Shown: in pieces, positions 1 through 64,000 of the stretch
How the letters are laid out: each line of letters starts with the position of its first letter
Position numbering within the stretch: the first letter of the stretch is position 1
Assembly: GCA_041690395.1 (NCBI GenBank)
Contig: JAWLHJ010000006.1
Coordinates: forward strand, 262,530 to 326,529
Length of the DNA stretch: 64,000 nucleotides
Origin: Longimicrobiales bacterium
GTDB lineage: Bacteria; Gemmatimonadota; Gemmatimonadetes; Longimicrobiales; Gaopeijiaceae
Direction of reading: 5' to 3'
Notes under the pieces: generated by a model
Databases searched by the model: none
What the model was told of the DNA's origin: nothing
The model's input: only the letters and a program-made list of their open reading frames with translations
Translations under genes and position numbers: made by a program

Positions 1-1
1 C

Positions 2-61
2 CTGAGGTCTATCGAGCGCGAGCTCGCCCGTCAGATCTACGTGGTTCCGGACGAAGCCTGA
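2..61 (+). CDS. 3' end of a gene entering from the left edge (partial; ...LRSIERELARQIYVVPDEA*)
   Basis: Frame-2 open stretch with typical GC3-rich codons ending at TGA 59-61, convergent with the next gene; too short to identify. Confidence 0.4.
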   Translation: MRSIERELARQIYVVPDEA

Positions 62-71
62 CCCGGTCCGT

Positions 72-1028
72 TCACCGCACCCCCGCGCACCGTGGAAGGG
101 CATCCGTCTGTTCGGACGATCCCGCGAAGACGCCGAAGCGCCGCATGACGCCCGATGCGAACACGCCGCTCCCGTCTCCATGGACGCTCGGCACCCGAAC
201 CTGCCCGGACGGGTTGAAGTTCCCGCCACGCGCCCAGTTCACGTAGTTCCGGTCCGTGGCCGTGATCCCGACGAACGCCTGCGTCTCGTCCGGCAGCCCA
301 CGCTGCAGTCGAACCGTGAGCGCTTGGTCGAGGTCGAATCGGTCGAAGACGCCGAACTCGGACGGGAAGACGATCGTCGTGTCGCTCGCGGACAGCGACA
401 ATCCCAGCAGGAAGAGCTCGTCCGGTGCCTCGATGCCCTCGTCCTCGAGCGCCCGGTCCAACCCGTCGATCCGCGTCTCGTTGACGTAGGCGCTCGCCCC
501 GCTCGCCGCCGACCACCGGACCTCGAACGGCGTATCCGGGCGCACGCCGCACGGCGAGGCCTGCTGCTCCAGCCGGAAGTCTCCGGGAATCGTCGTGCGT
601 CCACCGAGCGTGCGGCCGTCGGCGAGTCGCACGGTCAGTTCGAGCTCGTCGCCCGGCCGGAGTCGCGACGCCGCCGCTCCGGCGTCGTAGCACACCCCCG
701 GGCGGACCCGGTCGCCGTCGCTGATGCAGTTCTGGTCGTCCACGGCCTCCAGGACGAACCGCCGTCCATCGGTCCGCACGACTTCCACCTCGGCCGGCGG
801 GATGTCCGACGCTCCTTCACCACCCACGGTTCGGCTCACGAACGCCCACAACCGCCGCCCGACCGTCGGGTCCGGGGTGTCCACGCCGACGAGCGCGTAG
901 GCCTCGACGATGATCACGTCCTCTACGTCGACGACCGTCACCTCCTGCAGCTCACACGCGGCCATCGTCAGGACGGCGACGAGGACGATCGCGAGGGCGG
1001 CGGCGCCTCTCGGGGTCCGGCCGGCCAT
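72..1028 (-). CDS. DUF4249-like lipoprotein, partner of the upstream TonB-dependent receptor
   Basis: ATG at 1028 overlaps the receptor stop (TGATG); signal peptide with lipobox LTMAAC; C-terminal 'PSVHGDGSGVFAS' resembles the DUF4249 'SN..GG.GVF' end. Confidence 0.7.
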   Translation of the reverse strand: MAGRTPRGAAALAIVLVAVLTMAACELQEVTVVDVEDVIIVEAYALVGVDTPDPTVGRRLWAFVSRTVGGEGASDIPPAEVEVVRTDGRRFVLEAVDDQNCISDGDRVRPGVCYDAGAAASRLRPGDELELTVRLADGRTLGGRTTIPGDFRLEQQASPCGVRPDTPFEVRWSAASGASAYVNETRIDGLDRALEDEGIEAPDELFLLGLSLSASDTTIVFPSEFGVFDRFDLDQALTVRLQRGLPDETQAFVGITATDRNYVNWARGGNFNPSGQVRVPSVHGDGSGVFASGVMRRFGVFAGSSEQTDALPRCAGVR

Positions 1029-3418
1029 CAGAAGCGGATCTCCAGGCCGACCGTCGGAAGGACGGGGAACATCGAGATCCCGGAGCGCACGGGTGGCGAC
1101 CGGTCGTACTCGTAGAAGTAGAAGAGCACGTTCCTCTGGTTGTAGACGTTCACGAGGTTCACGTACGGAACCAGCGTGCCCCAGCTCCGCGTCATCGTCT
1201 TGCGGAAGCTCAGGTCGAGCCGGTGATAGGCCGGGTAGCGGGACGCGTTCCGGTTCTCGAGCTCGACCGCGTACGACCCGTCGAAGCCCTCCTCGTCGTC
1301 GGAGCCCGTCCAACGCAGCCGTCCGCCGTCGTCGAGGAAGCGAGGCGAGTGATACGCGTAGCTCCCGACGGCGCGCGTGTAGGGCGTGCCCGTGCCGAAG
1401 TTCCACCGCACCCCGCCCTCCCACCCCCACGGGGCCGGATAGGTCAGCACCAGATCCGCGTCGATCCGGCGGTCGAAGATCGGCGCGTAGGTGGCCTCCA
1501 CGCCGGACCCGAGCGCCGCGAACGGGTCCGGGAAGGTTCGCTCCGCCCGCAGCAACGAGAGCGACAGCCAGCCGTTCACGATGCCGCGCTCACGGCGCAG
1601 GAAGAGGTCGACCCCCTTCGAGAGACCGTCCCCGGACATGATGTCGTCGGTCGGGTCGGAAGGGTCGTCGGACGGATCGAACGCGACGACGCCGTCGAAG
1701 CTCCGCAGATACGCCTCGGCCGACCAGAACCAGTCCACGCCCAGATAACCCTCGAGGCCCACCTGGACCTGGTCGGACACGACATGCGGGGCCCGGTCTC
1801 CGGCGAGTACCCAGATGTCGAGCCCCAACGGAATCTCCTCATCGCGCAGCGAGTGCAGGAACTGCGTGTAGCGACCGACCGCGACTTTCGCCGCCACGTC
1901 CGTCCCGAAGAAACGCTTCAGCGCGAGTCGCGGCGCCAGCTCGATGGTCGTGCGGCCCGGGCTCGGAAGCCACGCGTCCGCACGAACCCCGGCTTCCAGC
2001 AGCCACCTCCCTGGCCGGGTCCAGGCCACCTGAGTGTGCGCGCCGAACAGGGTGCCCGTGCCGTCCCCACCGGCGAAGCGCGTTCCGCCGGTGGCGAACA
2101 CGTTGTCGTACGCCATCCGCTCCACGCCGGCTCCCATGGCGACGCGCCATGCCGCCGAAGGCCTGGTCTCCAGGTCCGCCCGGAGCTGCATCTGGGAGAT
2201 GCCGCTCCGGAGATTGGTGTCCGAGAAGTCGGGGAAAGCCAGGCCGGTTCGGAAGCGGCTGATGTTCGCCTTGAGGTCGAGCGATCCCCCGCCGCGCCGG
2301 GGGTGCGTCCAGCGCAGGCCGACCAGGTCGTTGCCCCAATCCCAATCGATGCGGAGAGGGAAATCGTCGGCTTCGAGCCGCGTGAGGTCGAGGACGTCCC
2401 GCCCGCTGTAGGCCGTCACGGTGAGCTTGTCGCCCCCTGGTGACCACCCCTCCACGACCGCCTGGAAGTCCGTCAGGTGATAAGGGAAGTCGAAGAGGGG
2501 CTTGAAGAGGACGTCGAAGTACGATCGTCGGGCCGACGCGCGGAAGCGCAGCGTCGACTGTCCGAGGGCGTCTGCGACGGCCGCCGGGAACGCACCGCCG
2601 ACCGCGGCGCGGCTGGCGAGCAGGGAGATGCCCGCGTCGACGCCCGTGTCGCCGTCGCCCGCCTCGCTCTCGATACGGAGGACGGAGGAAACCCGCCCCC
2701 CGTGCTCGGCCCCGAAGCCTCCGGAAAGCAGCTCCACCCGGTCGATCATGTCCGCGTTGAAGACCGAGAAGAGGCCGCCGAGGTGGAACGGGCTGAAGAT
2801 CGGCACGCCGTCGAGCAGGACGAGGTTCTGGTCCTGCGAGCCGCCCCGCACGTTGAACGACGCGCTGAAGTCCGACGTGGAGACCACGCCGGGCAGCACT
2901 TCGATGGCACGGATCGGGTCCGTCTCCCCCACGCCGGGCACGAACTGGAGGTCGACGAGCTCCATCTCGCGGACGGTCACTCCGGCGATCTCCTCGAAGC
3001 GCACGCGCTCGCGACTGCGCTCCGCCTCCACCGATATCCCTTCCAGCTCGATCGCGCGGGATTCGAGCGTGATATCGAGGTCGATGGTTTCGCCGGACGC
3101 AAGCGACACCGTCTCCTCGTACTCCGCGAAGCCGAGAGCGACCACCGTGAGATCGTAGCTTCCCGGCTCCAGCGGGCTAATGCGGAACGAGCCCAGCGGC
3201 CCGGTCCCGACCGAACGCGATACTCCGCCCGCGGACTCGATACGGACGACCGCACCCGACACGGCCGCGCCCTCGCCGTCGTGGACCCGCCCTTGGACGG
3301 TGCCGGCCTCGGCCGTACCGATCTGAGCCACGACCGGTGCGGCCAACCCGGACGCCAGCATCAGTACGACGCCGCGGCCGAGGCTCCTGAGGAGCGTCCT
3401 CATGATGCGGTCCGTCAT
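1028..3418 (-). CDS. TonB-dependent receptor with N-terminal carboxypeptidase-regulatory-like domain and plug
   Basis: Signal peptide; 'GTVQGRVHD.EG.AV.GA.V'; plug 'LPGV...FNVRGG..DQNLVLLDGVPI..PFHLGGLFS.FN'; 'YHRLDL'; C-terminal Phe. Confidence 0.9.
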   Translation of the reverse strand: MTDRIMRTLLRSLGRGVVLMLASGLAAPVVAQIGTAEAGTVQGRVHDGEGAAVSGAVVRIESAGGVSRSVGTGPLGSFRISPLEPGSYDLTVVALGFAEYEETVSLASGETIDLDITLESRAIELEGISVEAERSRERVRFEEIAGVTVREMELVDLQFVPGVGETDPIRAIEVLPGVVSTSDFSASFNVRGGSQDQNLVLLDGVPIFSPFHLGGLFSVFNADMIDRVELLSGGFGAEHGGRVSSVLRIESEAGDGDTGVDAGISLLASRAAVGGAFPAAVADALGQSTLRFRASARRSYFDVLFKPLFDFPYHLTDFQAVVEGWSPGGDKLTVTAYSGRDVLDLTRLEADDFPLRIDWDWGNDLVGLRWTHPRRGGGSLDLKANISRFRTGLAFPDFSDTNLRSGISQMQLRADLETRPSAAWRVAMGAGVERMAYDNVFATGGTRFAGGDGTGTLFGAHTQVAWTRPGRWLLEAGVRADAWLPSPGRTTIELAPRLALKRFFGTDVAAKVAVGRYTQFLHSLRDEEIPLGLDIWVLAGDRAPHVVSDQVQVGLEGYLGVDWFWSAEAYLRSFDGVVAFDPSDDPSDPTDDIMSGDGLSKGVDLFLRRERGIVNGWLSLSLLRAERTFPDPFAALGSGVEATYAPIFDRRIDADLVLTYPAPWGWEGGVRWNFGTGTPYTRAVGSYAYHSPRFLDDGGRLRWTGSDDEEGFDGSYAVELENRNASRYPAYHRLDLSFRKTMTRSWGTLVPYVNLVNVYNQRNVLFYFYEYDRSPPVRSGISMFPVLPTVGLEIRF

Positions 3419-3570
3419 CGGGTCATGCGCTCAAGCCATCGGAGGTGGGACGCGGGCCGCCGTCGGACGCGCGTACGATCGGTTCGGACCCGATACCCTG
3501 GAGACGGCCCGGATGATCACTCCGGTCGACTGCCGGATCGCCGACGCGCCCTCCTACGAGAGCCGCGCGC

Positions 3571-5259
3571 TCACGGCAGGAACGCGGGCGGGCGCAGCAG
3601 GTGGAAGTCCGTAGCCTCCTGATAGGCACGCGCGACCGAGAGCAGCGTCGCCTCGTCGTAGAGCCGTCCGATGAAGGTGATGCTGTTCGGCGAGTCCGGG
3701 TCACGCATGCCGTTCGGGACGGCGATCGCCGGGTGGCCCGTGAGGTTCGTCAGGAGCGAGCTGTCGCCGCGTCCGGCCGGGGCCGCATAGACGTCTACTT
3801 CGGTGAAGAGGTCGCGCATGTCCACGCCGAGCAGCGCGCGGATACGGTTCGCCTGTATGTACTCCGCGGCCGGGATGAGTCGAGCGCTGCGCAGCACGTT
3901 CGGCCATGCATCGACCACCTGGCGCGGCAGCTCGTCGTCACGGTTCGAGAGCGTGATCCGGTCGAACGACGCGGCCGCCTCCGCTCCGAGGATGAGGCTG
4001 AGCGGCCCGATGGGTCCGTCCGGCAGGTCGACCGGGACCAGGCTGGCGCCGAGCGAGCGCAGCACCTCCAGCGTCTCGAGGTCCAGCCCCACGTCCGGGC
4101 CGTCTCCCTCGAAGTCGGCTTCCACGTAGCCGACCGTGAGCTCCGACCAGTCCACGCCGGGCTCGTAGTTGAACGGCGCGTCGACCGCGCTCGGATCGAT
4201 GCCGTCGGCGCCCCGAATCGCGTCGAGCACCATGCCGCAGTCCTCGGCGACCCGGCAGATCGGCCCGACCTTGTCCATCGACCAGCTCACCGCCATGGCA
4301 CCGGCCCGACTCACGCGGCCGAAGGTGGGTCGGAGCCCGGTGACCCCCGTCGTCGCCGACGGCGACACGATGGAGCCCCACGTCTCGGTCCCGATCGCGA
4401 ACGGGGCGAGTCCGGCCGACACCGCCGCGGCCGACCCGGCCGACGACCCGCTCGAGCCTTCCTCGAGATTCCACGGGTTCCGTGTCCGCCCGCCGAACCA
4501 CACGTCGCCCCACGCCAGGGCGCCGAGGCTCACCTTGGCGAGGAGCACCGCGCCGGCCTCCGCCAACTCGGTCGCGACCGTGGCCGTGCCGTCCATCTCC
4601 TCGAAGCCGGACGGGACGGCGCCCCAGGTCGTCGGGTAGCCCTCGAGGGCGAAGAGGTCCTTGAGCACGTACGGGATGCCATGAAGCGGCCCCCGATCCG
4701 TCCCCGCAGCCAGCTCGGCGTCGGCCGTCGCGGCCTGGGCGAGCGCCTCGTCCTCGAGGAGCGTCACCACCAGCTCGAGGCTGGGATCGTGCCGCTCGAT
4801 CCGGTCGAGGTACATGCGGGTGAGCTCCACCGATGTGACCTGACCGGTCCGCAGCAGCGCCCCGAGCTCGGCGATGGTCCAGTACGCCGCCTCCTCCAGC
4901 GACTCGGGGCGGGTGACCGCCGGGAGCGGGCTCCACACGGGTCCGTCGTCCCGCTCGGGCAGCATCCATGACACCGGTCCGGGCACGAAGTTGATGGCGG
5001 GCATGACCGCCTGGTCCGGGCCTGCCGCCCGGATCTCCCCGTAGCTTTCCCTTAGCGCCGCGAGGTCCTGGAAGAACTGCTGTCGCTCGAGCATCTGCGA
5101 CCGCTCCTCCGGAGTGAACGCGAGCCCGAGGATCTCCTCCGCGGCACGGATCTCGTCCGCTGTGATCCCCTCCAGCTCCGCGTCGTCGGAGGGAGCACAA
5201 CCGGCGGCCAGAAGACCCGTTGCGAGGATGAGGAGTCGGTGGAGCGGGCGGACGATCAT
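3571..5259 (-). CDS. Amidase-signature family enzyme, lipoprotein
   Basis: ATG 5259 with SD AAGGAG; lipobox LAAGC; 'GPLHGIPYVLKD', 'GSSGSSAGSAAAV', 'GTETWGSIVSP', 'GLRPTFGRVSR'. Confidence 0.9.
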   Translation of the reverse strand: MIVRPLHRLLILATGLLAAGCAPSDDAELEGITADEIRAAEEILGLAFTPEERSQMLERQQFFQDLAALRESYGEIRAAGPDQAVMPAINFVPGPVSWMLPERDDGPVWSPLPAVTRPESLEEAAYWTIAELGALLRTGQVTSVELTRMYLDRIERHDPSLELVVTLLEDEALAQAATADAELAAGTDRGPLHGIPYVLKDLFALEGYPTTWGAVPSGFEEMDGTATVATELAEAGAVLLAKVSLGALAWGDVWFGGRTRNPWNLEEGSSGSSAGSAAAVSAGLAPFAIGTETWGSIVSPSATTGVTGLRPTFGRVSRAGAMAVSWSMDKVGPICRVAEDCGMVLDAIRGADGIDPSAVDAPFNYEPGVDWSELTVGYVEADFEGDGPDVGLDLETLEVLRSLGASLVPVDLPDGPIGPLSLILGAEAAASFDRITLSNRDDELPRQVVDAWPNVLRSARLIPAAEYIQANRIRALLGVDMRDLFTEVDVYAAPAGRGDSSLLTNLTGHPAIAVPNGMRDPDSPNSITFIGRLYDEATLLSVARAYQEATDFHLLRPPAFLP

Positions 5260-5559
5260 GGCTGGCTCTCCTTCACGGGACGACGCGAAACGACGGCCGG
5301 CACGGGCTTGCCGGCTCGACGGCAACCTGCAGATGCGACCCCCGACTGGCCAGGGAGGCCGCCGCGCGGCATCCGGCCAATCCCGGAAATTGAAGCCTGA
5401 TTGGTCGGAATTTGCGGGACCGGGGGAGTGACCGTATCGTGACGCGATGACACCGGGAGCTCCTCCCACCTCCCCTCCCCCCCGATGCGGACGGAAACCC
5501 GGTGCTCGCCGGTCGTTAGGACCGGCCTCGTACGTACCCCGCCATAGGAGTCGGCACTC

Positions 5560-8500
5560 ATGTCCTCCTCTCGTTCGAACCCATCTCCGGGCGCAGGGCC
5601 CCTCGGTCGGGCTGCACCCGAAAACCGAGCGCATCGACCGATGTCGGTCGCCGCTCTGCTCCTCGCCTTCGCGATCTGGGCAGCCCCCGCGGCCGCGCAG
5701 GACCAGGTCGGAGGACGCGTCCTCGACGCGAACACGAACCAGCCGCTGTCGGGGGTGCAGGTGTCGGTCCAGGGCACCGGACTCGGCGCCCTGACGCAGG
5801 CCAACGGGACATTCCTGGTCCGCGGCCTCACCCAGTCCACGGTCACCGTCGAGGCGCTCATGCTCGGCTACACGACCTGGACCGGCGAGGTCGCCGCGGG
5901 AACGACGGACCTGGTGATCCGCATGGAGCCCCGGGCCGTGGAGCTCAACGCGATCGTGGTTACAGGAACCGCGGGCGCTCAGCAGGCGCGCTCGCTCGGA
6001 AACACCGTGGGCCGCGTCCGTGCCGACGAGCTCACCCAGATCGCGCCCCCCTCGGACGTCGAGTCCCTCCTCACCGGCTCGGTCCCGGGCATGAACGTGT
6101 CGGCCGGCGGCGGTGAGATCGGGACCGGCAGCAACATCCGGATTCGCGGGGCGAGCTCCGTGGCGCTCAGCTCCCAGCCGCTCGTCTACATCGACGGGGT
6201 GCGGGTGAACGGCAGCAACGCGGACACCGGCGGCGGCATCGGCGGGGTCGGCATCGACAACTCCGTGCCGCCTTCCCGCCTGAACGACATCAACCCCGAG
6301 GACATCGAGTCCATCGAGGTCATCAAGGGCCCGGCGGCCGCGACGCTGTACGGGACCGAAGCGTCGAACGGCGTCATCAACATCATCACCAAGCGGGGCG
6401 ACCGTGGCTCGCCGAGCTTCACCTTCACGCTGAAACAGGGAGCGAACTGGCTCCCCGACCCGGAAGGGTACTTCCCGAGCACCTACTACCGGTGCCAGGG
6501 AACTGGCGACTGCACGCCGGGCGAGGTGACGGAGTTCAACGTCCTCCGCGAGGACCGGATCCGGAACGGGAACGAGTGGTTCCAGACCGGTCAGGCGCAG
6601 GGATACGCCGCGAGCGTGAGCGGCGGTACGGATGAAGTCCGGTACTACTTCTCGGGCGACTGGGACCGGGACGAGGGCATCGTCGACTACAACTGGCAGA
6701 ATCAGATGCGTGGCCGGGCGAACCTCAACTGGACGCCCCGCGAGGACTTCGACCTGCAGTTCGGCGTGGGCGGCGTGCGCTCGGTGCTGTCGACCGCCTC
6801 GGCGAACCAGCCCATCACCACGGCCATCCTCTGGTCCTGCTTCGGCGGCTGCGAGGAGGGTCAGCCTGGAAACACGGTCGACTCTCCGCAGCGTGGCTAC
6901 ATCGGCTACCTCCCGGAGGTGCTCGCGGACTCCGTCGAGGGCCGACAGGCCGTGAACCGCAGCACCTACAACGCGACGGCCACCCACCGGCCGACGCCGT
7001 GGCTGACGCACCGCCTCCGTTGGGGCGCGGACTGGACCGAGACCAACAACACGGAGCTGTACCGGCCCATCAGCGGTCCCGGACATGGTCAGCCCCAGGG
7101 GTCGAAGACGGCGCAGCGCCAGACGTCGCAGTACGTCACGCTCGACTACTCGGCGACCGCCGACTGGAACGCCACGGAGGACATGGCGTTCTCGACCTCC
7201 GCCGGGGTCCAGTACTACCAGCGCCAGTTCGACTGGGTCTACGCCCGTGGCGCGATCTTCCCGGTCGCCACGCTCGAAACCGTCAGCGCCGGGTCGCAGA
7301 AGGCCGCCGAAGAGGGCTTCGTCGAGAACAAGACCCTCGGCGCCTACATCCAGGAGCAGTTCTCGTGGCGCAACCGTCTATTCCTGACTGCGGCGGCGCG
7401 CGGGGACGACAACTCGGCCTTCGGACAGAACTTCGACTTCGTGCTGTATCCGAAGTTCAGCGCCAGCTGGGTGCTGTCGGAGGAGCCCTTCCTCGAGGAC
7501 AGCGAGCTGTTCGACCAGCTCCGCTTCCGCGCGGCGTGGGGACGGGCCGGTCAGCAGCCCGACGTCTTCGCGGCGCTCCGTACCTACGAGCCGTCCACCG
7601 GACCGGGCGGCAGCTCCGGGCTCAGGCCCGACAACATCGGTAACGCGGACCTGAAGCCGGAGGTCGGTGAGGAGCTCGAGCTCGGATTCGACGCGAGCAT
7701 CCTGGACGACCGGCTGAGCTTCGAGCTCACCTACTACGATCAGACGCGGAAGGACGCGCTCATCGAGGTCCCGGTGAGGCCTTCCGTCGGGTTCCCCGGT
7801 ACGCAGTTCCAGAACATCGGAGAGATCGCCAACTCCGGCTTCGAGTTCGGCATCAACGCCGGCGTCGCGCAGGGGGACGACTGGAATCTCGACATGAGCC
7901 TCAGTCTGTCCACGAACAGCAACGAGCTCGTGTCACTCGGTGGACTACCGCCGCAGATCCTGAACGCGTCCAACCCGACCACCGGGTGGGCCGGACAGTA
8001 CTACGTCGAGAACTTCCCACTCGGCGCGATCTTCCTCAAGAACGTGGTCTCCGCGGACATCACGGGCTCCGGCGCGACCGCGGTCGCGACGAACGTGATG
8101 TGCGAGGGTGGCGACGTCATCGCCGGCACGCCGAGCCTCTCGCGAGGCGGTGGCTCCGCGGTGTCGTGCGACGACGCGCCCTACATCTACCAGGGCGCGC
8201 CGGTCCCGACCAGGGAAGCCACTTGGACCAGCACGCTCACGCTCTTCAACGACCTGCAGCTCTTCGCTCAGGTCGACTACCAGGGCGGGCATACCATGGT
8301 GAACGGGACGGCCGCCGGCGCGCACACCTTCTTCAAGGTGACGCGGGAAATCCAGGAGCGTGAGGATCCGATCCTCCTGGGCTACGAGGCGCTGGGCTCG
8401 GAAGGGATGAACCAGCCCGGCCTCATCGACGCGAGCTTCGCGAAGCTCCGGCGCGTTTCGGCGAGCTACACGCTCCCGGGCGAGTTCGCGTCTCGGTTCG

Positions 8501-8709
8501 GGGCGAGCAACCTCACCCTGAACCTTTCCGCCCATAACCTTTGGACCATCTGGCAGGCGACGGACGAGATGTTCGGCTACCCCATCCAGGATCCCGAGCA
8601 GAGGGACACCGGAGCGGCCGGGAACGACCCCGGCGGGCTCCACGCCTACGTGCAGGAAGCATGGCCGCCCATCAAGCGGCTGCTCTTCACCATTCGGGCC
8701 ACGTTCTGA
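5560..8709 (+). CDS. SusC/RagA family TonB-linked outer membrane protein
   Basis: SD AGGAG; signal peptide; 'IRIRGASS', 'PLVYIDGV', 'LNDINPEDIESIEVIKGPAAATLYGTEASNGVINIITKRG', 'NADLKPE'; C-terminal F. Confidence 0.92.
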   Translation: MSSSRSNPSPGAGPLGRAAPENRAHRPMSVAALLLAFAIWAAPAAAQDQVGGRVLDANTNQPLSGVQVSVQGTGLGALTQANGTFLVRGLTQSTVTVEALMLGYTTWTGEVAAGTTDLVIRMEPRAVELNAIVVTGTAGAQQARSLGNTVGRVRADELTQIAPPSDVESLLTGSVPGMNVSAGGGEIGTGSNIRIRGASSVALSSQPLVYIDGVRVNGSNADTGGGIGGVGIDNSVPPSRLNDINPEDIESIEVIKGPAAATLYGTEASNGVINIITKRGDRGSPSFTFTLKQGANWLPDPEGYFPSTYYRCQGTGDCTPGEVTEFNVLREDRIRNGNEWFQTGQAQGYAASVSGGTDEVRYYFSGDWDRDEGIVDYNWQNQMRGRANLNWTPREDFDLQFGVGGVRSVLSTASANQPITTAILWSCFGGCEEGQPGNTVDSPQRGYIGYLPEVLADSVEGRQAVNRSTYNATATHRPTPWLTHRLRWGADWTETNNTELYRPISGPGHGQPQGSKTAQRQTSQYVTLDYSATADWNATEDMAFSTSAGVQYYQRQFDWVYARGAIFPVATLETVSAGSQKAAEEGFVENKTLGAYIQEQFSWRNRLFLTAAARGDDNSAFGQNFDFVLYPKFSASWVLSEEPFLEDSELFDQLRFRAAWGRAGQQPDVFAALRTYEPSTGPGGSSGLRPDNIGNADLKPEVGEELELGFDASILDDRLSFELTYYDQTRKDALIEVPVRPSVGFPGTQFQNIGEIANSGFEFGINAGVAQGDDWNLDMSLSLSTNSNELVSLGGLPPQILNASNPTTGWAGQYYVENFPLGAIFLKNVVSADITGSGATAVATNVMCEGGDVIAGTPSLSRGGGSAVSCDDAPYIYQGAPVPTREATWTSTLTLFNDLQLFAQVDYQGGHTMVNGTAAGAHTFFKVTREIQEREDPILLGYEALGSEGMNQPGLIDASFAKLRRVSASYTLPGEFASRFGASNLTLNLSAHNLWTIWQATDEMFGYPIQDPEQRDTGAAGNDPGGLHAYVQEAWPPIKRLLFTIRATF

Positions 8710-8738
8710 TGAGCCGCCGAGCCAGGAGAATCAACGAT

Positions 8739-10112
8739 ATGAACAGCAAGACGAACACATACCGAGCGAAGCGCCAGCGCACGCGGTCCAGCACCCGTGC
8801 GGTGCTGGGCGCGGCGCTCGTCGCGACCGCGGCACTGGCGGCGTGCGACACCGACAGCCTCCTGGAGGTCGACCTTCCGGGACGGGTGTCCGAAGACGCC
8901 CTGAACGACCCGAGGCTGGCGGGAACGCTCGTCAACTCGGTCATTGCCGACGTGGAATGCTCGTGGGACAACTACGTCGCGGCCGCGGCGCATCACTCCG
9001 ACGAGTGGATCGCCAGCTCCGGAAACTCGACGATGGCCCGGTGGGGACTACGGGACATCTCACCCACCTTCGCCGCTATGGCGACCGGAGGATGCGGCAC
9101 CAGCTACGGTCTCTTCACACCGCTGCACGGCGCCCGCGTCCAGGCGGACAGCAACTTCGAGCGGATCTCGGGCTTCGACGAAGCCGCCGTGCCCGATCGG
9201 ATCGAATACCTGGCCACCATTCGCGCGTACGGCGCGTGGCCGCTCATCGCGTTCAGCGAGGGCTTCTGCGGCACTCCCCTGGACGGGGGCGACACGGTGC
9301 TCGGCCCGCAGGAGCTCGCGGAGCTGGCCGAGGCGCAGTTCACCGAGGCCATCGACCTGGCCACCCAGGCGGGGCGGGACGACCTGGTGAATCTCGCGCT
9401 CCTGGGTAGGGCGCGGGCTCGCCTGACGCTCGGGGACTACCCGGGCGTCATCGACGACGCGGAGGAGATCCCGGAGGACTTCCTCTTCGTGGCGACGCGG
9501 GACAACAGCCCGGGCGACCGCCAGAACGCGCACTACGAGTCGATCAACGGTGGACCGGGGGAGTCTTCGGGAACGAAGCACGCCACTGTCGCGCCGAACT
9601 ATCGAGACGTGCAGTGGAAGGGCGTCGCCGACCCGCGCGTGGACGTGGAGTGGGACGGCACGCTGGGATTCGACTTCTTCACCCGGCACTTCCGCAACAA
9701 CAAGATCAACTCCTACGATGCGCCCACGACCATGGCACGGTGGGCGGAAGCGCGGCTCTTCATGGCCGAGGCCTACGCGATGACGGACGAGCTCGACCTG
9801 GCCATCGCCATCCTGGACGATCTCCACACACGCGCCGGCATACCGGAGGTGAACGACACCGATCTACCGACCCAGGCCGACGTGATCCGCCACATCATCC
9901 AGGAACGGTCCCGGGAGATGTTCTCGGAGGGCGGACACCGGCTGCGTGACCATCTCCGTTGGCGCGGCACCGATTACGAGGTGCCCTTCCTGGGTGAGCC
10001 GGGGTCGATCCACCCGAACGGGCGTCTGCTCGATCCCGAGACGGGCGATCCCCTGCGGGAGTACGAAGACGCGACCTGCTTCCCGGTGCCGACCGTGGAG
10101 ATCTCGGGGTAG
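8739..10112 (+). CDS. SusD/RagB family nutrient-binding lipoprotein
   Basis: SD AGGAG before ATG 8739 (alternative ATG 8709 overlaps the susC-like stop); lipobox LAAC; 'ARWAEARLFMAEA', 'ERSREMFSEGGHRLRD'. Confidence 0.88.
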   Translation: MNSKTNTYRAKRQRTRSSTRAVLGAALVATAALAACDTDSLLEVDLPGRVSEDALNDPRLAGTLVNSVIADVECSWDNYVAAAAHHSDEWIASSGNSTMARWGLRDISPTFAAMATGGCGTSYGLFTPLHGARVQADSNFERISGFDEAAVPDRIEYLATIRAYGAWPLIAFSEGFCGTPLDGGDTVLGPQELAELAEAQFTEAIDLATQAGRDDLVNLALLGRARARLTLGDYPGVIDDAEEIPEDFLFVATRDNSPGDRQNAHYESINGGPGESSGTKHATVAPNYRDVQWKGVADPRVDVEWDGTLGFDFFTRHFRNNKINSYDAPTTMARWAEARLFMAEAYAMTDELDLAIAILDDLHTRAGIPEVNDTDLPTQADVIRHIIQERSREMFSEGGHRLRDHLRWRGTDYEVPFLGEPGSIHPNGRLLDPETGDPLREYEDATCFPVPTVEISG

Positions 10113-10172
10113 GATGACGTAGGACGCAGGGCGCGCCGGCCTCGACGGCCGGTGCCGTTCCGATCGGAAGGG

Positions 10173-10211
10173 CGAGAGCCCGGGCAGCCCTCATGGCCGC
10201 CCGGGCTCTCG
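10173..10211. terminator. Hairpin between the convergent susD-like and ligD genes
   Basis: 13-bp perfect inverted repeat CGAGAGCCCGGGC...GCCCGGGCTCTCG; no strong U-tract. Confidence 0.45.
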
Positions 10212-10215
10212 TGCG

Positions 10216-12729
10216 TCAGCCCACCAACGCCGCCAGCTTCTCCAGCGCCGCCATGAGGTCGGGCTCCTCCTCGAGGACCGGGGCCATCGGGTCGCCGCCG
10301 AGCCGTTCCATGCGCTCCGGCACGGTCCGGATCGTGTAGTCGCCGAGCGCGAGCCCGGGCCGGACCTCGTCCCAGTCAAGGGGCGCCGAGACCGGAGCGC
10401 CCGGGAGCGGCCGGACCGTGAACGGCGCCGCGATCAGTCGCCCATGCCCGTTCTGGACGAAGTCGAGATATACCTTCCCCTCACGACGCCCGGGCGCCCG
10501 GGTGAGCGTCGCGATATCCGGCCGCCGCGTGGCGACGACCCGGCCCAGCAGCTCCGCCAGCGTGCGCGACTGGTCGTGATCGAGTCGCCCCGCGAGCGGT
10601 AGCAGCACGTGCATCCCGGACGACCCGCTGGTCTTCGGGTACGACGGAAGCCCGATCTCGTCGCACAGCGCACGCAGCTCGAGCGCCACGGCGACGACGT
10701 CATCCAACGGCGCCTCCTTCGGATCGAGGTCCAGGACGCACCAGTCCGGGCGGTCGAGACTACCCGCCCGGGACGACCACACGTGGATCGGGATGGTCCC
10801 CAGGTTCACGACGTACAGGAGCGCGTCGACGTCGTCGGCCACGAAGTACGACAACTCCCGCTCGGATCCTTCGCTCCAGACCGTGACCGTGCGGATCCAG
10901 TCGGGCGCGTGCGGAGGCGCGTCCTTCTGGAAGAACGACTTACCGTCGATCCCGTCGGGGTAGCGGGTCATGACGAGCGGGCGGTCCCGGAGGTACGTGA
11001 GCATCCAGGGCGCAACGAGGCGATGGTACTCGATGAGGTCGCCCTTGGTGTAGCCCTCGGCCGGCCAGAACACCTTGTCCAGGTTGGTGAACCGGGGGCC
11101 GTCCTCGGCGGGAGGAAGCGGGGGCGGAAGTTCGACGTCGGGAACGTCGTCCCGGCACTCGTCGGGCGTCTTGTCGTCACGCAAGCGGTTGAACACGGGA
11201 TGCCGGAGCAGCCCCTGCTCGGTCCGCTCCTTGAAGCGGACCTCCACGACCAGCTCGGGCCGGGCCCAGTGGTGCTTCGGACCCTGAGGGACCGGTCCGT
11301 CCGCACACGGCGACGCCTCGACCTCCGCCCCCTCAAGCACTCCACCGATGTCGGCCAGGTCGCGCTGGCTGAAGCCGCTCCCCACGCTCCCCGCGTAGCG
11401 GAGGTCCTCGCCCTCCCACCGTGCGACGTGGAGCGCCCCGAAGCCGCCGCGGCTTCCCTCGCCCTCGGTCCACCCGACCACCACGAAATCCTCCACGCGC
11501 TCACGTCGGACCTTGACCCAGCTCCGGCTCCGCCCACCCCGGTACGCCGACGTCCCGTCCTTCGCGACGATCCCCTCCAGGTCCATCCGCTCGACGCCGG
11601 CGAACATCGCCTCGCCCTCCCGCTCCACGTGCTCCGAGTACCGCACCGGGCCCACCGTCGGGAGCAGCTCCTGCAGGATCGCCTTGCGCTCGGTCAGGGG
11701 AAGGGCACGCAGATCGTACCCTTCGACCGCCAGGATATCGAACGCGTAGAATGTGGCGGGCAGCGTCCAGGACGCCCGGAGCGCATCGAGTGGTCGCGCG
11801 ATGCGGCCGCGCTTCTGGAGCAGACCGAACGACGGCTTCCCGTCCGGGCCGTGCACGACGACCTCGCCGTCCACGACGAGTCCCTGGTACGGCAGTCCGC
11901 GGACGGCACGGGCCACGTCGGGGAAGGCCGCGGTGAGGTCGTTCCCGTTCCGCGAGAGAAGCTCCGCGATTCCGTCGGCCCGTCCCGCGAGAAGTCGGTA
12001 CCCGTCGTACTTGAGCTCGAACAGCCAGCCGTCACGTGAGAACGGGCGGTCCTCGGCAGTTGCGAGCATCGGCCGCACGTCCCGCACGGACACCGGTCGC
12101 CGGCGCGCTCCGGCCTCCTCGAGCCGCGCACGCAACGCCTCGGCACGACGCTCGATCTCCGGGAATTCCTCGACGGTGAGCCCCGAGTAGATCGAGTCGT
12201 CCGGGTAGGACTCGGTCGAGCCGTCGGGGTCCTCGTACGCGTCCCGCTCCTTGATGAGAAGCCAGGAGCGCTCGTCCTGCTTCGTCTTCACGAGCGTCCA
12301 CAGACCCTTCAGCTTGTGGCCGTGGAGCTCGAAAAGGAGCTTGCCCTTCTCGAGACCCTTCCCGAGATCCTCCTTCGGGACCCAGACACCCCGGTCCCAG
12401 ACGATCATCGCGCCCGCACCGTATTCACCATGGGGAATGACGCCCTCGAACTCGGCGTACTCGAGCGGATGGTCCTCTGTGCGCACCGCCAGCCGCTTGT
12501 CCGCCTGCGAGGGCGACGGCCCCTTCGGCACTGCCCAGGAGAGTAGTACGCCCTCGTGCTCCAGGCGCAGATCCCAATGGAGCTGTCGCGCCGCATGGTG
12601 CTGGACCACGAAGGCCCTTCCCCCCGAAAGGACCTCGCCTCCGAACGGCTCGGGCGTGCGCATCGGATCGCGCTTCGCGCGATAGTCGGCGAGGCGGGTG
12701 TCCGGATCGGTGGGCGGTCGGGGCGACAT
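10216..12729 (-). CDS. ligD: DNA ligase D (phosphoesterase-ligase-polymerase, NHEJ)
   Basis: PE domain 'FVVQHHAARQLHWDLRLE..SWAVPKG..EDHPLEY'; ligase 'ELKYDGYR', 'EGIVAK', 'WVKV'; primase/polymerase 'RYPDG', 'VLDLDP', 'KTSGSSGMH'; start placed at ATG 12729 (MSPRPP). Confidence 0.93.
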   Translation of the reverse strand: MSPRPPTDPDTRLADYRAKRDPMRTPEPFGGEVLSGGRAFVVQHHAARQLHWDLRLEHEGVLLSWAVPKGPSPSQADKRLAVRTEDHPLEYAEFEGVIPHGEYGAGAMIVWDRGVWVPKEDLGKGLEKGKLLFELHGHKLKGLWTLVKTKQDERSWLLIKERDAYEDPDGSTESYPDDSIYSGLTVEEFPEIERRAEALRARLEEAGARRRPVSVRDVRPMLATAEDRPFSRDGWLFELKYDGYRLLAGRADGIAELLSRNGNDLTAAFPDVARAVRGLPYQGLVVDGEVVVHGPDGKPSFGLLQKRGRIARPLDALRASWTLPATFYAFDILAVEGYDLRALPLTERKAILQELLPTVGPVRYSEHVEREGEAMFAGVERMDLEGIVAKDGTSAYRGGRSRSWVKVRRERVEDFVVVGWTEGEGSRGGFGALHVARWEGEDLRYAGSVGSGFSQRDLADIGGVLEGAEVEASPCADGPVPQGPKHHWARPELVVEVRFKERTEQGLLRHPVFNRLRDDKTPDECRDDVPDVELPPPLPPAEDGPRFTNLDKVFWPAEGYTKGDLIEYHRLVAPWMLTYLRDRPLVMTRYPDGIDGKSFFQKDAPPHAPDWIRTVTVWSEGSERELSYFVADDVDALLYVVNLGTIPIHVWSSRAGSLDRPDWCVLDLDPKEAPLDDVVAVALELRALCDEIGLPSYPKTSGSSGMHVLLPLAGRLDHDQSRTLAELLGRVVATRRPDIATLTRAPGRREGKVYLDFVQNGHGRLIAAPFTVRPLPGAPVSAPLDWDEVRPGLALGDYTIRTVPERMERLGGDPMAPVLEEEPDLMAALEKLAALVG

Positions 12730-12881
12730 GTCGGCCAACTTACCCCTTACGGGCGGGAACGCATCCTCCGACCCGGTGCGCCGCGATGTTCCCGGCTTGA
12801 CCGGCGGGCGCATGCGCCGAATCCTCGGAGCACCCACGACCTCCTCCGACGCCCGACATCCTCCCACCCCGCGACATCCCG

Positions 12882-13742
12882 ATGCCTCCCGAGCACAGGA
12901 ACCGTGAGTTGACCGCCGCCGGCGCGCCGGGCTCGCTCAGAGCCCGCACGTTCCAGGTCATCTTCGAACACGACACCGTGGGCGGCCGAGCCTTCGACGT
13001 TCTGCTCTTCCTCGCCATCCTCGCCAGCGTGCTCGCCGTCATGCTGGAGTCCGTCGCGGGCGTTCGCGACGACCACGGCGAGGCCCTGCTCGCGGCGGAG
13101 TGGGTCTTCACGGTGATCTTCACGCTCGAGTACGCCCTGCGCCTATGGTGTGTCCGCCAGCCCCGAACGTATGCGCGCAGCTTCTTCGGCGTCATCGACC
13201 TGTTGGCCGTGCTCCCCACCTACGTGAGCCTGGTCGCCCCGGGCGGCCAGGTGCTCATGGCGGTCCGGATCCTCAGGGTCATGCGCATCTTCCGGGTCCT
13301 GAAGCTCACCCGCTACGTCGGCGAGGCGAGCCTGCTAGGAGACGCGCTGCGGGCGTCTCGCTTCAAGATCTCGGTGTTCCTCCTGGGGGTGCTCAGCACC
13401 GTGGTCGTGGTCGGCTCGGTCATGTACCTGATCGAGGGGCCGGAGTCCGGCTTCACGAGCATCCCGAAAGGCGTGTACTGGGGGATCGTCACCCTGACGA
13501 CGGTCGGCTTCGGGGACATCGCACCGGTGACGCCGCTCGGACAGGCGCTGGCCGCCGTCGTCATGATCATGGGATACGGGATCATCGCGGTGCCCACCGG
13601 CATCGTGACCGCGGAGCTCACCCGACTCCCGCGGGGAGAGGAAGCCGTCGGGGTGGTCTGTTCGACCTGCGGAACGCGGGAGACGGACCCGAAGGCACGC
13701 TTCTGCCGGCGGTGCGGGGACGGCCTCGATACTGCGGGATAG
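12882..13742 (+). CDS. Voltage-gated-type potassium channel (ion transporter) with C-terminal zinc ribbon
   Basis: S4 'RILRVMRIFRVLK'; selectivity filter 'TLTTVGFGD'; C-terminal CxxC...CxxC (CSTC, CRRC). Confidence 0.9.
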   Translation: MPPEHRNRELTAAGAPGSLRARTFQVIFEHDTVGGRAFDVLLFLAILASVLAVMLESVAGVRDDHGEALLAAEWVFTVIFTLEYALRLWCVRQPRTYARSFFGVIDLLAVLPTYVSLVAPGGQVLMAVRILRVMRIFRVLKLTRYVGEASLLGDALRASRFKISVFLLGVLSTVVVVGSVMYLIEGPESGFTSIPKGVYWGIVTLTTVGFGDIAPVTPLGQALAAVVMIMGYGIIAVPTGIVTAELTRLPRGEEAVGVVCSTCGTRETDPKARFCRRCGDGLDTAG

Positions 13743-13767
13743 AACAGTGCGCCGGCGCATTTTTCTG

Positions 13768-13797
13768 TTGCATCCGCCGGAAGCGCCGCCATATGTT
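13768..13797 (+). promoter_or_regulatory. Candidate sigma70-like promoter of ku (nearly leaderless)
   Basis: TTGCAT (13768-73), 18 bp, TATGTT (13792-97); ku ATG 8 nt downstream with no well-spaced SD. Confidence 0.35.
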
Positions 13798-13805
13798 TCC
13801 GGACC

Positions 13806-14672
13806 ATGACCGCACGCGCCATCGCATCGTCGACCATAAGCTTCGGGCTCGTCTCGCTCCCGGTGAAGCTCTACTCCACCGCCGAGTCGGGCCGCCGCAT
13901 ATCCTTCAACATGATCTGGAAGGAGCGGGGGGTCCGTGTACGCCAGCAGTACATCGACCCGGCGGACGGAGCCGTCGTCCCCAAGGACGAGATCGTGAAG
14001 GGCTACGAGTTCGCCAAGGACCAGTACGTCCTGTTCAGCGACGAGGAGCTCAAGGTCGTCGAGGCGCCCAAGTCGGACGAGATCGAGATCGTTCGGTTCA
14101 TCCCGGAGGGCTCGGTCGGCAGGCTGTACTTCAACAAGGCCTACTATCTCGGTCCCGACAAGGGAGGCGCCCGGGCCTACCGTCTGCTGGCCGCGGCGCT
14201 CGAGGAGACCGGTCGGGTCGCCCTCGCCAAGCACGCCACGCGGGGTAAGCAATACCTCGTCGTGGTCCGACCCCACGAGGGAGGACTGCTCCTCGAGCAG
14301 CTCTACTACGCCGACGAGATCCGTCCCTTCTCCGAGGTCCCGCTCGAGGACGGCGAGGTGAACGCCGCGGAGCTCGAGCTCGCCACGAAGCTGATCGAGC
14401 AGGCCGCGGCCGACGAGTTCGAGCCCAGCGAGTTCGAGGACGAGGTCCGGGAGCGGATGCTCGAGCTGATCGAGCAGAAGGTGGCCGGCCAGGAGATCAC
14501 GGCGGCGCCCGCGGCCGAGCCGAAGACGCAGATCATCGACCTCATGGCGGCGCTGAAGGCGTCCATCAAGGAGTCCGATGGCGAGCGGAAGCCTGCGGCC
14601 CGGGCCGGCAAGAAGGGGGATTCCGGAGCGGGGAAGAAGACGACGAAGCGGAAGAAGGCTTCGTCGGGCTGA
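13806..14672 (+). CDS. ku: Ku protein (NHEJ end-binding)
   Basis: 'ISFGLVSLPVKLY', 'IVKGYEF.KDQYV', 'AYYLGP', 'IIDLMAALKAS', Lys-rich tail. Confidence 0.95.
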   Translation: MTARAIASSTISFGLVSLPVKLYSTAESGRRISFNMIWKERGVRVRQQYIDPADGAVVPKDEIVKGYEFAKDQYVLFSDEELKVVEAPKSDEIEIVRFIPEGSVGRLYFNKAYYLGPDKGGARAYRLLAAALEETGRVALAKHATRGKQYLVVVRPHEGGLLLEQLYYADEIRPFSEVPLEDGEVNAAELELATKLIEQAAADEFEPSEFEDEVRERMLELIEQKVAGQEITAAPAAEPKTQIIDLMAALKASIKESDGERKPAARAGKKGDSGAGKKTTKRKKASSG

Positions 14673-14697
14673 CGTCGCGCGCCGCGCCCGTCGTCCC

Positions 14698-15534
14698 GTG
14701 AGAGGATACACCACCCGCGAGGTCTCCGAGATCCTGGAGCTGCCCGCGTCCCGCATCCGTGACTGGACGCACCGTGGGCTGCTCGAGCCCGAGCGCGGAC
14801 CGAGAGGCGCATATCTGTTCTCCTTCCAGGACGTGGTGCTGCTTCGGGCCGCACGTGAGCTCCTCGACCAGCGCGTCTCGACCCGCCGGGTACGTATGGC
14901 GCTGGAGGCGCTTCGTGAGCAGCTCCCGGAAGGACGTCCGCTGAGCGGCGTCCGGATCGCGGCATTCGGCGACCGGGTGGTCGTCCACGACGCCGATACC
15001 GTGTGGGAGCCCGCCTCCGGACAGCTGACCCTGGACTTCGCGGTCTCGGAGGTGGTGACCCGGGCGGAGCCGATCGTGCGGCGCGGCCTGGACCGGCCCG
15101 GCGCCCCTTCGAGCCCGACCGCCGACGACTGGTACGACACCGGGCTCGACCTGGAAGCCGTGTCGCCCGAGGAGGCCGTGGCCGCCTACCGGCGGGCTCT
15201 CGACATCGATGCGACCCACGCGGAGGCTCATTTGAACCTGGGACGACTTCTTCACGAAGCCGGAGAGACGTCCGAGGCGCTGAGGCACTACCGGCTCGCC
15301 GCGGACGCGAGCCCGCCCGACGCTCGCGCTCGCTACAACGCCGGCGTCGCGCTGGAGGACCTGGGGCGACCGAAGGAAGCCGTCGACGCCTACCTGGCGG
15401 CCATCGAGCTCGACCCGGCGCTCGCCCCGGCGCACTTCAACCTCTCCCGCCTCCACGAGTCCGAGGGGCGCAAGGCCGAGGCGCTCGAGCACCTCGTGGC
15501 ATACAAGCGGCTCCGCGACGCGGGCGCGGGCTGA
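14698..15534 (+). CDS. MerR-like HTH plus tetratricopeptide-repeat protein
   Basis: GTG 14698; 'YTTREVSEILELPASRIRDWTHRGLLEP...YLFSFQDVVLLR' winged HTH; TPRs 'AHLNLGRLL', 'ARYNAGVALEDLG', 'AHFNLSRL'. Confidence 0.85.
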   Translation: MRGYTTREVSEILELPASRIRDWTHRGLLEPERGPRGAYLFSFQDVVLLRAARELLDQRVSTRRVRMALEALREQLPEGRPLSGVRIAAFGDRVVVHDADTVWEPASGQLTLDFAVSEVVTRAEPIVRRGLDRPGAPSSPTADDWYDTGLDLEAVSPEEAVAAYRRALDIDATHAEAHLNLGRLLHEAGETSEALRHYRLAADASPPDARARYNAGVALEDLGRPKEAVDAYLAAIELDPALAPAHFNLSRLHESEGRKAEALEHLVAYKRLRDAGAG

Positions 15535-15567
15535 CGGCGCAGGCGGGCCCCACCCGGGCGGGCGACG

Positions 15568-17073
15568 TCAGCTCCTCCCCGCCAGGCGCTTCACCCACGG
15601 GCTCGCCACCAGCCCCACGATGCCGACCGCGCCCGTGATGAGCGCCACCGTGCGGAACAGCTCGAACGGCATCAGCGTCTCGAGGCGGCCCGCGACCAGC
15701 CCGGCGAACAGGTTTCCGAGCGCCGTACCGACGAACCAGATCCCCATCATCTGGCCGACGCGGCGAGCCGGCGACAGCTTCGTGACCGCCGACAGCCCGA
15801 TCGGCGAGATCGCCAGCTCTCCGACCGTGTGGAAGAAGTAGGTCACCACCAGCCAGGCAGGCGAGACCGGACTGTCAGGCGAGGCGTTGGCCGCGCCCCA
15901 CGAGAGCACGAAGAAGCCGACCCCCAGGCTCAGCAGACCGAGACCGGCCTTCGCCGGAATCGACGGGTCCGCTTCGCGCTTCTCCAGCCACACCCAGAGC
16001 GACCCGATGATCGGCGCCAGGATGATGATGAACAGCGGGTTGATGGACTGCAGGGTCGAGGCCGGGACCTCCATGCCGAAGACCGTGCGATCGGTCAGGT
16101 CCCGTGCGAACAGGTTGAGCGAGGTGCCGGCCTGCTCGAAGCCCGACCAGAACACCGCGACCAGCAGGAACAGCCAGAAGATCACCGCCATCCGCTTGTT
16201 CTCGTCGGGGGTGTGCCCACCCATCGTCCACACGTAGACGAAGTAGAGCGCCACGAGAAGCAGCACGCCGTAACCCAGCCCCGAGGCGATCTGCGTCAGC
16301 GTGAACGGGAGCACCCCGCTCCACACCAGGTATCCGAAGGCCGCCGCTCCGAGGACGAGGGCGCCGAACCCTCCGAAGAATCGGCGGGAAAGCCGGGCCC
16401 GCAGCTCGGGAGCGTCCGCCGAGCGCAGCAGACCCGCATCACCCAGATATCCTGCTCCGAGCCGGTACTGCACGAGACCCAGCACCATGCCGACCCCGGC
16501 CGCGGCGAAGCCCCAGTGCCACTGGTACCCCTCGCCCAGGTACCCCGTGACGAGCGGGCCGAGGAATGCGCCGAGGTTGATCCCCATGTAGAACACGGAG
16601 AAGCCCGCGTCCCGCCGTGCGCCCCCTTCCGGGTAGAGCTCTCCGACGATGCTGCTCACGTTCGGCTTCAGGAGCCCCGTCCCGCAGATGACGAAGAAGA
16701 GCCCCAGGAAGAAGAAGAACATCCCGGGCACGGCCATCGTGAAGTGCCCGGCCGCGATGATCCAGCCGCCGACCCAGATCGCCTTGCGCTGCCCCCACAG
16801 GTTGTCCGCGATCCAGCCACCGGGAAGCGCCAGGATGTAGACGAGGCTCGTGTACAGGCCGTAGATCGCGCCGGCGGTCGCCACGTCCAGGCCCAGCCCG
16901 GGGTTCGCGCCGACCGTCGCCGTGGTCATGAAGAGCGTGAGCAGCGCGCGCATCCCGTAGTACGAGAAGCGCTCCCACATCTCCGTGAAGAAGAGGGTCG
17001 CGAGGCCGCGAGGGTGGCCGAGGAAGGACCTCGGGTTCGAGGGCGGACCCGGCGGGACGTCTGTCATGGTCAC
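15568..17073 (-). CDS. Proton-dependent oligopeptide transporter (POT/PTR, MFS)
   Basis: 'GHPRGL..LFFTEMWERFSYYGMR' (ExxER motif), 'GLLKPN', 'FYMGINLG', 'QSINP'. Confidence 0.95.
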   Translation of the reverse strand: MTMTDVPPGPPSNPRSFLGHPRGLATLFFTEMWERFSYYGMRALLTLFMTTATVGANPGLGLDVATAGAIYGLYTSLVYILALPGGWIADNLWGQRKAIWVGGWIIAAGHFTMAVPGMFFFFLGLFFVICGTGLLKPNVSSIVGELYPEGGARRDAGFSVFYMGINLGAFLGPLVTGYLGEGYQWHWGFAAAGVGMVLGLVQYRLGAGYLGDAGLLRSADAPELRARLSRRFFGGFGALVLGAAAFGYLVWSGVLPFTLTQIASGLGYGVLLLVALYFVYVWTMGGHTPDENKRMAVIFWLFLLVAVFWSGFEQAGTSLNLFARDLTDRTVFGMEVPASTLQSINPLFIIILAPIIGSLWVWLEKREADPSIPAKAGLGLLSLGVGFFVLSWGAANASPDSPVSPAWLVVTYFFHTVGELAISPIGLSAVTKLSPARRVGQMMGIWFVGTALGNLFAGLVAGRLETLMPFELFRTVALITGAVGIVGLVASPWVKRLAGRS

Positions 17074-17227
17074 GAGGCCTCTCCGTGCGAGTCACCCTCC
17101 ATGAAAACGCCGGCAACATACCGAGCGGAACAGGTCGGCGCCAACCGCCTCCCTCGTCCCCTTCAGGCCTTCGGGCGATGGCCTCGTCCGGAACGTGCCC
17201 CGGGCCCAGGAGGCGCGCCCCACACTT

Positions 17228-17282
17228 CTTCTCTTGCTTACCGAGGGAAGGATGCCCACCTTCTCTCGGTAACCGACAGTTG
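17228..17282. promoter_or_regulatory. Two candidate PadR operators
   Basis: CTTCTCTTG-N5-CGAGGGAAG (17228-50, imperfect palindrome) and CTTCTCTCG-N5-CGACAGTTG (17260-82); 14/17 identity over the first 17 nt, 32 bp apart. Confidence 0.5.
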
Positions 17283-17338
17283 GCGGGGAGCCCCCGCCCA
17301 CGAACGGCTCGATCACGACGCGAAGGAAGGGCAGGAGT

Positions 17339-17671
17339 ATGCCGGGTCCCGGGGACGACATGATTCGTGGCACCCTCGACATGCTGATCCTGAAGGTGCT
17401 CTCGCAGGAGCCGATGCACGGGTGGGGGATCGGCGAGCGCATCCAGCGGATCTCCGAGGACGCGCTCCAGGTGAACCAGGGATCACTGTATGCGTCTCTG
17501 CACAGACTGACCCGCGAGGGGTGGATCGAGTCGACGTGGGGCCGCACCGAGAACAATCGGCGGGCCCGGTACTACCGGCTCACCGCCGCCGGGGAACGAC
17601 GGCTGGGCACCGAGCGGGCCGAGTGGGAGCGCCTGTCCGCCGGGGTGGACCGCATTCTGGGATGGACGTGA
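17339..17671 (+). CDS. PadR family transcriptional regulator (type associated with ADOP permeases)
   Basis: 'GTLDMLILKVL..EPMHGWGI', 'QGSLY..LHRL', 'WGRTENNRRARYYRLT..G'. Confidence 0.93.
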   Translation: MPGPGDDMIRGTLDMLILKVLSQEPMHGWGIGERIQRISEDALQVNQGSLYASLHRLTREGWIESTWGRTENNRRARYYRLTAAGERRLGTERAEWERLSAGVDRILGWT

Positions 17672-17687
17672 CGACGGGGAGGGACGT

Positions 17688-20312
17688 ATGCGTTGGCTCG
17701 GGGATCTGCTGTTTCGACTGAAGGCGCTCTTCCGGCGCGAGGAGCTGGAGGGCGGGCTCGACGAAGAGATCCGCTTCCACCTCGAGATGGAGGAGCAGAA
17801 GCTCCGGGACGAGGGGATGAACGCGACCGAGGCGCATCGCATCGCGCGGGTCCGCTTCGGAGGGGAGGACCGCTACCGTGAGCGGGCGCGCGAGTCCTGG
17901 GGTGTCGGTGTGCTGACCGAGCTCGGTTCGGACGTGCGCTTCGCTACGCGTCGACTCCTCGAGCATCCGACGTTCAGCCTGCTCGCGGTACTCACACTGG
18001 CCCTCGGCATCGGTGGCACGGTCGCGCTCGCGTCGGTCGTGCAGGCGCTCATGATCCGGCCCCTTCCCGTGGCCGACGCCGAGCGCGTGGTCACGTTCTG
18101 GAGCGAGTACAACTGGCGGGGTGAGGAGTTCGACCACGTCCGCGAGATCCCGGAGTCCTTCGAGGAGATCGCCGCCTACTCGATCGATTCGTATACGCTG
18201 CGCGCCGACGCAGGGTCGTCTCTGGTTCTGGCGACCGTGGCGTCGGCGGAGCTCTTCGACGTGATGGGTGTGCGGCCGCTTCTGGGCCGAGGCTTCCGGG
18301 CCGGGGACGACCGGCCGGGAGCGGAGCGCATCGTCGTGCTGGGTCACAGCCTCTGGCGGCAGGAGTTCGGCGCCGATCCGGACGTACTCGGTCGGCGTGT
18401 GGCGCTGAGCGGCGAGCCGCACACGGTCGTCGGTGTCATGCCGGAGGGCTTCTACTTTCCGACACCGGAGACCGGCCTGTTCGTGCCGCTCGATCTCGAC
18501 CCCGCGGACCCCGCGTATGCCGGGAACGGCTGGCTCGTGCTGACGGGTCGGCTCCGCGCCGGCGCGACGGACGCCGCCGTGCAACGCGATCTCGAGCGAA
18601 TCACGACGGCGCTCGGTGCGCGGTACGACTATCCCACGGAGTGGGACAAGACGCGCGGCGCGTATGTGACGCCCCTGCGCGAGTATCTCTTCGGGGATCT
18701 CCGACCGGCGCTCCTGCTCCTCCTCGGCGCCGTCGGCGTCCTCCTTCTCATGGCGTGCGTGAACGTCGCGGCGCTGATCCTGACCAAGACGGTGGACCGC
18801 ACCCGGGAGATGTCGGTCCGCGCCGCGCTGGGTGCGGGGCGGGCCCGACTCGCACGACAGGTTCTTACGGAGTCCGTCATCCTCGGGCTCGCCGCCGGCG
18901 CGGTCGGGGTCCTGCTCGCCGTGGCCGCGTTCGATCTGCTCGTCGCCAGCCTCCCCCTCCGAGACGCGTTTCGTGAGACGGTCACGCTCGATTGGACGGC
19001 GTTGCTGACCGGCGTGCTTCTCTCCGTCGTCAGCGGCAGTCTGATCGCGCTGGCCCCCATGCGGAGTCTTCTGAGCGGCGACCTCTCGTCCTTCGGATTC
19101 GGCGACCGCAACTCGGGCCGCGGGGGCGTGCAGGCCAGCCGGATGCAGCGGACCCTGGTGTTCGCCGAAGTCCTTCTCGCCGTGGTGATGGTGACCGGAG
19201 CCGCCCTGCTCGTGCGTACGGTCGGCGAGTTACGCGCGCTCGAGCTCGGCTTCGAACCGGAGGGCCTCGTCGCCCTGGACATCCTCCTCCCGGAGGAACA
19301 GACCACGGAGGTCGAGCGAGCGGCTTATTTCACAGAGCTGTTAGTGCGGGCCGAGGCATTGCCCGGGGTGTCGGGGGCGACGCTGCTGAACCGGTTGCCG
19401 CTCGCCGACGGGGGCATGCAGGCGTCAGTCACGATTCCGGGGCACCCCGACTTGCAGGGGGCGGACCGCCCCACCGCGCTCTTCCGCCCTCTCACGCCAG
19501 GCGGATTCGAGCTCCTCGGGATGCGGCTCGTGGAAGGTCGTACGTTCGAGGCGACGGACACCCGTGACGCTCCCCCGGTGGCGGTGGTCAATGAGACGTT
19601 CGCTCGCCGCGTCTGGGGCGACGAGATCGCCATTGGGCGGACGTACCGGTCGGGGTTCGCCCTCGGAGACGTCCTCATCGTGGGCGTCGTCGCGGACATG
19701 GCGGTCACCGATCTCACGGGTGCGCCGCCCATGGTCGGCTACTATCCCTGGGACCAGGCCCTTCGGGGTGAGGCCTTCGGGATCCTGACCATCCGAGCCT
19801 CGGGGAACCCCACCGAGATCGTGCCCGCACTCCGCGGGCTGGTTCAGGAGCTCGACGGGAGGGCCGCGGTCGGTCGTGTCCAGACGATGGACAACGTGGT
19901 GGATGCCGAGATGGCGGAGCCGCTCCGGCTCCGGTTCTTCCTGGGGGTGTTCGCGGTCCTCGGGCTCGTGCTCGGCACGGTGGGCGTGTACGGCGTCGTC
20001 TCCTACTCCGTGGAGCGGCGGCGCGCCGAGTTCGGGATCAGGATGGCGCTCGGCGCCGAGCCCGCGCGCTTGATGGGCACGATCCTGAAGCAGGGGATGC
20101 TCCCCGTCGTCCTGGGTGTGGTCGGTGGAACCGCGTGCGCCCTGCTCGCCTCGGGCGTGGTGGCGCGCTTCCTGTTCGAGGTGGAACCGACCGACCCGGG
20201 GAGCCTCATGGTGGCCGCCGCTGCGCTCCTGGTGGCGGGGGGCGTCGCGGCGCTTCTGCCGGCGTTGCGAGCGAGCAGTGCGGATCCGGCTTCGGCCCTA
20301 CGCTCGGATTGA
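17688..20312 (+). CDS. ADOP family duplicated ABC permease (two MacB-periplasmic/FtsX repeats)
   Basis: Permease prefix 'LDEEIRFHLEME...ARVRFGG'; 'LTLALGIGG'; 'RTREMSVRAALGA' and 'RRAEFGIRMALGA'; no ATPase gene adjacent. Confidence 0.92.
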   Translation: MRWLGDLLFRLKALFRREELEGGLDEEIRFHLEMEEQKLRDEGMNATEAHRIARVRFGGEDRYRERARESWGVGVLTELGSDVRFATRRLLEHPTFSLLAVLTLALGIGGTVALASVVQALMIRPLPVADAERVVTFWSEYNWRGEEFDHVREIPESFEEIAAYSIDSYTLRADAGSSLVLATVASAELFDVMGVRPLLGRGFRAGDDRPGAERIVVLGHSLWRQEFGADPDVLGRRVALSGEPHTVVGVMPEGFYFPTPETGLFVPLDLDPADPAYAGNGWLVLTGRLRAGATDAAVQRDLERITTALGARYDYPTEWDKTRGAYVTPLREYLFGDLRPALLLLLGAVGVLLLMACVNVAALILTKTVDRTREMSVRAALGAGRARLARQVLTESVILGLAAGAVGVLLAVAAFDLLVASLPLRDAFRETVTLDWTALLTGVLLSVVSGSLIALAPMRSLLSGDLSSFGFGDRNSGRGGVQASRMQRTLVFAEVLLAVVMVTGAALLVRTVGELRALELGFEPEGLVALDILLPEEQTTEVERAAYFTELLVRAEALPGVSGATLLNRLPLADGGMQASVTIPGHPDLQGADRPTALFRPLTPGGFELLGMRLVEGRTFEATDTRDAPPVAVVNETFARRVWGDEIAIGRTYRSGFALGDVLIVGVVADMAVTDLTGAPPMVGYYPWDQALRGEAFGILTIRASGNPTEIVPALRGLVQELDGRAAVGRVQTMDNVVDAEMAEPLRLRFFLGVFAVLGLVLGTVGVYGVVSYSVERRRAEFGIRMALGAEPARLMGTILKQGMLPVVLGVVGGTACALLASGVVARFLFEVEPTDPGSLMVAAAALLVAGGVAALLPALRASSADPASALRSD

Positions 20313-20379
20313 GCGGGCTGGACACGCGACGGTGACCGAAGTTCCTTAGGACATCGTCGTCGAACCCCCCGGGACGCAC

Positions 20380-20556
20380 ATGGACCGCATCGCCGAATTC
20401 CTCATCGCGAACCCGATCGTCCTCTTCCCGATACTGCTCGTGGTCGCGATGATCGCGTTCGCGCTCCTCAAGAAGCTCCTGAAGATGGCGGCGGTCCTCG
20501 CCATCGCGGGTGTGCTCTACGCCCTTCTCGTCGAGTACTTCGGGCCGGGTTTCTGA
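20380..20556 (+). CDS. Small two-helix membrane protein (58 aa), not in the ORF track
   Basis: Manual translation MDRIAEFLIANPIVLFPILLVVAMIAFALLKKLLKMAAVLAIAGVLYALLVEYFGPGF*; GC3-rich codons, fills the gap exactly. Confidence 0.75.
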   Translation: MDRIAEFLIANPIVLFPILLVVAMIAFALLKKLLKMAAVLAIAGVLYALLVEYFGPGF

Positions 20557-20557
20557 C

Positions 20558-21409
20558 TCAGAACGCGATGCGCCGCGTGATGTTGAAGCCGATGCGCCAC
20601 TCGTCGGGCGTGAACTCGACGGCGCTGCCGCCGAGTAGCTGGGACGGGTTCATTCGTACCTGATTGGTGAGCAGCAGCTTGAAGAAGTGACCGCGCGTAC
20701 GGATCTCGAGGCCCAGGGCGCCGCTGTCGAACGCCCGCCCCTGCCGCTCCTCCGACACGATCCACTCCGCGATGAATCCGAGGTTGTCGGTCGCCGCCAC
20801 CCGCCCGTGCAGGCCGAGCACGAAAGCGTCGTCGGCCTCGAGATCGCGGATGCGCGGGTTGCGCAGGTAGGTCGGCACGATGCCGACGGACACCCTCTCG
20901 CCCAGCCCCACGTCGAGCACACCCTGAAGGTAGGCCTGCCTCTCGTTTTCGGTCCGGCCGTCGGTCACCCCCTGCGTCGACGCCGTGTTCCAGGCGACCG
21001 CGCCCGTGACACCGAACGCGACCGGAACGCCTTCCGACCCACCTTCGACGAGGCGCGCGCTCCCCCACAGCTCCACGTTGTCGGCCAGGTTGCTCCGCCT
21101 GACGCCGAGGAGGGCCGCGTCGGTCACGGCGTAGGCGAGCCCGAGCCGATTGATCACGGGTCCGTCGAGCCCCCAGAACGCCTCGCTTCCGTCGGAGATG
21201 GCCGGTGTGAACCGGTGCGAGATCTCGAACAGGAGATCTCCCCGGGGCAGCGTCGCCGTGGTGGGCAGGTTGGCGGCGTGCGACGAATGGAAGATCTGTG
21301 CGGCGAGCGGATGAGGCCCGAGAGGGCCGGCCTCGGAGAGGGCGGTCGCGACCGACAGAACGGCGGCCGTGACCAGCAAGCGGAACGGGGCGAACGGCGG
21401 AGCGGCCAT
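20558..21409 (-). CDS. DUF5777-like outer-membrane beta-barrel protein
   Basis: SD GGAGG before ATG 21409; signal peptide; 'FEISHRF', 'FWGLDG', 'TRGHFFKL..TN', 'IGFNITR..F'. Confidence 0.8.
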   Translation of the reverse strand: MAAPPFAPFRLLVTAAVLSVATALSEAGPLGPHPLAAQIFHSSHAANLPTTATLPRGDLLFEISHRFTPAISDGSEAFWGLDGPVINRLGLAYAVTDAALLGVRRSNLADNVELWGSARLVEGGSEGVPVAFGVTGAVAWNTASTQGVTDGRTENERQAYLQGVLDVGLGERVSVGIVPTYLRNPRIRDLEADDAFVLGLHGRVAATDNLGFIAEWIVSEERQGRAFDSGALGLEIRTRGHFFKLLLTNQVRMNPSQLLGGSAVEFTPDEWRIGFNITRRIAF

Positions 21410-21510
21410 GATTCCTCCGGGATCGGGCACGATGATTTCGTCCCACCTAAATTCGTGACCTCCGGGGTGTCGCGCCAGGGTGGTGGCGCGCTGCCTTCAG
21501 CGGGGTTGCG

Positions 21511-22371
21511 CTACCGCCAGTCCTCGGCGTAATCCGCCGCGAAGGCCTCGAAGGTGCCGGCCGGCCTCCCGAGGACACGGGACACGTCGCCCGTGACCTC
21601 CGCCCTGACGCCGGCCCTGACCGACTGGTAGAGCGCGATGACCACGCCGGCGATCTGAGGCGACCAGCCGGCGCCGACGAGCCAACCGAGCATCTCCTGG
21701 TCCGTGCAACTCTCGAACCGGATCTCGCGCCCGGTGGCCTTCGAGATGGCCGCGGCCATCTCCGCGTGGGAGAGGGCGGCGGGACCCGTGAGCGTATACG
21801 CCTTCCCGACGTGGTCCCGTCCGGTGAGCGCGACAGCCGCCACGGCCGCCACGTCGCGGCCGTCGACCATGCTCACCGCCGCGTCGCCGACCGGCATCGC
21901 GAAGCGTCCCGTGCGCCGGATGCGCTCGCCCAGGAAGTCACGCCGGAAGTTCTGCATGAGCAGGTTGGGGCGCAGGAACGTGTAGTCCACGCCGAGCGAG
22001 GCGAGGTGCTTCTCGAGTCGCCTGATGGGGAGGTCTCCACGGACCTCCATCCCCATGGCAGAAAGCGTCACGACGTGCTCCGCGCCGGCCTGCACCGCCC
22101 AGTCCAGCAGAGGGGCCAACGTCTCGTACGCGTCCGGATCGAACGGCGGAGGCTGGAGGAAGACCCGGTCGGCCCACTCGACGGCGGCGTCGAAGGTCGC
22201 GGGCTGACGGTAGTCCAACTCGACGACCTCGACGGAGTCGTCGAAGAGGCCACGCGCTCGGTCGGGGCTGCGAGTGCCGGCCTTGACCTCCACGCCGTCA
22301 CGCACGAGCAGGCCGACGAGTTCTGATCCGACGATGCCGGTGGCACCGGTCACGAGAATGCGGTCGCTCAT
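21511..22371 (-). CDS. NmrA-like/atypical SDR NAD(P)-binding oxidoreductase
   Basis: 'ILVTGATGIVG', 'YTFLRPN..MQN', 'VDGRDVAAVA', 'YTLTGP'. Confidence 0.9.
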   Translation of the reverse strand: MSDRILVTGATGIVGSELVGLLVRDGVEVKAGTRSPDRARGLFDDSVEVVELDYRQPATFDAAVEWADRVFLQPPPFDPDAYETLAPLLDWAVQAGAEHVVTLSAMGMEVRGDLPIRRLEKHLASLGVDYTFLRPNLLMQNFRRDFLGERIRRTGRFAMPVGDAAVSMVDGRDVAAVAAVALTGRDHVGKAYTLTGPAALSHAEMAAAISKATGREIRFESCTDQEMLGWLVGAGWSPQIAGVVIALYQSVRAGVRAEVTGDVSRVLGRPAGTFEAFAADYAEDWR

Positions 22372-22451
22372 GTCACGACGATAGCGGACCCATCGCCACG
22401 AGGGCAACGCGTAAGGCGGCACCTCGACGACCGGGTCGCGGCGTCGAGCGC

Positions 22452-22874
22452 CTAAGGCGCGTCTCCGTCGGGGACGAAGCGATAACACCACGCGGCGCCC
22501 TCCAGCACGACCTCGCCGTCCGCCCGCGTGACCCGAACCGCAAGCTCGCAGACGGGTTTGCGCTCATGGACCGAGCGGACCTCGGCGGTCGCCTCGATGG
22601 TGTCTCCGATGAAAACGGGAGCGGTGAACTTCCAGTCCTGGCTGAGGAACACCGTGCCCGGTCCCGGCATATCCTCGGCGACCAGAGCATGCAACAGCCC
22701 CGTCGTGATCCCGCCCTGTGCCGTCAGCCGTCCGAACGGCGTGCCGGCGGCGAACGCCTCGTCGAAATGGAGCGGATTCCGGTCACCGGTGATCTCGGCG
22801 TACTGGTTCACGTGGTCCCGGGTGACCGTCATGGTGCGCGACGCGGTGCGCCCCGGCTCGAGGTCGAGATTCAC
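22452..22874 (-). CDS. MaoC family (R)-hydratase/dehydratase
   Basis: GTG 22874 with SD AAGGAGG; 'YAEITGDRNPLHFD..FA', 'PGPGTVFLSQ..KF.APVFIGDT'. Confidence 0.9.
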   Translation of the reverse strand: MNLDLEPGRTASRTMTVTRDHVNQYAEITGDRNPLHFDEAFAAGTPFGRLTAQGGITTGLLHALVAEDMPGPGTVFLSQDWKFTAPVFIGDTIEATAEVRSVHERKPVCELAVRVTRADGEVVLEGAAWCYRFVPDGDAP

Positions 22875-22893
22875 GTTGCCTCCTCCTTGTCTG

Positions 22894-23280
22894 TCAGCGG
22901 TACTCCGCGAGTTCCTCGCCTTCCACACTGTCGAGATCGAACAGGCGATAGTCGCAGGTCAGCTCCTCCCCGGCTTCTATGTCGCGCTTGGCCAGCGTGC
23001 AGGGACCGTCCACGTCATCGCAGTTCGGCTCGAAGGAGTGGTTCATGAATTTGCCGTTGTCCCCGCACAGGACGTAGTAGCCGCCCGGCTCACGGTAGAC
23101 GTACCGGAGCAGCCATCCGCGGTAGGGCTCGGGGAAGAGAGCGAAGTCGTCCACGGGAATCCTCCAGTCGACCCCCGGAGTGAACTCCCAGATCACCGTT
23201 CCGGCCGAGATGGGGCGGGTGGCGAAGAGACCGACGCCCTCGATGGCGCTCGGTTTGACGACGGTGGGCACGCGCAGCAT
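22894..23280 (-). CDS. SET domain protein (putative lysine methyltransferase)
   Basis: 'S.IEGVGLFA', 'FMNHS.EPNC', 'A.RDI.AGEELTCDY'. Confidence 0.9.
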   Translation of the reverse strand: MLRVPTVVKPSAIEGVGLFATRPISAGTVIWEFTPGVDWRIPVDDFALFPEPYRGWLLRYVYREPGGYYVLCGDNGKFMNHSFEPNCDDVDGPCTLAKRDIEAGEELTCDYRLFDLDSVEGEELAEYR

Positions 23281-23472
23281 GCCTGGTCACGACTCGAGGC
23301 CTCACGACTCCCCCAGCGGATGAAGCCTCTCCGAGTGTCCTTCCATTCGCCGCCGCGACCTCGCTGGGAAGGCGCGCGACCCACCGTCCATCCGGACGAT
23401 GCGTGATAGCTAGCGAAGCGCCCGATCGATTTCAATAGCCCCGTGAGCCCGGCCCCCGGGCACCTATCGGGC

Positions 23473-24507
23473 TCACCACCGCAAGCCCGCGACGAAGGTG
23501 CGGATACGATCCAGAACGAGATCCGTGGTCTCCGGTGAGAGCGCGTCGCCGGCCGGCACATGCCGGTCCGGATCGCCGGGATTCTCGACCCGGAAAAGAG
23601 ACTTCACCTCGGACCCCAAACGCTCGAAGGCGCGCGCCGTCTCCGTTGCGTCCACGATTCCGTCGTCCGGGACGTAGATCACGAGCGTGGGCGTGCGGAT
23701 CTTCTCCAGCGGCGACGTCCGGACGTGCTCCGTCAGCGCCATCATCGGGAGGAGTGCTTCCGTCGCGTAGCACGACGTCCAGTACCGCGCATGCAGCTCG
23801 TTGTGCGTGGGAAAACAACGTTCGTCTCCCACCACGAGGCGCGCGAGGACACCGCCCCAGGGCCAGAGCAGAAGGCGTGACATCCGGTCCCGTGGATGGA
23901 AGTTCGGCGAGAGGAGGACGAGGGCCGCCACGTCGCTCGCGAGCTCCGGGCGAGAGACCGCCCACGTCGCGAGCGTGCCCCCCGTCGACGTCCCCACCAG
24001 GAGCACACGGTCTCCTATGGCCCGCCCGATCGCCACGGCCTCGGCCATGTCGCGGAGCCAAGCAGACGTGGTCGCCTCGGCCATCGCGTCACCGTCACGC
24101 CCGTGACCGGTCAGCCGGGTGAAGTAGACGTTCGCGCCGAGCTCCCGCCCGAGCCGCGTCACCAGCGGCTCCACCTCGTGCCGGTCGGCGCTGAAGCCGT
24201 GCACGTACACGACGGCCAGCGGTGTAGGAGCGCGGGTCGCCGGGTCCAACCAGGTCACCTGCCTCTCGGCGCCGGGCCGGATATCCGGAACGGTCGCTTC
24301 CACACCCCGGAGGTAGGTATCCACGTCGCCTTGGACAACCGGCACCTCGTGAAGCTCACCCATCTCGACGCGCGGACCGAGGAGGAGCAGGGCCACCAGA
24401 CCGGCGCCCAGCACCCACCATGCCCGCCGTCCGCGGAGCCCTCCGAGCGCGTAGCGCACGGGCGACGCACGCGAGCGACTGGCAGGAACCGGCTCGGAAC
24501 CCGACAT
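23473..24507 (-). CDS. Membrane-anchored alpha/beta hydrolase (esterase/lysophospholipase-like)
   Basis: N-terminal TM; 'VYVHGFS', 'RLTGHG', nucleophile elbow 'GTSTGG', Asp 'DDGIV', His 'RHV'. Confidence 0.85.
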   Translation of the reverse strand: MSGSEPVPASRSRASPVRYALGGLRGRRAWWVLGAGLVALLLLGPRVEMGELHEVPVVQGDVDTYLRGVEATVPDIRPGAERQVTWLDPATRAPTPLAVVYVHGFSADRHEVEPLVTRLGRELGANVYFTRLTGHGRDGDAMAEATTSAWLRDMAEAVAIGRAIGDRVLLVGTSTGGTLATWAVSRPELASDVAALVLLSPNFHPRDRMSRLLLWPWGGVLARLVVGDERCFPTHNELHARYWTSCYATEALLPMMALTEHVRTSPLEKIRTPTLVIYVPDDGIVDATETARAFERLGSEVKSLFRVENPGDPDRHVPAGDALSPETTDLVLDRIRTFVAGLRW

Positions 24508-24540
24508 TGGATCGACCCTCGACAGGAGCGTACCCCAGGA

Positions 24541-25032
24541 ATGTCTCGTGAAGGATACACGCTAGGCCGCGAGGATGTGCTCGGCCACCCGGCCCTCACG
24601 GACCCGGATACCGGGCTCGCCAACCGCCTCCACTTCGAGCTGGTCTACCGCTACATGTTCCAGGCGGGTGACCGGGGCATGGCGTTCACCATCATGCTGG
24701 TCGCCGTGGGCGGCGGGCGCCCGCTCGACATCGATGCCGAGGGACTCCGCCGCATGGGCGATACCCTCCAATCCACGACTCGGCTTTCCGATCTGGTCGC
24801 CCACGTCGGCGGGCCGCGGTTCGCCGTTCTATTGCTCGGAACGAACCTCCCCGGAGCCCGCATCGCCGCGGACCGCATCGAGTCGGCCCTGCGTGAGACG
24901 ACGGCCGAGCCGATCTCCATCGGCATCGCGACCTTCGACCCGCGCATGAAGCACCATCGGGAGCTACTGGACGCCGCGGAGGCGGCCCTGGAAAAGGCAC
25001 GGCGAGCCGGCGGGGGCGTCGAGATGGGGTGA
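24541..25032 (+). CDS. Stand-alone degenerate GGDEF-domain protein
   Basis: SD AGGAG; 'LTDPDTGLANR', 'RLSDLVAHVGGPRFAVLL', 'SIGIA', 'LLDAAE.AL..AR..GG'. Confidence 0.8.
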   Translation: MSREGYTLGREDVLGHPALTDPDTGLANRLHFELVYRYMFQAGDRGMAFTIMLVAVGGGRPLDIDAEGLRRMGDTLQSTTRLSDLVAHVGGPRFAVLLLGTNLPGARIAADRIESALRETTAEPISIGIATFDPRMKHHRELLDAAEAALEKARRAGGGVEMG

Positions 25033-25640
25033 TGGAGGGGTCCCCCGACTTCCATACCCTCGTCCGCAGGACCGAAGGAGCGCAGCCCTGGCGTCGAGCC
25101 TTCCATGCGGCCAACGGCGTCGTGCTCGCGATCGTGCTGTCGTGGTGGCCCTTCGCTCCGGACACTGCGTGGATCGCGGCGTGGGCGGTGGCCGTGGCAC
25201 TCCTCATCGGAGACCTGATCCGGCTCCGGGTTCCGAAGGCCAACGAGCTCTTCTTCCGACTGTTCCGGAGCCTCGCCTCTCCGAGAGAAGCGGATGGGCT
25301 CGCATCCTCCACGTGGTACGCCGTCGGCATCGCCGTGGCCGTCACCTTCACGCCGGCACCCGTCGCCGTATCGGGGATCCTGGTCCTCGCCTTCTCGGAC
25401 CCGGCCGCGAGCTACTTCGGGCGGCGTTGGGGTCGGAGGCCCTTCCTCGGCGGCTCGGTGGAAGGGAGCATGCTCTTCCTACTGGTCACCGTCGCCGTGT
25501 TGGCCCCTCGTCATGGGTGGGCGGTCGCGTTGGCCGTAGCCCTTCCCGTGACGCTGCTCGAGCGGCGCTCCTGGCCCCTCGACGACAACTTCACCGTTCC
25601 GGTGGCGACCGCCGCGATCGTGGGCCTGCTCACTGCCTGA
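25032..25640 (+). CDS. CTP-dependent polyprenol/diacylglycerol kinase family membrane protein (dolichol/phytol-kinase-like)
   Basis: TGATG coupling; 'RRAFH', 'LAFSDPAAS.FGRRWG', 'SVEGS', 'LDDNFTVP'. Confidence 0.8.
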   Translation: MEGSPDFHTLVRRTEGAQPWRRAFHAANGVVLAIVLSWWPFAPDTAWIAAWAVAVALLIGDLIRLRVPKANELFFRLFRSLASPREADGLASSTWYAVGIAVAVTFTPAPVAVSGILVLAFSDPAASYFGRRWGRRPFLGGSVEGSMLFLLVTVAVLAPRHGWAVALAVALPVTLLERRSWPLDDNFTVPVATAAIVGLLTA

Positions 25641-25658
25641 CGCCTCGCTGGAGGGGCC

Positions 25659-26015
25659 TCAGCACTCCACCAGTTCGATGGTATCGGGCTGGTTCGGCAC
25701 GACGCACAGGAATTCGAAGCCCTCGTCCCCGGCGGCGTAGTTGTGCGGCACGCCACCGGGAATGTAGACGACGTCGCCGGCCTTCACGTCGTGGACGGCG
25801 TCACCGATCTGGACGCGTGCGCTCCCACGTAGCACGTACTGCTCGTGCTCGACCGAGTTGGTGTGCATCGGCATGCCACCACCGGGCTCCATGATGAAGC
25901 GCCGCATCGCGAAGTTCGGGCCCTCATCCGGTCCGATGAGGACCTGGCGCGTGGTTCCGGTGCCGGCTTTGACCTCTTCGGCGGGCAAGCTGTCCGCGTG
26001 ACGTACGGAAGACAT
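25659..26015 (-). CDS. Cupin domain protein
   Basis: SD AGGAG before ATG 26015; 'GPNFAMRRF', 'HTNSVEHEQYVL.G', 'GDVVYIP.GVPH'. Confidence 0.9.
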   Translation of the reverse strand: MSSVRHADSLPAEEVKAGTGTTRQVLIGPDEGPNFAMRRFIMEPGGGMPMHTNSVEHEQYVLRGSARVQIGDAVHDVKAGDVVYIPGGVPHNYAAGDEGFEFLCVVPNQPDTIELVEC

Positions 26016-26106
26016 TCCGATCTCCTGGTGCTTGGGTGATTGCAGAAGTGGAGCGGAATCCGACCCTCTCCGCAAGATCGCGCGCTCGCCGCGTCGGACC
26101 AGGCCC

Positions 26107-26146
26107 AAACGAAAACGGCCCGGCGAAACCGAAGTTCCACCGGACC
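26107..26146 (-). terminator. Intrinsic terminator closing the candidate RNA, upstream of the cupin gene
   Basis: Minus strand GGTCCGGTGGAAC-TTCG-GTTTCGCCGGGCC then GTTTTCGTTT; cUUCGg tetraloop; G-U pairs work only on the minus strand. Confidence 0.7.
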
Positions 26147-26302
26147 TCTGCGAGACGCCCGTGACCCTCCCGCCAACAGACGTCCGCATTCCTTTCGCGG
26201 CTCCGCCGGCAACCCCTGCCCAGAGCTCCCGGCGGAGCCCGGGAGGCTTCGGCCGACGACCATCGAACTCGGTCGCTCTCTCGGCGCTCGCCTCCCAATC
26301 CT
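26107..26302 (-). ncRNA. Candidate structured non-coding RNA or attenuator leader (about 195 nt)
   Basis: Promoter-like CTGATA-17bp-TATCCT upstream, several stems inside, terminator at the 3' end, no credible ORF. Confidence 0.45.
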
Positions 26303-26307
26303 GACGA

Positions 26308-26336
26308 AGGATAGCCCGGGCGCAGGGATGTATCAG
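26308..26336 (-). promoter_or_regulatory. Candidate sigma70-like promoter
   Basis: -35 CTGATA (26336-26331), 17-bp spacer, -10 TATCCT (26313-26308). Confidence 0.45.
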
Positions 26337-26353
26337 TCGGGTAAGACTCCAGA

Positions 26354-26380
26354 TGCGTGTAGGGAAATCCCCCACACGCA
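26354..26380 (-). terminator. Hairpin just after the stop of 26385-26795 (terminator or operator)
   Basis: TGCGTGTGGGG-GATTT-CCCTACACGCA on the minus strand; no U-tract. Confidence 0.35.
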
Positions 26381-26384
26381 CGCC

Positions 26385-26795
26385 TCAGCTTCGAGGCCGA
26401 TGCACGCTCACGCGGAGGGGCGGAGCGATCGTGTAGTGGAAGCGGAGCCGGTTCTCACCCCCCTCCACGACATTGGAGATCTTCTGGCGGGTCTTCGGGT
26501 GGTCGTGCCCCTGCTCGTTCTCGACCACGAGGACATCACCTGCCTGCAGACCGCTCTCGAGCTCACGAAGCTGCCCTTCCAGGCGCTCAAGAAGGAGCTG
26601 TTCGGTCTCGTCCTGAACCCCCCCCTCGGCCTCCGCCACCAGCTCGTGCACCGACTGCTGCTCGTAACGGGATTCCAGCTCGTCGGCCGGGAACGATTCG
26701 ACGCGGTCTCGCCGGAACGAGACCTCGTTGAGGGCCTTGGAGTCGAAGTTCGTCTCCACGCTCTGGTAGGACTCGCCGTACTTCCTGAAGATCAT
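26385..26795 (-). CDS. Hypothetical protein (136 aa, acidic)
   Basis: Protein-like composition and codon bias; follows the helicase on the same strand. Confidence 0.7.
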   Translation of the reverse strand: MIFRKYGESYQSVETNFDSKALNEVSFRRDRVESFPADELESRYEQQSVHELVAEAEGGVQDETEQLLLERLEGQLRELESGLQAGDVLVVENEQGHDHPKTRQKISNVVEGGENRLRFHYTIAPPLRVSVHRPRS

Positions 26796-26826
26796 GGTCG
26801 TCTCGGTGAGAATCGGGTCACTCGGA

Positions 26827-28086
26827 TCAGGATCCCGGGTTCAACAGTGCTTCGAGCTCCTCGGGCGACAGCTCGTCCACGGACTTTGAGCCCATGCCCT
26901 GCGGCGAGCGTGTCTTCCGGCCGCGGCGCGCGGCCGCGCGGGTCTCCGTCTGCGGCGTTCCAGCGTAGTCGAACTCCGGAAGGTGCTGGCGCTCCAGTCT
27001 CCGGCCCAGCCGGTGCTCGAGGCTCTTCATGGCCCCGAGGTCGCCGGCCGTGATGAAGGTGACGGCGGTTCCGGTCCTGCCCGCGCGCCCCGTCCGGCCG
27101 ATGCGGTGGACGTAGTCCTCGGGGTCGAGAGGCACGTCGTAGTTGACCACGTGGCTGATGCCCTCGACGTCGAGGCCCCGCTGGGCCACGTCCGTCGCCA
27201 CCAGGACACGGACCTTGCCGGTGGCGAACCGGTCGAGCGCCCGCGTCCGGTGCTTCATCTGACGGTCGGAATGCATGACGTCGACCTCGATGCCCTCACG
27301 CTCGAGCCGACGCTCGAGAACGTCCGCGCCCGCCTTCGTCCGGGTGAAGATCAGCACCTGATCCCAGTGCGGCTCGGCCATGAGCTTGAGGAGGAGCTCC
27401 GGCTTCTTCTCCGGCTTCACGGAGTAGAAGCGCTCCTCGATGCCCGCCGCCGTCGTGCCGGCCGGCGTGGCCTCGATCCACTCCGCCTCCTGCGTCAGCC
27501 GCAGCGCGAGATCGTGGACACCGTTGGGCATGGTCGCGCTGAAGAGCATCGTCTGACGCTTCCCGCGCATCCCCCGGAAGACCTGCTCGATCTGGGGCCG
27601 GAAGCCCATGTCGAGCATGCGGTCCGCCTCGTCGAGCACCATGTAGTCGAGCTTCGAAAGATCGACGCGTCCGGACTCCATGTGGTCGATGAAGCGCCCC
27701 GGCGTCGCCACGATCACCTCGAAGCCCTGCTCGAGGGCCTGGATCTGCGGACCGTAACCCACGCCCCCGTGGATCACCTCGCTCCGGATGTTCGTGCCCT
27801 TCGAGAGCTCCACGGTGTCGTCCGACACCTGCTGGGCGAGCTCACGCGTCGGGCACAGGACCAGGATCTGGAGCCCGCCGCCGGCCTTGATACGCTCGAG
27901 TCCCGGAATCATGAACGCGGCCGTCTTGCCGGTCCCGGTCTGGGCGATGCCGACGACGTCCTTGCCTTCGAGGCCGGGGGGGATCGCCTTGGCCTGGATG
28001 GGCGTCGGGGTCGTCCACCCCAGCGCCTCCACGGCGGCGAGGCGTTCGGGAGAGAGGCCGAGATCGGCGAATGTGGTCGTTTCCAA
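26827..28086 (-). CDS. DEAD-box RNA helicase (RhlE-like core, no DbpA-type RNA-binding domain)
   Basis: Q motif 'PTPIQ', 'AQTGTGKT', 'PTRELA', 'TPGR', 'DEAD', 'SAT', 'QRGLD', 'HRIGRTGR'; TTG start. Confidence 0.95.
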   Translation of the reverse strand: METTTFADLGLSPERLAAVEALGWTTPTPIQAKAIPPGLEGKDVVGIAQTGTGKTAAFMIPGLERIKAGGGLQILVLCPTRELAQQVSDDTVELSKGTNIRSEVIHGGVGYGPQIQALEQGFEVIVATPGRFIDHMESGRVDLSKLDYMVLDEADRMLDMGFRPQIEQVFRGMRGKRQTMLFSATMPNGVHDLALRLTQEAEWIEATPAGTTAAGIEERFYSVKPEKKPELLLKLMAEPHWDQVLIFTRTKAGADVLERRLEREGIEVDVMHSDRQMKHRTRALDRFATGKVRVLVATDVAQRGLDVEGISHVVNYDVPLDPEDYVHRIGRTGRAGRTGTAVTFITAGDLGAMKSLEHRLGRRLERQHLPEFDYAGTPQTETRAAARRGRKTRSPQGMGSKSVDELSPEELEALLNPGS

Positions 28087-28271
28087 GGGATGTCTTCCTG
28101 CTGTTCACAACACGGGGAGAACCGCGCCCCGAGACGTCACACCCGAGGAGCTACGCGGTGAAAGGTAATGAGCTTCCTTGCCAAGGGTATAGCCGGTTGG
28201 GCAACTTTGCGCGCCCGATCCGTGCCCGACATCGAGTCGGAATCGACGACACGAGAGGACTCCGAGCCCAC

Positions 28272-28769
28272 ATGGATGCCGAGCCCAACCGCCCCAGCCG
28301 TACCTCGATTCTCTTCGTCTGCCTCGGCAACATCTGCCGGTCTCCGCTGGCCGAGGGCGTCTTCCGTGACAGGGTCGCGAAGCGGGGCCTGACGGACCGT
28401 TTCGAGATCGACTCCGCGGGTACCGGGGGATGGCATATCGGTGAGCCCGCGGACGCCCGGGCCGCGATGGTCGCGGAAAGCCACGGCGTCACGCTCGAGA
28501 GCCGGGCTCGTCAGGTGAGCGAGGACGACCTGGCCCGCTACGACTACGTGATCGCGATGGACCGGGACAACCTCGCCGAGCTGCAGCGCATGGCGGCCGG
28601 CATCGAGGACGGAGCCGAGATCCATCTCCTCCGTGAGTTCGATCCGGACGGTGGCGGGGACGAGGTCCCGGATCCGTACTACGGTGGCGCCAGCGGCTTC
28701 GAGGCCGTGTACGACATGGTGAGCCGATCCTGCGACGGGTTGCTCGAGCACGTGCTGGCCCACAGCTAG
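28272..28769 (+). CDS. Low molecular weight protein-tyrosine-phosphatase family
   Basis: P-loop 'VCLGNICRSP', 'DSAGT', 'DPYYG'. Confidence 0.93.
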   Translation: MDAEPNRPSRTSILFVCLGNICRSPLAEGVFRDRVAKRGLTDRFEIDSAGTGGWHIGEPADARAAMVAESHGVTLESRARQVSEDDLARYDYVIAMDRDNLAELQRMAAGIEDGAEIHLLREFDPDGGGDEVPDPYYGGASGFEAVYDMVSRSCDGLLEHVLAHS

Positions 28770-29707
28770 TGTCCCGAGGCACCGGCCTGCCGGACCGGAT
28801 CCGACGGGGCGTGGAGGTGGCGCTCGAGGAGCTCGGCCTCCCGGGTGACGTGGTCGGCGCGAGGCCCGTGGGCGGCGGCTGCATCCACCGAGGCACCCGG
28901 GTCGAGGTGAGTACCGGCGTGTCCTACTTCCTGAAGTGGAGCCAGGACGTTCCCAGGGGGGTGTTCGAGGCGGAGGCCGAAGGGCTTCGGGCGCTCCGCG
29001 AGGCGGGCCCGGTCACGGTCCCGGAGCCTCTCGCCTGGGACGAGGGATCCCCGGCCTGGCTCCTGATGGAGTACGTGGCGCCGGCGGCGGACGACGTTCG
29101 CGGCGCGGCGCTGGGCCGCGGCCTGGCCGCCATCCACTTGTCGGACGTTTCCAGGCCCTCGGCCCACCCGTCCGGACCGGACGCCGCCGGTGGGCCCTTC
29201 GGGTGGTCGCGCGACAACTGGATCGGATCGTTACCCCAGTCGAACCCGGTCACGGCATCGTGGGGCGCGTTCTGGCGTGACGCCCGTCTCTCCCCGCAGC
29301 TCCAGGCGGCCCGCACGCGCGGCCGCCTCCGTGACGAGGTCTTCGACCGGCTCCTCGACGCCGTCCCTGGCGCGCTCGCGACGGTCACCATGCCGTCCCT
29401 GATTCACGGTGACCTGTGGAGCGGCAACGCCTACGCGTCGTCCGCGGGGAGACCCGTGCTCGTCGATCCGGCCGTGTACCTGGGCGACGGGGAGGTGGAC
29501 CTGGCGATGTCCGAGCTCTTCGGCGGGTTCGACCGGGACTTCTACCGCGCCTACGACGCGGAGCGCCCGATCACGCCGGAGTACCATGCATTCAAGCGTG
29601 ACCTGTACCAGCTCTACTACCTGCTGGTGCACGTGAACCTCTTCGGCAGGTCGTACGAGGCGGGAGCGCGAAGGGCCGCCGAAGGAGCGCTGGCCGGACT
29701 CAGCTGA
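28769..29707 (+). CDS. Fructosamine kinase family protein
   Basis: GTG overlaps the upstream TAG; 'GGGCI', 'YFLK', 'FEAEAEGL', 'FGW..DNWIG', 'HGDLWSGN', 'DPAVY.GD.E.DLAM..LFGGF'. Confidence 0.92.
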   Translation: MSRGTGLPDRIRRGVEVALEELGLPGDVVGARPVGGGCIHRGTRVEVSTGVSYFLKWSQDVPRGVFEAEAEGLRALREAGPVTVPEPLAWDEGSPAWLLMEYVAPAADDVRGAALGRGLAAIHLSDVSRPSAHPSGPDAAGGPFGWSRDNWIGSLPQSNPVTASWGAFWRDARLSPQLQAARTRGRLRDEVFDRLLDAVPGALATVTMPSLIHGDLWSGNAYASSAGRPVLVDPAVYLGDGEVDLAMSELFGGFDRDFYRAYDAERPITPEYHAFKRDLYQLYYLLVHVNLFGRSYEAGARRAAEGALAGLS

Positions 29708-29727
29708 GATGTGGCCCGACCGTGGGC

Positions 29728-30930
29728 TCAGGAGCCGGAGCCCACTCCCACCATGCGCGCGATCCGCTCGATCGCGTCGGTCAGCTCGTCGTCGGACGCC
29801 GCGTAGCTCATGCGGGCCCAGGCGTCGTCGCCGAACGCCGCTCCCGGTACCAGGGCCACGCCCGCGTCCTCGATCAGCTTCGAGCACCACTCGGTCGCGC
29901 TCCCGACCGCTCCGCCGGTGAGCGAGTCGACGCGAAAGTAGACGTAGAAGGCGCCCTCGGGCTCGATCACGCGCAGCGACGGAAAGTGCTCCCGCAGGCG
30001 ACCGAGCACGAGGTCGCGACGCCGGCGGAACGCCCGGCCCATCTCGGCCACCGCCCGGTCCGAAGCCTCGCCGTTCCGGTAGGCCTCGAGCGCGGCGTGC
30101 TGCGTCGGCGTCGACGGGTTCGACGTGATCTGGCTCTGCAGCGCCGTGAGCTTCCCTGCCAACTCGGGCTCGCTGAACGAGAACCCGAAGCGCCACCCGG
30201 TCATCGCGTGGCTCTTGGAGAGGCCGTCGACGAGCACGAAGCGGCCCAACTCCGACGGGTCCACGTCGAGCACGCCCGGCGCACGCCCGCCTTCGTCACC
30301 GTAGTAGATGGTTCCGTAGATCTCGTCGCTGACGAGCCACACGTTCCGGTCCTTCGCCCAACGCGTGATCGCGCGAAGCTCCTCGAGCGAGTACACGGCC
30401 CCTGAAGGGTTCGACGGGGAGTTGAGGATCAGGCCCCGGGTCCGGTCGGTCACGGCCGCGTCCAGGTCGGCCGGCGTCACCTTGAAGTCGCGTGCCTCGT
30501 CACCAGCGACGAAGACGGGCTCGGCCCGGGCCAGCGTGACGATGTCCGGATACGTGGTCCAGTACGGGGTCAGAATCAGGACTTCGTCTCCGGGCCCGAA
30601 CAGGGAGAACACGGCGTTGAACAGGGCCTGCTTGGCACCCGTGCCCGTGACGACCCCCTCCCAGGGAAGGGTCCGCCCGGCCCGTTCGGAGAGGTGGGCC
30701 GCGATCGCCTTGCGCAACTCGGGCATCCCGGGGGCCGCGGTGTAGCGGGTGGCGCCTTCGCGAATGGCCGCGACACCGGCGTCGGCAATGAAGCCGGGCG
30801 TCGCGAAATCCGGCTCTCCCGCGCTCAGATTGACGATGTCGCGCCCCTCGGAAGCCAGGCGTTTCGCGAGCGCGCTGACCGCCATGGTCGCCGAAGGCTT
30901 GAGCTTGCCGATATTCTCGCTGAACGTCAT
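29728..30930 (-). CDS. aspC: PLP-dependent aminotransferase class I/II (aspartate aminotransferase-like)
   Basis: 'LSAGEPDF', 'NSPSNPSG', 'SDEIY', 'GLSKSHAMTGWR', 'PEGAFY'. Confidence 0.88.
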   Translation of the reverse strand: MTFSENIGKLKPSATMAVSALAKRLASEGRDIVNLSAGEPDFATPGFIADAGVAAIREGATRYTAAPGMPELRKAIAAHLSERAGRTLPWEGVVTGTGAKQALFNAVFSLFGPGDEVLILTPYWTTYPDIVTLARAEPVFVAGDEARDFKVTPADLDAAVTDRTRGLILNSPSNPSGAVYSLEELRAITRWAKDRNVWLVSDEIYGTIYYGDEGGRAPGVLDVDPSELGRFVLVDGLSKSHAMTGWRFGFSFSEPELAGKLTALQSQITSNPSTPTQHAALEAYRNGEASDRAVAEMGRAFRRRRDLVLGRLREHFPSLRVIEPEGAFYVYFRVDSLTGGAVGSATEWCSKLIEDAGVALVPGAAFGDDAWARMSYAASDDELTDAIERIARMVGVGSGS

Positions 30931-30987
30931 CCGGATCCTCGTCGAGTGCTGGCTGCGGCCGTGGAATATGGCGACCTTTCGCGTCCG

Positions 30988-31587
30988 ATGTCCAACCCGC
31001 CCCCCATCTCGCACCCGGTCCTGTACTTCGATTTCGTGGACCCCGTCTCCTACCTGTTGGAGCTCGAGGTGAAGGCCACGGAGGCGGAGCTCGGCATCCG
31101 GGTGACCCGCTTCGGTGTCGAGATCAACCCTCCGCCCTACCCGCTCGGCGCGCCCGACGACGAGCTTTGGGCGCCCCGTTGGGCCGAGGCCGCCCGCATC
31201 GCAGATGGGCTCGGGCGCGCCCTCCCGCCGCCTCCGCTCGTGCCGTGGAGCCGCAAGGCCCACGAGCTCGTGGAGCACGCCAGCGAGAGGGCGGAGGACC
31301 ACGTCGCCGAGCTGAGGGAAGCCATCTTCCGATCCTACTTCGACGAAGGACGCGACATCGGGCGTGTGGACGTCCTGGTCGGGCTGGCCCATGCCGTCGG
31401 ACTCGACCGCACCGAGACCAAAGCCGTGCTGGACGTGGACCGCTTCGGAGACGCGGTAGCCCGCCGGCGAGACGAAGCCGTGGGCGCCGGCCTGCGGGTG
31501 ATCCCGACGCTCGAGACCGGGGATCGACGGTTGGAGGGCTTCCACAACGGTGCTTCGCTCAGCACCTTTCTCGGTGGGTCCGCCTGA
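30988..31587 (+). CDS. DsbA-like thioredoxin-fold protein (FrnE/HCCA-isomerase-like) lacking CxxC
   Basis: 'LYFDFVDPVSY', 'AIFRSYF.EGRDIG', 'GL..IPTL'. Confidence 0.75.
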   Translation: MSNPPPISHPVLYFDFVDPVSYLLELEVKATEAELGIRVTRFGVEINPPPYPLGAPDDELWAPRWAEAARIADGLGRALPPPPLVPWSRKAHELVEHASERAEDHVAELREAIFRSYFDEGRDIGRVDVLVGLAHAVGLDRTETKAVLDVDRFGDAVARRRDEAVGAGLRVIPTLETGDRRLEGFHNGASLSTFLGGSA

Positions 31588-31625
31588 CCCCGCCCCACCA
31601 AACAGCAACCCGCACCCCGTAGATC

Positions 31626-31928
31626 ATGGCCGGCTACCAGCGCAAGACCGCATCCTCACCCTCCGAGATTTTCGAGCACGCCGAAGCGGTGCTGCCCGAG
31701 ATGGTCGGGGTGACCAAGGTGAAGGAATCCGGACACGGCGCCACGTACAGCGGCGAAGAAGGTACGGTCACGCTGTCGGTCCACCGTCACGGGCCGTACA
31801 CCGACGTCGTCGCGACCACGGACCGTCTTCGTACGTCGCGACTCGATTACGAGGTGCAACGCTTTCTGAATCAGCTCCCCTACGAGCCGGGAGACAAGGG
31901 AGGGCGCGGTTCCGGCGAGCCCAGCTGA
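31626..31928 (+). CDS. Hypothetical protein (100 aa)
   Basis: Protein-like composition and codon bias; fills the gap between co-oriented genes. Confidence 0.7.
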   Translation: MAGYQRKTASSPSEIFEHAEAVLPEMVGVTKVKESGHGATYSGEEGTVTLSVHRHGPYTDVVATTDRLRTSRLDYEVQRFLNQLPYEPGDKGGRGSGEPS

Positions 31929-32012
31929 CACGCTTCGGCGTGGGCTGAGCCCGCGACAATCGAGCACCCAGCGTGCCGAGACCTTTTCGCCCGTTCTTCA
32001 GGGATCAATCAA

Positions 32013-33560
32013 GTGGATTCGTTCGAGGACCTCGGGGTCACCCCCGAGCTCGTGGAGGCACTCTCCGCCGAAGGCATCGAGGTGCCCACCCCCCTCCAGG
32101 AGGCGGCCATCCCGCTTCTTGGAAAGGGAAACAACCTGGTCATGGCCGCAGGCCCCGGCAGCGGCGTCCTGGCGGCATGGGCGGTGCCTTTGCTCGAGCG
32201 GATCGCGACCGACGGCCCGGGGGCACGGATCGTCGTGCTCACCGCCGAACGCGACACCGCGGCCAGGCTTGCCGAATCGCTGGCCCGACTCTCGCGGGAT
32301 ACCGGCCACGTGGTGGCGGCCCTGGGCGTGTCCTGGGCCCTCCCGGAGCGTGCCCACGTGCTGGTCGGCACTCCGGCCGATCTCCTCGCAGCGGTCCACG
32401 CGGACGCGGTCTCGCTCGATGCCGTTGAGGCGTTGGTCCTCGATCAGGCACAGGCGATCGAGAGTCTCGGAGGACTCGATCCGCTCGAGGAGGTGCTGCA
32501 GTTCCTTCCGGCCGGCGCGCAACGGGTCCTCAGCGCGTTGCCCGTGACTCCGGCTGTAGCGGACTTCGTCGAGCGCCACATGAAGCGCACGCTCACGGTG
32601 CCGGGAGCGCACGATGCCCGCGGCACCCCCCAGCGAGGCGCCGTCCGCTACCGGGTCGTGCACGAGCCCGCGGAGGAGGCCCTCGCAGGGGTCGTCTCCG
32701 AGCTCTTCGAGCAAGGGGCTCGGCACGTGCTGGTCTTCTGTCGCAGCGAGGATCGGGCCGCCGACGTCGGGGACCGACTGACCCTCCGGGGGTTCGTCGC
32801 CGGTGCTCCGGGCGAGTCCGACGTGCCCGTCTGGCTTGGGGTCGACCCGTTGGAGGCACGGCAGGCGCTCGACGGGGCCGAGGGTGTGGTCGTCGTGAGC
32901 GCCGACGTGCCGGCCGACCCGGACATGCTGGACCGGCGGCACGGAATCTCGGCGGAAGGTGTCGTCCTCACACTCACGCGCGAGGTCGCGCACCTGAAGG
33001 ACGTGACCCGACGCACGGGATACGGGCTGATCCCGTTCCCGGCCCCGAGCACGCGGGCAGCCTCGGCGTTCGACGACCTTCGCGCGATGCTCGAGGCCGC
33101 CATCGAATCAGAAGACGTCGAGACCTACCTGGTGGCGCTGAGCCCGCTCTTCGAGGAGCACGATCCGGCCGAGATCGCCGCGGCCGCCGTGGCACTCCTG
33201 CGACGGAAGACACCGGCCCAGCCCGCCGCGAGCCCCTCCCGCCCGGGCGCCTCGTCGTCACCCGCGACGACGCCCTCGTGGGCGAAGCTCTTCGTGAGCG
33301 TCGGTAGCCGGGACGGCCTCGTCCCTGGCGACCTCCTCGGCGCGGTGACGGGCGAAGCCGCCGTTCCGGGCGACACGGTCGGGCGTATCGACATCAAGGA
33401 GAGCCACACGCTCCTCGAGGTGCACGACACCGTCGCCCGTGACGTCATCAAGGCGCTCAACGGGATCACCATACGGGGCCGCGCCGTGCGCGTGGACTTC
33501 GACCGCCCACGGCGGGGCACCCCCGCGCCGGGCCGACGGAAGCCGCCGTCGCGCGGCTGA
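32013..33560 (+). CDS. Degenerate DEAD-box-helicase-like protein with C-terminal DbpA-type RNA-binding domain
   Basis: 'FEDLGV', 'PTPLQ..AIP' retained; Walker A 'AGPGSGVL'; DEAD replaced by 'DQAQ'; RBD 'KLFVSVG.RDG..PGDLLGA...GRIDI'. Confidence 0.85.
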   Translation: MDSFEDLGVTPELVEALSAEGIEVPTPLQEAAIPLLGKGNNLVMAAGPGSGVLAAWAVPLLERIATDGPGARIVVLTAERDTAARLAESLARLSRDTGHVVAALGVSWALPERAHVLVGTPADLLAAVHADAVSLDAVEALVLDQAQAIESLGGLDPLEEVLQFLPAGAQRVLSALPVTPAVADFVERHMKRTLTVPGAHDARGTPQRGAVRYRVVHEPAEEALAGVVSELFEQGARHVLVFCRSEDRAADVGDRLTLRGFVAGAPGESDVPVWLGVDPLEARQALDGAEGVVVVSADVPADPDMLDRRHGISAEGVVLTLTREVAHLKDVTRRTGYGLIPFPAPSTRAASAFDDLRAMLEAAIESEDVETYLVALSPLFEEHDPAEIAAAAVALLRRKTPAQPAASPSRPGASSSPATTPSWAKLFVSVGSRDGLVPGDLLGAVTGEAAVPGDTVGRIDIKESHTLLEVHDTVARDVIKALNGITIRGRAVRVDFDRPRRGTPAPGRRKPPSRG

Positions 33561-33606
33561 TCCACGGGGCGCGGGGGGAGTCACCCCGAAGCAGGCGGAT
33601 ACGACG

Positions 33607-33646
33607 AGAGGCCGGATCGCCAATGGCGACCCGGCCTCTTTCGTTT
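33607..33646. terminator. Probable bidirectional terminator between the helicase-like gene and hup
   Basis: AGAGGCCGG-A-TCGCC-AAT-GGCGA-C-CCGGCCTCT followed by TTCGTTT on +. Confidence 0.65.
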
Positions 33647-33709
33647 CAGCGGGCGGTGACGGTGCCGGACTCGGCCTTTACCGTGCCGACCGACCGCCAG
33701 CGCCGATGC

Positions 33710-33994
33710 CTACTGGATGGCGTCCTTCAGCCCCTTACCGGCGCGGAAGCCGGGGGTCTTGGTGGCCGCGATCTTGATCTGCTCACCGGTGCGCGGGTTA
33801 CGACCCATGCGCGCCTTCCGCTTCTTCGCCTCGAACGTGCCGAAGCCCGTGATCTGGATGCGGTTGCCCCGCTTGAGCTGCTTCGCGATCACACCGCTAT
33901 CCGGCGAAAAGAGGGCGTCGATGGCCCGCGAAGCGTCGGCCTTGGTCATGCCGGTACTGCTGGCAAGCTCGTCCACGAGTTCGGACTTGTTCAT
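33710..33994 (-). CDS. hup: HU family DNA-binding protein
   Basis: 'MNKSELV', 'GFGTF', 'RKARMGRNPRTGEQIKI', 'FRAGKGLKDA'. Confidence 0.96.
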   Translation of the reverse strand: MNKSELVDELASSTGMTKADASRAIDALFSPDSGVIAKQLKRGNRIQITGFGTFEAKKRKARMGRNPRTGEQIKIAATKTPGFRAGKGLKDAIQ

Positions 33995-34252
33995 CTGGCA
34001 GCTCCTGTGACTGGAAGTAAAGAAGAGGTCGCGGCCGGAGCCGCCCTACGTCGGACCCTGAAGAGCACGCTCCGGGGAGTGGACGACCACTCGAAAAGCC
34101 GCTTGAATCAAGTGTTTCCGGGCCCGTCAGCCTGAGTACGACGAAGGGTAAGCGCGGCTTCCGAGAGCGTCAAGGGAACCGCTCGCCCCTTCGTCTGTCC
34201 GTTCTACAGGGCAATTAGCGTGCCGCGACGCCGGATTCCGGCGGTGCCGACT

Positions 34253-34450
34253 TCAGGCCGCGGCTTTATTGCGACTCTTCTTGAAGAGCGAATAGACGAA
34301 GAATCCGAGCGCCGCGATCAGAGCGAGCTTCACGGTCAGTGCGACCAGGCCGAACAGGAGCCCGAGCACCGGCAACAGCAGCGCGGCCACGAGCTTGAGG
34401 ATCACGAGGCTGGCTACACCCGCCACGGTCAAGGCGGCAAAGGTCTTCAT
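34253..34450 (-). CDS. Small hypothetical membrane protein (65 aa)
   Basis: SD GGGGAG; long hydrophobic stretch with basic C-terminus. Confidence 0.7.
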   Translation of the reverse strand: MKTFAALTVAGVASLVILKLVAALLLPVLGLLFGLVALTVKLALIAALGFFVYSLFKKSRNKAAA

Positions 34451-34541
34451 GAAAGCTCCCTGGGGACGACGTGAATTTCGTACTTCACGTGTCCCTACGG
34501 CCCTGGGACCGAGCCGGTTTCACCGGAGCGAAGGCTCGGTC

Positions 34542-34757
34542 CTACTTGTACCGGTACGTCACCCGACCCCGGGAGAGGTCGTACGGGGACATCTCGACCT
34601 TCACACGGTCACCTTCGAGGACGCGGATATAATTCTGCCGCATCTTACCCGACAGGTACGCCAGCACTTCGTGGTCGTTCTCGAGCGTGACCCGGAACGT
34701 CGCGTTCGGCAACACCTCGGTGACCGTGCCTTCGATCTCAATCGCGTCTTTCGCCAC
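34542..34757 (-). CDS. infA: Translation initiation factor IF-1
   Basis: GTG start; '[25 protein letters not shown]', '[32 protein letters not shown]'. Confidence 0.97.
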
Positions 34758-34911
34758 CGGTGTCCGTCGCTTGCGTTGGAGTCGTACTGGTCGGACCAAC
34801 TTTATCGTGCACGACCCGCCCGGGCAACGGTAGGGCTCGCGCTGAGTCGGGCGGTCCGCGATCATCGAAGAGTGGTCCCTCGCCTCCGCCTCCCCAGACC
34901 GGGATCGCCAC

Positions 34912-35160
34912 CTGGCCACCCACCGAGACACACCCGCCAGATATTCGGTTGCCGCCCGGAACGAGCTCGAGCGAGCGGTCCGGAAGGGCGCGCGCCCGGA
35001 CTGCCCGGAGTGCCGGACGCCGATGGACCAGCGCCGCGTTCCACCGCGCTCGGACGTCTCATACGTGCGTGATCGCGTCTGGCTCACCTGCCCGAGCTGC
35101 GGCCGTAGCCTCGTGGTCGATCGGGTCGGGCCGTCCCGACCCGACACCGGTCCGGCGTGA
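34912..35160 (+). CDS. Small zinc-ribbon protein (CPEC...CPSC), start uncertain (CTG proposed), not in the ORF track
   Basis: Manual translation ...[44 protein letters not shown]...*; in-frame stop at 34843-45 and no ATG/GTG/TTG before the first CxxC. Confidence 0.6.
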
Positions 35161-35276
35161 GGTCGGCTCGCCCGACACGGGCTCGAGCGGGAAGGAGGTG
35201 GCGCGTCGGCTGCCGGTTCCCGAAGTTCCCCCGAGATCGCCGCTTCGATCGTCCTGCAGCCCCAACCCCGGTCGTC

Positions 35277-36194
35277 ATGCTTCGCTCCGCGCTCACCACC
35301 CTGATGTTGGCCCTCGCTGTCACGATCCTCCCGTCGAACGGTGTCACGGCACAGGCCCGCACGCCCGGTCTCGGTCACGACGTTCCCACGTCGACCCGCG
35401 GAATGGCCTTGGGCGGCGCGTATATGATGGACGCCGACCATGCCGACGCGGTGTTCGTGCACCCGTCGCTGCTGCAGGGCGCCTCGGGGATGACGCTCGA
35501 CGTGCAGCGTTGGGGCTCCGCGTCCGGAGCCATGTCCGCGGCCGCGGCGACTTCCTGGTTCAACGGGAGCCTCGGGGTCGGCATTGGAGTCCAGGCGATG
35601 CAACACGGATTCGCCGCCGGCACCGGCAGCCGCGCCCTCGACCCGCTTTTCTCGTCGGCATCTCCCGGCGAGGACCCGGTGTCAGAGCGCGCTGCCGTGC
35701 TGGGCATCTCACGCACGTTCGGAGGCGTGGGCGACGTCGACTGGGGGTTGGCTGTGCGCCTCTCGGAGGAGCGCGTCGGCGTCGCGCGCCGGACGGACGT
35801 CGAAGTCCTCCTGGGCGCATCCCGCGAAGTGGGACCGGTCACGGTCGGCGTCACGTACCCGGACGTCGGCCGGAGCGTCTCGGATCTGGACATCGGTGTG
35901 GGAGCCTACGGCTGGGAGCTCGGTCCGCTCGACGTCGGGGTGAGCGGGCGGTTGGGCGGCTTCCACGACGAGGTGCGCGGCGGCGGGGGCCTCGAGGTGG
36001 GCTACTGGCCGGTGCGGGGTCGCACGTTCGTGGGGCGCCTGGGCGCCCAGGTCGTCCCGGACGGGAGCGACGCGAGCCCGTTCACGTTCGGCTTCGCCTT
36101 CTGGGGTGACGACCTCATCGTGGAATGGGCGTTCCAGCCCTTCGACGGCGCGCCGGAGTCCGGCACGCACCGCTTCTCCATCGGGTGGCGATAG
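35277..36194 (+). CDS. Putative outer-membrane beta-barrel (PorV/PorQ/FadL-like N-terminus)
   Basis: Signal peptide; '[10 protein letters not shown]...[12 protein letters not shown]'; alternating beta pattern; C-terminal 'HRFSIGWR'. Confidence 0.65.
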
Positions 36195-36208
36195 CAGGCG
36201 GCGATCCC

Positions 36209-36386
36209 CGGGGACAACTGCACAATCGTGCAGGGCCGCCCAACCTCTGTGTCGCTTTGCCCCGCTGACCGGGGCAAAGTGCACGATCGCGGCCGTGCCT
36301 AGCGACGAATGAAGGTTTTTCCCCGCATAGCGGGGAAAAGTCACTATATGGCGCCGCAGGGATGCACGATTGTGCGGGTTGCCCCG
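36209..36386. repeat. Palindromic 61-bp-period repeat element (REP/MITE-like)
   Basis: CGGGG at 36209/36270/36331 and CCCCG at 36260/36321/36382; two internal hairpins; terminal inverted repeats sharing GCACAATCGTGCA/TGCACGATTGTGC. Confidence 0.7.
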
Positions 36387-36457
36387 CCGTGGCCGCCCCG
36401 GCCCGGGCCCGCCCGGCCGCGATCGCCCCTCCCTGCGCCCACCCGGCGGCCCTTCGG

Positions 36458-38434
36458 TCAGTGCCCCTCGACCCTGGCCGACAGGAAGGCCGGGTCGAGG
36501 CGGCTCAGGCCGATCTGGTCGAGCACGACCTCGCCGGCGGGCGAGCGGTCGAACACGAAGCGGATCTCGGCGAGCCGGCTCGGATCGAAGCCGGGCTCGT
36601 GGGCCGTGAAGTCCGAGAGCGGAATCGCGTACGTCTGCTGGATGATCTCCCAGTGCTCCTGGAAGCGTTCCCGCTCGAGGTCACGGCGGCGCATCACGTA
36701 CGTCTCGAGCGGCCGGCGGATCGCGCCGTACGCGCTCAGCGGCACGCTCGCGGTCCGACCGGCCGCGTCGGCCACCTCGATCGTGACGTCCACCGGGGGC
36801 GGGTCGTCCTCGTCGTCGTCCGGCGCATCGTCGGCGTCGGGCGACGCAGCCTCGTTCGCGCCCTGGTCGGCGTCCTCGGCGTCTTCCGGCGGATCCGGGA
36901 TCTCGTTGGTGGGAGCGAGCATGAACGTCAGCACGTGCTCATCGGTTACGTCCCAGCGCGCGCCCAGCCCCTCCGGGAGCTCGACGACGTAGCGGGCCGC
37001 GGACGAAGCATCGCCTCCCGGCCCGAACGTCCCCTCGGGCGTCGCCGCCTCGTCCGGCGAGCCGTAGCTCCACCCGACGAAGCCGACCTGGTTCTCCTGC
37101 GATGCCGAGGTGTTGTTGCGGTTGCTCGACCGGAGCAGAAGGTCGTCCTCGCTCCACGACGCGAGACCCTCGCCCCGGATCCGGACGCCCGGCTCGGTCC
37201 CGGACGTCACGTCGATATCCTCCTCGTAGGTGACCAGCGGCTGGAACGCGCTGGTCTCGAACCGCGTCACGTACATGGTGTTGGGCAGCCACTGTCCGAT
37301 CACCCGGTGATCCCGGAACATGGGTAGGTACCGCCGATCGTCCTTCAGCACGGTCTCGAGGAACGCGGACACGTACAGCTCGGCGAACCGTCGCTGGTCC
37401 TCGCCGGGCATGAGCGCCCTGAGGTCGAGGATGCGCGCGCTCCGGGGGCCGTTGTCGTTCGGGCCCCACACCGAGTTCCACTGCCCGTGATTCGCGCGGT
37501 ACACGTAGATCGCCGACTTGAAGTGGAAGTCGTCGGGGTCCGTGAAACGCAGCCGGTCGTAGATGCGGAGACCATGGAAGCTCGTCACGTCTCCATCGTG
37601 CGATCCGTGGAAGGTGAGGTAGCTGACGTCCTCGGTGACGACCTTCCGCCCGGTCGGGAGGTATTGGCCGTCGACCGGTGCGATGGAGATCATCCCGCGG
37701 ATGTCGTAGCCGAAGTCGAACTCGAGGGTCGCGTCGTCCGGATAGTAGTCCAACTCGTTGAAGGCCACGGCGTTGGCCACGGCCTCCCCACCCCGCGAAT
37801 GGCCGATGAGCGCGATGCGCTCCATGTCGACCAGCCCCTCGAACGGATTCCCGGCCTCCCGGTTGAAGCCCTCGAAGAGCTCGACGTGCTTGAGCAGGAA
37901 CCAGCCCCGGGCGTCGTTCTCCTGCTGGATGCCGCCGTTGATGAAGTTCTCGTCCACGCTGGCCAGGATGTAGCCGCGGCTCGCGAGCAGCTCCCCGAGA
38001 TAGTCGTAGCCGGGGTCGGAGAAGTCACGCATGTCGTGGTTGCCGTGCACGACCAGCACCAACGGGAACGGTCCGTCGCCGTCCGGATACCAGACGCGCG
38101 CGTTCAGCGGCATCGAGTCGGGGCTGAAGCCCCAGTAGTCGTTCCGCTCCTTCGCGCTGCTCCCGAGGTCGACCAGCTTCGACGCGTCGACGCTCGGCGT
38201 GGTGATCGTGACGGAGTCGCGGTACTCGGGCCGGTTCTTGTCGTTTCCGCTTCCGTAATAGAGCGTCCGGATGACGTAGGGGCCCCGTTGGCCGGGATCG
38301 GGAGCGTCGAGCACCTGCCTCGCGAGGACGCGGTCCGCGTCGCTGGGGACGAGCTCCAGGGCGGGCGCGCACGAGGCGGCCGCCACGGCGAGGGCGAGCA
38401 GGCTACTGGCCGGAAATCGTGTGTCGAGTCTCAT
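36458..38434 (-). CDS. Lipoprotein alpha/beta hydrolase (chlorophyllase/PAF-AH-like) with C-terminal beta-sandwich-like domain
   Basis: Lipobox AAASC; 'GPFPLVLVVHGNH', 'GYDYLGELLASRG', 'GHSRGG', 'DGDV', 'ANHGQWN'. Confidence 0.82.
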   Translation of the reverse strand: MRLDTRFPASSLLALAVAAASCAPALELVPSDADRVLARQVLDAPDPGQRGPYVIRTLYYGSGNDKNRPEYRDSVTITTPSVDASKLVDLGSSAKERNDYWGFSPDSMPLNARVWYPDGDGPFPLVLVVHGNHDMRDFSDPGYDYLGELLASRGYILASVDENFINGGIQQENDARGWFLLKHVELFEGFNREAGNPFEGLVDMERIALIGHSRGGEAVANAVAFNELDYYPDDATLEFDFGYDIRGMISIAPVDGQYLPTGRKVVTEDVSYLTFHGSHDGDVTSFHGLRIYDRLRFTDPDDFHFKSAIYVYRANHGQWNSVWGPNDNGPRSARILDLRALMPGEDQRRFAELYVSAFLETVLKDDRRYLPMFRDHRVIGQWLPNTMYVTRFETSAFQPLVTYEEDIDVTSGTEPGVRIRGEGLASWSEDDLLLRSSNRNNTSASQENQVGFVGWSYGSPDEAATPEGTFGPGGDASSAARYVVELPEGLGARWDVTDEHVLTFMLAPTNEIPDPPEDAEDADQGANEAASPDADDAPDDDEDDPPPVDVTIEVADAAGRTASVPLSAYGAIRRPLETYVMRRRDLERERFQEHWEIIQQTYAIPLSDFTAHEPGFDPSRLAEIRFVFDRSPAGEVVLDQIGLSRLDPAFLSARVEGH

Positions 38435-38552
38435 GCGCGGACACTATCCGCTCCGCTGGGCCGGGGCAATTCCGGGGTGACGGACCCGCGCGCGTGGGTT
38501 ACCGTTGAGCGCTGATCCCAGGGCGCGATCCTTCCACCGCACGGAGCCACCG

Positions 38553-39020
38553 ATGGCGAACCCCACCGTCACCTTCGAGACCAACCACGGCACGTTCAAG
38601 GCCGAGATGTTCGAGGACGTGGCCCCGGCCACCGCCGGCAACTTCCTGAAGCTGGCGCGCGACGGATTCTACGACGGCATCGTCTTCCACCGGGTCATCG
38701 AAGGATTCATGATCCAGGGCGGCGACCCGACGGGCACCGGTCGGGGCGGACCGGGCTACCAGATCGACGACGAGTTCGCGCCCGGTCTGAAGCACACCGA
38801 GGAAGGCACCTTCTCGATGGCGAACGCGGGGCCGAACACCGGCGGCTCCCAGTTCTTCATCACGCTGGCGGCGACCCCGTGGCTCGACGGGAAGCACGCC
38901 ATCTTCGGCAAGGTCGTCGAGGGGATGGACGTGGTGCGGAAGATCGGGAAGGTCGACACCGGCCCGATGGATCGCCCCCGCGAGGACGTCGTGATGGAGA
39001 AGGTCACCGTCGAGGAGTGA
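38553..39020 (+). CDS. Cyclophilin-type peptidyl-prolyl cis-trans isomerase
   Basis: SD GGAG; '[15 protein letters not shown]', '[17 protein letters not shown]', '[10 protein letters not shown]'. Confidence 0.95.
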
Positions 39021-39039
39021 GTTCGACCGGCCTCGGGCC

Positions 39040-41343
39040 TCAGCGCGACGGGGGCAGGCGCCCGAACTCGTACTCCTTCGGCGGCTCGGCACCGAGCAGG
39101 TGCCGCACGAAGTAGTCCCACCGGCGCCGCATCATGTACGGCTCGTTGCCGAAGCCGTGACCCCGGTTCGGTAGCAGGATGAGATCGAAGTCTTTGTTGG
39201 CCGCGATCAGCGCATCGACGACGAGGAGCGTGTTGTACACGGGCACGTTCGTGTCCGATGTCCCGTGCGCGATCAGCAGCTTTCCCTCGAGGTTGTGCGC
39301 CTGGAGCTGGTTGGCCTGGTTGTCGTAGCTGGTGGTGCCGTCGGCATGCTCGACCAGGAGACCCTGCCACTTCTCGCCCCAGTCGTCCTCGTAGTTGCGG
39401 TTGTCGTGGTTGCCCGCCTGCGACACGGCGACGTCGTAGAAGCCCGGGTAACGGAAGATGGCACCCGCCGCGGCGTATCCGCCGCCCGAGTGTCCGAAGA
39501 TCCCGACGCGGTCGACGTCCATCCAGGGGTGCCGCGCGGCGAGCTCACGGATGCCGGCCACCTGATCCGGAAGACCGTTGTCGCCCATGTTCCCGTAGTA
39601 GGCCTCGTGGAACGTCTTCGACCGGCCGGGCGTGCCCATGGCGTCGAGCTCGACCACCACGAAGCCCAGCTCGGCGATGGCTTGGAGGTCGCGGTGCGCG
39701 GCCCGGAAGCTCCGGCTCCCCACGCTCCCGCTCTGCGGCCCCGGATAGAGGTAGTTCACGACGGGGTAGCGTCGGGTCTCGTCGAAGTCGGTCGGCCGAA
39801 ACAGGAGGCCGTGGAGGTCCGTCTCGCCGTCGCGCGCCTTCACCGTGAACGGCACCGGCGGCTGCCACCCCGCGGCTTCGAGTGCGGAGACATCGGCCTC
39901 CTCCAGCGCCAGGACGGCGCGACCATCACGGTCCCTCAGCGTCGTGACGGGAGGCGTCACCGGGGTGGACGCGGCGTCCACGAAATGCCGGCCGTCCGGT
40001 GAGAGCGAGACCTGGTGGTTCGCGCTGTCGGGCGTGAGGAGCGTCACGCTTCCGTCGTCGAGCCCGACCCGGTAGAGGTACTCGAAGTACGGGTCGCCCG
40101 GCTCACGTCCGTTCCCGACGAATGTGACCTCGCGCCGGTCCTCGTCCACGTGGAGGATCTCCTTCACGTTCCACGCACCCCGCGTCACCTGGCGCTCGAG
40201 ACGGCCACTGTCGGCGTCGTAGAGGTACAGGTGCCCCCAGTCGTCACGCTGCGAGAACCAGAGCACCTGGCCGGAGGCCGACAGGTACCTCCAGTTGCCG
40301 CCCGACTCGTAGAAGGTCTCCTCGACCTCCTCGAACAGGGCGCGGACCTCCCCGGTCGATGCGTCCGCGATCTTCACTTCGGCCCGCTTATGGTCCCGGG
40401 AGCTCGAGACGAAGGCGAGTCGCGTGCCGTCCTGGCTCCACTCCACGTCGGCGAAGGTGCCACCGCAGTAGACGTGGTCGCAGACCGTGGACCGGTGCTC
40501 GTCGGGAGCCATGTCGAGCGGGATGACCCTGTCGCCCTCCGGTCGATCCAGGTCGACCACGATCCGGTGGATCCGGAAGATCACCGAGTCCTCGGGCAGC
40601 GGATACCGCCACGCGTCGAGCTCGGGATGCCCGACGTTCGTGCTGGTGACGTACATCATGCCGACGCCCCGGGCGTCGTGCCGGAACGTCGCGATGCGCC
40701 GTGAATCGGGGGACCACTTCAGCACGGGCCGGTCGCCGCGCACCCAGCCCGCGTTGTTGGTGGCGTACCCGAAGTCCTCGGTGCCGTCGTCGGTGAGGCG
40801 CATCTCCTCGCCGGACGCGACGTCCCGCACCCAGAGATCGTGGTCCCGCCGGAAGGCGGCCCACCGCCCGTCCGGCGAAGCGACCTCGTCCGAGCCGACA
40901 GAGGGTGGGTTCGCGACCTCCGTACAGCGATAGCCGTCGAGGTCACACCGGAGCCAGCCGGAGTCACTCAGCCGCAGGTGGGCGACCGCGCCCTCGGGCT
41001 CGAACGCCGTCATGGGGATCGTGAGGGCGTCGTAGGCGCGCCCGGTCGCGGCCGACAACGCGGCGGCCATCCGCTGGTGGTCGAACGCCCGTTCCCGCGT
41101 CCGCCGCTCCGGGTCGACGACTACATGCTCGACACCGCCCTCGATGCGGTTGCCGTACCAGAAGCGACCGTCAGCCAGCCAGGTGGCGTCGACCTCGCCG
41201 CGGAGGACGAGTGGCTCGACGTGCTCGGAGAGGAAGCGCTCCGCACGGGCGTAGTCCTGCGCGGTCAGTCTCTCGGGCGCGGCCTGGGCGGACAGGGACG
41301 ACGCGGCCAGGCAGGCCACGAGGGCGAACGACGCACACCGCAT
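39040..41343 (-). CDS. S9B dipeptidyl-peptidase IV family protein (exported)
   Basis: Signal peptide from ATG 41343; beta-propeller 'SPDG' repeats; 'GHSGGG', 'HGTSDTNV', 'GHG'. Confidence 0.92.
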   Translation of the reverse strand: MRCASFALVACLAASSLSAQAAPERLTAQDYARAERFLSEHVEPLVLRGEVDATWLADGRFWYGNRIEGGVEHVVVDPERRTRERAFDHQRMAAALSAATGRAYDALTIPMTAFEPEGAVAHLRLSDSGWLRCDLDGYRCTEVANPPSVGSDEVASPDGRWAAFRRDHDLWVRDVASGEEMRLTDDGTEDFGYATNNAGWVRGDRPVLKWSPDSRRIATFRHDARGVGMMYVTSTNVGHPELDAWRYPLPEDSVIFRIHRIVVDLDRPEGDRVIPLDMAPDEHRSTVCDHVYCGGTFADVEWSQDGTRLAFVSSSRDHKRAEVKIADASTGEVRALFEEVEETFYESGGNWRYLSASGQVLWFSQRDDWGHLYLYDADSGRLERQVTRGAWNVKEILHVDEDRREVTFVGNGREPGDPYFEYLYRVGLDDGSVTLLTPDSANHQVSLSPDGRHFVDAASTPVTPPVTTLRDRDGRAVLALEEADVSALEAAGWQPPVPFTVKARDGETDLHGLLFRPTDFDETRRYPVVNYLYPGPQSGSVGSRSFRAAHRDLQAIAELGFVVVELDAMGTPGRSKTFHEAYYGNMGDNGLPDQVAGIRELAARHPWMDVDRVGIFGHSGGGYAAAGAIFRYPGFYDVAVSQAGNHDNRNYEDDWGEKWQGLLVEHADGTTSYDNQANQLQAHNLEGKLLIAHGTSDTNVPVYNTLLVVDALIAANKDFDLILLPNRGHGFGNEPYMMRRRWDYFVRHLLGAEPPKEYEFGRLPPSR

Positions 41344-41445
41344 ACGGGGTGACCTCCGAAAACGACGACGATCCGTGGACGAGCCCATCGCGGGCACGCA
41401 AGGAAGGTCGGACCGCTCCGCGAGACCGCGCAAGCGGGACCGGCG

Positions 41446-41814
41446 TCAGCGCCTGGCGCTCTCCTCACGGCCCCCGCGTCGCCCGGGCTCGTCGCCGCCG
41501 CGGAACATCTCCTCGAGCCGACCGACCAGGGAGTCCGAGCCGGCCTCGCTCGCACCGAAGAGCCCGTCCTCACCACCCTCGGCGTCCATGCGCTCGACCA
41601 CACCGTGGAGGTTGAGCCACGCGTCGAACCGCTCGCTGCCGCGCAGCACCGAGTAGAAGAGCCGGGGCCGCCTGCCGCGCCCCGCGATCAGGTCGATGAG
41701 CATCGCACCGATGGACACGTTGAAGACGAGGATGTCCTTCAGGCCGTCCAGAGCCAGCTTGAGCTGAAAGATCGCGAAGTCCCTGAAGGTGACTCCCCTG
41801 GATGCGACGGTCAT
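41446..41814 (-). CDS. Hypothetical protein (122 aa)
   Basis: SD GGGAG; 'RDFAIFQLKLALDGLKD...FY...WLNL.G'; coherent codon bias. Confidence 0.7.
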   Translation of the reverse strand: MTVASRGVTFRDFAIFQLKLALDGLKDILVFNVSIGAMLIDLIAGRGRRPRLFYSVLRGSERFDAWLNLHGVVERMDAEGGEDGLFGASEAGSDSLVGRLEEMFRGGDEPGRRGGREESARR

Positions 41815-42010
41815 GGTGGTACAGCTCCCTGCGTTCGTGTTCGGGTCAGCGAATCGTCCGGGCTCTTGCCCGGCCCTTCACCGCACCCTACGAGTGAGCG
41901 GGAAGCCTGGATTCAAGACGACCCGTCGCGCCGGTCGACGCAGGAACCTTCCCCGAACGGGACCGTACGAGAAACTCCGCGCTTCACGCCTCTCACCGGA
42001 CGCCAGTCTC

Positions 42011-42877
42011 ATGACGCGTTTACTCCGAGCCGGCCTGGTGACGGGCCTTTCGCTCACGCTCGTGAGCGCTGAGCCGTCGGCCGTGCGCGGGACCGACGCG
42101 GCGGCTTCGGAGGGCGTCGGCGAGCTCGCCGGAAGCGCGCCGCGATCCGGAGCGCCGGCCGAGACCACGCGCCCTGTCTCCCGGGCGGCCGACTTCGAGC
42201 GCCCGGGCAGGCACGCCTTCTACTGGACGCGCGGTGCCTACTCGGACGGCGGAGGCGGCTGGGGTTGGGGGCGCCGGAACGCCTGGGCGACCGACTATCC
42301 GAAGAGCGACATCCAGTTCGTGACGGTCCTACAGCGCCTTGTCCGGCTCGACGTCTTCCAGGAGGAGAACGCCGTTCGGCTGGACGACCCGATCCTGCGA
42401 CACTTCCCCGTGCTCTACATGGTGGAGGTCGGTTACATGGACCTCGGCGACTCGGAGGTCGAGGCGCTCAGGGGCTTCCTCGATTCCGGCGGCTTCCTGA
42501 TCGTCGACGACTTCTGGGGTGCGCGCGAGTGGGCGGTGTTCGAGGACAACATCACGCGTGTGCTCCCCGACAAGCCCATCGTCGACTTGCCACTCGAGCA
42601 CCCCGTCTTCAGCGTCTTCTACGACATCGACGAGGTGAAGCAGGTGCCTGCGCGGGGACGTGGTGTCCGAGGCCGGCCCACCACGCAGTGCAGGGGCTGC
42701 GAGGCCACCGTCCGGGGCATCTTCGACGACGACGGGCGGCTGATGGTCATCATCAACTGGAACACCGACCTCGGCGACGCCTGGGAGTGGGCCGAAGACC
42801 CCTACTATCCCCTCGAGTACTCGACGTACGCCTATCAGATGGGCGCGAACATGATCGTCTACGCGATGAGCCACTGA
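42011..42877 (+). CDS. DUF4159 domain protein (copy 1, signal peptide)
   Basis: 'WATDYP', 'LR.FLDSGGFLIVDDF', 'HPVFS.FYDI', 'NTDLGDAWE', 'AYQMGANMIVYAMSH'. Confidence 0.85.
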   Translation: MTRLLRAGLVTGLSLTLVSAEPSAVRGTDAAASEGVGELAGSAPRSGAPAETTRPVSRAADFERPGRHAFYWTRGAYSDGGGGWGWGRRNAWATDYPKSDIQFVTVLQRLVRLDVFQEENAVRLDDPILRHFPVLYMVEVGYMDLGDSEVEALRGFLDSGGFLIVDDFWGAREWAVFEDNITRVLPDKPIVDLPLEHPVFSVFYDIDEVKQVPARGRGVRGRPTTQCRGCEATVRGIFDDDGRLMVIINWNTDLGDAWEWAEDPYYPLEYSTYAYQMGANMIVYAMSH

Positions 42878-42905
42878 TGCGGGAGCTTCGATACGGTGGC
42901 CCACG

Positions 42906-45191
42906 ATGAGCAGTCTGTTCGAGCTCCTCTTCAAGTACCGCCCGCTCGTCTTCGAGCAGGGCGACTTCACGTTCGCCGCGCCTGGAAACGTACGCGTGAT
43001 GGTCCTGGTCGCCGCGCTGCTCGCCATCGGCGCGATCGGCACCTATGCGCTGGTCCGGGGCCGCAGCACGCCCACCGAGCGGGGCGTCATGGCCGGCCTC
43101 CGTGTCGGACTGGTGGGGCTCGTGGTCTTCGCGCTTCTGCAGCCGACGCTGGTCGTCTCGACCGTGGTTCCGCAGCAGAACTTCCTCGGGGTGCTGATCG
43201 ACGACTCACGCAGCATGGCGCTGGCCGACGCCGACGGCTCGCCGCGGAGCGACTTCGTGACGACGCAGCTGTCGGCCGGGGAGGGCACGCTCGTCGACGC
43301 CCTCTCGGAGCGCTTCGTCCTCCGCTACTTCCGCTTCTCGGACGTCGCGAGGCGCGTGGGTTCGCCGGCGGAGCTCGGGTACGCGGGCCCACGGACCGAC
43401 CTGGCGACCGCGCTCGACGCGGCCCGCCAGGAGCTGTCGGGTGTCCCTCTCTCGGGCCTCGTGGTCGTGACGGACGGCGCCGACACCGGCGACCGTCCCA
43501 TCACGGAGGCCCTGGTCCCTCTGCAGGCCGGCCGGATCCCGGTCTTCACGGTCGGGCTGGGCGAAGAGGTGATCCGCCCGGACATCGAGGTGGGCCGGGT
43601 GGAGCTTCCGCGCGCGATTCTGGCCGGCAGCACTGTGCTGGTCGATGTCATGGTGACCCAGCACGGCATGGGACGGTCGAGCGTCCCACTCATCGTCGAG
43701 GACGACCGGCGGATCCTGTCGGAGGAGTCGATCGAGCTCGGTCCCGACGGGGAGCCCGTCGTCGCCAGGGTCTCCTTCCAGCTCGAGGAGCCGGGCCCCC
43801 ACCGCGTCCGCTTCCGGATTCCGCCTCAGGAGGGGGAGCGGGTCGACCGGAACAACGCACGTGAGGTGCTCGTCGAGGTCCGCGGGGAGCGGGAGAAGAT
43901 CCTCTACTTCGAGGGCGAGCCCCGCTTCGAGGTGAAGTTCACACGCCGCGCCGTCGAGGAGGACGAGAACCTCCAGCTCGTCGTGCTCCAGCGGACCGCC
44001 GACAGCAAGTTCCTGCGCCTCGCCGTCAGCGACAGCACGGAGCTCCAGTACGGCTTCCCCACGAGCCGCGAGGAGCTCTACCGCTACCGGGCCCTCGTGC
44101 TCGGAAGCGTCGAAGCGTCGCACTTCACGTTCGACCAGCTCGCGATGATCGCCGACTTCGTGTCCGAGCGGGGCGGCGGACTGTTGTTTCTCGGGGGCCG
44201 TGACGCTTTCGCCGAGGGCGGCTGGGCCGGAACGCCGGTGGAAGCGGTCATGCCCGTGGTGCTCGACCAGCCGACCGGCGGGGCCGACGGTTTCTTCTCC
44301 GAGGTCTCGGTCGGGCCGACGCCGGCGGGGCTGGCGCACCCCACCGTCCAGCTCGACGCGCCGATCGAGGACGTGGCCGACCGGTGGAGCGCGCTGCCAC
44401 CGCTCACCATCGTGAACCGCCTCACCCGGACCAAGCCCGGTGCGACCACGCTCCTGACCGGAGCCTCGCCGGACCTGACGCCGGACCAGGTGGTGTTGGC
44501 GTTCCAGCGGTACGGGAGGGGGAAGGCCGCGGCGCTCACCGTGCAGGACTCCTGGCTCTGGCAGATGCACGCGGACGTGCCCGTGGAGGACCAGAGCCAC
44601 GAGGCGTTCTGGCAACAGATGCTCCGCTGGCTCGTGGACGGCGTGCCCACGCCGGTGGCGGCCACCGTGGCGCGGGAGCGCGTCGATCCGTCGTCGTCCG
44701 TTCGGATTTCGGCCGCGATCGCGGACTCGACGTACATCGAGGTCAACGACGCCTCGGTCACCGCTCGCGTGACGACGCCCACCGGAGCCATCGAGGAGAT
44801 CCCGCTCGGGTGGACGGTCGAGCGGGACGGCGACTACGCCGCGGAGCTGCGCCCGGTCGAGGAAGGCGACTACGAGGTGGAGATCATCGCGGAGCGCGAC
44901 GGTGTCCCGATGGGCTCGTCACGAACCTACTTCCGGGCGGGTCCGGGCGACGACGAGTTCTTCGGCGCCGGGCGCCGCACCGCGTTCCTCGAGCGGATCG
45001 CGACGGAGACCGGAGGACGGTCCTACACGCCCGCGACCGTCGCCTCGCTGCCCGAGGACATCGCGGTCACGGGCGCCGGGGTCACGCTCGTCGAGGAGCG
45101 CGACCTGTGGGACATGCCTGCGCTCTTCCTGCTGATCCTACTCCTCATGGGCGCCGAGTGGGGCTTCCGTCGCATACGGGGGCTCGTGTGA
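42906..45191 (+). CDS. Membrane protein with vWA (MIDAS) and GATase1-like domains
   Basis: N-terminal TMs; 'LIDDSRSM' and 'TDG'; 'KILYFEGEPRFE', 'FVSERGGGLLFLGG', 'YGRGK', 'FWQQMLRWL'; C-terminal TM 'LWD...EW..RR'. Confidence 0.82.
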   Translation: MSSLFELLFKYRPLVFEQGDFTFAAPGNVRVMVLVAALLAIGAIGTYALVRGRSTPTERGVMAGLRVGLVGLVVFALLQPTLVVSTVVPQQNFLGVLIDDSRSMALADADGSPRSDFVTTQLSAGEGTLVDALSERFVLRYFRFSDVARRVGSPAELGYAGPRTDLATALDAARQELSGVPLSGLVVVTDGADTGDRPITEALVPLQAGRIPVFTVGLGEEVIRPDIEVGRVELPRAILAGSTVLVDVMVTQHGMGRSSVPLIVEDDRRILSEESIELGPDGEPVVARVSFQLEEPGPHRVRFRIPPQEGERVDRNNAREVLVEVRGEREKILYFEGEPRFEVKFTRRAVEEDENLQLVVLQRTADSKFLRLAVSDSTELQYGFPTSREELYRYRALVLGSVEASHFTFDQLAMIADFVSERGGGLLFLGGRDAFAEGGWAGTPVEAVMPVVLDQPTGGADGFFSEVSVGPTPAGLAHPTVQLDAPIEDVADRWSALPPLTIVNRLTRTKPGATTLLTGASPDLTPDQVVLAFQRYGRGKAAALTVQDSWLWQMHADVPVEDQSHEAFWQQMLRWLVDGVPTPVAATVARERVDPSSSVRISAAIADSTYIEVNDASVTARVTTPTGAIEEIPLGWTVERDGDYAAELRPVEEGDYEVEIIAERDGVPMGSSRTYFRAGPGDDEFFGAGRRTAFLERIATETGGRSYTPATVASLPEDIAVTGAGVTLVEERDLWDMPALFLLILLLMGAEWGFRRIRGLV

Positions 45192-46237
45192 GACGGCTGC
45201 GGCGAACCATCCGGACCGCATTGCTCCCCGGCGCGGCCGCGCTGGCCGTCCTGGCCGCCGCGCCCATCGCCCCGTCGGCGACCGCCTTCGAGCTCGAGGC
45301 GCAGGCGCGCACGCGAGCGCTGGTCGTGGTCGGGCTGGGCGGAACGACGGAATACCGGGAGCGCTTCAACGAACAGGCGCGCACGCTTCGGGAGGGTCTC
45401 GTCGAGCAGCACGGCCTCGACCCGGGCGACGTCGTCTACCTCGGCGAGCGAGTGGAGATCGATCCGGAGGTCATCTCGGACCGCGCCACGCGCGAGAACG
45501 TGCTCGGGGTGCTCGAGCGGTTCGCCGCCGCGTCGGACCCCGAGGACCGCGTGCTGGTGGTGCTGATCGGCCACGGGACGTCCGGCGCCGGGGGAGAAGC
45601 GTTCAACCTGCCCGGCCCGGACATCGGCCCCGACGATCTGGCCGAAGCTCTCGCCGCGTTCGGCTCGACGCCCGTCGCGTTCGTGCACACGGGAAGCGGT
45701 AGCGGCGCCTACCTGGAGCCGCTGGCGGGGCCCGACCGTATCGTGATCACGGCGACCCGAACCGGGCGCGAGTTGAACGCGACGCGCTTCGGAGAGCACT
45801 TCGTGGCGGCGCTGTCGGGCGAGGGCGCCGACATCGACCGGGACGGCCGGATCTCGCTGCTGGAGGCATACACGTACGCCCGTGACGAGGTCGCGCGGCA
45901 CTACGAGAGCGAGAACCAGATCCAGACCGAGCACGCGATGCTCGACGACGACGGAGACGGGAGCGGCACGCACGAGGCCGGCCCGGACACACCGGACGGA
46001 CGGCTCGCGAGCACGTTCGCGTTCGGAGGCCGCGTGCAGACGGACGCTCCCGAGACCGACGATCCCGAACTGGCCCGACTCTATGGGGAGCGCGCGGAGA
46101 TCCAGGGTCGCATCGAGGAGCTGAGGGCGCTGTCGGGATCGCTGGACGAGGACGTCTACCTCGCCCGGATGGAGGAGCTGCTGGTCGAGCTCGCGCTGAA
46201 GAACCGCGAGATCGCCGCAGCAGGAGGCGGGCGATGA
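45188..46237 (+). CDS. Exported caspase/C13-fold-like protein with EF-hand-like loop
   Basis: GTGA overlap; signal peptide; 'VVLIGHG', 'FVHTGSGSG', 'RIVITAT', 'DIDRDGRISLLE'; C-terminal coiled coil. Confidence 0.65.
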   Translation: MRRLRRTIRTALLPGAAALAVLAAAPIAPSATAFELEAQARTRALVVVGLGGTTEYRERFNEQARTLREGLVEQHGLDPGDVVYLGERVEIDPEVISDRATRENVLGVLERFAAASDPEDRVLVVLIGHGTSGAGGEAFNLPGPDIGPDDLAEALAAFGSTPVAFVHTGSGSGAYLEPLAGPDRIVITATRTGRELNATRFGEHFVAALSGEGADIDRDGRISLLEAYTYARDEVARHYESENQIQTEHAMLDDDGDGSGTHEAGPDTPDGRLASTFAFGGRVQTDAPETDDPELARLYGERAEIQGRIEELRALSGSLDEDVYLARMEELLVELALKNREIAAAGGGR

Positions 46238-48906
46238 GCGGCGCACGTCGGCGGTCCCCGCCCGGGCGGAGGACCACACGGATCGGCGGCGGGCTGGCGC
46301 TCGTTGCGGCGGTCCTCGCCTGGTTGCCGGCGACCGCCGGAGCACAGGCGACGTCGGACGCCAGGGCCGCACTCGACACCGGCGACTACGAGGAGGCGAT
46401 CGCGGGCTTCACGCGCGCGGTTCGCGCCGACCGGACGGCCACCGAGGCCCGGATCGGGCTCATGGAGGCGCTCCTCGCCACGGGCGAGTACGAGAGGGCC
46501 GTCGAGATCGGCGAGGATGCGCCGGCACCGTCCGCGGTCGGTTATCACCTCGGCGAGGCTCTGCTCGCGACGGGACGACGCGACGAGGCCGAGGCCGCCT
46601 TCGAGGGAACGGCCTCGACGGCAAATCGCTGGAGCCTCACCGCCGAGGCCGCGTTGGCGCGCTCGCACTTCGAGCGCGGCGCCATCGAAGAAGCCACGCG
46701 CCGCTTCGACCGCTTCATCGACGTCTACAACGCGTCGGCCGGCCGGCTGGGAGCGCTCGACCTCGTCGCCGTGGGTCACGCCGTCGCCTTCTTGGGGCGC
46801 GAGCGCCCCTCGATGTTCCAGGACGCCCTGCGCGCCTACGACGAAGCCGCGGACCGCGACCCGGCCGTCCTCGACGCCAGGGTCTCGGCGGGGGACCTCT
46901 TCCTGGCGAAGTATTCGAGCCCGGAAGCCAAGACGGAGTACGAAGCGGTCCTGTCCCGGAACCCGAACCATCCGGGCGCGCTCTTCGGCATGGCGCGGGC
47001 GCTCGAGTTCGACGGCTCCGCCGAGTCGGGGGATTACCTCCGGCGGCTCTTCGAGGTCAACCCGAACCACGTCGAGGCCCGGGCGCTCAGGGCTCGTCAG
47101 CTGCTTTCACGCGGCGACTGGGACGAGGCCCGGGCGGAGATCGAGCGGGCGCTGGCGGTGAACCCGCGCGCCCTCCCCGCGCTGACGGCGCTCGCGGGCC
47201 ATCACTTCGTGACGGGCGACGACGCCGCCTTCCGCGACGCCCGTGCCGAGGTGCTCGCCCACAACCCTCGCTACGCGGTCATGGATGCGACGCTCGCGGA
47301 GCTCGCGGTGCAGACCCGGCGCTACGCGGAGGCCGTCGAGCGCGCGGAGGCCGCGGTCGCGCTGGATTCCGCCGCCTGGGAGGCCTGGGGGCTCCTCGGC
47401 CTCAACCGCTTGCGCATCCGGGAGATCCCGGCCGGGCGCGAGGCGCTGGAGCGCGCCTTCGCGGGCGATCCGTTCAACCCGTGGTTCAAGAACACGCTCG
47501 ACCTGCTGGACACCTTCGAGCGGTTCGAGACCCGGGAGACCGAGCACTTCGAGCTCTTCGCGCGCGACGACGAGGCGGAGCTCCTCGCGACCTATCTGGC
47601 GCCCCTCGCGGAGGAAGCCTACGCGGCTCTCGCCGCCCGCTACGGCTACGAGCCCACGACGCCCATCCGGGTGGAGCTCTACCCGAGCCACGCCGACTTC
47701 TCGGTCCGCACCCTGGGTGAGGCCGGCCTCGGTGCCCTCGGTGTCAGCTTCGGCCCGGTCGTGGTCATGGACGCGCCCTCGGCACGCACCCTGGGCGAGT
47801 ACAACTGGGCGTCGGTCTTCTGGCACGAGTTGGCGCACTCGTTCCATCTGGGCATGACCGACCACCGGGTGCCGCGGTGGTTCTCGGAGGGGCTGGCGGT
47901 CCACGAGCAACGGAAGGCCCGTCCCGGGTGGGGACATCGTCCGACGCCCAGCTTCCTGACGGCGCTCCGTGACGGGCGCCTCAAGGCCGTGAGCGAGCTG
48001 AACGACGGCTTCATGCGTCCGGACTACCCGGAGCAGGTGGTACACTCCTACTACCAGGCTTCGCTCGTCTTCGAGCTCATCGAAGACCGGTGGGGCTTCG
48101 ACGCCATCCGGGCGATGCTCGACGGGCACCACCGCGGCGAGGAGCCGGAGGCGGTTCTCGAGGCAGTGCTCGGGATGTCCCCCGCTGACTTCGACGCACT
48201 CTTCGAGAGTCATCTGGACCAGCGCTTCGCGCGGGTGCTGCGGGGGCTCCCCGGCCCGGGAGCGCGCCCCGGCGCCGACGCGAGCCTGGCCGAGCACGAA
48301 GCGTTCGTGGCGTCGCGCCCGGACGATTTCGTCGCCCGCCTCGCTCTCGGGGCGCGCCTCGTCGAGGCCGGCCGCCTGGACGACGCCGAGCGGCATCTAC
48401 TCGCGGCCGCGGAGATCTTCCCCGAATACGTGGGCCCCGACGCGCCGCATGTACAGCTCGCGGCCGTCCATCGCCTGCGGGGGAACCCGGAACGGGCGGC
48501 GGAGAGCCTTGCCCTCCACGATGCCCTGGACGAAGCGAGCTATGCGACCCGCGTCGAGCGCGCGGAGCTGCTCCGGGACGTCGGACGCCCCGCCGAGGCC
48601 GCCGAGGCGCTCCAGGAGGCGGCGCTCGTCTGGCCGTACGAGATCGACCTCCACCGTGAGCTCGCCGACCTCCTCGCGGAGCTCGGTGACCACGAAGGAG
48701 AGGTGCTCGAGCGGCGGGCCGTCGTGGCCCTGCGGCCTACCGACCAGGCCGAAGCGTATTACCTACTGGCCAGGGCGGAGGCGAACGCCGGGGACGCCAC
48801 GTCCGCGCGCCGCTCGGTTCTCCGCGCGCTCGAAGTGGCGCCGAACTACGACGAGGCGCTCGAGCTGCTGCTGGAGCTCCGCGGAGGCGGGGGCGGCGAG
48901 CCATGA
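46234..48906 (+). CDS. Exported TPR protein with central zincin (peptidase MA-like) domain
   Basis: ATGA overlap; signal peptide; many TPRs; 'ETEHF', 'WHELAH', 'PRWFSEGLA', 'YYQAS'. Confidence 0.85.
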   Translation: MSGARRRSPPGRRTTRIGGGLALVAAVLAWLPATAGAQATSDARAALDTGDYEEAIAGFTRAVRADRTATEARIGLMEALLATGEYERAVEIGEDAPAPSAVGYHLGEALLATGRRDEAEAAFEGTASTANRWSLTAEAALARSHFERGAIEEATRRFDRFIDVYNASAGRLGALDLVAVGHAVAFLGRERPSMFQDALRAYDEAADRDPAVLDARVSAGDLFLAKYSSPEAKTEYEAVLSRNPNHPGALFGMARALEFDGSAESGDYLRRLFEVNPNHVEARALRARQLLSRGDWDEARAEIERALAVNPRALPALTALAGHHFVTGDDAAFRDARAEVLAHNPRYAVMDATLAELAVQTRRYAEAVERAEAAVALDSAAWEAWGLLGLNRLRIREIPAGREALERAFAGDPFNPWFKNTLDLLDTFERFETRETEHFELFARDDEAELLATYLAPLAEEAYAALAARYGYEPTTPIRVELYPSHADFSVRTLGEAGLGALGVSFGPVVVMDAPSARTLGEYNWASVFWHELAHSFHLGMTDHRVPRWFSEGLAVHEQRKARPGWGHRPTPSFLTALRDGRLKAVSELNDGFMRPDYPEQVVHSYYQASLVFELIEDRWGFDAIRAMLDGHHRGEEPEAVLEAVLGMSPADFDALFESHLDQRFARVLRGLPGPGARPGADASLAEHEAFVASRPDDFVARLALGARLVEAGRLDDAERHLLAAAEIFPEYVGPDAPHVQLAAVHRLRGNPERAAESLALHDALDEASYATRVERAELLRDVGRPAEAAEALQEAALVWPYEIDLHRELADLLAELGDHEGEVLERRAVVALRPTDQAEAYYLLARAEANAGDATSARRSVLRALEVAPNYDEALELLLELRGGGGGEP

Positions 48907-49757
48907 GCGGACTCGGACGGTACGGACTCGTGGCATGGGCGCTAGGTGGCGCGGCGGCGGTCGGCGCCGTTGCGGTCAGCGCGGGGGCGATCGGCGCGCT
49001 GACGCTCGGGCTCCCAAGCCCCGAGGCGGGGGTCGGGGCCGCGTCGTCGGCCCGCCACCAGGCACCCTCCGCCCCGCAGGAGATGACCATGCCCTACGAC
49101 GGCCGCCACCAGTTCGTGCGCATCCGATACGAGCCGCGGGGCCGCGGCGGGTTCGGGGGCTTCGGCCGCGGAGGTCGCGAGCCCATGTGGGCCCACGACT
49201 ACCCGAGGGCCGACCGCAACTTCCTCAAGATCATCGAGGAGACCACGCACCTCCGGACCCGCCCGGACGGGATGAGCGTCCTCACCGCCGACGACCCACG
49301 CCTCTTCCTGCACCCCGTGGCGTACATCGTCGAGGTCGGGGCTTGGGACCCGTCGGACGCCGAAGCGGAGGCCATGGGGGCGTACCTGAGCAAGGGCGGC
49401 TTCATCATCGTCGACGACTTTCGCGGCCGGTTCGCCCTCGACAATCTGGCGTACCAGGTCGACCGGATGCTCCCCGGGAGCCGGCTGATGCCGCTCCCGC
49501 CGGACCACCGGATCTTCGACTCGTTCTTCCGCATCATCCCCGACCAGGTCATTCCGCCCTACGGGAACGAGCCGCCGGTGTGGCTCGCGGTCTACGAGAA
49601 CAACGACCCGAGCCGCCGCATCCAGATGGTCGTGAACTACAACAACGACATCGGCGACTACTGGGAGTTCAGCGATTACGGATACTACCCGATAGACCTC
49701 TCGAACGAAGCGTACAAGCTCGGCGTCAACTACGTGGTGTACGCCTACACGAACTGA
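48903..49757 (+). CDS. DUF4159 domain protein (copy 2)
   Basis: ATGA overlap; 'WAHDYP', 'YLSKGGFIIVDDF', 'NNDIGDYWE', 'AYKLGVNYVVYA'. Confidence 0.85.
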   Translation: MSGLGRYGLVAWALGGAAAVGAVAVSAGAIGALTLGLPSPEAGVGAASSARHQAPSAPQEMTMPYDGRHQFVRIRYEPRGRGGFGGFGRGGREPMWAHDYPRADRNFLKIIEETTHLRTRPDGMSVLTADDPRLFLHPVAYIVEVGAWDPSDAEAEAMGAYLSKGGFIIVDDFRGRFALDNLAYQVDRMLPGSRLMPLPPDHRIFDSFFRIIPDQVIPPYGNEPPVWLAVYENNDPSRRIQMVVNYNNDIGDYWEFSDYGYYPIDLSNEAYKLGVNYVVYAYTN

Positions 49758-49819
49758 CCCCGCGGACCGCACGGATCACCCACCGGCCCCACGGGGCCCC
49801 ACACGAAACGGAGACAGCC

Positions 49820-50860
49820 TTGACCGACGACGCGATCGGAACGCTCACCATCGAGGACGCGGACGACGTCGCCCTGGCCGACCGCCTGAAGCGCGGCCGC
49901 GAAGAGGTCATCGGCGAGCTCAGGAAGCTCATCATCGGGCAGGAGGAGGTCATCGAGCAGGTGCTCCTGACCCTCTTCGTGGGCGGCAACAGCCTCCTCA
50001 TGGGCGTTCCCGGGCTGGCCAAGACGCTGCTCATCCATACCGTGGCCCAGGTGCTCGACCTGAGATTCTCGCGCATCCAGTTCACGCCGGACCTCATGCC
50101 GTCCGACATCACGGGCACCGACATCATCCAGGAAGACGCGCAGACGGGACGCCGCGAGATGGTCTTCGCGCCGGGCCCGGTCTTCGCGAACATCGTCCTC
50201 GCCGACGAGATCAACCGGACGCCGCCCAAGACGCAGGCCGCGCTGCTCGAGGCGATGCAGGAACACCGCGTGACCGTCCAGGGACGCACCTACACGCTCG
50301 AAGAGCCGTTCTACGTCTTCGCGACCCAGAACCCCATCGAGCTGGAAGGCACGTACCCCCTCCCCGAAGCGCAGCTCGACCGCTTCATGTTCGAGATCGT
50401 CATCGAGCATCTCTCCGAGGAGGAGGAGCTCGAGGTAGTGAGGACCACCACCGGGATCCTCGACCCGAAGTTCGGCCATGCGATCACCGGTCCGGACCTC
50501 GTCGCCTTCCAGAAGCTCGTGCGCCGGGTGCCGGTCTCCGACTCCGTTCTGCGATACGCGGTCGGGCTCACCCGGGCCAGCCGCCCGTCGCCGAACGGCG
50601 AGACCCCGGACTTCGTCAAGAAGTGGATCGCCTATGGAGCCTCCGTCCGGGCCGCGCAGTACCTGGTCCTCGGGGCCAAGGCCCGCGCGCTGACGCAGGG
50701 CCGCTACCACGTGACCTTCGAGGACATCCGCGCGCTCGCGCACCCCGTGCTGCGGCACCGGGTGCTCACCAACTTCCACGCCGAGTCGGAAGGCCGGACC
50801 TCCGGGGAGCTCATCGACATGCTCCTGGAAGCCGTGCCTGTCCCGTCCTCGGGCATGTAG
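49820..50860 (+). CDS. moxR: MoxR family AAA+ ATPase
   Basis: TTG with SD GGAG; 'GVPGLAKT', 'RIQFTPDLMPSDITG', 'LADEINRTPPKTQAALLEAMQE', 'ATQNPIE.EGTYPLPEAQLDRF'. Confidence 0.95.
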   Translation: MTDDAIGTLTIEDADDVALADRLKRGREEVIGELRKLIIGQEEVIEQVLLTLFVGGNSLLMGVPGLAKTLLIHTVAQVLDLRFSRIQFTPDLMPSDITGTDIIQEDAQTGRREMVFAPGPVFANIVLADEINRTPPKTQAALLEAMQEHRVTVQGRTYTLEEPFYVFATQNPIELEGTYPLPEAQLDRFMFEIVIEHLSEEEELEVVRTTTGILDPKFGHAITGPDLVAFQKLVRRVPVSDSVLRYAVGLTRASRPSPNGETPDFVKKWIAYGASVRAAQYLVLGAKARALTQGRYHVTFEDIRALAHPVLRHRVLTNFHAESEGRTSGELIDMLLEAVPVPSSGM

Positions 50861-50868
50861 GAGGACCG

Positions 50869-51786
50869 GTGACGGCCAGAGCTCGGACCGCCGGAGGCGG
50901 CGCCAGGTTCCTCGACCCGGGCGTGCTCGCCCGTATCGGAAACCTGGAGCTCCTCGCGCGCACCGTGGTGGACGGGTTCCTGACGGGGCTACACCGCTCG
51001 CCCTACCTCGGCTTCAGCACCGACTTCGCCGAGCACCGCGCGTACATGCCGGGCGACGACGTGCGGCGGATCGACTGGCGGCTCTTCGCGCGTACCGACC
51101 GGCATTACATCAAGCTCTTCGAGGCGGAGACGAACGCGAACGTCTCCATCCTCCTCGACGTCTCGCGGTCCATGAGCTACGGCAGCCACGAGGTCACGAA
51201 GCTCGACTACGGCCGCTACCTGGCCGCGTGCCTGGGATATCTGTCCAACCGGCAGCGCGACCGGGTCGGGCTGGTCACCTTCGACCACGAGCTCGTCGAG
51301 TACCTCCCGCCATCCATGCGGACCCCGGACACCATGCTCCACCTCCTGGACCGCGTGGATCCGGGCCGCCCCGGCGAGCTCGCCCCACCGCTGCTCCGGG
51401 CCACCGAGCTTCTCGGCCGGAAGGGGATCGTCATGCTCGTGTCCGACCTCTACGAGAATCCCGAGGACGTGCTCGCGGCGGTGGGTCCACTGCGCGCGCG
51501 CGGCCACGACGTCATCGTCTTCCACGTGCTCGACCCGATGGAGCTCGAGTTCTCGTTCGAGGGCGCCTCGGGCTTCGAGGATCTCGAGACGGGTGAGCAG
51601 ATCCCGGTCGTGCCGGAGCGGGTGAAGGCCGGGTACCGCCGGCTCATGGACGAGCACCTCGAAACGCTCGCGAAGCGCTTCAGCGACAACCGGATCGACT
51701 ACCTGCTGCTCGACAGCTCGAAGCCGCTCGACGACGCGCTCTTCCGGTACCTGTTGGCCCGTGAGCGCATGAGGACGGCGAGATGA
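50869..51786 (+). CDS. DUF58 domain protein (vWA)
   Basis: SD AGGAGG, GTG; 'GLHRSP..G.S.DFAEHR.Y.PGDD.RRIDW', 'LLDVSRSM', 'SDL'. Confidence 0.92.
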   Translation: MTARARTAGGGARFLDPGVLARIGNLELLARTVVDGFLTGLHRSPYLGFSTDFAEHRAYMPGDDVRRIDWRLFARTDRHYIKLFEAETNANVSILLDVSRSMSYGSHEVTKLDYGRYLAACLGYLSNRQRDRVGLVTFDHELVEYLPPSMRTPDTMLHLLDRVDPGRPGELAPPLLRATELLGRKGIVMLVSDLYENPEDVLAAVGPLRARGHDVIVFHVLDPMELEFSFEGASGFEDLETGEQIPVVPERVKAGYRRLMDEHLETLAKRFSDNRIDYLLLDSSKPLDDALFRYLLARERMRTAR

Positions 51787-53906
51787 GCTTCCTCGTTCCG
51801 CTCTTCCTCATCGGGCTCGCGGGGGTGGCGATCCCCATCGCGATCCACCTCACGCGGCGCCAGCGCCGGAACGTAGTGCGCTTTCCGTCGCTCATGTTCC
51901 TGGAGAAGATCCCCTACCAGGAGCAACGACGCCGCCGGGTCCAGCACTGGTTCCTGCTCCTTCTGCGGGCGCTAGCGCTCGCGCTGATCGTGTTCGCCTT
52001 CGCGCGTCCGTTCCTGGACCGTTCCGACCTCGTGGCCGGCACCGCGACCGGACCCCGTGAGGTCGTGCTCCTCGTGGACCGGTCGTACAGCATGGAGATC
52101 GGTGACCGGCTGGAGCGCGCCCGCGCCGAGACCGCGGACGTGTTGGCCGGCATGGGACCCCTCGACCGCGCCAGCCTGGTGGCCTTCGACCGGAACGCTA
52201 CCGTCCTCGTGCGGTCCACCACCGACCGTGCGCGGCTTCTGTCCGTGCTCGACACGGTCGTCGCCGGCTCGGACGTGACGCGCTTCGGGCCAGCGCTCCG
52301 CGTGGCGCAGACGATCCTCGAGGAGTCGGAGCTCCCGAACGGAGCGGTCTATCTGCTGAGCGACTTCCAGCGCACGGGGTGGGCGGCCGACGAGGGTGTG
52401 GGTCTTCCGGCGGGCTCGGAGTTCGTGCCGGTCGCGCTGGGGGACGCGGCACCGGAGAACGTCCAGATCGCGGGGCTCTCGCTGCCGCGCTCCGTCGATG
52501 CGGGGCGGGAGCGGGTGACGCCCACGGTCCGGCTCGTCCGCCGCGGAGGCTCGGAGCCGATCGAGGTGCCTGTCACGCTGGAGATCGACGGCCAGCCCAT
52601 CGGGACCGAGACGGTCGAGCTGGGCGGCGAGGGGGCCGCGACCGCCGTCTTCCCGCCCGTGACCGTATCGCGTCCACACACGCGGGGCACGGTCCTTATC
52701 CCCACGGATGCCGTGCCGGCCGACGACCGGAGGCACTTCGTCCTCTCGCCGGGATCGGTGCTACCCATCCGGGTCGTGGGCGCGCCCGGCGGCGGCGAGG
52801 ACCCGAACCTCTATCTGGAGCGGGCACTAGGCATCAGCCAGGACGGCCGGTTCGAAGTCACGGCCCGCCGCGGGAACGGGCTCGCGGCTTCGGATACCGA
52901 AGGCGTCTCGGTTCTGGTCCTGAACGACGTCCGTATCGACGGGGGCGCGGCCGAGCGGCTGCGCGCCTTCGTGGAAGAGGGGGGTGGGCTGCTGGTCGCC
53001 ATGGGTGAGAACGCGGCCTGGCCGGCGTCGGCGCTCGACCTTCTTCCGGGAGCTCCCGGCGCGCCCCGCGACCGCGAGGCCGGTCGCGGGGCCCGGCTCG
53101 GGCAGCTCGCCTACGACCACCCGATCTTCGAGGCCTTTTCCGGGCCACGGAGCGGGGACTTCGGCAACGCCCGCTTCTTCAGGGCCCGCGACGTCACGGT
53201 GTCGGACTCGGCCCAGGTCCTCGCCCGCTTCGACGACGGATCGGTGGCGCTGGCCGAACGGACCCTCGGGCGCGGACGGGTCCTCCTCTGGACTTCGACG
53301 CTCGACGGGTTCTGGAACGACCTGGCGCTGCAGCCGGTCTACCTCCCCTTCGTCCACCGGATCGCCGAGCATCTCGCGGGACGGACCGAGGCGCAGCAGG
53401 CGTTCACCGTCGGGCAGGTCCTCGACCTCGCCGACCCGCGGGCGCTCGAGGCCGCCGGCCTGGTCTCGTCCGCGGCGGAGGGACTGACCGAGGGTGCCGA
53501 GCAGGTCGCGCTCACTCCCTCCGGAGCGGGCGTGCGCATCCCGGCCGATGCCGAAACCCGCTACCTGACGCTGACCGAGCGGGGCTTCTACACGATCCGT
53601 CCACCGGGCGCCGAGCCGGACCGGCCGTTCGTCGTCGCGGTCAACGTCGATGTGGAGGAGTCGGATCTCGAGCGGATCGAGCCCGACGACGTCGCGCTGC
53701 AGGTGCGGGCGGTGACGTCGTCGGCCGAGGGAGACGGGAGTCGGCCCGCCGGGGCGGAAATGCTGGTCCGGGAGGATCAAGAGCGCAGGCAGTCGCTCTG
53801 GCGTTGGATCCTCGCGGCGGCACTCGGACTACTCATCATGGAGACGGTGCTCTCCAATTGGGTGTCACGGAGAAGCACGATGGCGTCCCGCACGACCGAG
53901 GCATAA
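51783..53906 (+). CDS. BatA-domain and vWA membrane protein
   Basis: ATGA overlap; BatA 'MSFL.P...IP..IHL...FPSL.FL...LLLLRAL..AFARP'; MIDAS 'LVDRSYSM'; C-terminal 'N...ESDL' and TM 'LWR....L...E'. Confidence 0.88.
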   Translation: MSFLVPLFLIGLAGVAIPIAIHLTRRQRRNVVRFPSLMFLEKIPYQEQRRRRVQHWFLLLLRALALALIVFAFARPFLDRSDLVAGTATGPREVVLLVDRSYSMEIGDRLERARAETADVLAGMGPLDRASLVAFDRNATVLVRSTTDRARLLSVLDTVVAGSDVTRFGPALRVAQTILEESELPNGAVYLLSDFQRTGWAADEGVGLPAGSEFVPVALGDAAPENVQIAGLSLPRSVDAGRERVTPTVRLVRRGGSEPIEVPVTLEIDGQPIGTETVELGGEGAATAVFPPVTVSRPHTRGTVLIPTDAVPADDRRHFVLSPGSVLPIRVVGAPGGGEDPNLYLERALGISQDGRFEVTARRGNGLAASDTEGVSVLVLNDVRIDGGAAERLRAFVEEGGGLLVAMGENAAWPASALDLLPGAPGAPRDREAGRGARLGQLAYDHPIFEAFSGPRSGDFGNARFFRARDVTVSDSAQVLARFDDGSVALAERTLGRGRVLLWTSTLDGFWNDLALQPVYLPFVHRIAEHLAGRTEAQQAFTVGQVLDLADPRALEAAGLVSSAAEGLTEGAEQVALTPSGAGVRIPADAETRYLTLTERGFYTIRPPGAEPDRPFVVAVNVDVEESDLERIEPDDVALQVRAVTSSAEGDGSRPAGAEMLVREDQERRQSLWRWILAAALGLLIMETVLSNWVSRRSTMASRTTEA

Positions 53907-53939
53907 GCTTCAAGTAGCGACCACGAGAGAGGCACGGAC

Positions 53940-56900
53940 ATGACGGATTCAGAGAGGAACGTCGCGGACAGGAAGCTCGAGAGGCTCGTCCGCGGTGTGC
54001 GCGCCCGATGGAAGCTCCGCCTCGTCCTCCGCGGCCTGGCGTGGACCGCCGGCCTCTCCCTCATGGTCCTGCTGGGGTCGGCGGTCGTGCTCGAGCAGGC
54101 CCGCTTCTCCGAAGACGCGCTACTCTGGCTGCGGATCGTGACCTGGGGCACGCTCGCGCTCACCTTCGTCCTGCTCGTCGTGCGACCTCTCCTTCGGCCG
54201 GTCACCGACAGCCAGGTCGCGCTCTATCTCGAGGAGCACGAGCCGTCGCTCGAGCACGCCGTGGTGAGCGCGCTGGAGGCGTCCCGGGCCACGGGCTTCT
54301 CGCCGGCACTGACCGGGCGCGTCCTCGAGCACGCGCTCGAACGGGCGGAGTCCGTGCAGAACGGCCGCCGCATCGAGCAGTCGGCGCTCTACCGGTTCGG
54401 CGGTGCGCTGACCGGGATCGTCGTCGCGGGGCTCGTCTTCGCGCTGCTCGGGCCGACCTCTGTGCGATACGGCGTGAGCGCGCTCCTGTCGCCGACCCGT
54501 GACGCGGCCGAGGTGAACCCCTACGCCGTCCTCGTCGAACCCGGTGACGCCGCGATCGCACGCGGCTCCGACCTCGTGGTGAAGGCGTCACTCCGTGGCT
54601 TCGAAACAGGCGAGGTCTCGATCTTCACGAGCTCGGGCGAGGAGGCCGCCTTCAGACGCCTGAGCATGCTTCCCGACGACGCCGGTGCCTTCGAGGTCAT
54701 GCTCCTCGGCGTCGACCAGGAGACCCGCTACTTCGTCGAGGCTTCGGGCGTCCGGTCGCCCACGTTCACGATCGAGGTCGCCGAGCTCCCCTACGTCGGA
54801 GAGCTCGACCTCACGTATCACTTCCCCGCCTACACCGGTCTCTCCCCGCGGGTCGTCGAAGGCGGCGGCGACGTCGCCGCCCTCGCGGGCACCGAGGTCG
54901 AGCTCCGCATCTCACCGACCATCGCGACGCCCGGGGGGCAGCTTCTCGTGGACGGGGAGCCGGCCGGAGCGCTGGAGCTCGCGGAGGATGGCACGTTGAC
55001 CACCCGGTTCACCGTGGAGCGTCCCGGGCTGTACGCCATCGAGCTCGCCCGTGCGAACGGCGACCTCGTCCCGGCGTCGCCCGAGTACGCCATCGACGTC
55101 CTGGAGGACCTGGAGCCGTCCATCCGCTTCACGCGCCCGGGCCGCGACATGCCTGCCTCGCCCATCGAGGAGGTCTACCTCGAGATGGAGGCGATCGACG
55201 ACTACGGCATCGGCGATGTGCGGCTCGTGTACTCCGTGAACGGAGGCCCTGAGGATACCGTGGCGGTCTTCGGCACGTCCGGCGCTCCGCTCGCGGAGGT
55301 GTCCGCGGGGCACACCCTCTATCTCGAGGAGTGGATGCTGGAGCCGGGCGATCTCGTCTCGTACTACGCGCTCGTCCGTGACAACCGCGGCCTCGGCACG
55401 CGCCGTGTCGTGGCCAGCGACATGTTCTTCCTCAACGTGCGTCCGTTCGAGCGGGCTTACCGCGAGGCGGAACAGCAGGGCGGTGGCGGCCAGGGTGGCG
55501 GCCAGCAGCCCGGCGCCGAGACCGCGCTCTCGGAGATGCAGCGGCAGATCATTTCGGCGACCTTCAACCTGATCCGCCAGCGGGACAGCTACACGCCCGA
55601 CGAGTTCGCCGAGAACGTGGTGAGCGTCGCGCTGGCGCAGGAGCGTCTGCGCGGCCAGGTGCAGACACTTCTCGAGCGGATGGGCAACAGGGGTCTGAAC
55701 GAGATCGATCCTGGATTCCGGGATGTCTCGGCGGTCCTGCCGCAGGCCTCGGAGGCGATGACCCGGGCTCAGGAGCGGCTCGACGAGCAGGAGCTCCAGG
55801 AGGCGATCCCCGCCGAGCAGGAGGCGCTCCGATTCCTGCAGCAAGCCGAGGAGACGTACGAGCGGTACGTCACCCAGCAGGAGCAGGGCGGTGGGGGCGG
55901 AGGCGGAGGGGGCAGCCCCGCCGCCGACGACCTGGCCGACCTGTTCGAGCTGGAGCTCGACAAGCTCCAGAACCAGTACGAGACCGTTCGGCGGGGTCAG
56001 CAGCAGCAGGCGGACGCCCAGGTCGACGAGCTCCTCGAGCAGCTTCAGGAGCTCGCGCGCAGGCAGGAGCAGGAGGCCGAGCGGCAGCGGCGGCGCGCCC
56101 AGGCCGGCGCACAGGGAACGCCGGGCGCGGGCGCGTCCCAGCGGAACCTCGCCGACGAGACCGAAGAGGCCGCCCGGCAGCTCGAGCGGCTCGCCCGTGA
56201 GCGCTCCGACGCCCGGCTCCAGGAGACCGCCCGTGCCATGCAGGAAGCGGCCGAGGCCATGCGGCGGTCCGCATCCGAAGGGGGGAACTCCGCGTCCGCG
56301 GGTGCCGGCGAGGCGCTCCGGCGGCTGGAAGACGCGCGTGAGTCCCTGGAGGACTCCCGCGCGGGGCGGGCCGGTCGCGACGCGCAGGACGCCTTGCGGC
56401 GGGTCGACGAGCTCCAGCGACAGCAGCGGGACGTTCAGAGCGACGTGCGCGAGCTCCCGGCGTCGGGGCCGGACCGCCGTGAGGCGATCGACCAGCTCCG
56501 CGAGCGGAAGAATCAGATGACCGAGGCCGTGCGCCAGCTCGAGCAGGATCTCGACCAGGCGGCGAGCTCCGCGCAGGCCGAGAACCCTCAGGCAGCACGG
56601 CGCTTGCAGGAAGGCGCCAACCGGATCCGCGAGAACAGCCTGAAGGAGAAGCTCCAGTACTCACGCGGAACCATCGAGCAGTGGGATCCCCAATCGGCGC
56701 TTACTCTCGAGCTCGGCATCGAGGGCGACCTCCAGGCGCTCCGGGACGAGCTCGAGGGCGCGCTCGAGGCCGCCGGCAGCAGGGAGCGGAATCCGCTCAC
56801 TGAAGCATTGGACGAGACCCGGGAGCTCGTGCGCGGAATGGAGGCGATGCAGCGCCGTCTCACCGAATCGCCCAACCAGGAGCGAGGCGGCTCCGGGGAG

Positions 56901-57521
56901 CCCGGGGAGGAGGGCGAGCCTGGCGCCGAGGGTCAGCCCGGTGCCGAGGGCCAGGAGGGTCGGCCCGGCGAGGGAGGCCAGCCCGGCCAGGAGGGTCAGC
57001 AAGGTGCGTCCGGTGAGCAGGCCGGAAGTGGCCAGCAAGGCGCGGAGCAGGGCGGCGGAAGCGGTGGCGGCGGCGGCCCCGAGCGAGGACTCAGGCCGAG
57101 CGGCGGACCCGACGAGGTCGGCCCCTGGAGCGGTGGCGGCCCCACCGGCGGGAGCCCGCGGACCTATTCACCGGAGGAGATCCGGCAGTACCGGAACGAG
57201 CTCCAGGAGCGGGCGGGACAGGTGCGCGACCTGCGCGACCAACTCCGGGAGGCGGGTCGCCCGGCCGAGGACCTCCAGGCCGTCCTGGAAGCGATGGAAC
57301 GGCTGGCCAGCGAGGGGGCGTTCGATGATCCGACGCAGGCGGCGCAACTCCAAGCCGACGCCGTGGACGCGCTCAAGCGTCTGGAGTTCGGGCTACGCCG
57401 CGAGGTCGAGGGCGAGGTGCCGCAGCGTGGCACGCTGACCGGCTCGGACGACGTGCCGGAGGGCTATCGCGCGCTGGTGGAGGAGTATTACCGGACGCTG
57501 GCGCGGGGCGGAGGATCCTAG
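53940..57521 (+). CDS. DUF4175-like large membrane-anchored protein (Ig-like region, long coiled coil, G/Q-rich linkers)
   Basis: Three N-terminal TMs; 'PAYTGL', 'DDYGI'; Q/E/R-rich heptads; C-terminal 'VPEGYRALVEEYYRTLA'. Confidence 0.82.
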   Translation: MTDSERNVADRKLERLVRGVRARWKLRLVLRGLAWTAGLSLMVLLGSAVVLEQARFSEDALLWLRIVTWGTLALTFVLLVVRPLLRPVTDSQVALYLEEHEPSLEHAVVSALEASRATGFSPALTGRVLEHALERAESVQNGRRIEQSALYRFGGALTGIVVAGLVFALLGPTSVRYGVSALLSPTRDAAEVNPYAVLVEPGDAAIARGSDLVVKASLRGFETGEVSIFTSSGEEAAFRRLSMLPDDAGAFEVMLLGVDQETRYFVEASGVRSPTFTIEVAELPYVGELDLTYHFPAYTGLSPRVVEGGGDVAALAGTEVELRISPTIATPGGQLLVDGEPAGALELAEDGTLTTRFTVERPGLYAIELARANGDLVPASPEYAIDVLEDLEPSIRFTRPGRDMPASPIEEVYLEMEAIDDYGIGDVRLVYSVNGGPEDTVAVFGTSGAPLAEVSAGHTLYLEEWMLEPGDLVSYYALVRDNRGLGTRRVVASDMFFLNVRPFERAYREAEQQGGGGQGGGQQPGAETALSEMQRQIISATFNLIRQRDSYTPDEFAENVVSVALAQERLRGQVQTLLERMGNRGLNEIDPGFRDVSAVLPQASEAMTRAQERLDEQELQEAIPAEQEALRFLQQAEETYERYVTQQEQGGGGGGGGGSPAADDLADLFELELDKLQNQYETVRRGQQQQADAQVDELLEQLQELARRQEQEAERQRRRAQAGAQGTPGAGASQRNLADETEEAARQLERLARERSDARLQETARAMQEAAEAMRRSASEGGNSASAGAGEALRRLEDARESLEDSRAGRAGRDAQDALRRVDELQRQQRDVQSDVRELPASGPDRREAIDQLRERKNQMTEAVRQLEQDLDQAASSAQAENPQAARRLQEGANRIRENSLKEKLQYSRGTIEQWDPQSALTLELGIEGDLQALRDELEGALEAAGSRERNPLTEALDETRELVRGMEAMQRRLTESPNQERGGSGEPGEEGEPGAEGQPGAEGQEGRPGEGGQPGQEGQQGASGEQAGSGQQGAEQGGGSGGGGGPERGLRPSGGPDEVGPWSGGGPTGGSPRTYSPEEIRQYRNELQERAGQVRDLRDQLREAGRPAEDLQAVLEAMERLASEGAFDDPTQAAQLQADAVDALKRLEFGLRREVEGEVPQRGTLTGSDDVPEGYRALVEEYYRTLARGGGS

Positions 57522-57554
57522 CGACCAGAGCCCGACGGGCTGTGGTCGGCGCGG

Positions 57555-57941
57555 TCAGCCCGGCTTGGTCCCGTTGAGGACCTCACGGACCTTGTCGCGC
57601 AGGCCGGCCACCGTGAACGGCTTCGAGATGTAGTTCACCTCGGCCACGCGAATCCCCTGCAGGAGCACCTCGTCTTCGGTGTAGCCGGACATGAAGAGGA
57701 GCGAAGTGCCGGGATGCAGCTCACGAAAGCGCTCACCGAGCTCTCTCCCACCGAGCCCCGGCATGACCACGTCGGTCAGGAGCAGGTCGATCGTTCCGTC
57801 GTGCTCGTCCGCGATGCGGAGCGCTTCCTCCCCGCCGAGCGCCTCGAGGATCTCGTAACCGTCACGGCGAAGGACCTTGCTCGCGACCCTCAGGACGGAA
57901 GGCTCGTCGTCGACGACGAGAACCGTCTTTGCGGCGCTCAT
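57555..57941 (-). CDS. Single-domain response regulator receiver
   Basis: SD AAAGGAGG; 'VLVVDDE', 'LLLTDVVMP', 'FMSGY', 'KPF'. Confidence 0.92.
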   Translation of the reverse strand: MSAAKTVLVVDDEPSVLRVASKVLRRDGYEILEALGGEEALRIADEHDGTIDLLLTDVVMPGLGGRELGERFRELHPGTSLLFMSGYTEDEVLLQGIRVAEVNYISKPFTVAGLRDKVREVLNGTKPG

Positions 57942-58181
57942 GGCTCCTCCTTTGGATCCGAGGGCGTGATCGGTGGCGGAAACCCGCTCCGGCCCGCCCG
58001 AACCGCGAGGCGGACAGAACGACGAGACAGAAAGAATATGTATCAAATCTTCGTCCCGAATGCCATGGCCCCCTGGATCCCACCGCGTACGCGCCTTCCG
58101 CGGCGACCTGTTAAATTCCCGCCTCTTCTGGCCGGCCGACCGTAGCGCCGGAATCTTCGACCCACACCCCGATGGCGAGCC

Positions 58182-59864
58182 ATGTCCGGACCGCAGTTCA
58201 TCTACCACATGCACCGGGTCTCCAAGATCGTGCCCCCGAAGCGGGAAATCCTGAAGGACATCAGCATCTCCTTCTATCCCGGGGCCAAGATCGGCGTCGT
58301 CGGCCCGAACGGTTCCGGCAAGAGCTCGCTGCTCCGGATCATGGCAGGGCTCGACACCGACATCCAGGGGGAGGCGTGGGCCGCGAAGGGGACCCGCATC
58401 GGATATCTGGCGCAGGAGCCCGAGCTCGACGAGTCGCTCGACGTCCGGGGCAACGTGGAGGAGGCCGTCCGTGACACCCGAGCCCTCCTCAGCCGCTTCG
58501 ACGAAGTCAATCTCGCCTTCGGCGAGGTGACCGACGACGAGGCGATGAACGCGCTCATCGAAGAGCAGGCCAAGCTTCAGGACCGCATCGACGCCTCCGG
58601 AGCCTGGGACCTCGACCGCAAGATCGAGATCGCCATGGATGCGCTCCGCCTCCCTCCCGGAGACGCGGACGTCTCGACGCTGTCGGGTGGAGAGCGCCGC
58701 AGGGTGGCCCTGTGCAGGGTGCTCCTGGAGCAGCCGGACATGCTCCTCCTCGACGAGCCGACCAACCACCTGGACGCCGAATCCGTCGCCTGGCTCGAGC
58801 ACCATCTCGCGGCCTTCCCGGGCACGATCGTGGCCATCACCCACGACCGCTACTTCCTGGACAACGTGGCGGAATGGATCCTGGAGCTGGACCGCGGACA
58901 GGGCATCCCGTGGAAGGGGAACTACTCGTCCTGGTTGGAGCAGAAGCGGGAGCGCCTCCGGATCGAGGAGAAGCAGGAGTCGGCCCGGCAGCGGACCCTC
59001 GAAAACGAGCTCGAGTGGGTGCGGATGTCCCCCCGCGCCCGGCACGCGAAGGCCAAGGCGCGCATCAGCGCCTACGAGGAGCTGCTCGCGAAGGACGAGC
59101 GCGAGCAGGTGCGGACCGCGGAGATCCTGATCCCCAAGGGACCGAGGCTCGGCGACGTGGTGATCCGTGCGGATCACATCCAGAAGGGCTACGGCGAAAA
59201 GCTCCTGATCGACGACCTGTCCTTCGACGTCCCGCCGGGCGCGATCGTCGGCATCATCGGTCCGAACGGAGCGGGTAAGACCACGCTCTTCCGCATGATC
59301 GTCGGCGACGAGTCGCCGGACGCCGGCACGATGGAGGTCGGGCAGACGGTCAAGCTCTCGTACGTCGATCAGTCGCGCTCCGAGCTCGACCCGAACAAGA
59401 CGGTGTTCGACGAGGTCAGTGGGGGGCAGGACGTGCTCCACTTCGGCCGGGCGGAAGTCAACCCGCGGGCCTACCTTTCCTGGTTCAACTTCCGAGGCGC
59501 GGACCAGCAGAAAAAGGTCGGCGTCCTGTCGGGAGGCGAGCGGAACCGGCTGCATCTGGCCAAGCTCCTCAAGTCGGGAGGAAACGTGATGCTCCTCGAC
59601 GAGCCCACGAACGACCTTGACGTCGACACGTTGCGAGCCCTCGAGAACGCGATCCTCGACTTCGCGGGATCGGTTCTGGTGATCTCCCACGATCGCTGGT
59701 TCCTGGACCGGGTCGCGACCCACATCCTGGCGTTCGAGGGGAACTCCCGCGTCGTATGGTTCGAGGGGAACTACCAGGAGTACGAGGACGACAAAAAAGC
59801 CCGCCTGGGCGACGAGGCCGATCGGCCCCACCGTATCCGCTACAGGAAGCTCGTCAGGGATTGA
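58182..59864 (+). CDS. ettA: Energy-dependent translational throttle protein EttA (ABC-F)
   Basis: 'QFIY.M.RV.K', 'SFYPGAKIGV.G.NGSGKSSLL', two ABC domains, 'ELEWVR..PRAR.AK.KARI..YEEL', 'PHRIRYRKL'. Confidence 0.95.
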   Translation: MSGPQFIYHMHRVSKIVPPKREILKDISISFYPGAKIGVVGPNGSGKSSLLRIMAGLDTDIQGEAWAAKGTRIGYLAQEPELDESLDVRGNVEEAVRDTRALLSRFDEVNLAFGEVTDDEAMNALIEEQAKLQDRIDASGAWDLDRKIEIAMDALRLPPGDADVSTLSGGERRRVALCRVLLEQPDMLLLDEPTNHLDAESVAWLEHHLAAFPGTIVAITHDRYFLDNVAEWILELDRGQGIPWKGNYSSWLEQKRERLRIEEKQESARQRTLENELEWVRMSPRARHAKAKARISAYEELLAKDEREQVRTAEILIPKGPRLGDVVIRADHIQKGYGEKLLIDDLSFDVPPGAIVGIIGPNGAGKTTLFRMIVGDESPDAGTMEVGQTVKLSYVDQSRSELDPNKTVFDEVSGGQDVLHFGRAEVNPRAYLSWFNFRGADQQKKVGVLSGGERNRLHLAKLLKSGGNVMLLDEPTNDLDVDTLRALENAILDFAGSVLVISHDRWFLDRVATHILAFEGNSRVVWFEGNYQEYEDDKKARLGDEADRPHRIRYRKLVRD

Positions 59865-60355
59865 TGGCCGAGGACACCAGCAGCCAGGAAGAACGTGACC
59901 GGCTGATCGCCGAGGCCCTCGCGCATGCGGAGGCCCGAGACGCGCTCTATCGCCCGCCGACTGAGATCCTGCCGTCGGGTCGTTGGCGGGGCGCGTTGGC
60001 CCTGGTGCTGCTCGTCCTCTCCGGAATCCTCGCGGCCGCCCCGCCGAGCTGGCTCAGGGGGGCGCCCAGACCCTCGGTGTCCGACCAGGAGCGAGCCCTC
60101 GGTGTCCGGGTCGCGCTGGAGCTCCAAGCCGAGCAGATCGACGCGTTCCGCCAACGAACCCAGCGACTTCCCGCGGATCTGACCGAGCTCCCGGCCGCAC
60201 TGCCCGGAATCCGCTTCGTGCGCTCGGACGACCGTCTTTACCAGCTGGTCGGCTACGGTCCGGACCGCCGCCCCGTCGTGCTGGAGTCGATCCGTCCGGG
60301 CCCGGACGCACGCGAGGCGGCCTCCGCGTTCCTGGCCCGCGTGGACGGGTCATGA
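59864..60355 (+). CDS. Hypothetical single-TM protein with pseudopilin-like C-terminal helix
   Basis: TGATG coupling to ettA; one TM; 'QIDAFRQRTQRLPADLTEL'. Confidence 0.65.
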   Translation: MAEDTSSQEERDRLIAEALAHAEARDALYRPPTEILPSGRWRGALALVLLVLSGILAAAPPSWLRGAPRPSVSDQERALGVRVALELQAEQIDAFRQRTQRLPADLTELPAALPGIRFVRSDDRLYQLVGYGPDRRPVVLESIRPGPDAREAASAFLARVDGS

Positions 60356-60888
60356 CGACGGGGGGACGAGCCGGTGGTACGTTCGGCAATGTGCTGCTCG
60401 TGATCGCTACGCTGTCCCTGCTCGCGGCCGTCATGTACCCGGCGGCGCGGGAGCGCGCGTTCGACGAGCGGATCGAGGCCATCGTGTCGGACATCGAGCT
60501 CGTGCGGGGCACCGTGGAAGACGTGCGGGAAGAGACGGGCAGCTGGCCCCCCAGCTCGGCCATCGCGGGCCTCGTCCCCGGTCTCCTGTCGCCGGGCGAG
60601 GCCATCGGAAGCTCTTTGGGGCGGGGACTGGAGTGGCGCCGACTGGAGTCCGTCGAGGTGCCCCCTCCCCCGGAGGGTGTGGAGGACTCCGTTCCGGAAG
60701 AGGACGACGAGCTGGGCCAGGAGGCCCCGACGCCCGAGCCGACGTTCTTCCATCGAGGAGCGCTCTCACTGCACACGACGGACGAGGAGGTCATCGGCGC
60801 GTTGCTGGACCGCTACCCGGAGTCGTTCGTGCACGACGGAGTCTGGACGCTACTCCTCCCCCGGGTGGCCGTCCCGCCCACACCGTGA
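60352..60888 (+). CDS. Type IV pilin/pseudopilin-like protein with atypical N-terminus
   Basis: ATGA overlap; 'RAG|GTFGNVLLVIATLSLLAAVMYP' with LAA at +16-18 and Pro at +22; 'TGSWP'. Confidence 0.65.
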   Translation: MTTGGRAGGTFGNVLLVIATLSLLAAVMYPAARERAFDERIEAIVSDIELVRGTVEDVREETGSWPPSSAIAGLVPGLLSPGEAIGSSLGRGLEWRRLESVEVPPPPEGVEDSVPEEDDELGQEAPTPEPTFFHRGALSLHTTDEEVIGALLDRYPESFVHDGVWTLLLPRVAVPPTP

Positions 60889-60946
60889 CCTTGGGCGGGG
60901 AAACCGACACATTACCGGTCCGTCCCAACCGAGAACCACGCGAGAC

Positions 60947-63900
60947 ATGATCCGTATCCAGCGCAGGCCGGAAGTCGACTTCCAGGAAGTCCTGGGCGCG
61001 ATGCGCCAGTACTTCGATCTGGATGGCACGCTCTCGGCCCTCCCGGGCGAGCGCGACCAGAACTACCTGCTCGAGACCGACGACGGACGCAGCTACGTCG
61101 TGAAGGTCAGCTCGCCCGAGGAACCGGACCCGATTCTCCGTTTCGAGACCGAGATGCTGGTGAAGTTGGCCGCGGAGACCGACGGGCTGGTCCCGGGCGT
61201 GCACCCGGCGAAATCCGGCGAGAACCTGGTCGAGTTCGAGGACGCGCAGGGTAAGAGCCACCGCATGCGGGTGGTCGACTTCCTCCCCGGCACGCTGCTC
61301 GCCAACGCGCGCCCGAGGACGGAGCCCCTGCTCTACGACTTCGGCCGGCGGGTCGCCGAGCTCGTGAGCGCGCTCGGGGGATACCCCGACCATCCGCCCG
61401 CGCGGTTCAACTTCGACTGGGCGCTCGGAAGCGCGGGCAGCGTCATGGAGCGCTGCCTGGACCTGTTCGACGGAGAGCAGCGGCAGCTCATCGAGAGCGT
61501 GCACCGGTCCTTCGACGAGCGCGGCCACGACTTCCTCGGCCTCGGCTCCCAGATCATCCACGGGGACATCAACGACCACAACGTGTTGGTCTCCGACCCC
61601 GACGGTACCCGGCGCTACGTCACCGGCTTCATCGATTTCGGCGACGCGCACTCCGCACCCCGGGTCTTCGACCTCGCGATCGCCATCGCGTACGCGACGC
61701 TCGGAACGTCGGATCCGGTCACCGCGGCCGCCACCATCGTGCGTGGCTTCAACGACGCGACGCCACTGCTCGAAGCGGAGATCGACGTGATCTTCACGCT
61801 GGCACGCGCCAGGCTCGGCCAGAGCGTCAGCGTAGCCGCGTGGAAGCGGAGTCAGGGCGAGGCCCTCGACGACTCCCACTTCGTGTCGGAGGCACCCGCG
61901 TGGGACCTCCTCCGGCGGCTCGACGGCCTCCCCGACAAGTTCCTCCGCGGGGTACTGCGCGACGCGTGCGGGCAGTCGGCCAACGTGCGCACGCCCTACC
62001 TCATGGAGTGGCTCGCGAAGCAGGAGTGCGAGCCGGTCATGGATATCCCGGAGGAGGACGGCGCGCTGGTCGCGCTCGACCTCGCGGTCGACAGCCCCTA
62101 CGTGGACGGACACGACACCGACGACACGGCCCTCTTCCAGACGCGCATCTCGAGGATGATCGCCGACGCCGGCGCGTCGATCGGAGTCGGTCGCTACCTG
62201 GAGCCCCGGGCGTTCTACCTGACCGACGCGTTCGCCGGGCGAGAGGGCGATCCACGCGAGCGGAGGACGGTGCACCTCGGCATCGACCTCTTCACACACG
62301 AGGGGACCGATATCCGGGCGCCGCTGGCCGGTAAGGTGCGCGCCATCGAGAACAACTCGGCCCGCCTCGACTACGGCCCCACGGTGGTCCTCGAGCACCA
62401 GTCCCCGCACGGCCGGTTCTGGACCCTCTACGGACACCTCTCGATGGAGTCGATCGATTCCCTCGAGATCGGTCGCGAGATCCGGGCCGGCGAGCAGTTC
62501 GCCCGTCTCGGCGGGCCGCCCGAGAACGGGGACTGGCCGCCGCACCTCCACTTCCAGATCGTCACGCACTTTCTGGGACACGGAGGTGATTTCCCGGGCG
62601 TGGCGCTGCCGCGCGAGCGGAGCGTGTGGGCGTCGTTCTCACCCGATCCGAACGTCATCCTCGGCCTTCCGGTGGACGCGACTTACCAGGAGCCGGAGGA
62701 CCTCGCCGAACGGCGCTCACGCGCGCTCCCGGCCAATCTCTCCCTCTCCTACGCTTCTCCCATCCACGTGGTGCGGGGCCGGGGCACGCGGCTCTACGAC
62801 CCGCTCGGGCGTGCGTACCTCGACTGCGTGAACAACGTCGCGCACGTCGGACACGAGCACCCCGAGGTCGTCCGCGCGGGACAGCGCCAGATGGCCGTGC
62901 TCAACACGAACACGCGTTATCTCCACGAGAAGGTCGTCGAATACGCGGAGCGCCTCGCCGCCCTCCTACCGGACCCGCTCTCCTGCTGCTTCTTCGTGAA
63001 CTCCGGGAGCGAGGCGAACGAGCTGGCGCTCCGCATGGCCCGCGCCCACACGAACGGCTCGGGCGTGGTCGCGCTCGAGGGTGGCTACCATGGGCATACG
63101 CAGACGCTCATCGACGTGAGTCACTACAAGTTCGCCAGCCCCGGCGGCATGGGGGCTCCGCCATGGGTCCGGGTCGCCCCCGCCCCGGACGAGTACCGCG
63201 GCCGCTACGGCCGTAGCATGCCGGATCGCGCGGCCCGCTACGCCGGCCACGTGAAGGAGGCCCTGGCGGAGCTCCGCGGCGCGTCCATCACGCCGTCGGC
63301 GTTCATCGCCGAGACGTTCCTCTCGTGCGGCGGCCAGATCGAGCCACCTCAGGGCTACCTCGCCGCGGCGTACGCGCACGCCCGCAGCTTCGGCGCCGTC
63401 TGTATCGCGGACGAGATCCAGACCGGCTTCGGGCGCATCGGGAGCGACTTCTGGTCGTTCGAGTCGCAGGATGTGGTGCCCGACATCGTCACCCTCGGCA
63501 AGCCGGTCGGGAACGGCCACCCGATCGGGGTGGTCGTCACGACACCCGAGATCGCCGAATCGTTCGACAACGGCATGGAGTTCTTCAGCACCTTCGGCGG
63601 GAATCCCGTCTCGGCCGCGATCGGGCTCGCGGTCCTCGACGTCCTCGAGGCGGAGCGGCTGCAGGACCGCGCCGCGGTGCTCGGCGGGACCCTCAAGGGC
63701 TCGCTGGCCTCGCTGGCCATGAGGCACGAGGTCGTGGGCGACATCCGCGGCCGGGGGCTCTTCCTGGGGATCGAGCTCGTTTCCGACCGGGGATCGAGGC
63801 GGCCGGCGCCGGACATCGCCCGCTACGTGATCGACCGCATGGCGGACCGCGGCGTCCTCCTGGGAGCCGACGGGCCGGCGCACAACGTCCTCAAGATCAA

Positions 63901-64000
63901 GCCGCCGATGCCGTTCACGGAGGAGGACGGAGAGAGGCTGGTCGAGGAGCTCGACCGCGTGCTCGCCGAGGACGCCGTCCTCTGGATGGCGGAGCACGCG
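60947..64000 (+). CDS. Fusion: APH-like phosphotransferase + M23 peptidase-like + class III PLP aminotransferase/phospholyase (3' end beyond window), not in the ORF track
   Basis: Manual reading from ATG 60947: 'GERDQN', 'HGDINDHN', 'DFGD'; 'HLGIDLF', 'YGHL', 'NGDWPPHLHFQ'; 'YLDCVNNVAHVGH', 'ADEIQTGFGR', 'TLGKPVGNG', 'KIKPP'; same frame, no stop seen before the edge. Confidence 0.9.
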   Translation, partial: MIRIQRRPEVDFQEVLGAMRQYFDLDGTLSALPGERDQNYLLETDDGRSYVVKVSSPEEPDPILRFETEMLVKLAAETDGLVPGVHPAKSGENLVEFEDAQGKSHRMRVVDFLPGTLLANARPRTEPLLYDFGRRVAELVSALGGYPDHPPARFNFDWALGSAGSVMERCLDLFDGEQRQLIESVHRSFDERGHDFLGLGSQIIHGDINDHNVLVSDPDGTRRYVTGFIDFGDAHSAPRVFDLAIAIAYATLGTSDPVTAAATIVRGFNDATPLLEAEIDVIFTLARARLGQSVSVAAWKRSQGEALDDSHFVSEAPAWDLLRRLDGLPDKFLRGVLRDACGQSANVRTPYLMEWLAKQECEPVMDIPEEDGALVALDLAVDSPYVDGHDTDDTALFQTRISRMIADAGASIGVGRYLEPRAFYLTDAFAGREGDPRERRTVHLGIDLFTHEGTDIRAPLAGKVRAIENNSARLDYGPTVVLEHQSPHGRFWTLYGHLSMESIDSLEIGREIRAGEQFARLGGPPENGDWPPHLHFQIVTHFLGHGGDFPGVALPRERSVWASFSPDPNVILGLPVDATYQEPEDLAERRSRALPANLSLSYASPIHVVRGRGTRLYDPLGRAYLDCVNNVAHVGHEHPEVVRAGQRQMAVLNTNTRYLHEKVVEYAERLAALLPDPLSCCFFVNSGSEANELALRMARAHTNGSGVVALEGGYHGHTQTLIDVSHYKFASPGGMGAPPWVRVAPAPDEYRGRYGRSMPDRAARYAGHVKEALAELRGASITPSAFIAETFLSCGGQIEPPQGYLAAAYAHARSFGAVCIADEIQTGFGRIGSDFWSFESQDVVPDIVTLGKPVGNGHPIGVVVTTPEIAESFDNGMEFFSTFGGNPVSAAIGLAVLDVLEAERLQDRAAVLGGTLKGSLASLAMRHEVVGDIRGRGLFLGIELVSDRGSRRPAPDIARYVIDRMADRGVLLGADGPAHNVLKIKPPMPFTEEDGERLVEELDRVLAEDAVLWMAEHA

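Follow-up and report, generated by a model that had tools for sequence, protein, structure and literature searches.

The locus and the gene behind ku

Bacterial NHEJ is taught as the work of Ku and LigD, and the basic tail of Ku has been studied for DNA binding, threading and bridging. The locus described here raises the question of what a third gene, set directly behind ku, contributes to such a system. We refer to it as gene X; it lies in a stretch of 64,000 nucleotides from a Longimicrobiales bacterium (Gemmatimonadota), and "the window" means the whole of this stretch. A sequence-only reading of the window had proposed an uncharacterised protein tied to Ku and LigD, which might connect them to the sliding clamp or regulate the locus. 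We consider it very probable that gene X works with Ku in some way. As for how, our preferred reading, to which we give a probability of roughly 45 %, is that of an optional Ku partner whose TPR groove would likely bind the peptide R-K-P-[A/P]-x-R in the Ku tail while its MerR head would hold DNA.

The setting is that of a Ku-LigD NHEJ locus, with Ku above its family cut-off and a three-domain LigD (ligase, polymerase, phosphoesterase) encoded nearby (Table 1; the ligD start codon is the first ATG of the ORF). The ligD gene lies upstream of ku in the window and is divergent from it, which is the usual arrangement in the phylum. A channel gene separates the two in the window and is present in 3/26 related loci, and a convergent POT transporter gene comes after gene X; both were considered as parts of the system and rejected as lineage-specific neighbours. 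The promoter/terminator scan showed a terminator-like hairpin at 13746-13761, 3′ of the channel gene. One RNA run, stored as contigs, contained 0.11 of the sequence words; among the pieces listed none spans ku and gene X, and the run is uninformative on co-transcription.

Table 1. Features of the ku-ligD locus; nucleotide positions are those of the window, aa positions those of the respective protein.
Feature	Position	Strand	Basis
ligD (phosphoesterase - ATP-dependent ligase - primase/polymerase)	10216..12729	-	Pfam LigD_N, DNA_ligase_A_M/C, LigD_Prim-Pol; TIGR02776 517 bits
Ion-transport (potassium-channel-like) gene, between ligD and ku	12882..13742	+	Pfam Ion_trans
Probable leaderless ku promoter: TTGCAT, 18 nt, TATGTT, 8 nt before ATG	13768..13797	+	Read by eye
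ku (bacterial Ku, 288 aa)	13806..14672	+	Pfam Ku; TIGR02772 278.5 bits vs cut-off 150
Ku conserved C-terminal helix IIDLMAALKAS (aa 243-253)	14532..14564	+	D245, M247, A249, L250, S253 invariant in 99 Ku
Ku tail peptide ERKPAAR (aa 260-266), family pattern R-K-P-[A/P]-x-R, predicted TPR ligand	14583..14603	+	
Gene X: MerR-type wHTH / beta-sheet / four TPRs, 278 aa, GTG start	14698..15534	+	
MerR-type winged helix-turn-helix (wHTH; aa 4-71)	14707..14910	+	Pfam MerR_1 E 1e-15
Small beta-sheet (aa 85-114), CvkR/Rv2018-like, predicted dimerisation module	14950..15039	+	AlphaFold strands
QLTLDF (aa 109-114): hexameric clamp-binding motif match; also last strand and exit of the beta-sheet	15022..15039	+	
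Four TPRs and capping helix (aa 142-277)	15121..15528	+	Pfam TPR families aa 157-252; AlphaFold model

Gene model and predicted domains of gene X

Gene X starts 25 nt past the ku stop codon, as first proposed. Its closest homologues are mostly 274-282 aa long and open with M[KR]G[YF][TS]TREV, and since both their lengths and their N-termini agree with it, the GTG at 14698 is the favoured start; a longer overlapping ORF from 14578 was rejected on the homologue starts. The named relatives nearest to gene X belong to Gemmatimonadota.

The MerR-like winged helix-turn-helix and the several TPRs attributed to the protein were both recovered. The former is a Pfam MerR_1 match with fold matches at Z 8-9, and the latter appear in the AlphaFold model as four helix pairs and a capping helix, matching OGT and consensus TPRs in the structure search. 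These TPR matches swamped the fold search with the full model, so the N-terminal part was refolded separately. Residues 79-113 mostly had pLDDT <50 in the first full-length model; with the N-terminal part folded alone and a deeper alignment, strands were predicted at 85-90, 93-98, 101-104 and 109-111. The peptide QLTLDF, said to lie in a linker, is placed correctly at aa 109-114, but the segment is more than a linker, since the model predicts a sheet of four strands at aa 85-111.

In the Foldseek search with the N-terminal model, the repressor CvkR ranked first (E 5.4e-4). Residues 1-119 of the model align to CvkR chain residues 3-124 with Z 9.6, 104 aligned positions, rmsd 4.5 and 19 % identity; this is within 1 Z unit of the matches to the wHTH only, but the alignment is longer and spans most of the CvkR dimerisation domain. 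According to the available part of PMC9938897, CvkR residues 81-132 dimerise through beta strands, and by likeness gene X is predicted to be a dimer. Among natural proteins in the PDB, GlnR, CarH and TnrA match its wHTH best in sequence.

The protein lacks a catalytic motif, which argues for a scaffold or modulator and not an enzyme. It contains zero Cys, and no alignment column has Cys in more than 29/99 homologues. A search of the ESM Atlas with a gene X homologue gave only uncharacterised MerR/TPR clusters.

Linkage of gene X to ku

A profile built from the 124 N-terminal residues of gene X matched 299 clusters (50 % identity) at E <= 1e-30. GTDB gave 27 matches, of which one weak partial match was dropped; at 25 of the remaining 26 homologue loci ku lies directly upstream on the same strand. 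Within the phylum of the window (301 genomes, including the unpublished G155, which is Ku-positive with gene X not found and on which alone no conclusion rests), gene X is present in 57 genomes and Ku in 211. It is located downstream of ku in 56 of the 57, twice with about 0.6 kb between the genes, and in the 57th ku was not found; gene X thus almost never occurs without Ku. It is absent from 155 of the 211 Ku-positive genomes, so end joining there is probably independent of it.

The same picture was obtained outside the phylum. The 23 Burkholderiales genomes with gene X (out of 251) are all within the 47 that were Ku-positive in a single-protein search for Ku, and 24 of their 25 gene X loci are ku-adjacent. 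Among 201 Acidobacteriota genomes, ku is adjacent at 30/34 high-scoring gene X loci (29/33 without the unpublished genome G328, on which alone no conclusion rests) and at 3/24 low-scoring ones. On metagenome contigs, 45 of 47 gene X loci are ku-adjacent and the other two have <180 nt upstream; here as in the other linkage counts, related genomes are non-independent samples. The gap between ku and gene X has a median of 23 nt over 99 adjacent pairs, and cultured Variovorax strains carry the operon. TPR matches beside the ku of two genomes lacking gene X (L339, L345) were judged by eye to be rhomboid-like membrane proteins with TPRs and rejected as gene X. The idea that homologues should accompany ku is borne out in the phylum, in Burkholderiales and among the close Acidobacteriota copies, and the tie to Ku/LigD is well supported by adjacency in four phyla together with the co-varying Ku tail peptide described below.

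Planctomycetota possess a longer form of gene X with an N-terminal BRCT domain (Pfam BRCT in 2/5 Planctomycete proteins scanned and in one Acidobacteriota protein), and ku is at most 5.5 kb away in 13 of 20 loci of this form. In about 7 of the 23 Planctomycete genomes with a family member Ku was not found, which means that the wider family is not strictly Ku-tied. A sister family without the beta-hairpin is located downstream of ku in 2/5 genomes.

A peptide in the Ku tail that tracks gene X

In Ku encoded next to gene X, the pattern R-K-P-[A/P]-x-R sits a few residues past the conserved C-terminal helix. To avoid circularity, the tail profile was built from 38 Acidobacteriota and Burkholderiales motifs and then applied to Gemmatimonadota, with a threshold of at least 6 bits. 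This was reached by 43 of 55 X-linked Gemmatimonadota Ku tails, with 12 falling under it (one further X-linked Ku without a parsed tail was dropped), vs 2 of 40 X-less Ku, hand-picked from the listed Ku matches in X-negative genomes. One of these two has a decayed gene X remnant behind ku. In the controls, 0/20 further X-unlinked Ku were positive and shuffled X-linked tails gave a mean of 1.2/55. One gene X-adjacent Ku on the opposite strand scores under the threshold, and three of eight Ku of other types scored at least 6 (L401, L434, L437); the Lys/Ala/Arg-rich tails of other Ku types can match the profile by chance. The median tail length is 23 aa in X-less and 35 aa in X-linked Ku, and with X-less tails shorter overall, general tail decay could mimic specific loss of the peptide.

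On a tree of the Ku core, with tails excluded (after five long-branch rows and a near-duplicate had been taken out and six rows put in), gene X status switches 16 times. The 16 non-overlapping contrasts gave 11 in the same direction, none in the opposite one and five ties, with p ~0.001 when unsupported branches are included. Kin are non-independent here too: restricted to well-supported branches, seven pairs are left, and their sign test falls short of significance (median p 0.125). Among individual genomes, Ku keeps the peptide in L392 and L421, where gene X is distant from ku, and lacks it in L383 and L431, which have Ku of the same type and no gene X. Among Planctomycetes, 10/11 Ku linked to the BRCT form have a peptide of another type, K[ML]A[PSAK]S, vs 0/8 unlinked Ku, a pattern fitted post hoc on the tested sequences from Ku that may be one clade, and the RKP peptide is present in 3/4 Planctomycete Ku linked to the short form. 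Judged from this co-variation, gene X and the Ku tail peptide mostly occur together and are lost together.

The TPR part would offer a matching surface. At the positions which we take to face the groove, assigned from general TPR geometry and not from coordinates, an Asn ladder is conserved in the 99 homologues (N180 in 96, N214 in 94, N248 in 99), next to an acidic ridge (E153 in 97, E187 in 84, D221 in 93, E254 in 83, with E220 also part of it). Tandem TPRs with an Asn ladder in helix A are a feature of peptide-binding TPR adaptors, and the whole TPR part is acidic (26 D/E vs 15 K/R). By its residue pattern, such a groove suits an extended basic peptide.

How gene X could act with Ku

Direct observations are the gene order, the arrangement of domains, the conservation in the groove and the way in which gene X and the peptide occur and disappear together; the mechanism that we propose builds on them. 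The TPR groove would grip the R-K-P-[A/P]-x-R peptide in the basic C-terminal tail of Ku. The MerR-type head, which is predicted to dimerise via the beta-sheet, would hold DNA largely irrespective of its sequence, and a gene X dimer could clip onto both tails of a Ku dimer and the flanking DNA. In this way it may tune the dwell time of Ku at ends, end bridging and the access of LigD.

The available part of PMC4889933 reports that the basic extension of B. subtilis Ku limits threading and is needed for bridging, and that a minimal C-terminal region binds LigD. By analogy, the conserved helix of the window Ku is likely the counterpart of this region. As the B. subtilis tail governs threading and bridging and the helix upstream of it recruits LigD, gene X bound to the tail could tune all three.

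Is gene X a regulator of the locus?

The fold matches suggest another role, that of a CvkR-like regulator of the ligD/ku divergon, perhaps one that senses Ku through its tail peptide as GlnR does with glutamine synthetase. We consider it rather unlikely, although the best fold match is a repressor whose alignment takes in wHTH and beta domain alike, the natural PDB proteins that match best in sequence are GlnR, CarH and TnrA, ligD and ku are usually divergent in the phylum, and co-variation with the Ku tail is equally compatible with sensing.

Classical MerR target promoters have a long spacer of 19-20 nt and a palindrome. The promoter scanner gave no match above its threshold for the probable ku promoter. 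Across loci the ku promoter is leaderless and sigma-70-like independently of gene X, with a spacer of 17-18 nt in 27/56 loci with gene X and 10/40 without. At the ku promoter, the only one considered, 27 of the 29 spacers called among the 56 loci are 17-18 nt long and no palindrome is shared. In the 160 nt upstream of these 56 ku genes we found no palindrome specific to gene X loci, the top spaced palindromes being GC-only and shared with loci lacking gene X. The CvkR operator AnnACATnATGTnnT was absent upstream of ku in all 56 loci at up to two mismatches, and in the window it was not found near the locus, its single match (one mismatch) being distant at 1633-1647. The earlier suggestion that gene X regulates the locus is therefore unsupported by the operator search upstream of ku.

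The wHTH itself points in the same direction. Its wing and FSFQD/R50 are near-invariant and R63 and R64 are mostly kept, while the recognition helix is variable at its surface positions 17, 18, 22 and 23 even inside a single phylum (2.3-2.8 bits). This conservation pattern fits backbone binding better than a fixed operator; targets elsewhere are possible. The Planctomycete form with its N-terminal BRCT domain also speaks against a regulator, as BRCT domains are more usual in repair proteins.

Does QLTLDF bind the sliding clamp?

A further claim was that QLTLDF makes gene X a clamp adaptor. If the motif were a true clamp-binding one, gene X would tether Ku/LigD to DnaN left on DNA, and this would be compatible with gene X as a Ku partner. 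The available part of PMC11139829 defines the hexameric clamp motif as Q-aliphatic-x-[LM]-x-[FL], and QLTLDF satisfies this canonical definition. In the family, the motif is kept mostly in a relaxed form: among 99 ku-linked homologues, 17 have the strict QLxLxF, 38 the canonical hexamer and 96 the relaxed Q-x-x-hydrophobic-x-[FL]. At position 2, 15 of the 99 have Tyr, 11 Thr and 7 Ala, and at position 4 Phe or Ile occurs in 32. Of 144 representatives, 140 retain the Q, and 141/143 have F/L at position 6, which speaks for a clamp motif; the preceding Gly, retained in 130, is what one expects of a turn.

Structure prediction cuts both ways. Residues 109-111 are modelled as a strand (pLDDT ~68) inside the part that aligns with the CvkR dimerisation domain, whereas 112-125 have pLDDT <50, so that L112 and F114 are without a partner in the monomer model. 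TPR-less MerR relatives have GQ and a hydrophobic strand at the same place (GGQLMLVF, HGQVVISV). Of 2292 ORFs called crudely in the genome, 7 contain the strict motif and 141 the loose form, a rough background, as the filter missed gene X.

The sister family, which lacks the hairpin and has 2/5 copies behind ku, carries Q[LM][NS]LF in 119/120 close members, and this favours a clamp link somewhere in the superfamily. The 120 matches are close relatives, retrieved by a query in which the motif was itself present, and the equivalence of the sister QLNLF with QLTLDF was not upheld, since hhalign does not align the two. Q109 and hydrophobic residues at positions 4 and 6 are kept, the canonical hexamer is not the rule in the family, and the motif may lie partly inside a fold. 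Binding of gene X to the clamp seems rather doubtful, and tethering of Ku/LigD to DnaN quite unlikely.

Could gene X be a passenger of one Ku clade?

The last alternative is that gene X travelled as a cassette together with one Ku clade and serves some other purpose, the peptide being a clade marker that decays as tails shorten. This could account for X-linked Ku of different phyla being closer to one another (~44-57 % identical to the window Ku) than other Ku of the same genomes (~29-42 %), for the correlation of Ku and gene X distances (rho 0.49) and for the many distant family members located elsewhere. We regard it as very unlikely, because ku is followed by three family architectures, and for one of these the Ku is more divergent, the peptide was lost on several separate X-less branches inside the X-type Ku clade, and it was retained where gene X moved away from ku.

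Significance and comparison with known systems

The gene X family is real, conserved and without a description in the searchable literature, and it represents a variant of the known Ku-LigD system for which a specific and testable interaction is proposed. In a literature search confined largely to papers outside subscription journals, we found no description of a MerR/TPR gene in ku operons; PMC11936186 mentions neither MerR nor TPR, operon or BRCT, and PMC13717202 neither TPR nor accessory or clamp. The part of PMC1378119 available describes prokaryotic NHEJ as consisting of two factors. If the partner reading is true, gene X is a third NHEJ component and the Ku tail gains a protein-recognition role in abundant soil and sediment phyla. 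More tentatively, we can imagine three-protein end joining in Gemmatimonadota, Acidobacteriota, Burkholderiales and Planctomycetota, in which a MerR/TPR adaptor would read a lock-and-key peptide in the Ku tail (with the short form RKPxxR, with the BRCT form a KKMAPS-like one). The adaptor would link Ku-bound ends to the DNA that flanks them, perhaps also to the sliding clamp, and would thereby parallel in bacteria the accessory scaffolds of eukaryotic end joining. The claim on the Ku tail is cheap to test, with a 7-residue peptide and a 140-residue TPR domain, and may be of relevance to Ku/LigD pairs in genome editing.

Several known proteins resemble parts of gene X. Classical MerR activators of the CueR/MerR type share the N-terminal winged HTH, but their long coiled-coil dimerisation helix and effector cysteines are absent from gene X, which has beta strands after the wHTH. 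GlnR and TnrA, minimal MerR-type proteins under the control of protein partners (glutamine synthetase is the GlnR effector in the available part of PMC9938897), match the wHTH at E 7e-7 to 1e-4; the match is limited to aa 2-71, and unlike gene X they have neither beta-sheet nor TPR and serve nitrogen control, not repair. CvkR (Alr3614, PDB 7xn2), the MerR-type repressor of a type V-K CAST, also has a wHTH followed by a small antiparallel beta domain, but it ends in a single C-terminal helix and binds a defined palindrome, as stated in the same part of PMC9938897, whereas gene X has four C-terminal TPRs and is located beside ku. Rv2018 (PDB 5af3) aligns over wHTH and beta region with model residues 1-117 (Z 6.8, 105 aligned, rmsd 3.5), a middling Z, and has no TPR.

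Known clamp motifs include those of Pol III alpha (C-terminal), Pol IV (RQLVLGL) and Pol V (QLNLF), and QLTLDF fits the hexameric definition; in the part of the source available the known ones are short linear motifs in tails or loops, whereas the gene X motif has its first three residues in a predicted sheet and is mostly non-canonical in the family. UvrD1 of M. tuberculosis, reported as a Ku partner in the available part of bioRxiv 2023.09.29.560180, is a precedent for a third protein with Ku, but it is a helicase whose domain content is unrelated to gene X.

The closest system remains the two-component NHEJ of M. tuberculosis, B. subtilis and P. aeruginosa, with a Ku homodimer and a multidomain LigD. 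The window likewise encodes a canonical ku and a ligD with phosphoesterase, ligase and polymerase domains, and its Ku has the conserved C-terminal helix and basic extension described in the available part of PMC4889933. Unlike that system, the locus has a third, non-enzymatic gene at operon-like spacing, and a peptide in the basic tail of Ku tracks this gene.

Organisation and multiple copies of the ku-X pair, and a probable loss of gene X

The Variovorax genome G302 contains three ku-X pairs (L100, L105, L106) and the Acidobacteriota genome G301 two (L103, L104). Because single genomes hold several pairs, we infer that ku and gene X, the MerR-TPR gene behind it, are duplicated or moved as one unit. 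In L353 (G167), a decayed remnant of gene X consisting of the last TPR and the capping helix lies behind ku, whose product still carries the tail peptide (R-K-P-[A/P]-x-R, the predicted TPR ligand). The remnant probably reflects a recent loss.

In most Gemmatimonadota, the ku gene seems to be leaderless, with a -10-like hexamer located 5-8 nt upstream of its ATG in the window and related loci. In the window, an ion-transport gene of the potassium-channel-like kind is inserted between ligD and ku; among the related loci compared, only a few close relatives share this insertion. Its C-terminal end displays a zinc-ribbon-like stretch. Upstream of ligD, reading by eye suggested an amidase-like ORF followed by a TonB-dependent receptor/SusD-like pair.

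In Planctomycetota (L220, L222, L227, L231, L232, L233, L236), a stand-alone ATP-dependent ligase domain is encoded between ku and the longer, BRCT-bearing form of gene X. On the opposite strand of these loci lies a separate LigD-like gene, the ligase region of which aligned only partially.

Coordinates of features in the window and related loci
Feature	Location	Coordinates
Amidase-like ORF, TonB-dependent receptor/SusD-like pair	window	3571-10112
Potassium-channel-like gene	window	12882-13742
-10-like hexamer region	window	13768-13808
Gene X remnant	L353	4847-5077
HicB-like fusion	L172 (G335)	4880-5584
Sister MerR-TPR gene	L180	2736-3536

Relatives of gene X

In L172, a head of the gene X type, with its MerR winged helix-turn-helix and beta-sheet, is fused to a HicB-like antitoxin domain, which argues that the head serves as a regulatory module open to reuse. 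The sister MerR-TPR family (L180, L239, L242) has an almost invariant GQLNLFP and, judged from sequence, is a better candidate clamp (DnaN) ligand than gene X itself. GQLNLFP corresponds to the textbook pentameric clamp motif.

Follow-up and report, generated by a model that had tools for sequence, protein, structure and literature searches.

At positions 42011–57521 of the window (the whole stretch of 64,000 nucleotides analysed, from a Longimicrobiales bacterium) we identify a nine-gene operon that is an enlarged, undescribed form of the known MoxR-proper/Bat/Cmd operon type. MoxR/DUF58/BatA operons are widespread, and the accounts available link them in several bacteria to phenotypes of envelope, stress or virulence for which no mechanism is known. 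We favour, tentatively and with rather less than even confidence, a reading in which the nine genes would encode an ATP-cycled machine that captures and cleaves envelope proteins, its job likely being their quality control or processing. No account of the nine-gene set was found in the literature searched (mostly open-access papers in their main texts, with few subscription papers), and within that literature the earlier note was right to call the nine-gene version an undescribed system; that it is unprecedented was not upheld, since the operon extends the Bat/Cmd type.

As noted earlier, the nine open reading frames are co-oriented (all on the + strand) and have 4-nt overlaps at four junctions (g2/g3, g3/g4, g4/g5 and g7/g8), the remaining intergenic gaps being 28 (g1/g2), 62 (g5/g6), 8 (g6/g7) and 33 nt (g8/g9). 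No sigma-70 promoters and one terminator were predicted at the locus, at or below the levels in shuffled sequence. The genes are as follows.

g1, 42011..42877, + strand: exported DUF4159 protein, 288 aa; optional copy
g2, 42906..45191, + strand: BatB-like inner-membrane protein, 761 aa
g3, 45188..46237, + strand: exported caspase/legumain-fold protein, 349 aa; likely pseudo-protease
g4, 46234..48906, + strand: exported TPR-zincin-TPR protein, 890 aa; predicted active zinc peptidase
g5, 48903..49757, + strand: second exported DUF4159 protein, 284 aa; optional copy
g6, 49820..50860, + strand: cytoplasmic MoxR AAA+ ATPase, 346 aa; TTG start
g7, 50869..51786, + strand: cytoplasmic DUF58 vWA-type protein, 305 aa; likely MoxR adaptor
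g8, 51783..53906, + strand: BatA-like inner-membrane protein, 707 aa; paralogue of g2
g9, 53940..57521, + strand: DUF4175-like inner-membrane protein, 1193 aa

Pfam matches above cut-off agree with the domains assigned previously: DUF4159 (g1, g5), TPR (g4), AAA_3 with AAA_lid_2 for MoxR (g6), DUF58 (g7), BatA with VWA_2 (g8) and DUF4175 (g9, 56.1 bits). Peptidase_C13 in g3 (E 0.006) and Peptidase_MA_2 in g4 (E 0.0006) fell below cut-off, and g2 has no Pfam match above it, the vWA and GATase-like domains ascribed to g2 being recovered by profile and fold searches. The three proteins said to carry DxSxS MIDAS motifs do so (g2, g7, g8), and the motif is conserved in their homologues. Cysteine is absent from seven of the nine proteins (g7 has one, g1 two). 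The nine proteins matched no kinase, FHA, DNA-binding or redox family in Pfam or NCBIfam, no BatD or SH3-bearing BatE-type family in either at E<=0.01, and no transglutaminase-like membrane peptidase, beta-propeller or effector family in Pfam.

The putative motor consists of g6 and g7. The former matches AAA_3 (E 1e-61) and AAA_lid_2, and carries Walker A (GVPGLAKT), Walker B (DE), ATQNP, LDRF and LRHR motifs, with Walker A and B intact. A bpMoxR-type ternary conflict system, which as described combines such an ATPase with beta-propeller and effector genes (PMC13622651), was considered and rejected, as g6 scores far higher against AAA_3 (206.8 bits) than against bpMoxR (38.5) and there is no propeller or effector family among the nine. 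The DUF58 protein g7 (E 7e-46) has no membrane segment, follows g6 in 40/40 full loci and is likely the MoxR adaptor. Its MIDAS residues D97, S99, S101 and D193 are present in 36/36 homologues, in which no conserved MIDAS Thr was found; the missing Thr counts against the mechanism proposed below.

Two large membrane proteins, g2 and g8, are by hhalign full-length paralogues (99.3%, 557 columns). In g8 a BatA N-terminal double transmembrane segment (BatA E 5e-21, with VWA_2 and TIGR02226) is followed by a vWA with full MIDAS (D99, S101, S103, T166 and D194 in 68/68), an Ig, a GATase-like and a second Ig domain and a C-terminal transmembrane helix. The layout of g2 is two transmembrane segments, the first part of a split vWA with MIDAS (D99, S103 and D190, and Thr/Ser164, each in 64/64), Ig, GATase-like, Ig, the vWA end and a C-terminal transmembrane helix. 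In the g2 model (pLDDT 90.1) the vWA is thus split around an arm of about 460 residues and is completed immediately ahead of the last membrane helix; vWA matches cover model residues 88–727 with 150–180 aligned, including BatB vWA 3ibs (Z 18.9, 180 aligned residues scattered across that range), and a profile search matched this BatB-like paralogue to 4jdu (E 6e-11). The GATase-like domain was recovered at Z 22.4 over residues 331–579. The top Foldseek match of g2 was OST48/Wbp1 (E 2.5e-9, with a low TM-score of 0.2–0.35), the matching part being the GATase-like, Ig and transmembrane portion. Glutamine amidotransferase activity was ruled out for both proteins: they have the fold but no Cys, hence no catalytic Cys, and so are not class I glutamine amidotransferases.

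The earlier note counted two peptidase-like components, of which only g4 looks like a working peptidase. The g3 model (pLDDT 94.4) matches metacaspase 4 (Z 21.5), legumain (21.0) and PIG-K (18.7), and includes an EF-hand-like DxDxDG loop and a C-terminal helical hairpin; a phmmer search of g3 against PDB found no relative and one chance match. Its catalytic His (His129) is kept in 112/112 homologues. At the nucleophile site (Ser170 in the window, in a register set against the legumain Cys by a weak alignment, E 0.88) these have Ser in 93, Pro in 10, Ala in 8, Thr in 1 and Cys in 0, and the window's protein has no cysteine anywhere. Since it lacks Cys and has Ser, Pro or Ala at this site, g3 does not look like a working cysteine peptidase, and two working peptidases are rejected; it has a clan CD fold with the catalytic His but without the catalytic Cys, and is likely a pseudo-protease. 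Bacterial pseudo-orthocaspases are similar in that Ser replaces the catalytic Cys of a caspase fold, and they are called presumably inactive (PMC6426788). As described they also change His to Tyr and occur in phototrophs, whereas g3 retains its His, is an exported protein and travels with a MoxR operon.

The zinc motif of g4 comprises H531-E532-x-x-H535, E552 and Y606, and all five residues of HExxH..E plus Tyr are present in 38/38 homologues; HExxH and the downstream Glu recur in 14 further Acidobacteriota copies. Peptidase_MA_2 is matched by 38/38 members (best E 2e-15), the window's own domain scoring 23.9 bits against a cut-off of 32.4, and the zincin profile found no relative in PDB. We predict from these motifs that g4 is a clan MA gluzincin and the sole candidate for a working peptidase among the nine.

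The DUF4159 proteins g1 (PF13709, E 2e-44; profile match to PDB 4i66, E 2e-15) and g5 (E 1e-39) are 34% identical. They were found in 34/40 and 35/40 fully flanked loci, and in 4/20 and 16/20 loci of a further set, respectively, and by this occurrence are optional copies that come and go. In g9, three transmembrane segments (hydrophobic at 28–46, 60–82 and 149–175) surround a predicted cytoplasmic helical domain and are followed by periplasmic beta-rich and long helical regions. The composition of g9 agrees with its description as a long coiled coil, and is the sole support for it. The helical domain has a conserved Glu98-Glu99 pair, position 98 being acidic in 98/100 aligned orthologues and position 99 in 97/100; Glu98 may be structural. 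Elsewhere in the same genome DUF4159 is fused to a g9-like N-terminus, and it lies directly upstream of 11/14 distant g9 paralogues, so that fusion and adjacency link DUF4159 to the g9 family.

Export was estimated with a hydropathy heuristic for a hydrophobic stretch before the core, rather than a signal-peptide predictor. The stretch was present in 52/69 g1, 107/114 g3, 74/80 g4 and 67/80 g5 homologues, compared to 0/117 MoxR and 0/72 DUF58 proteins, in line with the four signal-peptide-like N-termini reported before, although by this heuristic the window's own g1 is just under the hydrophobicity threshold (score 1.87). Prediction therefore places g6 and g7 inside, and g1, g3, g4, g5 and both vWA heads outside, the inner membrane, in which case ATP energy could reach the periplasmic parts only via the membrane proteins. 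For such a machine the term trans-envelope is too strong: the evidence points to the periplasm and inner membrane, and none of the components identified belongs to the outer membrane.

Loci were searched for with g4 as anchor; a broad g3 alignment gave no usable seed. All nine genes are present in 30/40 fully flanked loci, gene order is broken in 0/80, and near-identical order occurs across soil and marine bacteria, which bears out the pairing of MoxR and DUF58 with membrane and exported proteins as a conserved unit. Furthermore, g3 lies directly 3' of g2 in every examined locus with both, including four permuted operons. The peptidase-like genes travel with the MoxR core as proposed: g4 occurs in 40/121 genomes of the phylum, and every one of the 39 genomes whose g9 orthologue is strong (E<1e-70) is among those 40, while in Acidobacteriota the 28/121 genomes with g4 all lie within the 30/121 with g2. 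The set of nine is nonetheless not fixed, since g1 and g5 are optional and g4 is missing in cis from 5/20 selected Acidobacteriota loci. These absences, together with one genome (G253) that has the core but no g3 or g4 match, indicate that proteolysis is not needed for the core. The operon is patchy, occurring in about a third or about a quarter of the genomes searched, and thus does not serve a housekeeping need; some Gammaproteobacteria-labelled genomes carry it, and horizontal spread into these is likely. Inserts at g5/g6 or g3/g4 in some relatives were rejected as components, since they appear to be unrelated mobile or opposite-strand genes.

The operon combines MoxR-proper/vWA features (an AAA+ protein with lid and intact Walker motifs, and an adjacent DUF58 with MIDAS) with Bat features (the BatA double transmembrane segment and vWA of g8, and the BatB-like vWA paralogue g2). 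Bat operons of Bacteroides, Riemerella, Francisella, Leptospira and Borrelia likewise contain MoxR-proper, DUF58, BatA transmembrane and vWA regions, a vWA paralogue and a TPR protein; here there is no BatD/SH3 match, MoxR lies mid-operon, the long arm is inserted in a vWA, and there are extra genes for DUF4159, DUF4175, caspase-fold and zincin proteins. The cmdA-D operon of Rhizobium leguminosarum holds BatA_N, DUF4159 and a GATase-like domain. As described, its four genes (RL3499-RL3502) also bring MoxR, DUF58 and vWA membrane proteins together in one operon, and mutants have envelope and morphology defects (PMC5700661, second-hand); the operon here differs in its DUF4175-like, pseudo-caspase and TPR-zincin genes and its free exported DUF4159 proteins. 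The transglutaminase-like MoxR-vWA-YebA system, a MoxR/vWA pair linked to a peptidase, has been proposed to act in membrane-proximal degradation (Zhang and Aravind 2012, PMC3495828). Its peptidase domain is predicted to lie in the cytoplasm next to MoxR, whereas the peptidase here is exported and belongs to a different clan.

In the capture-and-cleave reading, the MoxR ATPase would repeatedly tug, via its DUF58 adaptor, on an inner-membrane complex whose periplasmic metal-dependent grips capture and release envelope proteins and pass some to the zinc peptidase; we infer that ATP is coupled to proteolysis in this way. The likely motor principle, an AAA+ hexamer with a MIDAS adaptor, is common to NorQ/NorD and CbbQ/CbbO, which belong to other MoxR subfamilies, have a single known enzyme target and lack a periplasmic module (PMC9976466). 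By analogy with the mechanism described there for NorQ/NorD, a MoxR hexamer would hold DUF58, whose MIDAS would bind an acidic residue on the cytoplasmic face of g8/g9, g9 Glu98 or the g8 BatA-type loop being candidate docking sites. Complex prediction for g9(1-195), g8(1-90) and Mg with g7 as partner scored 0.70, 0.72 and 0.70; replacing g7 in controls gave 0.00, but replacing the g9 piece gave 0.78, so that the prediction fell short of its mark and is taken neither for nor against binding. Paralogy and the model suggest a g2-g8 heterodimer, with split vWA domains closing above the last membrane helices. Integrin I-domains switch MIDAS affinity, and going by the single-chain model, movement of these helices might do so here in the same style. 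By gene order, g3 would sit on g2 and act there as a pseudo-protease that binds calcium and peptides; by fusion and adjacency, DUF4159 would sit on g9; g4 would be the sole catalyst, an accessory able to act in trans. The periplasmic MIDAS sites of g2 and g8 and the g4 zinc motif are near-invariant.

It is possible, though rather unlikely in our view, that MoxR and DUF58 instead have a one-time role as assembly chaperones, building the complex or loading its metal, after which it would persist in the periplasm as a static scaffold to hold g3, g4 and DUF4159. NorQ/NorD are described as acting on an assembly intermediate and then leaving (PMC9976466), a metal-loading role for MoxR at the MIDAS sites of Bat proteins has been proposed (PMC3557215), and OST48/Wbp1, which part of g2 resembles, is a non-catalytic scaffold. 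However, MoxR and the periplasmic MIDAS sites are on opposite sides of the membrane, the split-vWA layout fits a moving part, and related clusters in the same genome each retain their own MoxR and/or DUF58.

A bolder form of the capture-and-cleave reading, which we consider improbable as a whole, makes the system an ATP-dependent protease that works in the periplasm but is driven from the cytoplasm: MoxR would pull via DUF58 on the helices closing two split vWAs (an integrin-like inside-out grip), the His-Ser pseudo-caspase would select clients and the TPR-caged zinc peptidase cut them, and the same core would explain Bat/Cmd operons, the exported modules being swappable per lineage.

Inducible defence against envelope-damaging toxins of competitors, caught by the periplasmic parts and removed by motor and peptidase, seems decidedly unlikely: Pseudomonas arc2 (MoxR plus vWA) is described as protecting against a pore-forming toxin (PMC8926400), and the patchy distribution and probable horizontal spread are compatible with defence, but conservation is high and even, order is fixed, the loci read have no variable effector slot and the inserts seen are unrelated mobile genes. 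An outside-in sensor, with g3 or the vWA heads binding a cue in the periplasm and MoxR signalling to cytoplasmic regulators, is a poor candidate given the lack of kinase, FHA or DNA-binding families and the preference of g6 for AAA_3 over bpMoxR, although g3 looks like a binder and not an enzyme, MoxR-vWA pairs are described as relaying threat signals in the Esr pathway (PMC13622651), and moxR loss alters bat transcription in Riemerella (PMC11834572).

The matches of g3 to PIG-K and of g2 to OST48/Wbp1, with the invariant His129 and the frequent Ser at the nucleophile site, might suggest a protein-conjugation complex analogous to GPI transamidase or oligosaccharyltransferase, in which g3 Ser-His chemistry cuts and re-ligates exported proteins. 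We regard this as very doubtful, since 18/112 homologues have Pro or Ala at that site, metacaspases and legumains outscore PIG-K, the OST48 TM-score is low, no transferase gene is among the nine and pseudo-orthocaspases with Cys changed to Ser are presumed to be inactive (PMC6426788). Export of reducing power or repair of oxidised proteins, as in the 'aerotolerance' model first put forward for Bat in Bacteroides fragilis (PMC3557215, second-hand), is scarcely credible here: Riemerella batA and moxR mutants are reported to have altered oxidative-stress survival (PMC11834572), but cysteines are nearly absent, no redox family was matched, and Leptospira biflexa bat deletions are reported to have no growth, shape or oxidative-stress defect (PMC3557215). 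The Leptospira result also tells against the capture-and-cleave reading.

The importance of the operon is tempered by three things: its gene families are already known, its mechanism is an inference, and its carriers are difficult to manipulate. The periplasm contains no ATP, and a motor acting on periplasmic proteins through the inner membrane, as the machine would do if the reading is true, would therefore be a new energy-coupling route into this compartment. The intact active-site motif of g4 offers cleavage products as a direct read-out, single residues to mutate are named above, and the operon occurs in a cultured strain, Gemmatirosa kalamazoonensis KBS708, which has 8/9 genes at about 735.5–750.5 kb of NZ_CP007129.1.

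Among 14 control genomes, DUF4159 matches were found in Caulobacter vibrioides. In favour of the capture-and-cleave reading, table rows for Rhodobacter list CenR binding sites at a MoxR gene and at a TIGR02302 gene (PMC9275681).

The interval 42011–57521 is filled by nine open reading frames, all on the plus strand, with 4-nt overlaps at four junctions and spacings of 8–62 nt at the rest, so that the co-oriented, overlapping arrangement described in the earlier note is borne out by the ORF coordinates. Family scans recovered most of the domains that it had named:

g1 and g5, plus strand: DUF4159
g4, plus strand: TPR, with a middle part matching a peptidase below threshold only
g6, plus strand: MoxR (AAA_3 and lid)
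g7, plus strand: DUF58
g8, plus strand: BatA and vWA
g9, plus strand: DUF4175

The same scans gave no match for g2, and only a sub-threshold peptidase match for g3. By its named homologues the genome belongs to Gemmatimonadota, probably to Longimicrobiales. The operon is single-copy in this genome, where a search found no other match to g3 or g4; distant paralogues of MoxR, DUF58, BatA, DUF4159 and g9 occur elsewhere in it.

Among 41 close relatives g3 is present in 27; 18 of the 26 non-self matches were fetched (8 on short contigs were left out), and all 18 loci keep the order, with g1 missing from two and g5 from one. Across the phylum g4 occurs in 40/121 genomes and a strong g9 orthologue (E<1e-70) in 39/121, all 39 lying within the 40 g4 genomes. 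The locus was fetched for 20 out of 39 g4 genomes other than the window's own; g2-g3-g4-g6-g7-g8 are present in 20/20, g9 in 19 (one contig ending), g5 in 16 and g1 in four. A scan of all species genomes confirmed at least 591 g4 relatives, and gene order is broken in none of the best 80 retained (0/80); among the 40 of these 80 that are fully flanked, 30 carry all nine genes, with g4 and g6–g9 in 40/40, g2 and g3 in 38/40, g5 in 35/40 and g1 in 34/40. In both loci without g2-g3 in cis, g3 sits elsewhere in the genome. These locus sets, which take in Acidobacteriota and a few genomes labelled Gammaproteobacteria, overlap and contain kin, and their counts are therefore neither summed nor tested.

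Among Acidobacteriota, g4 was found in 28/121 and g2 in 30/121 genomes. Twenty loci were read, chosen so as to include odd cases: nine have the window's order, four the permuted order g4-DUF4159-g6-g7-g8-g9-g2-g3, four lack g4 in cis (each genome having it elsewhere), one lacks g3 and g4, one is an orphan g4 and one a distant cluster. From the arrangements across all sets it follows that g6-g7-g8-g9 and g2-g3 are fixed blocks, that DUF4159 copy number is variable, and that g4 is usual, not obligatory. The operon conservation at issue in the earlier note thus holds for gene order and for the complete set in most flanked loci, but not for g1 and g5, which come and go, nor strictly for g4. Gemmatirosa kalamazoonensis KBS708 carries g2-g3-g4-DUF4159-g6-g7-g8-g9 on a 1.1-Mb plasmid.

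Some individual loci deserve comment. Four labelled Gammaproteobacteria (L084-L087) score at the level of Longimicrobiales loci, and genome G159 has two operon copies with identical scores; these labels or bins may be wrong. Greater divergence and the absence of g5 mark loci L093, L110, L114 and L123, which may represent genuine transfers. Several operon genes are fragmented in L079 and L119, likely through sequencing errors and not decay.

Of the two peptidase-like components proposed earlier, only g4 retains a full catalytic motif. Its HExxH, the Glu 17 residues downstream and a Tyr are found in 38/38 homologues, the motif being flanked by a TPR block on each side, and g4 is predicted from these residues to be an active gluzincin; a profile search of the PDB gave no solved relative of the zincin. 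In fold, the g3 model (pLDDT 94.4) resembles legumains and metacaspases (Foldseek E about 1e-8; structural comparison Z 21.5, rmsd 2.6, 209 aligned). While His129 is kept in 112/112 homologues, the nucleophile site is Ser in 93, Pro in 10, Ala in eight, Thr in one and Cys in none, and the window's protein is entirely Cys-free. A profile alignment with legumain, though weak, backs this register of the nucleophile site. The acidic residues of a DxDxDG loop, presumably EF-hand-like, are near-invariant. Most simply, g3 is a predicted pseudo-protease binding calcium and peptide.

The g2 protein aligns with g8 over 557 columns (hhalign 99.3%). In its model (pLDDT 90.1) two TM helices are followed by vWA, Ig, a GATase-like domain (Z 22.4, rmsd 2.6, 214 aligned), Ig again and one final TM helix; the top Foldseek match, OST48/Wbp1, is partial. 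Matches to vWA stretch over residues 88–727 yet align 150–180 residues, so in the model the arm is inserted into the vWA domain, and that domain closes about ten residues ahead of the last TM helix. MIDAS residues are near-invariant in g2 and g8, and neither protein contains Cys. Each paralogue also keeps an acidic residue within its final membrane helix or at that helix's end: g2 Glu751 (window 45191 region) is acidic in 64/64 and g8 Glu687 (window 53846 region) in 68/68. These residues could pair with conserved Arg residues in the N-terminal helices, or point to a site for ions or for coupling.

The g9 protein has three hydrophobic segments, and by the positive-inside rule residues 83–148 are probably cytoplasmic. 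Within them Glu98 is acidic in 98/100 aligned orthologues, in 18/18 further Acidobacteriota copies and, among distant paralogues at 17 loci, in all five that aligned. The same genome holds a compact paralogous cluster:

L129:449-7043 (G000:C4:18948-25542): MoxR, DUF58, a BatA_N protein and a protein of 1005 aa in which DUF4159 is joined to a g9-like N-terminus

This fusion, with DUF4159 immediately upstream of 11/14 distant g9 paralogues, points to g9 as a putative DUF4159 partner. In a dispersed third set, one cluster at L130:2578-9651 (G000:C4) groups DUF4159 with a g9 paralogue of 1126 aa, a TPR protein and an exported protein that is unknown, and another at L131:732-3657 (G000:C4) holds DUF58-BatA; the genome has five MoxR genes and as many DUF4159 matches. 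Among control genomes Caulobacter vibrioides had DUF4159 above the cut-off and no match to the DUF4175 model, although the DUF4175 family, which we take to be TIGR02302, is alphaproteobacterial.

The MoxR/DUF58/vWA core is also common to Bat operons and Rhizobium cmdA-D, on whose function there is no agreement (PMC11834572, PMC3557215; PMC5700661). An earlier proposal has a MoxR-vWA pair degrading proteins with a peptidase that faces the cytoplasm and differs from the one here (PMC3495828). No published account of the nine-gene set was found in the literature searched; the operon is real, conserved and, as far as searched, unpublished. It is, however, one version of an operon type already described; its gene families are known, and its mechanism we infer.

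Genes, motifs, linkage and predicted folds form the firm layer. In NorQ/NorD the hexamer carries a vWA adaptor, which uses its MIDAS to grip an acidic residue of a membrane target (PMC9976466). By analogy, a MoxR hexamer with DUF58 as adaptor would grip the cytoplasmic face of g8/g9, and the pull would shift membrane helices joined to the split vWA domains, cycling a periplasmic grip. Integrins offer an analogy for such cycling. Clients would be selected by g3 and the TPRs, and some would be cleaved by g4. As a whole this grip cycle is our tentative preference. A one-off role in assembly is unlikely. MoxR-vWA pairs are used in defence by Arc2 (PMC8926400) and in signalling by Esr (PMC13622651); toxin defence is improbable here and signalling slightly more so. 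Conjugation is a slim prospect, and a redox role very improbable.

Several further observations concern related loci and the surroundings. CenR of Rhodobacter has binding sites upstream of both a MoxR gene and a TIGR02302 gene (PMC9275681), and RL3499 and RL3500 are listed as growth-impaired on rich medium (PMC5118466). On a Planctomyces plasmid (NZ_CP011276.1, L167:1-8531), MoxR-DUF58-BatA-vWA genes, among them ones for proteins like g8 and g2, are followed by other unknown genes, with no g3 or g4 match. The operon's neighbours in the window are:

39040-41433, minus strand: divergent upstream gene, putative exported dipeptidyl-peptidase-like serine hydrolase with a GHSGGG motif
41449-41814, minus strand: divergent upstream 122-aa unknown ORF
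58182-59864, plus strand: putative EttA-like ABC-F protein, downstream past a convergent small response-regulator-like gene
60677-64000, plus strand: long ORF continuing beyond the window edge, by its motifs presumably a fusion of phosphotransferase-like, M23-like and class III aminotransferase parts
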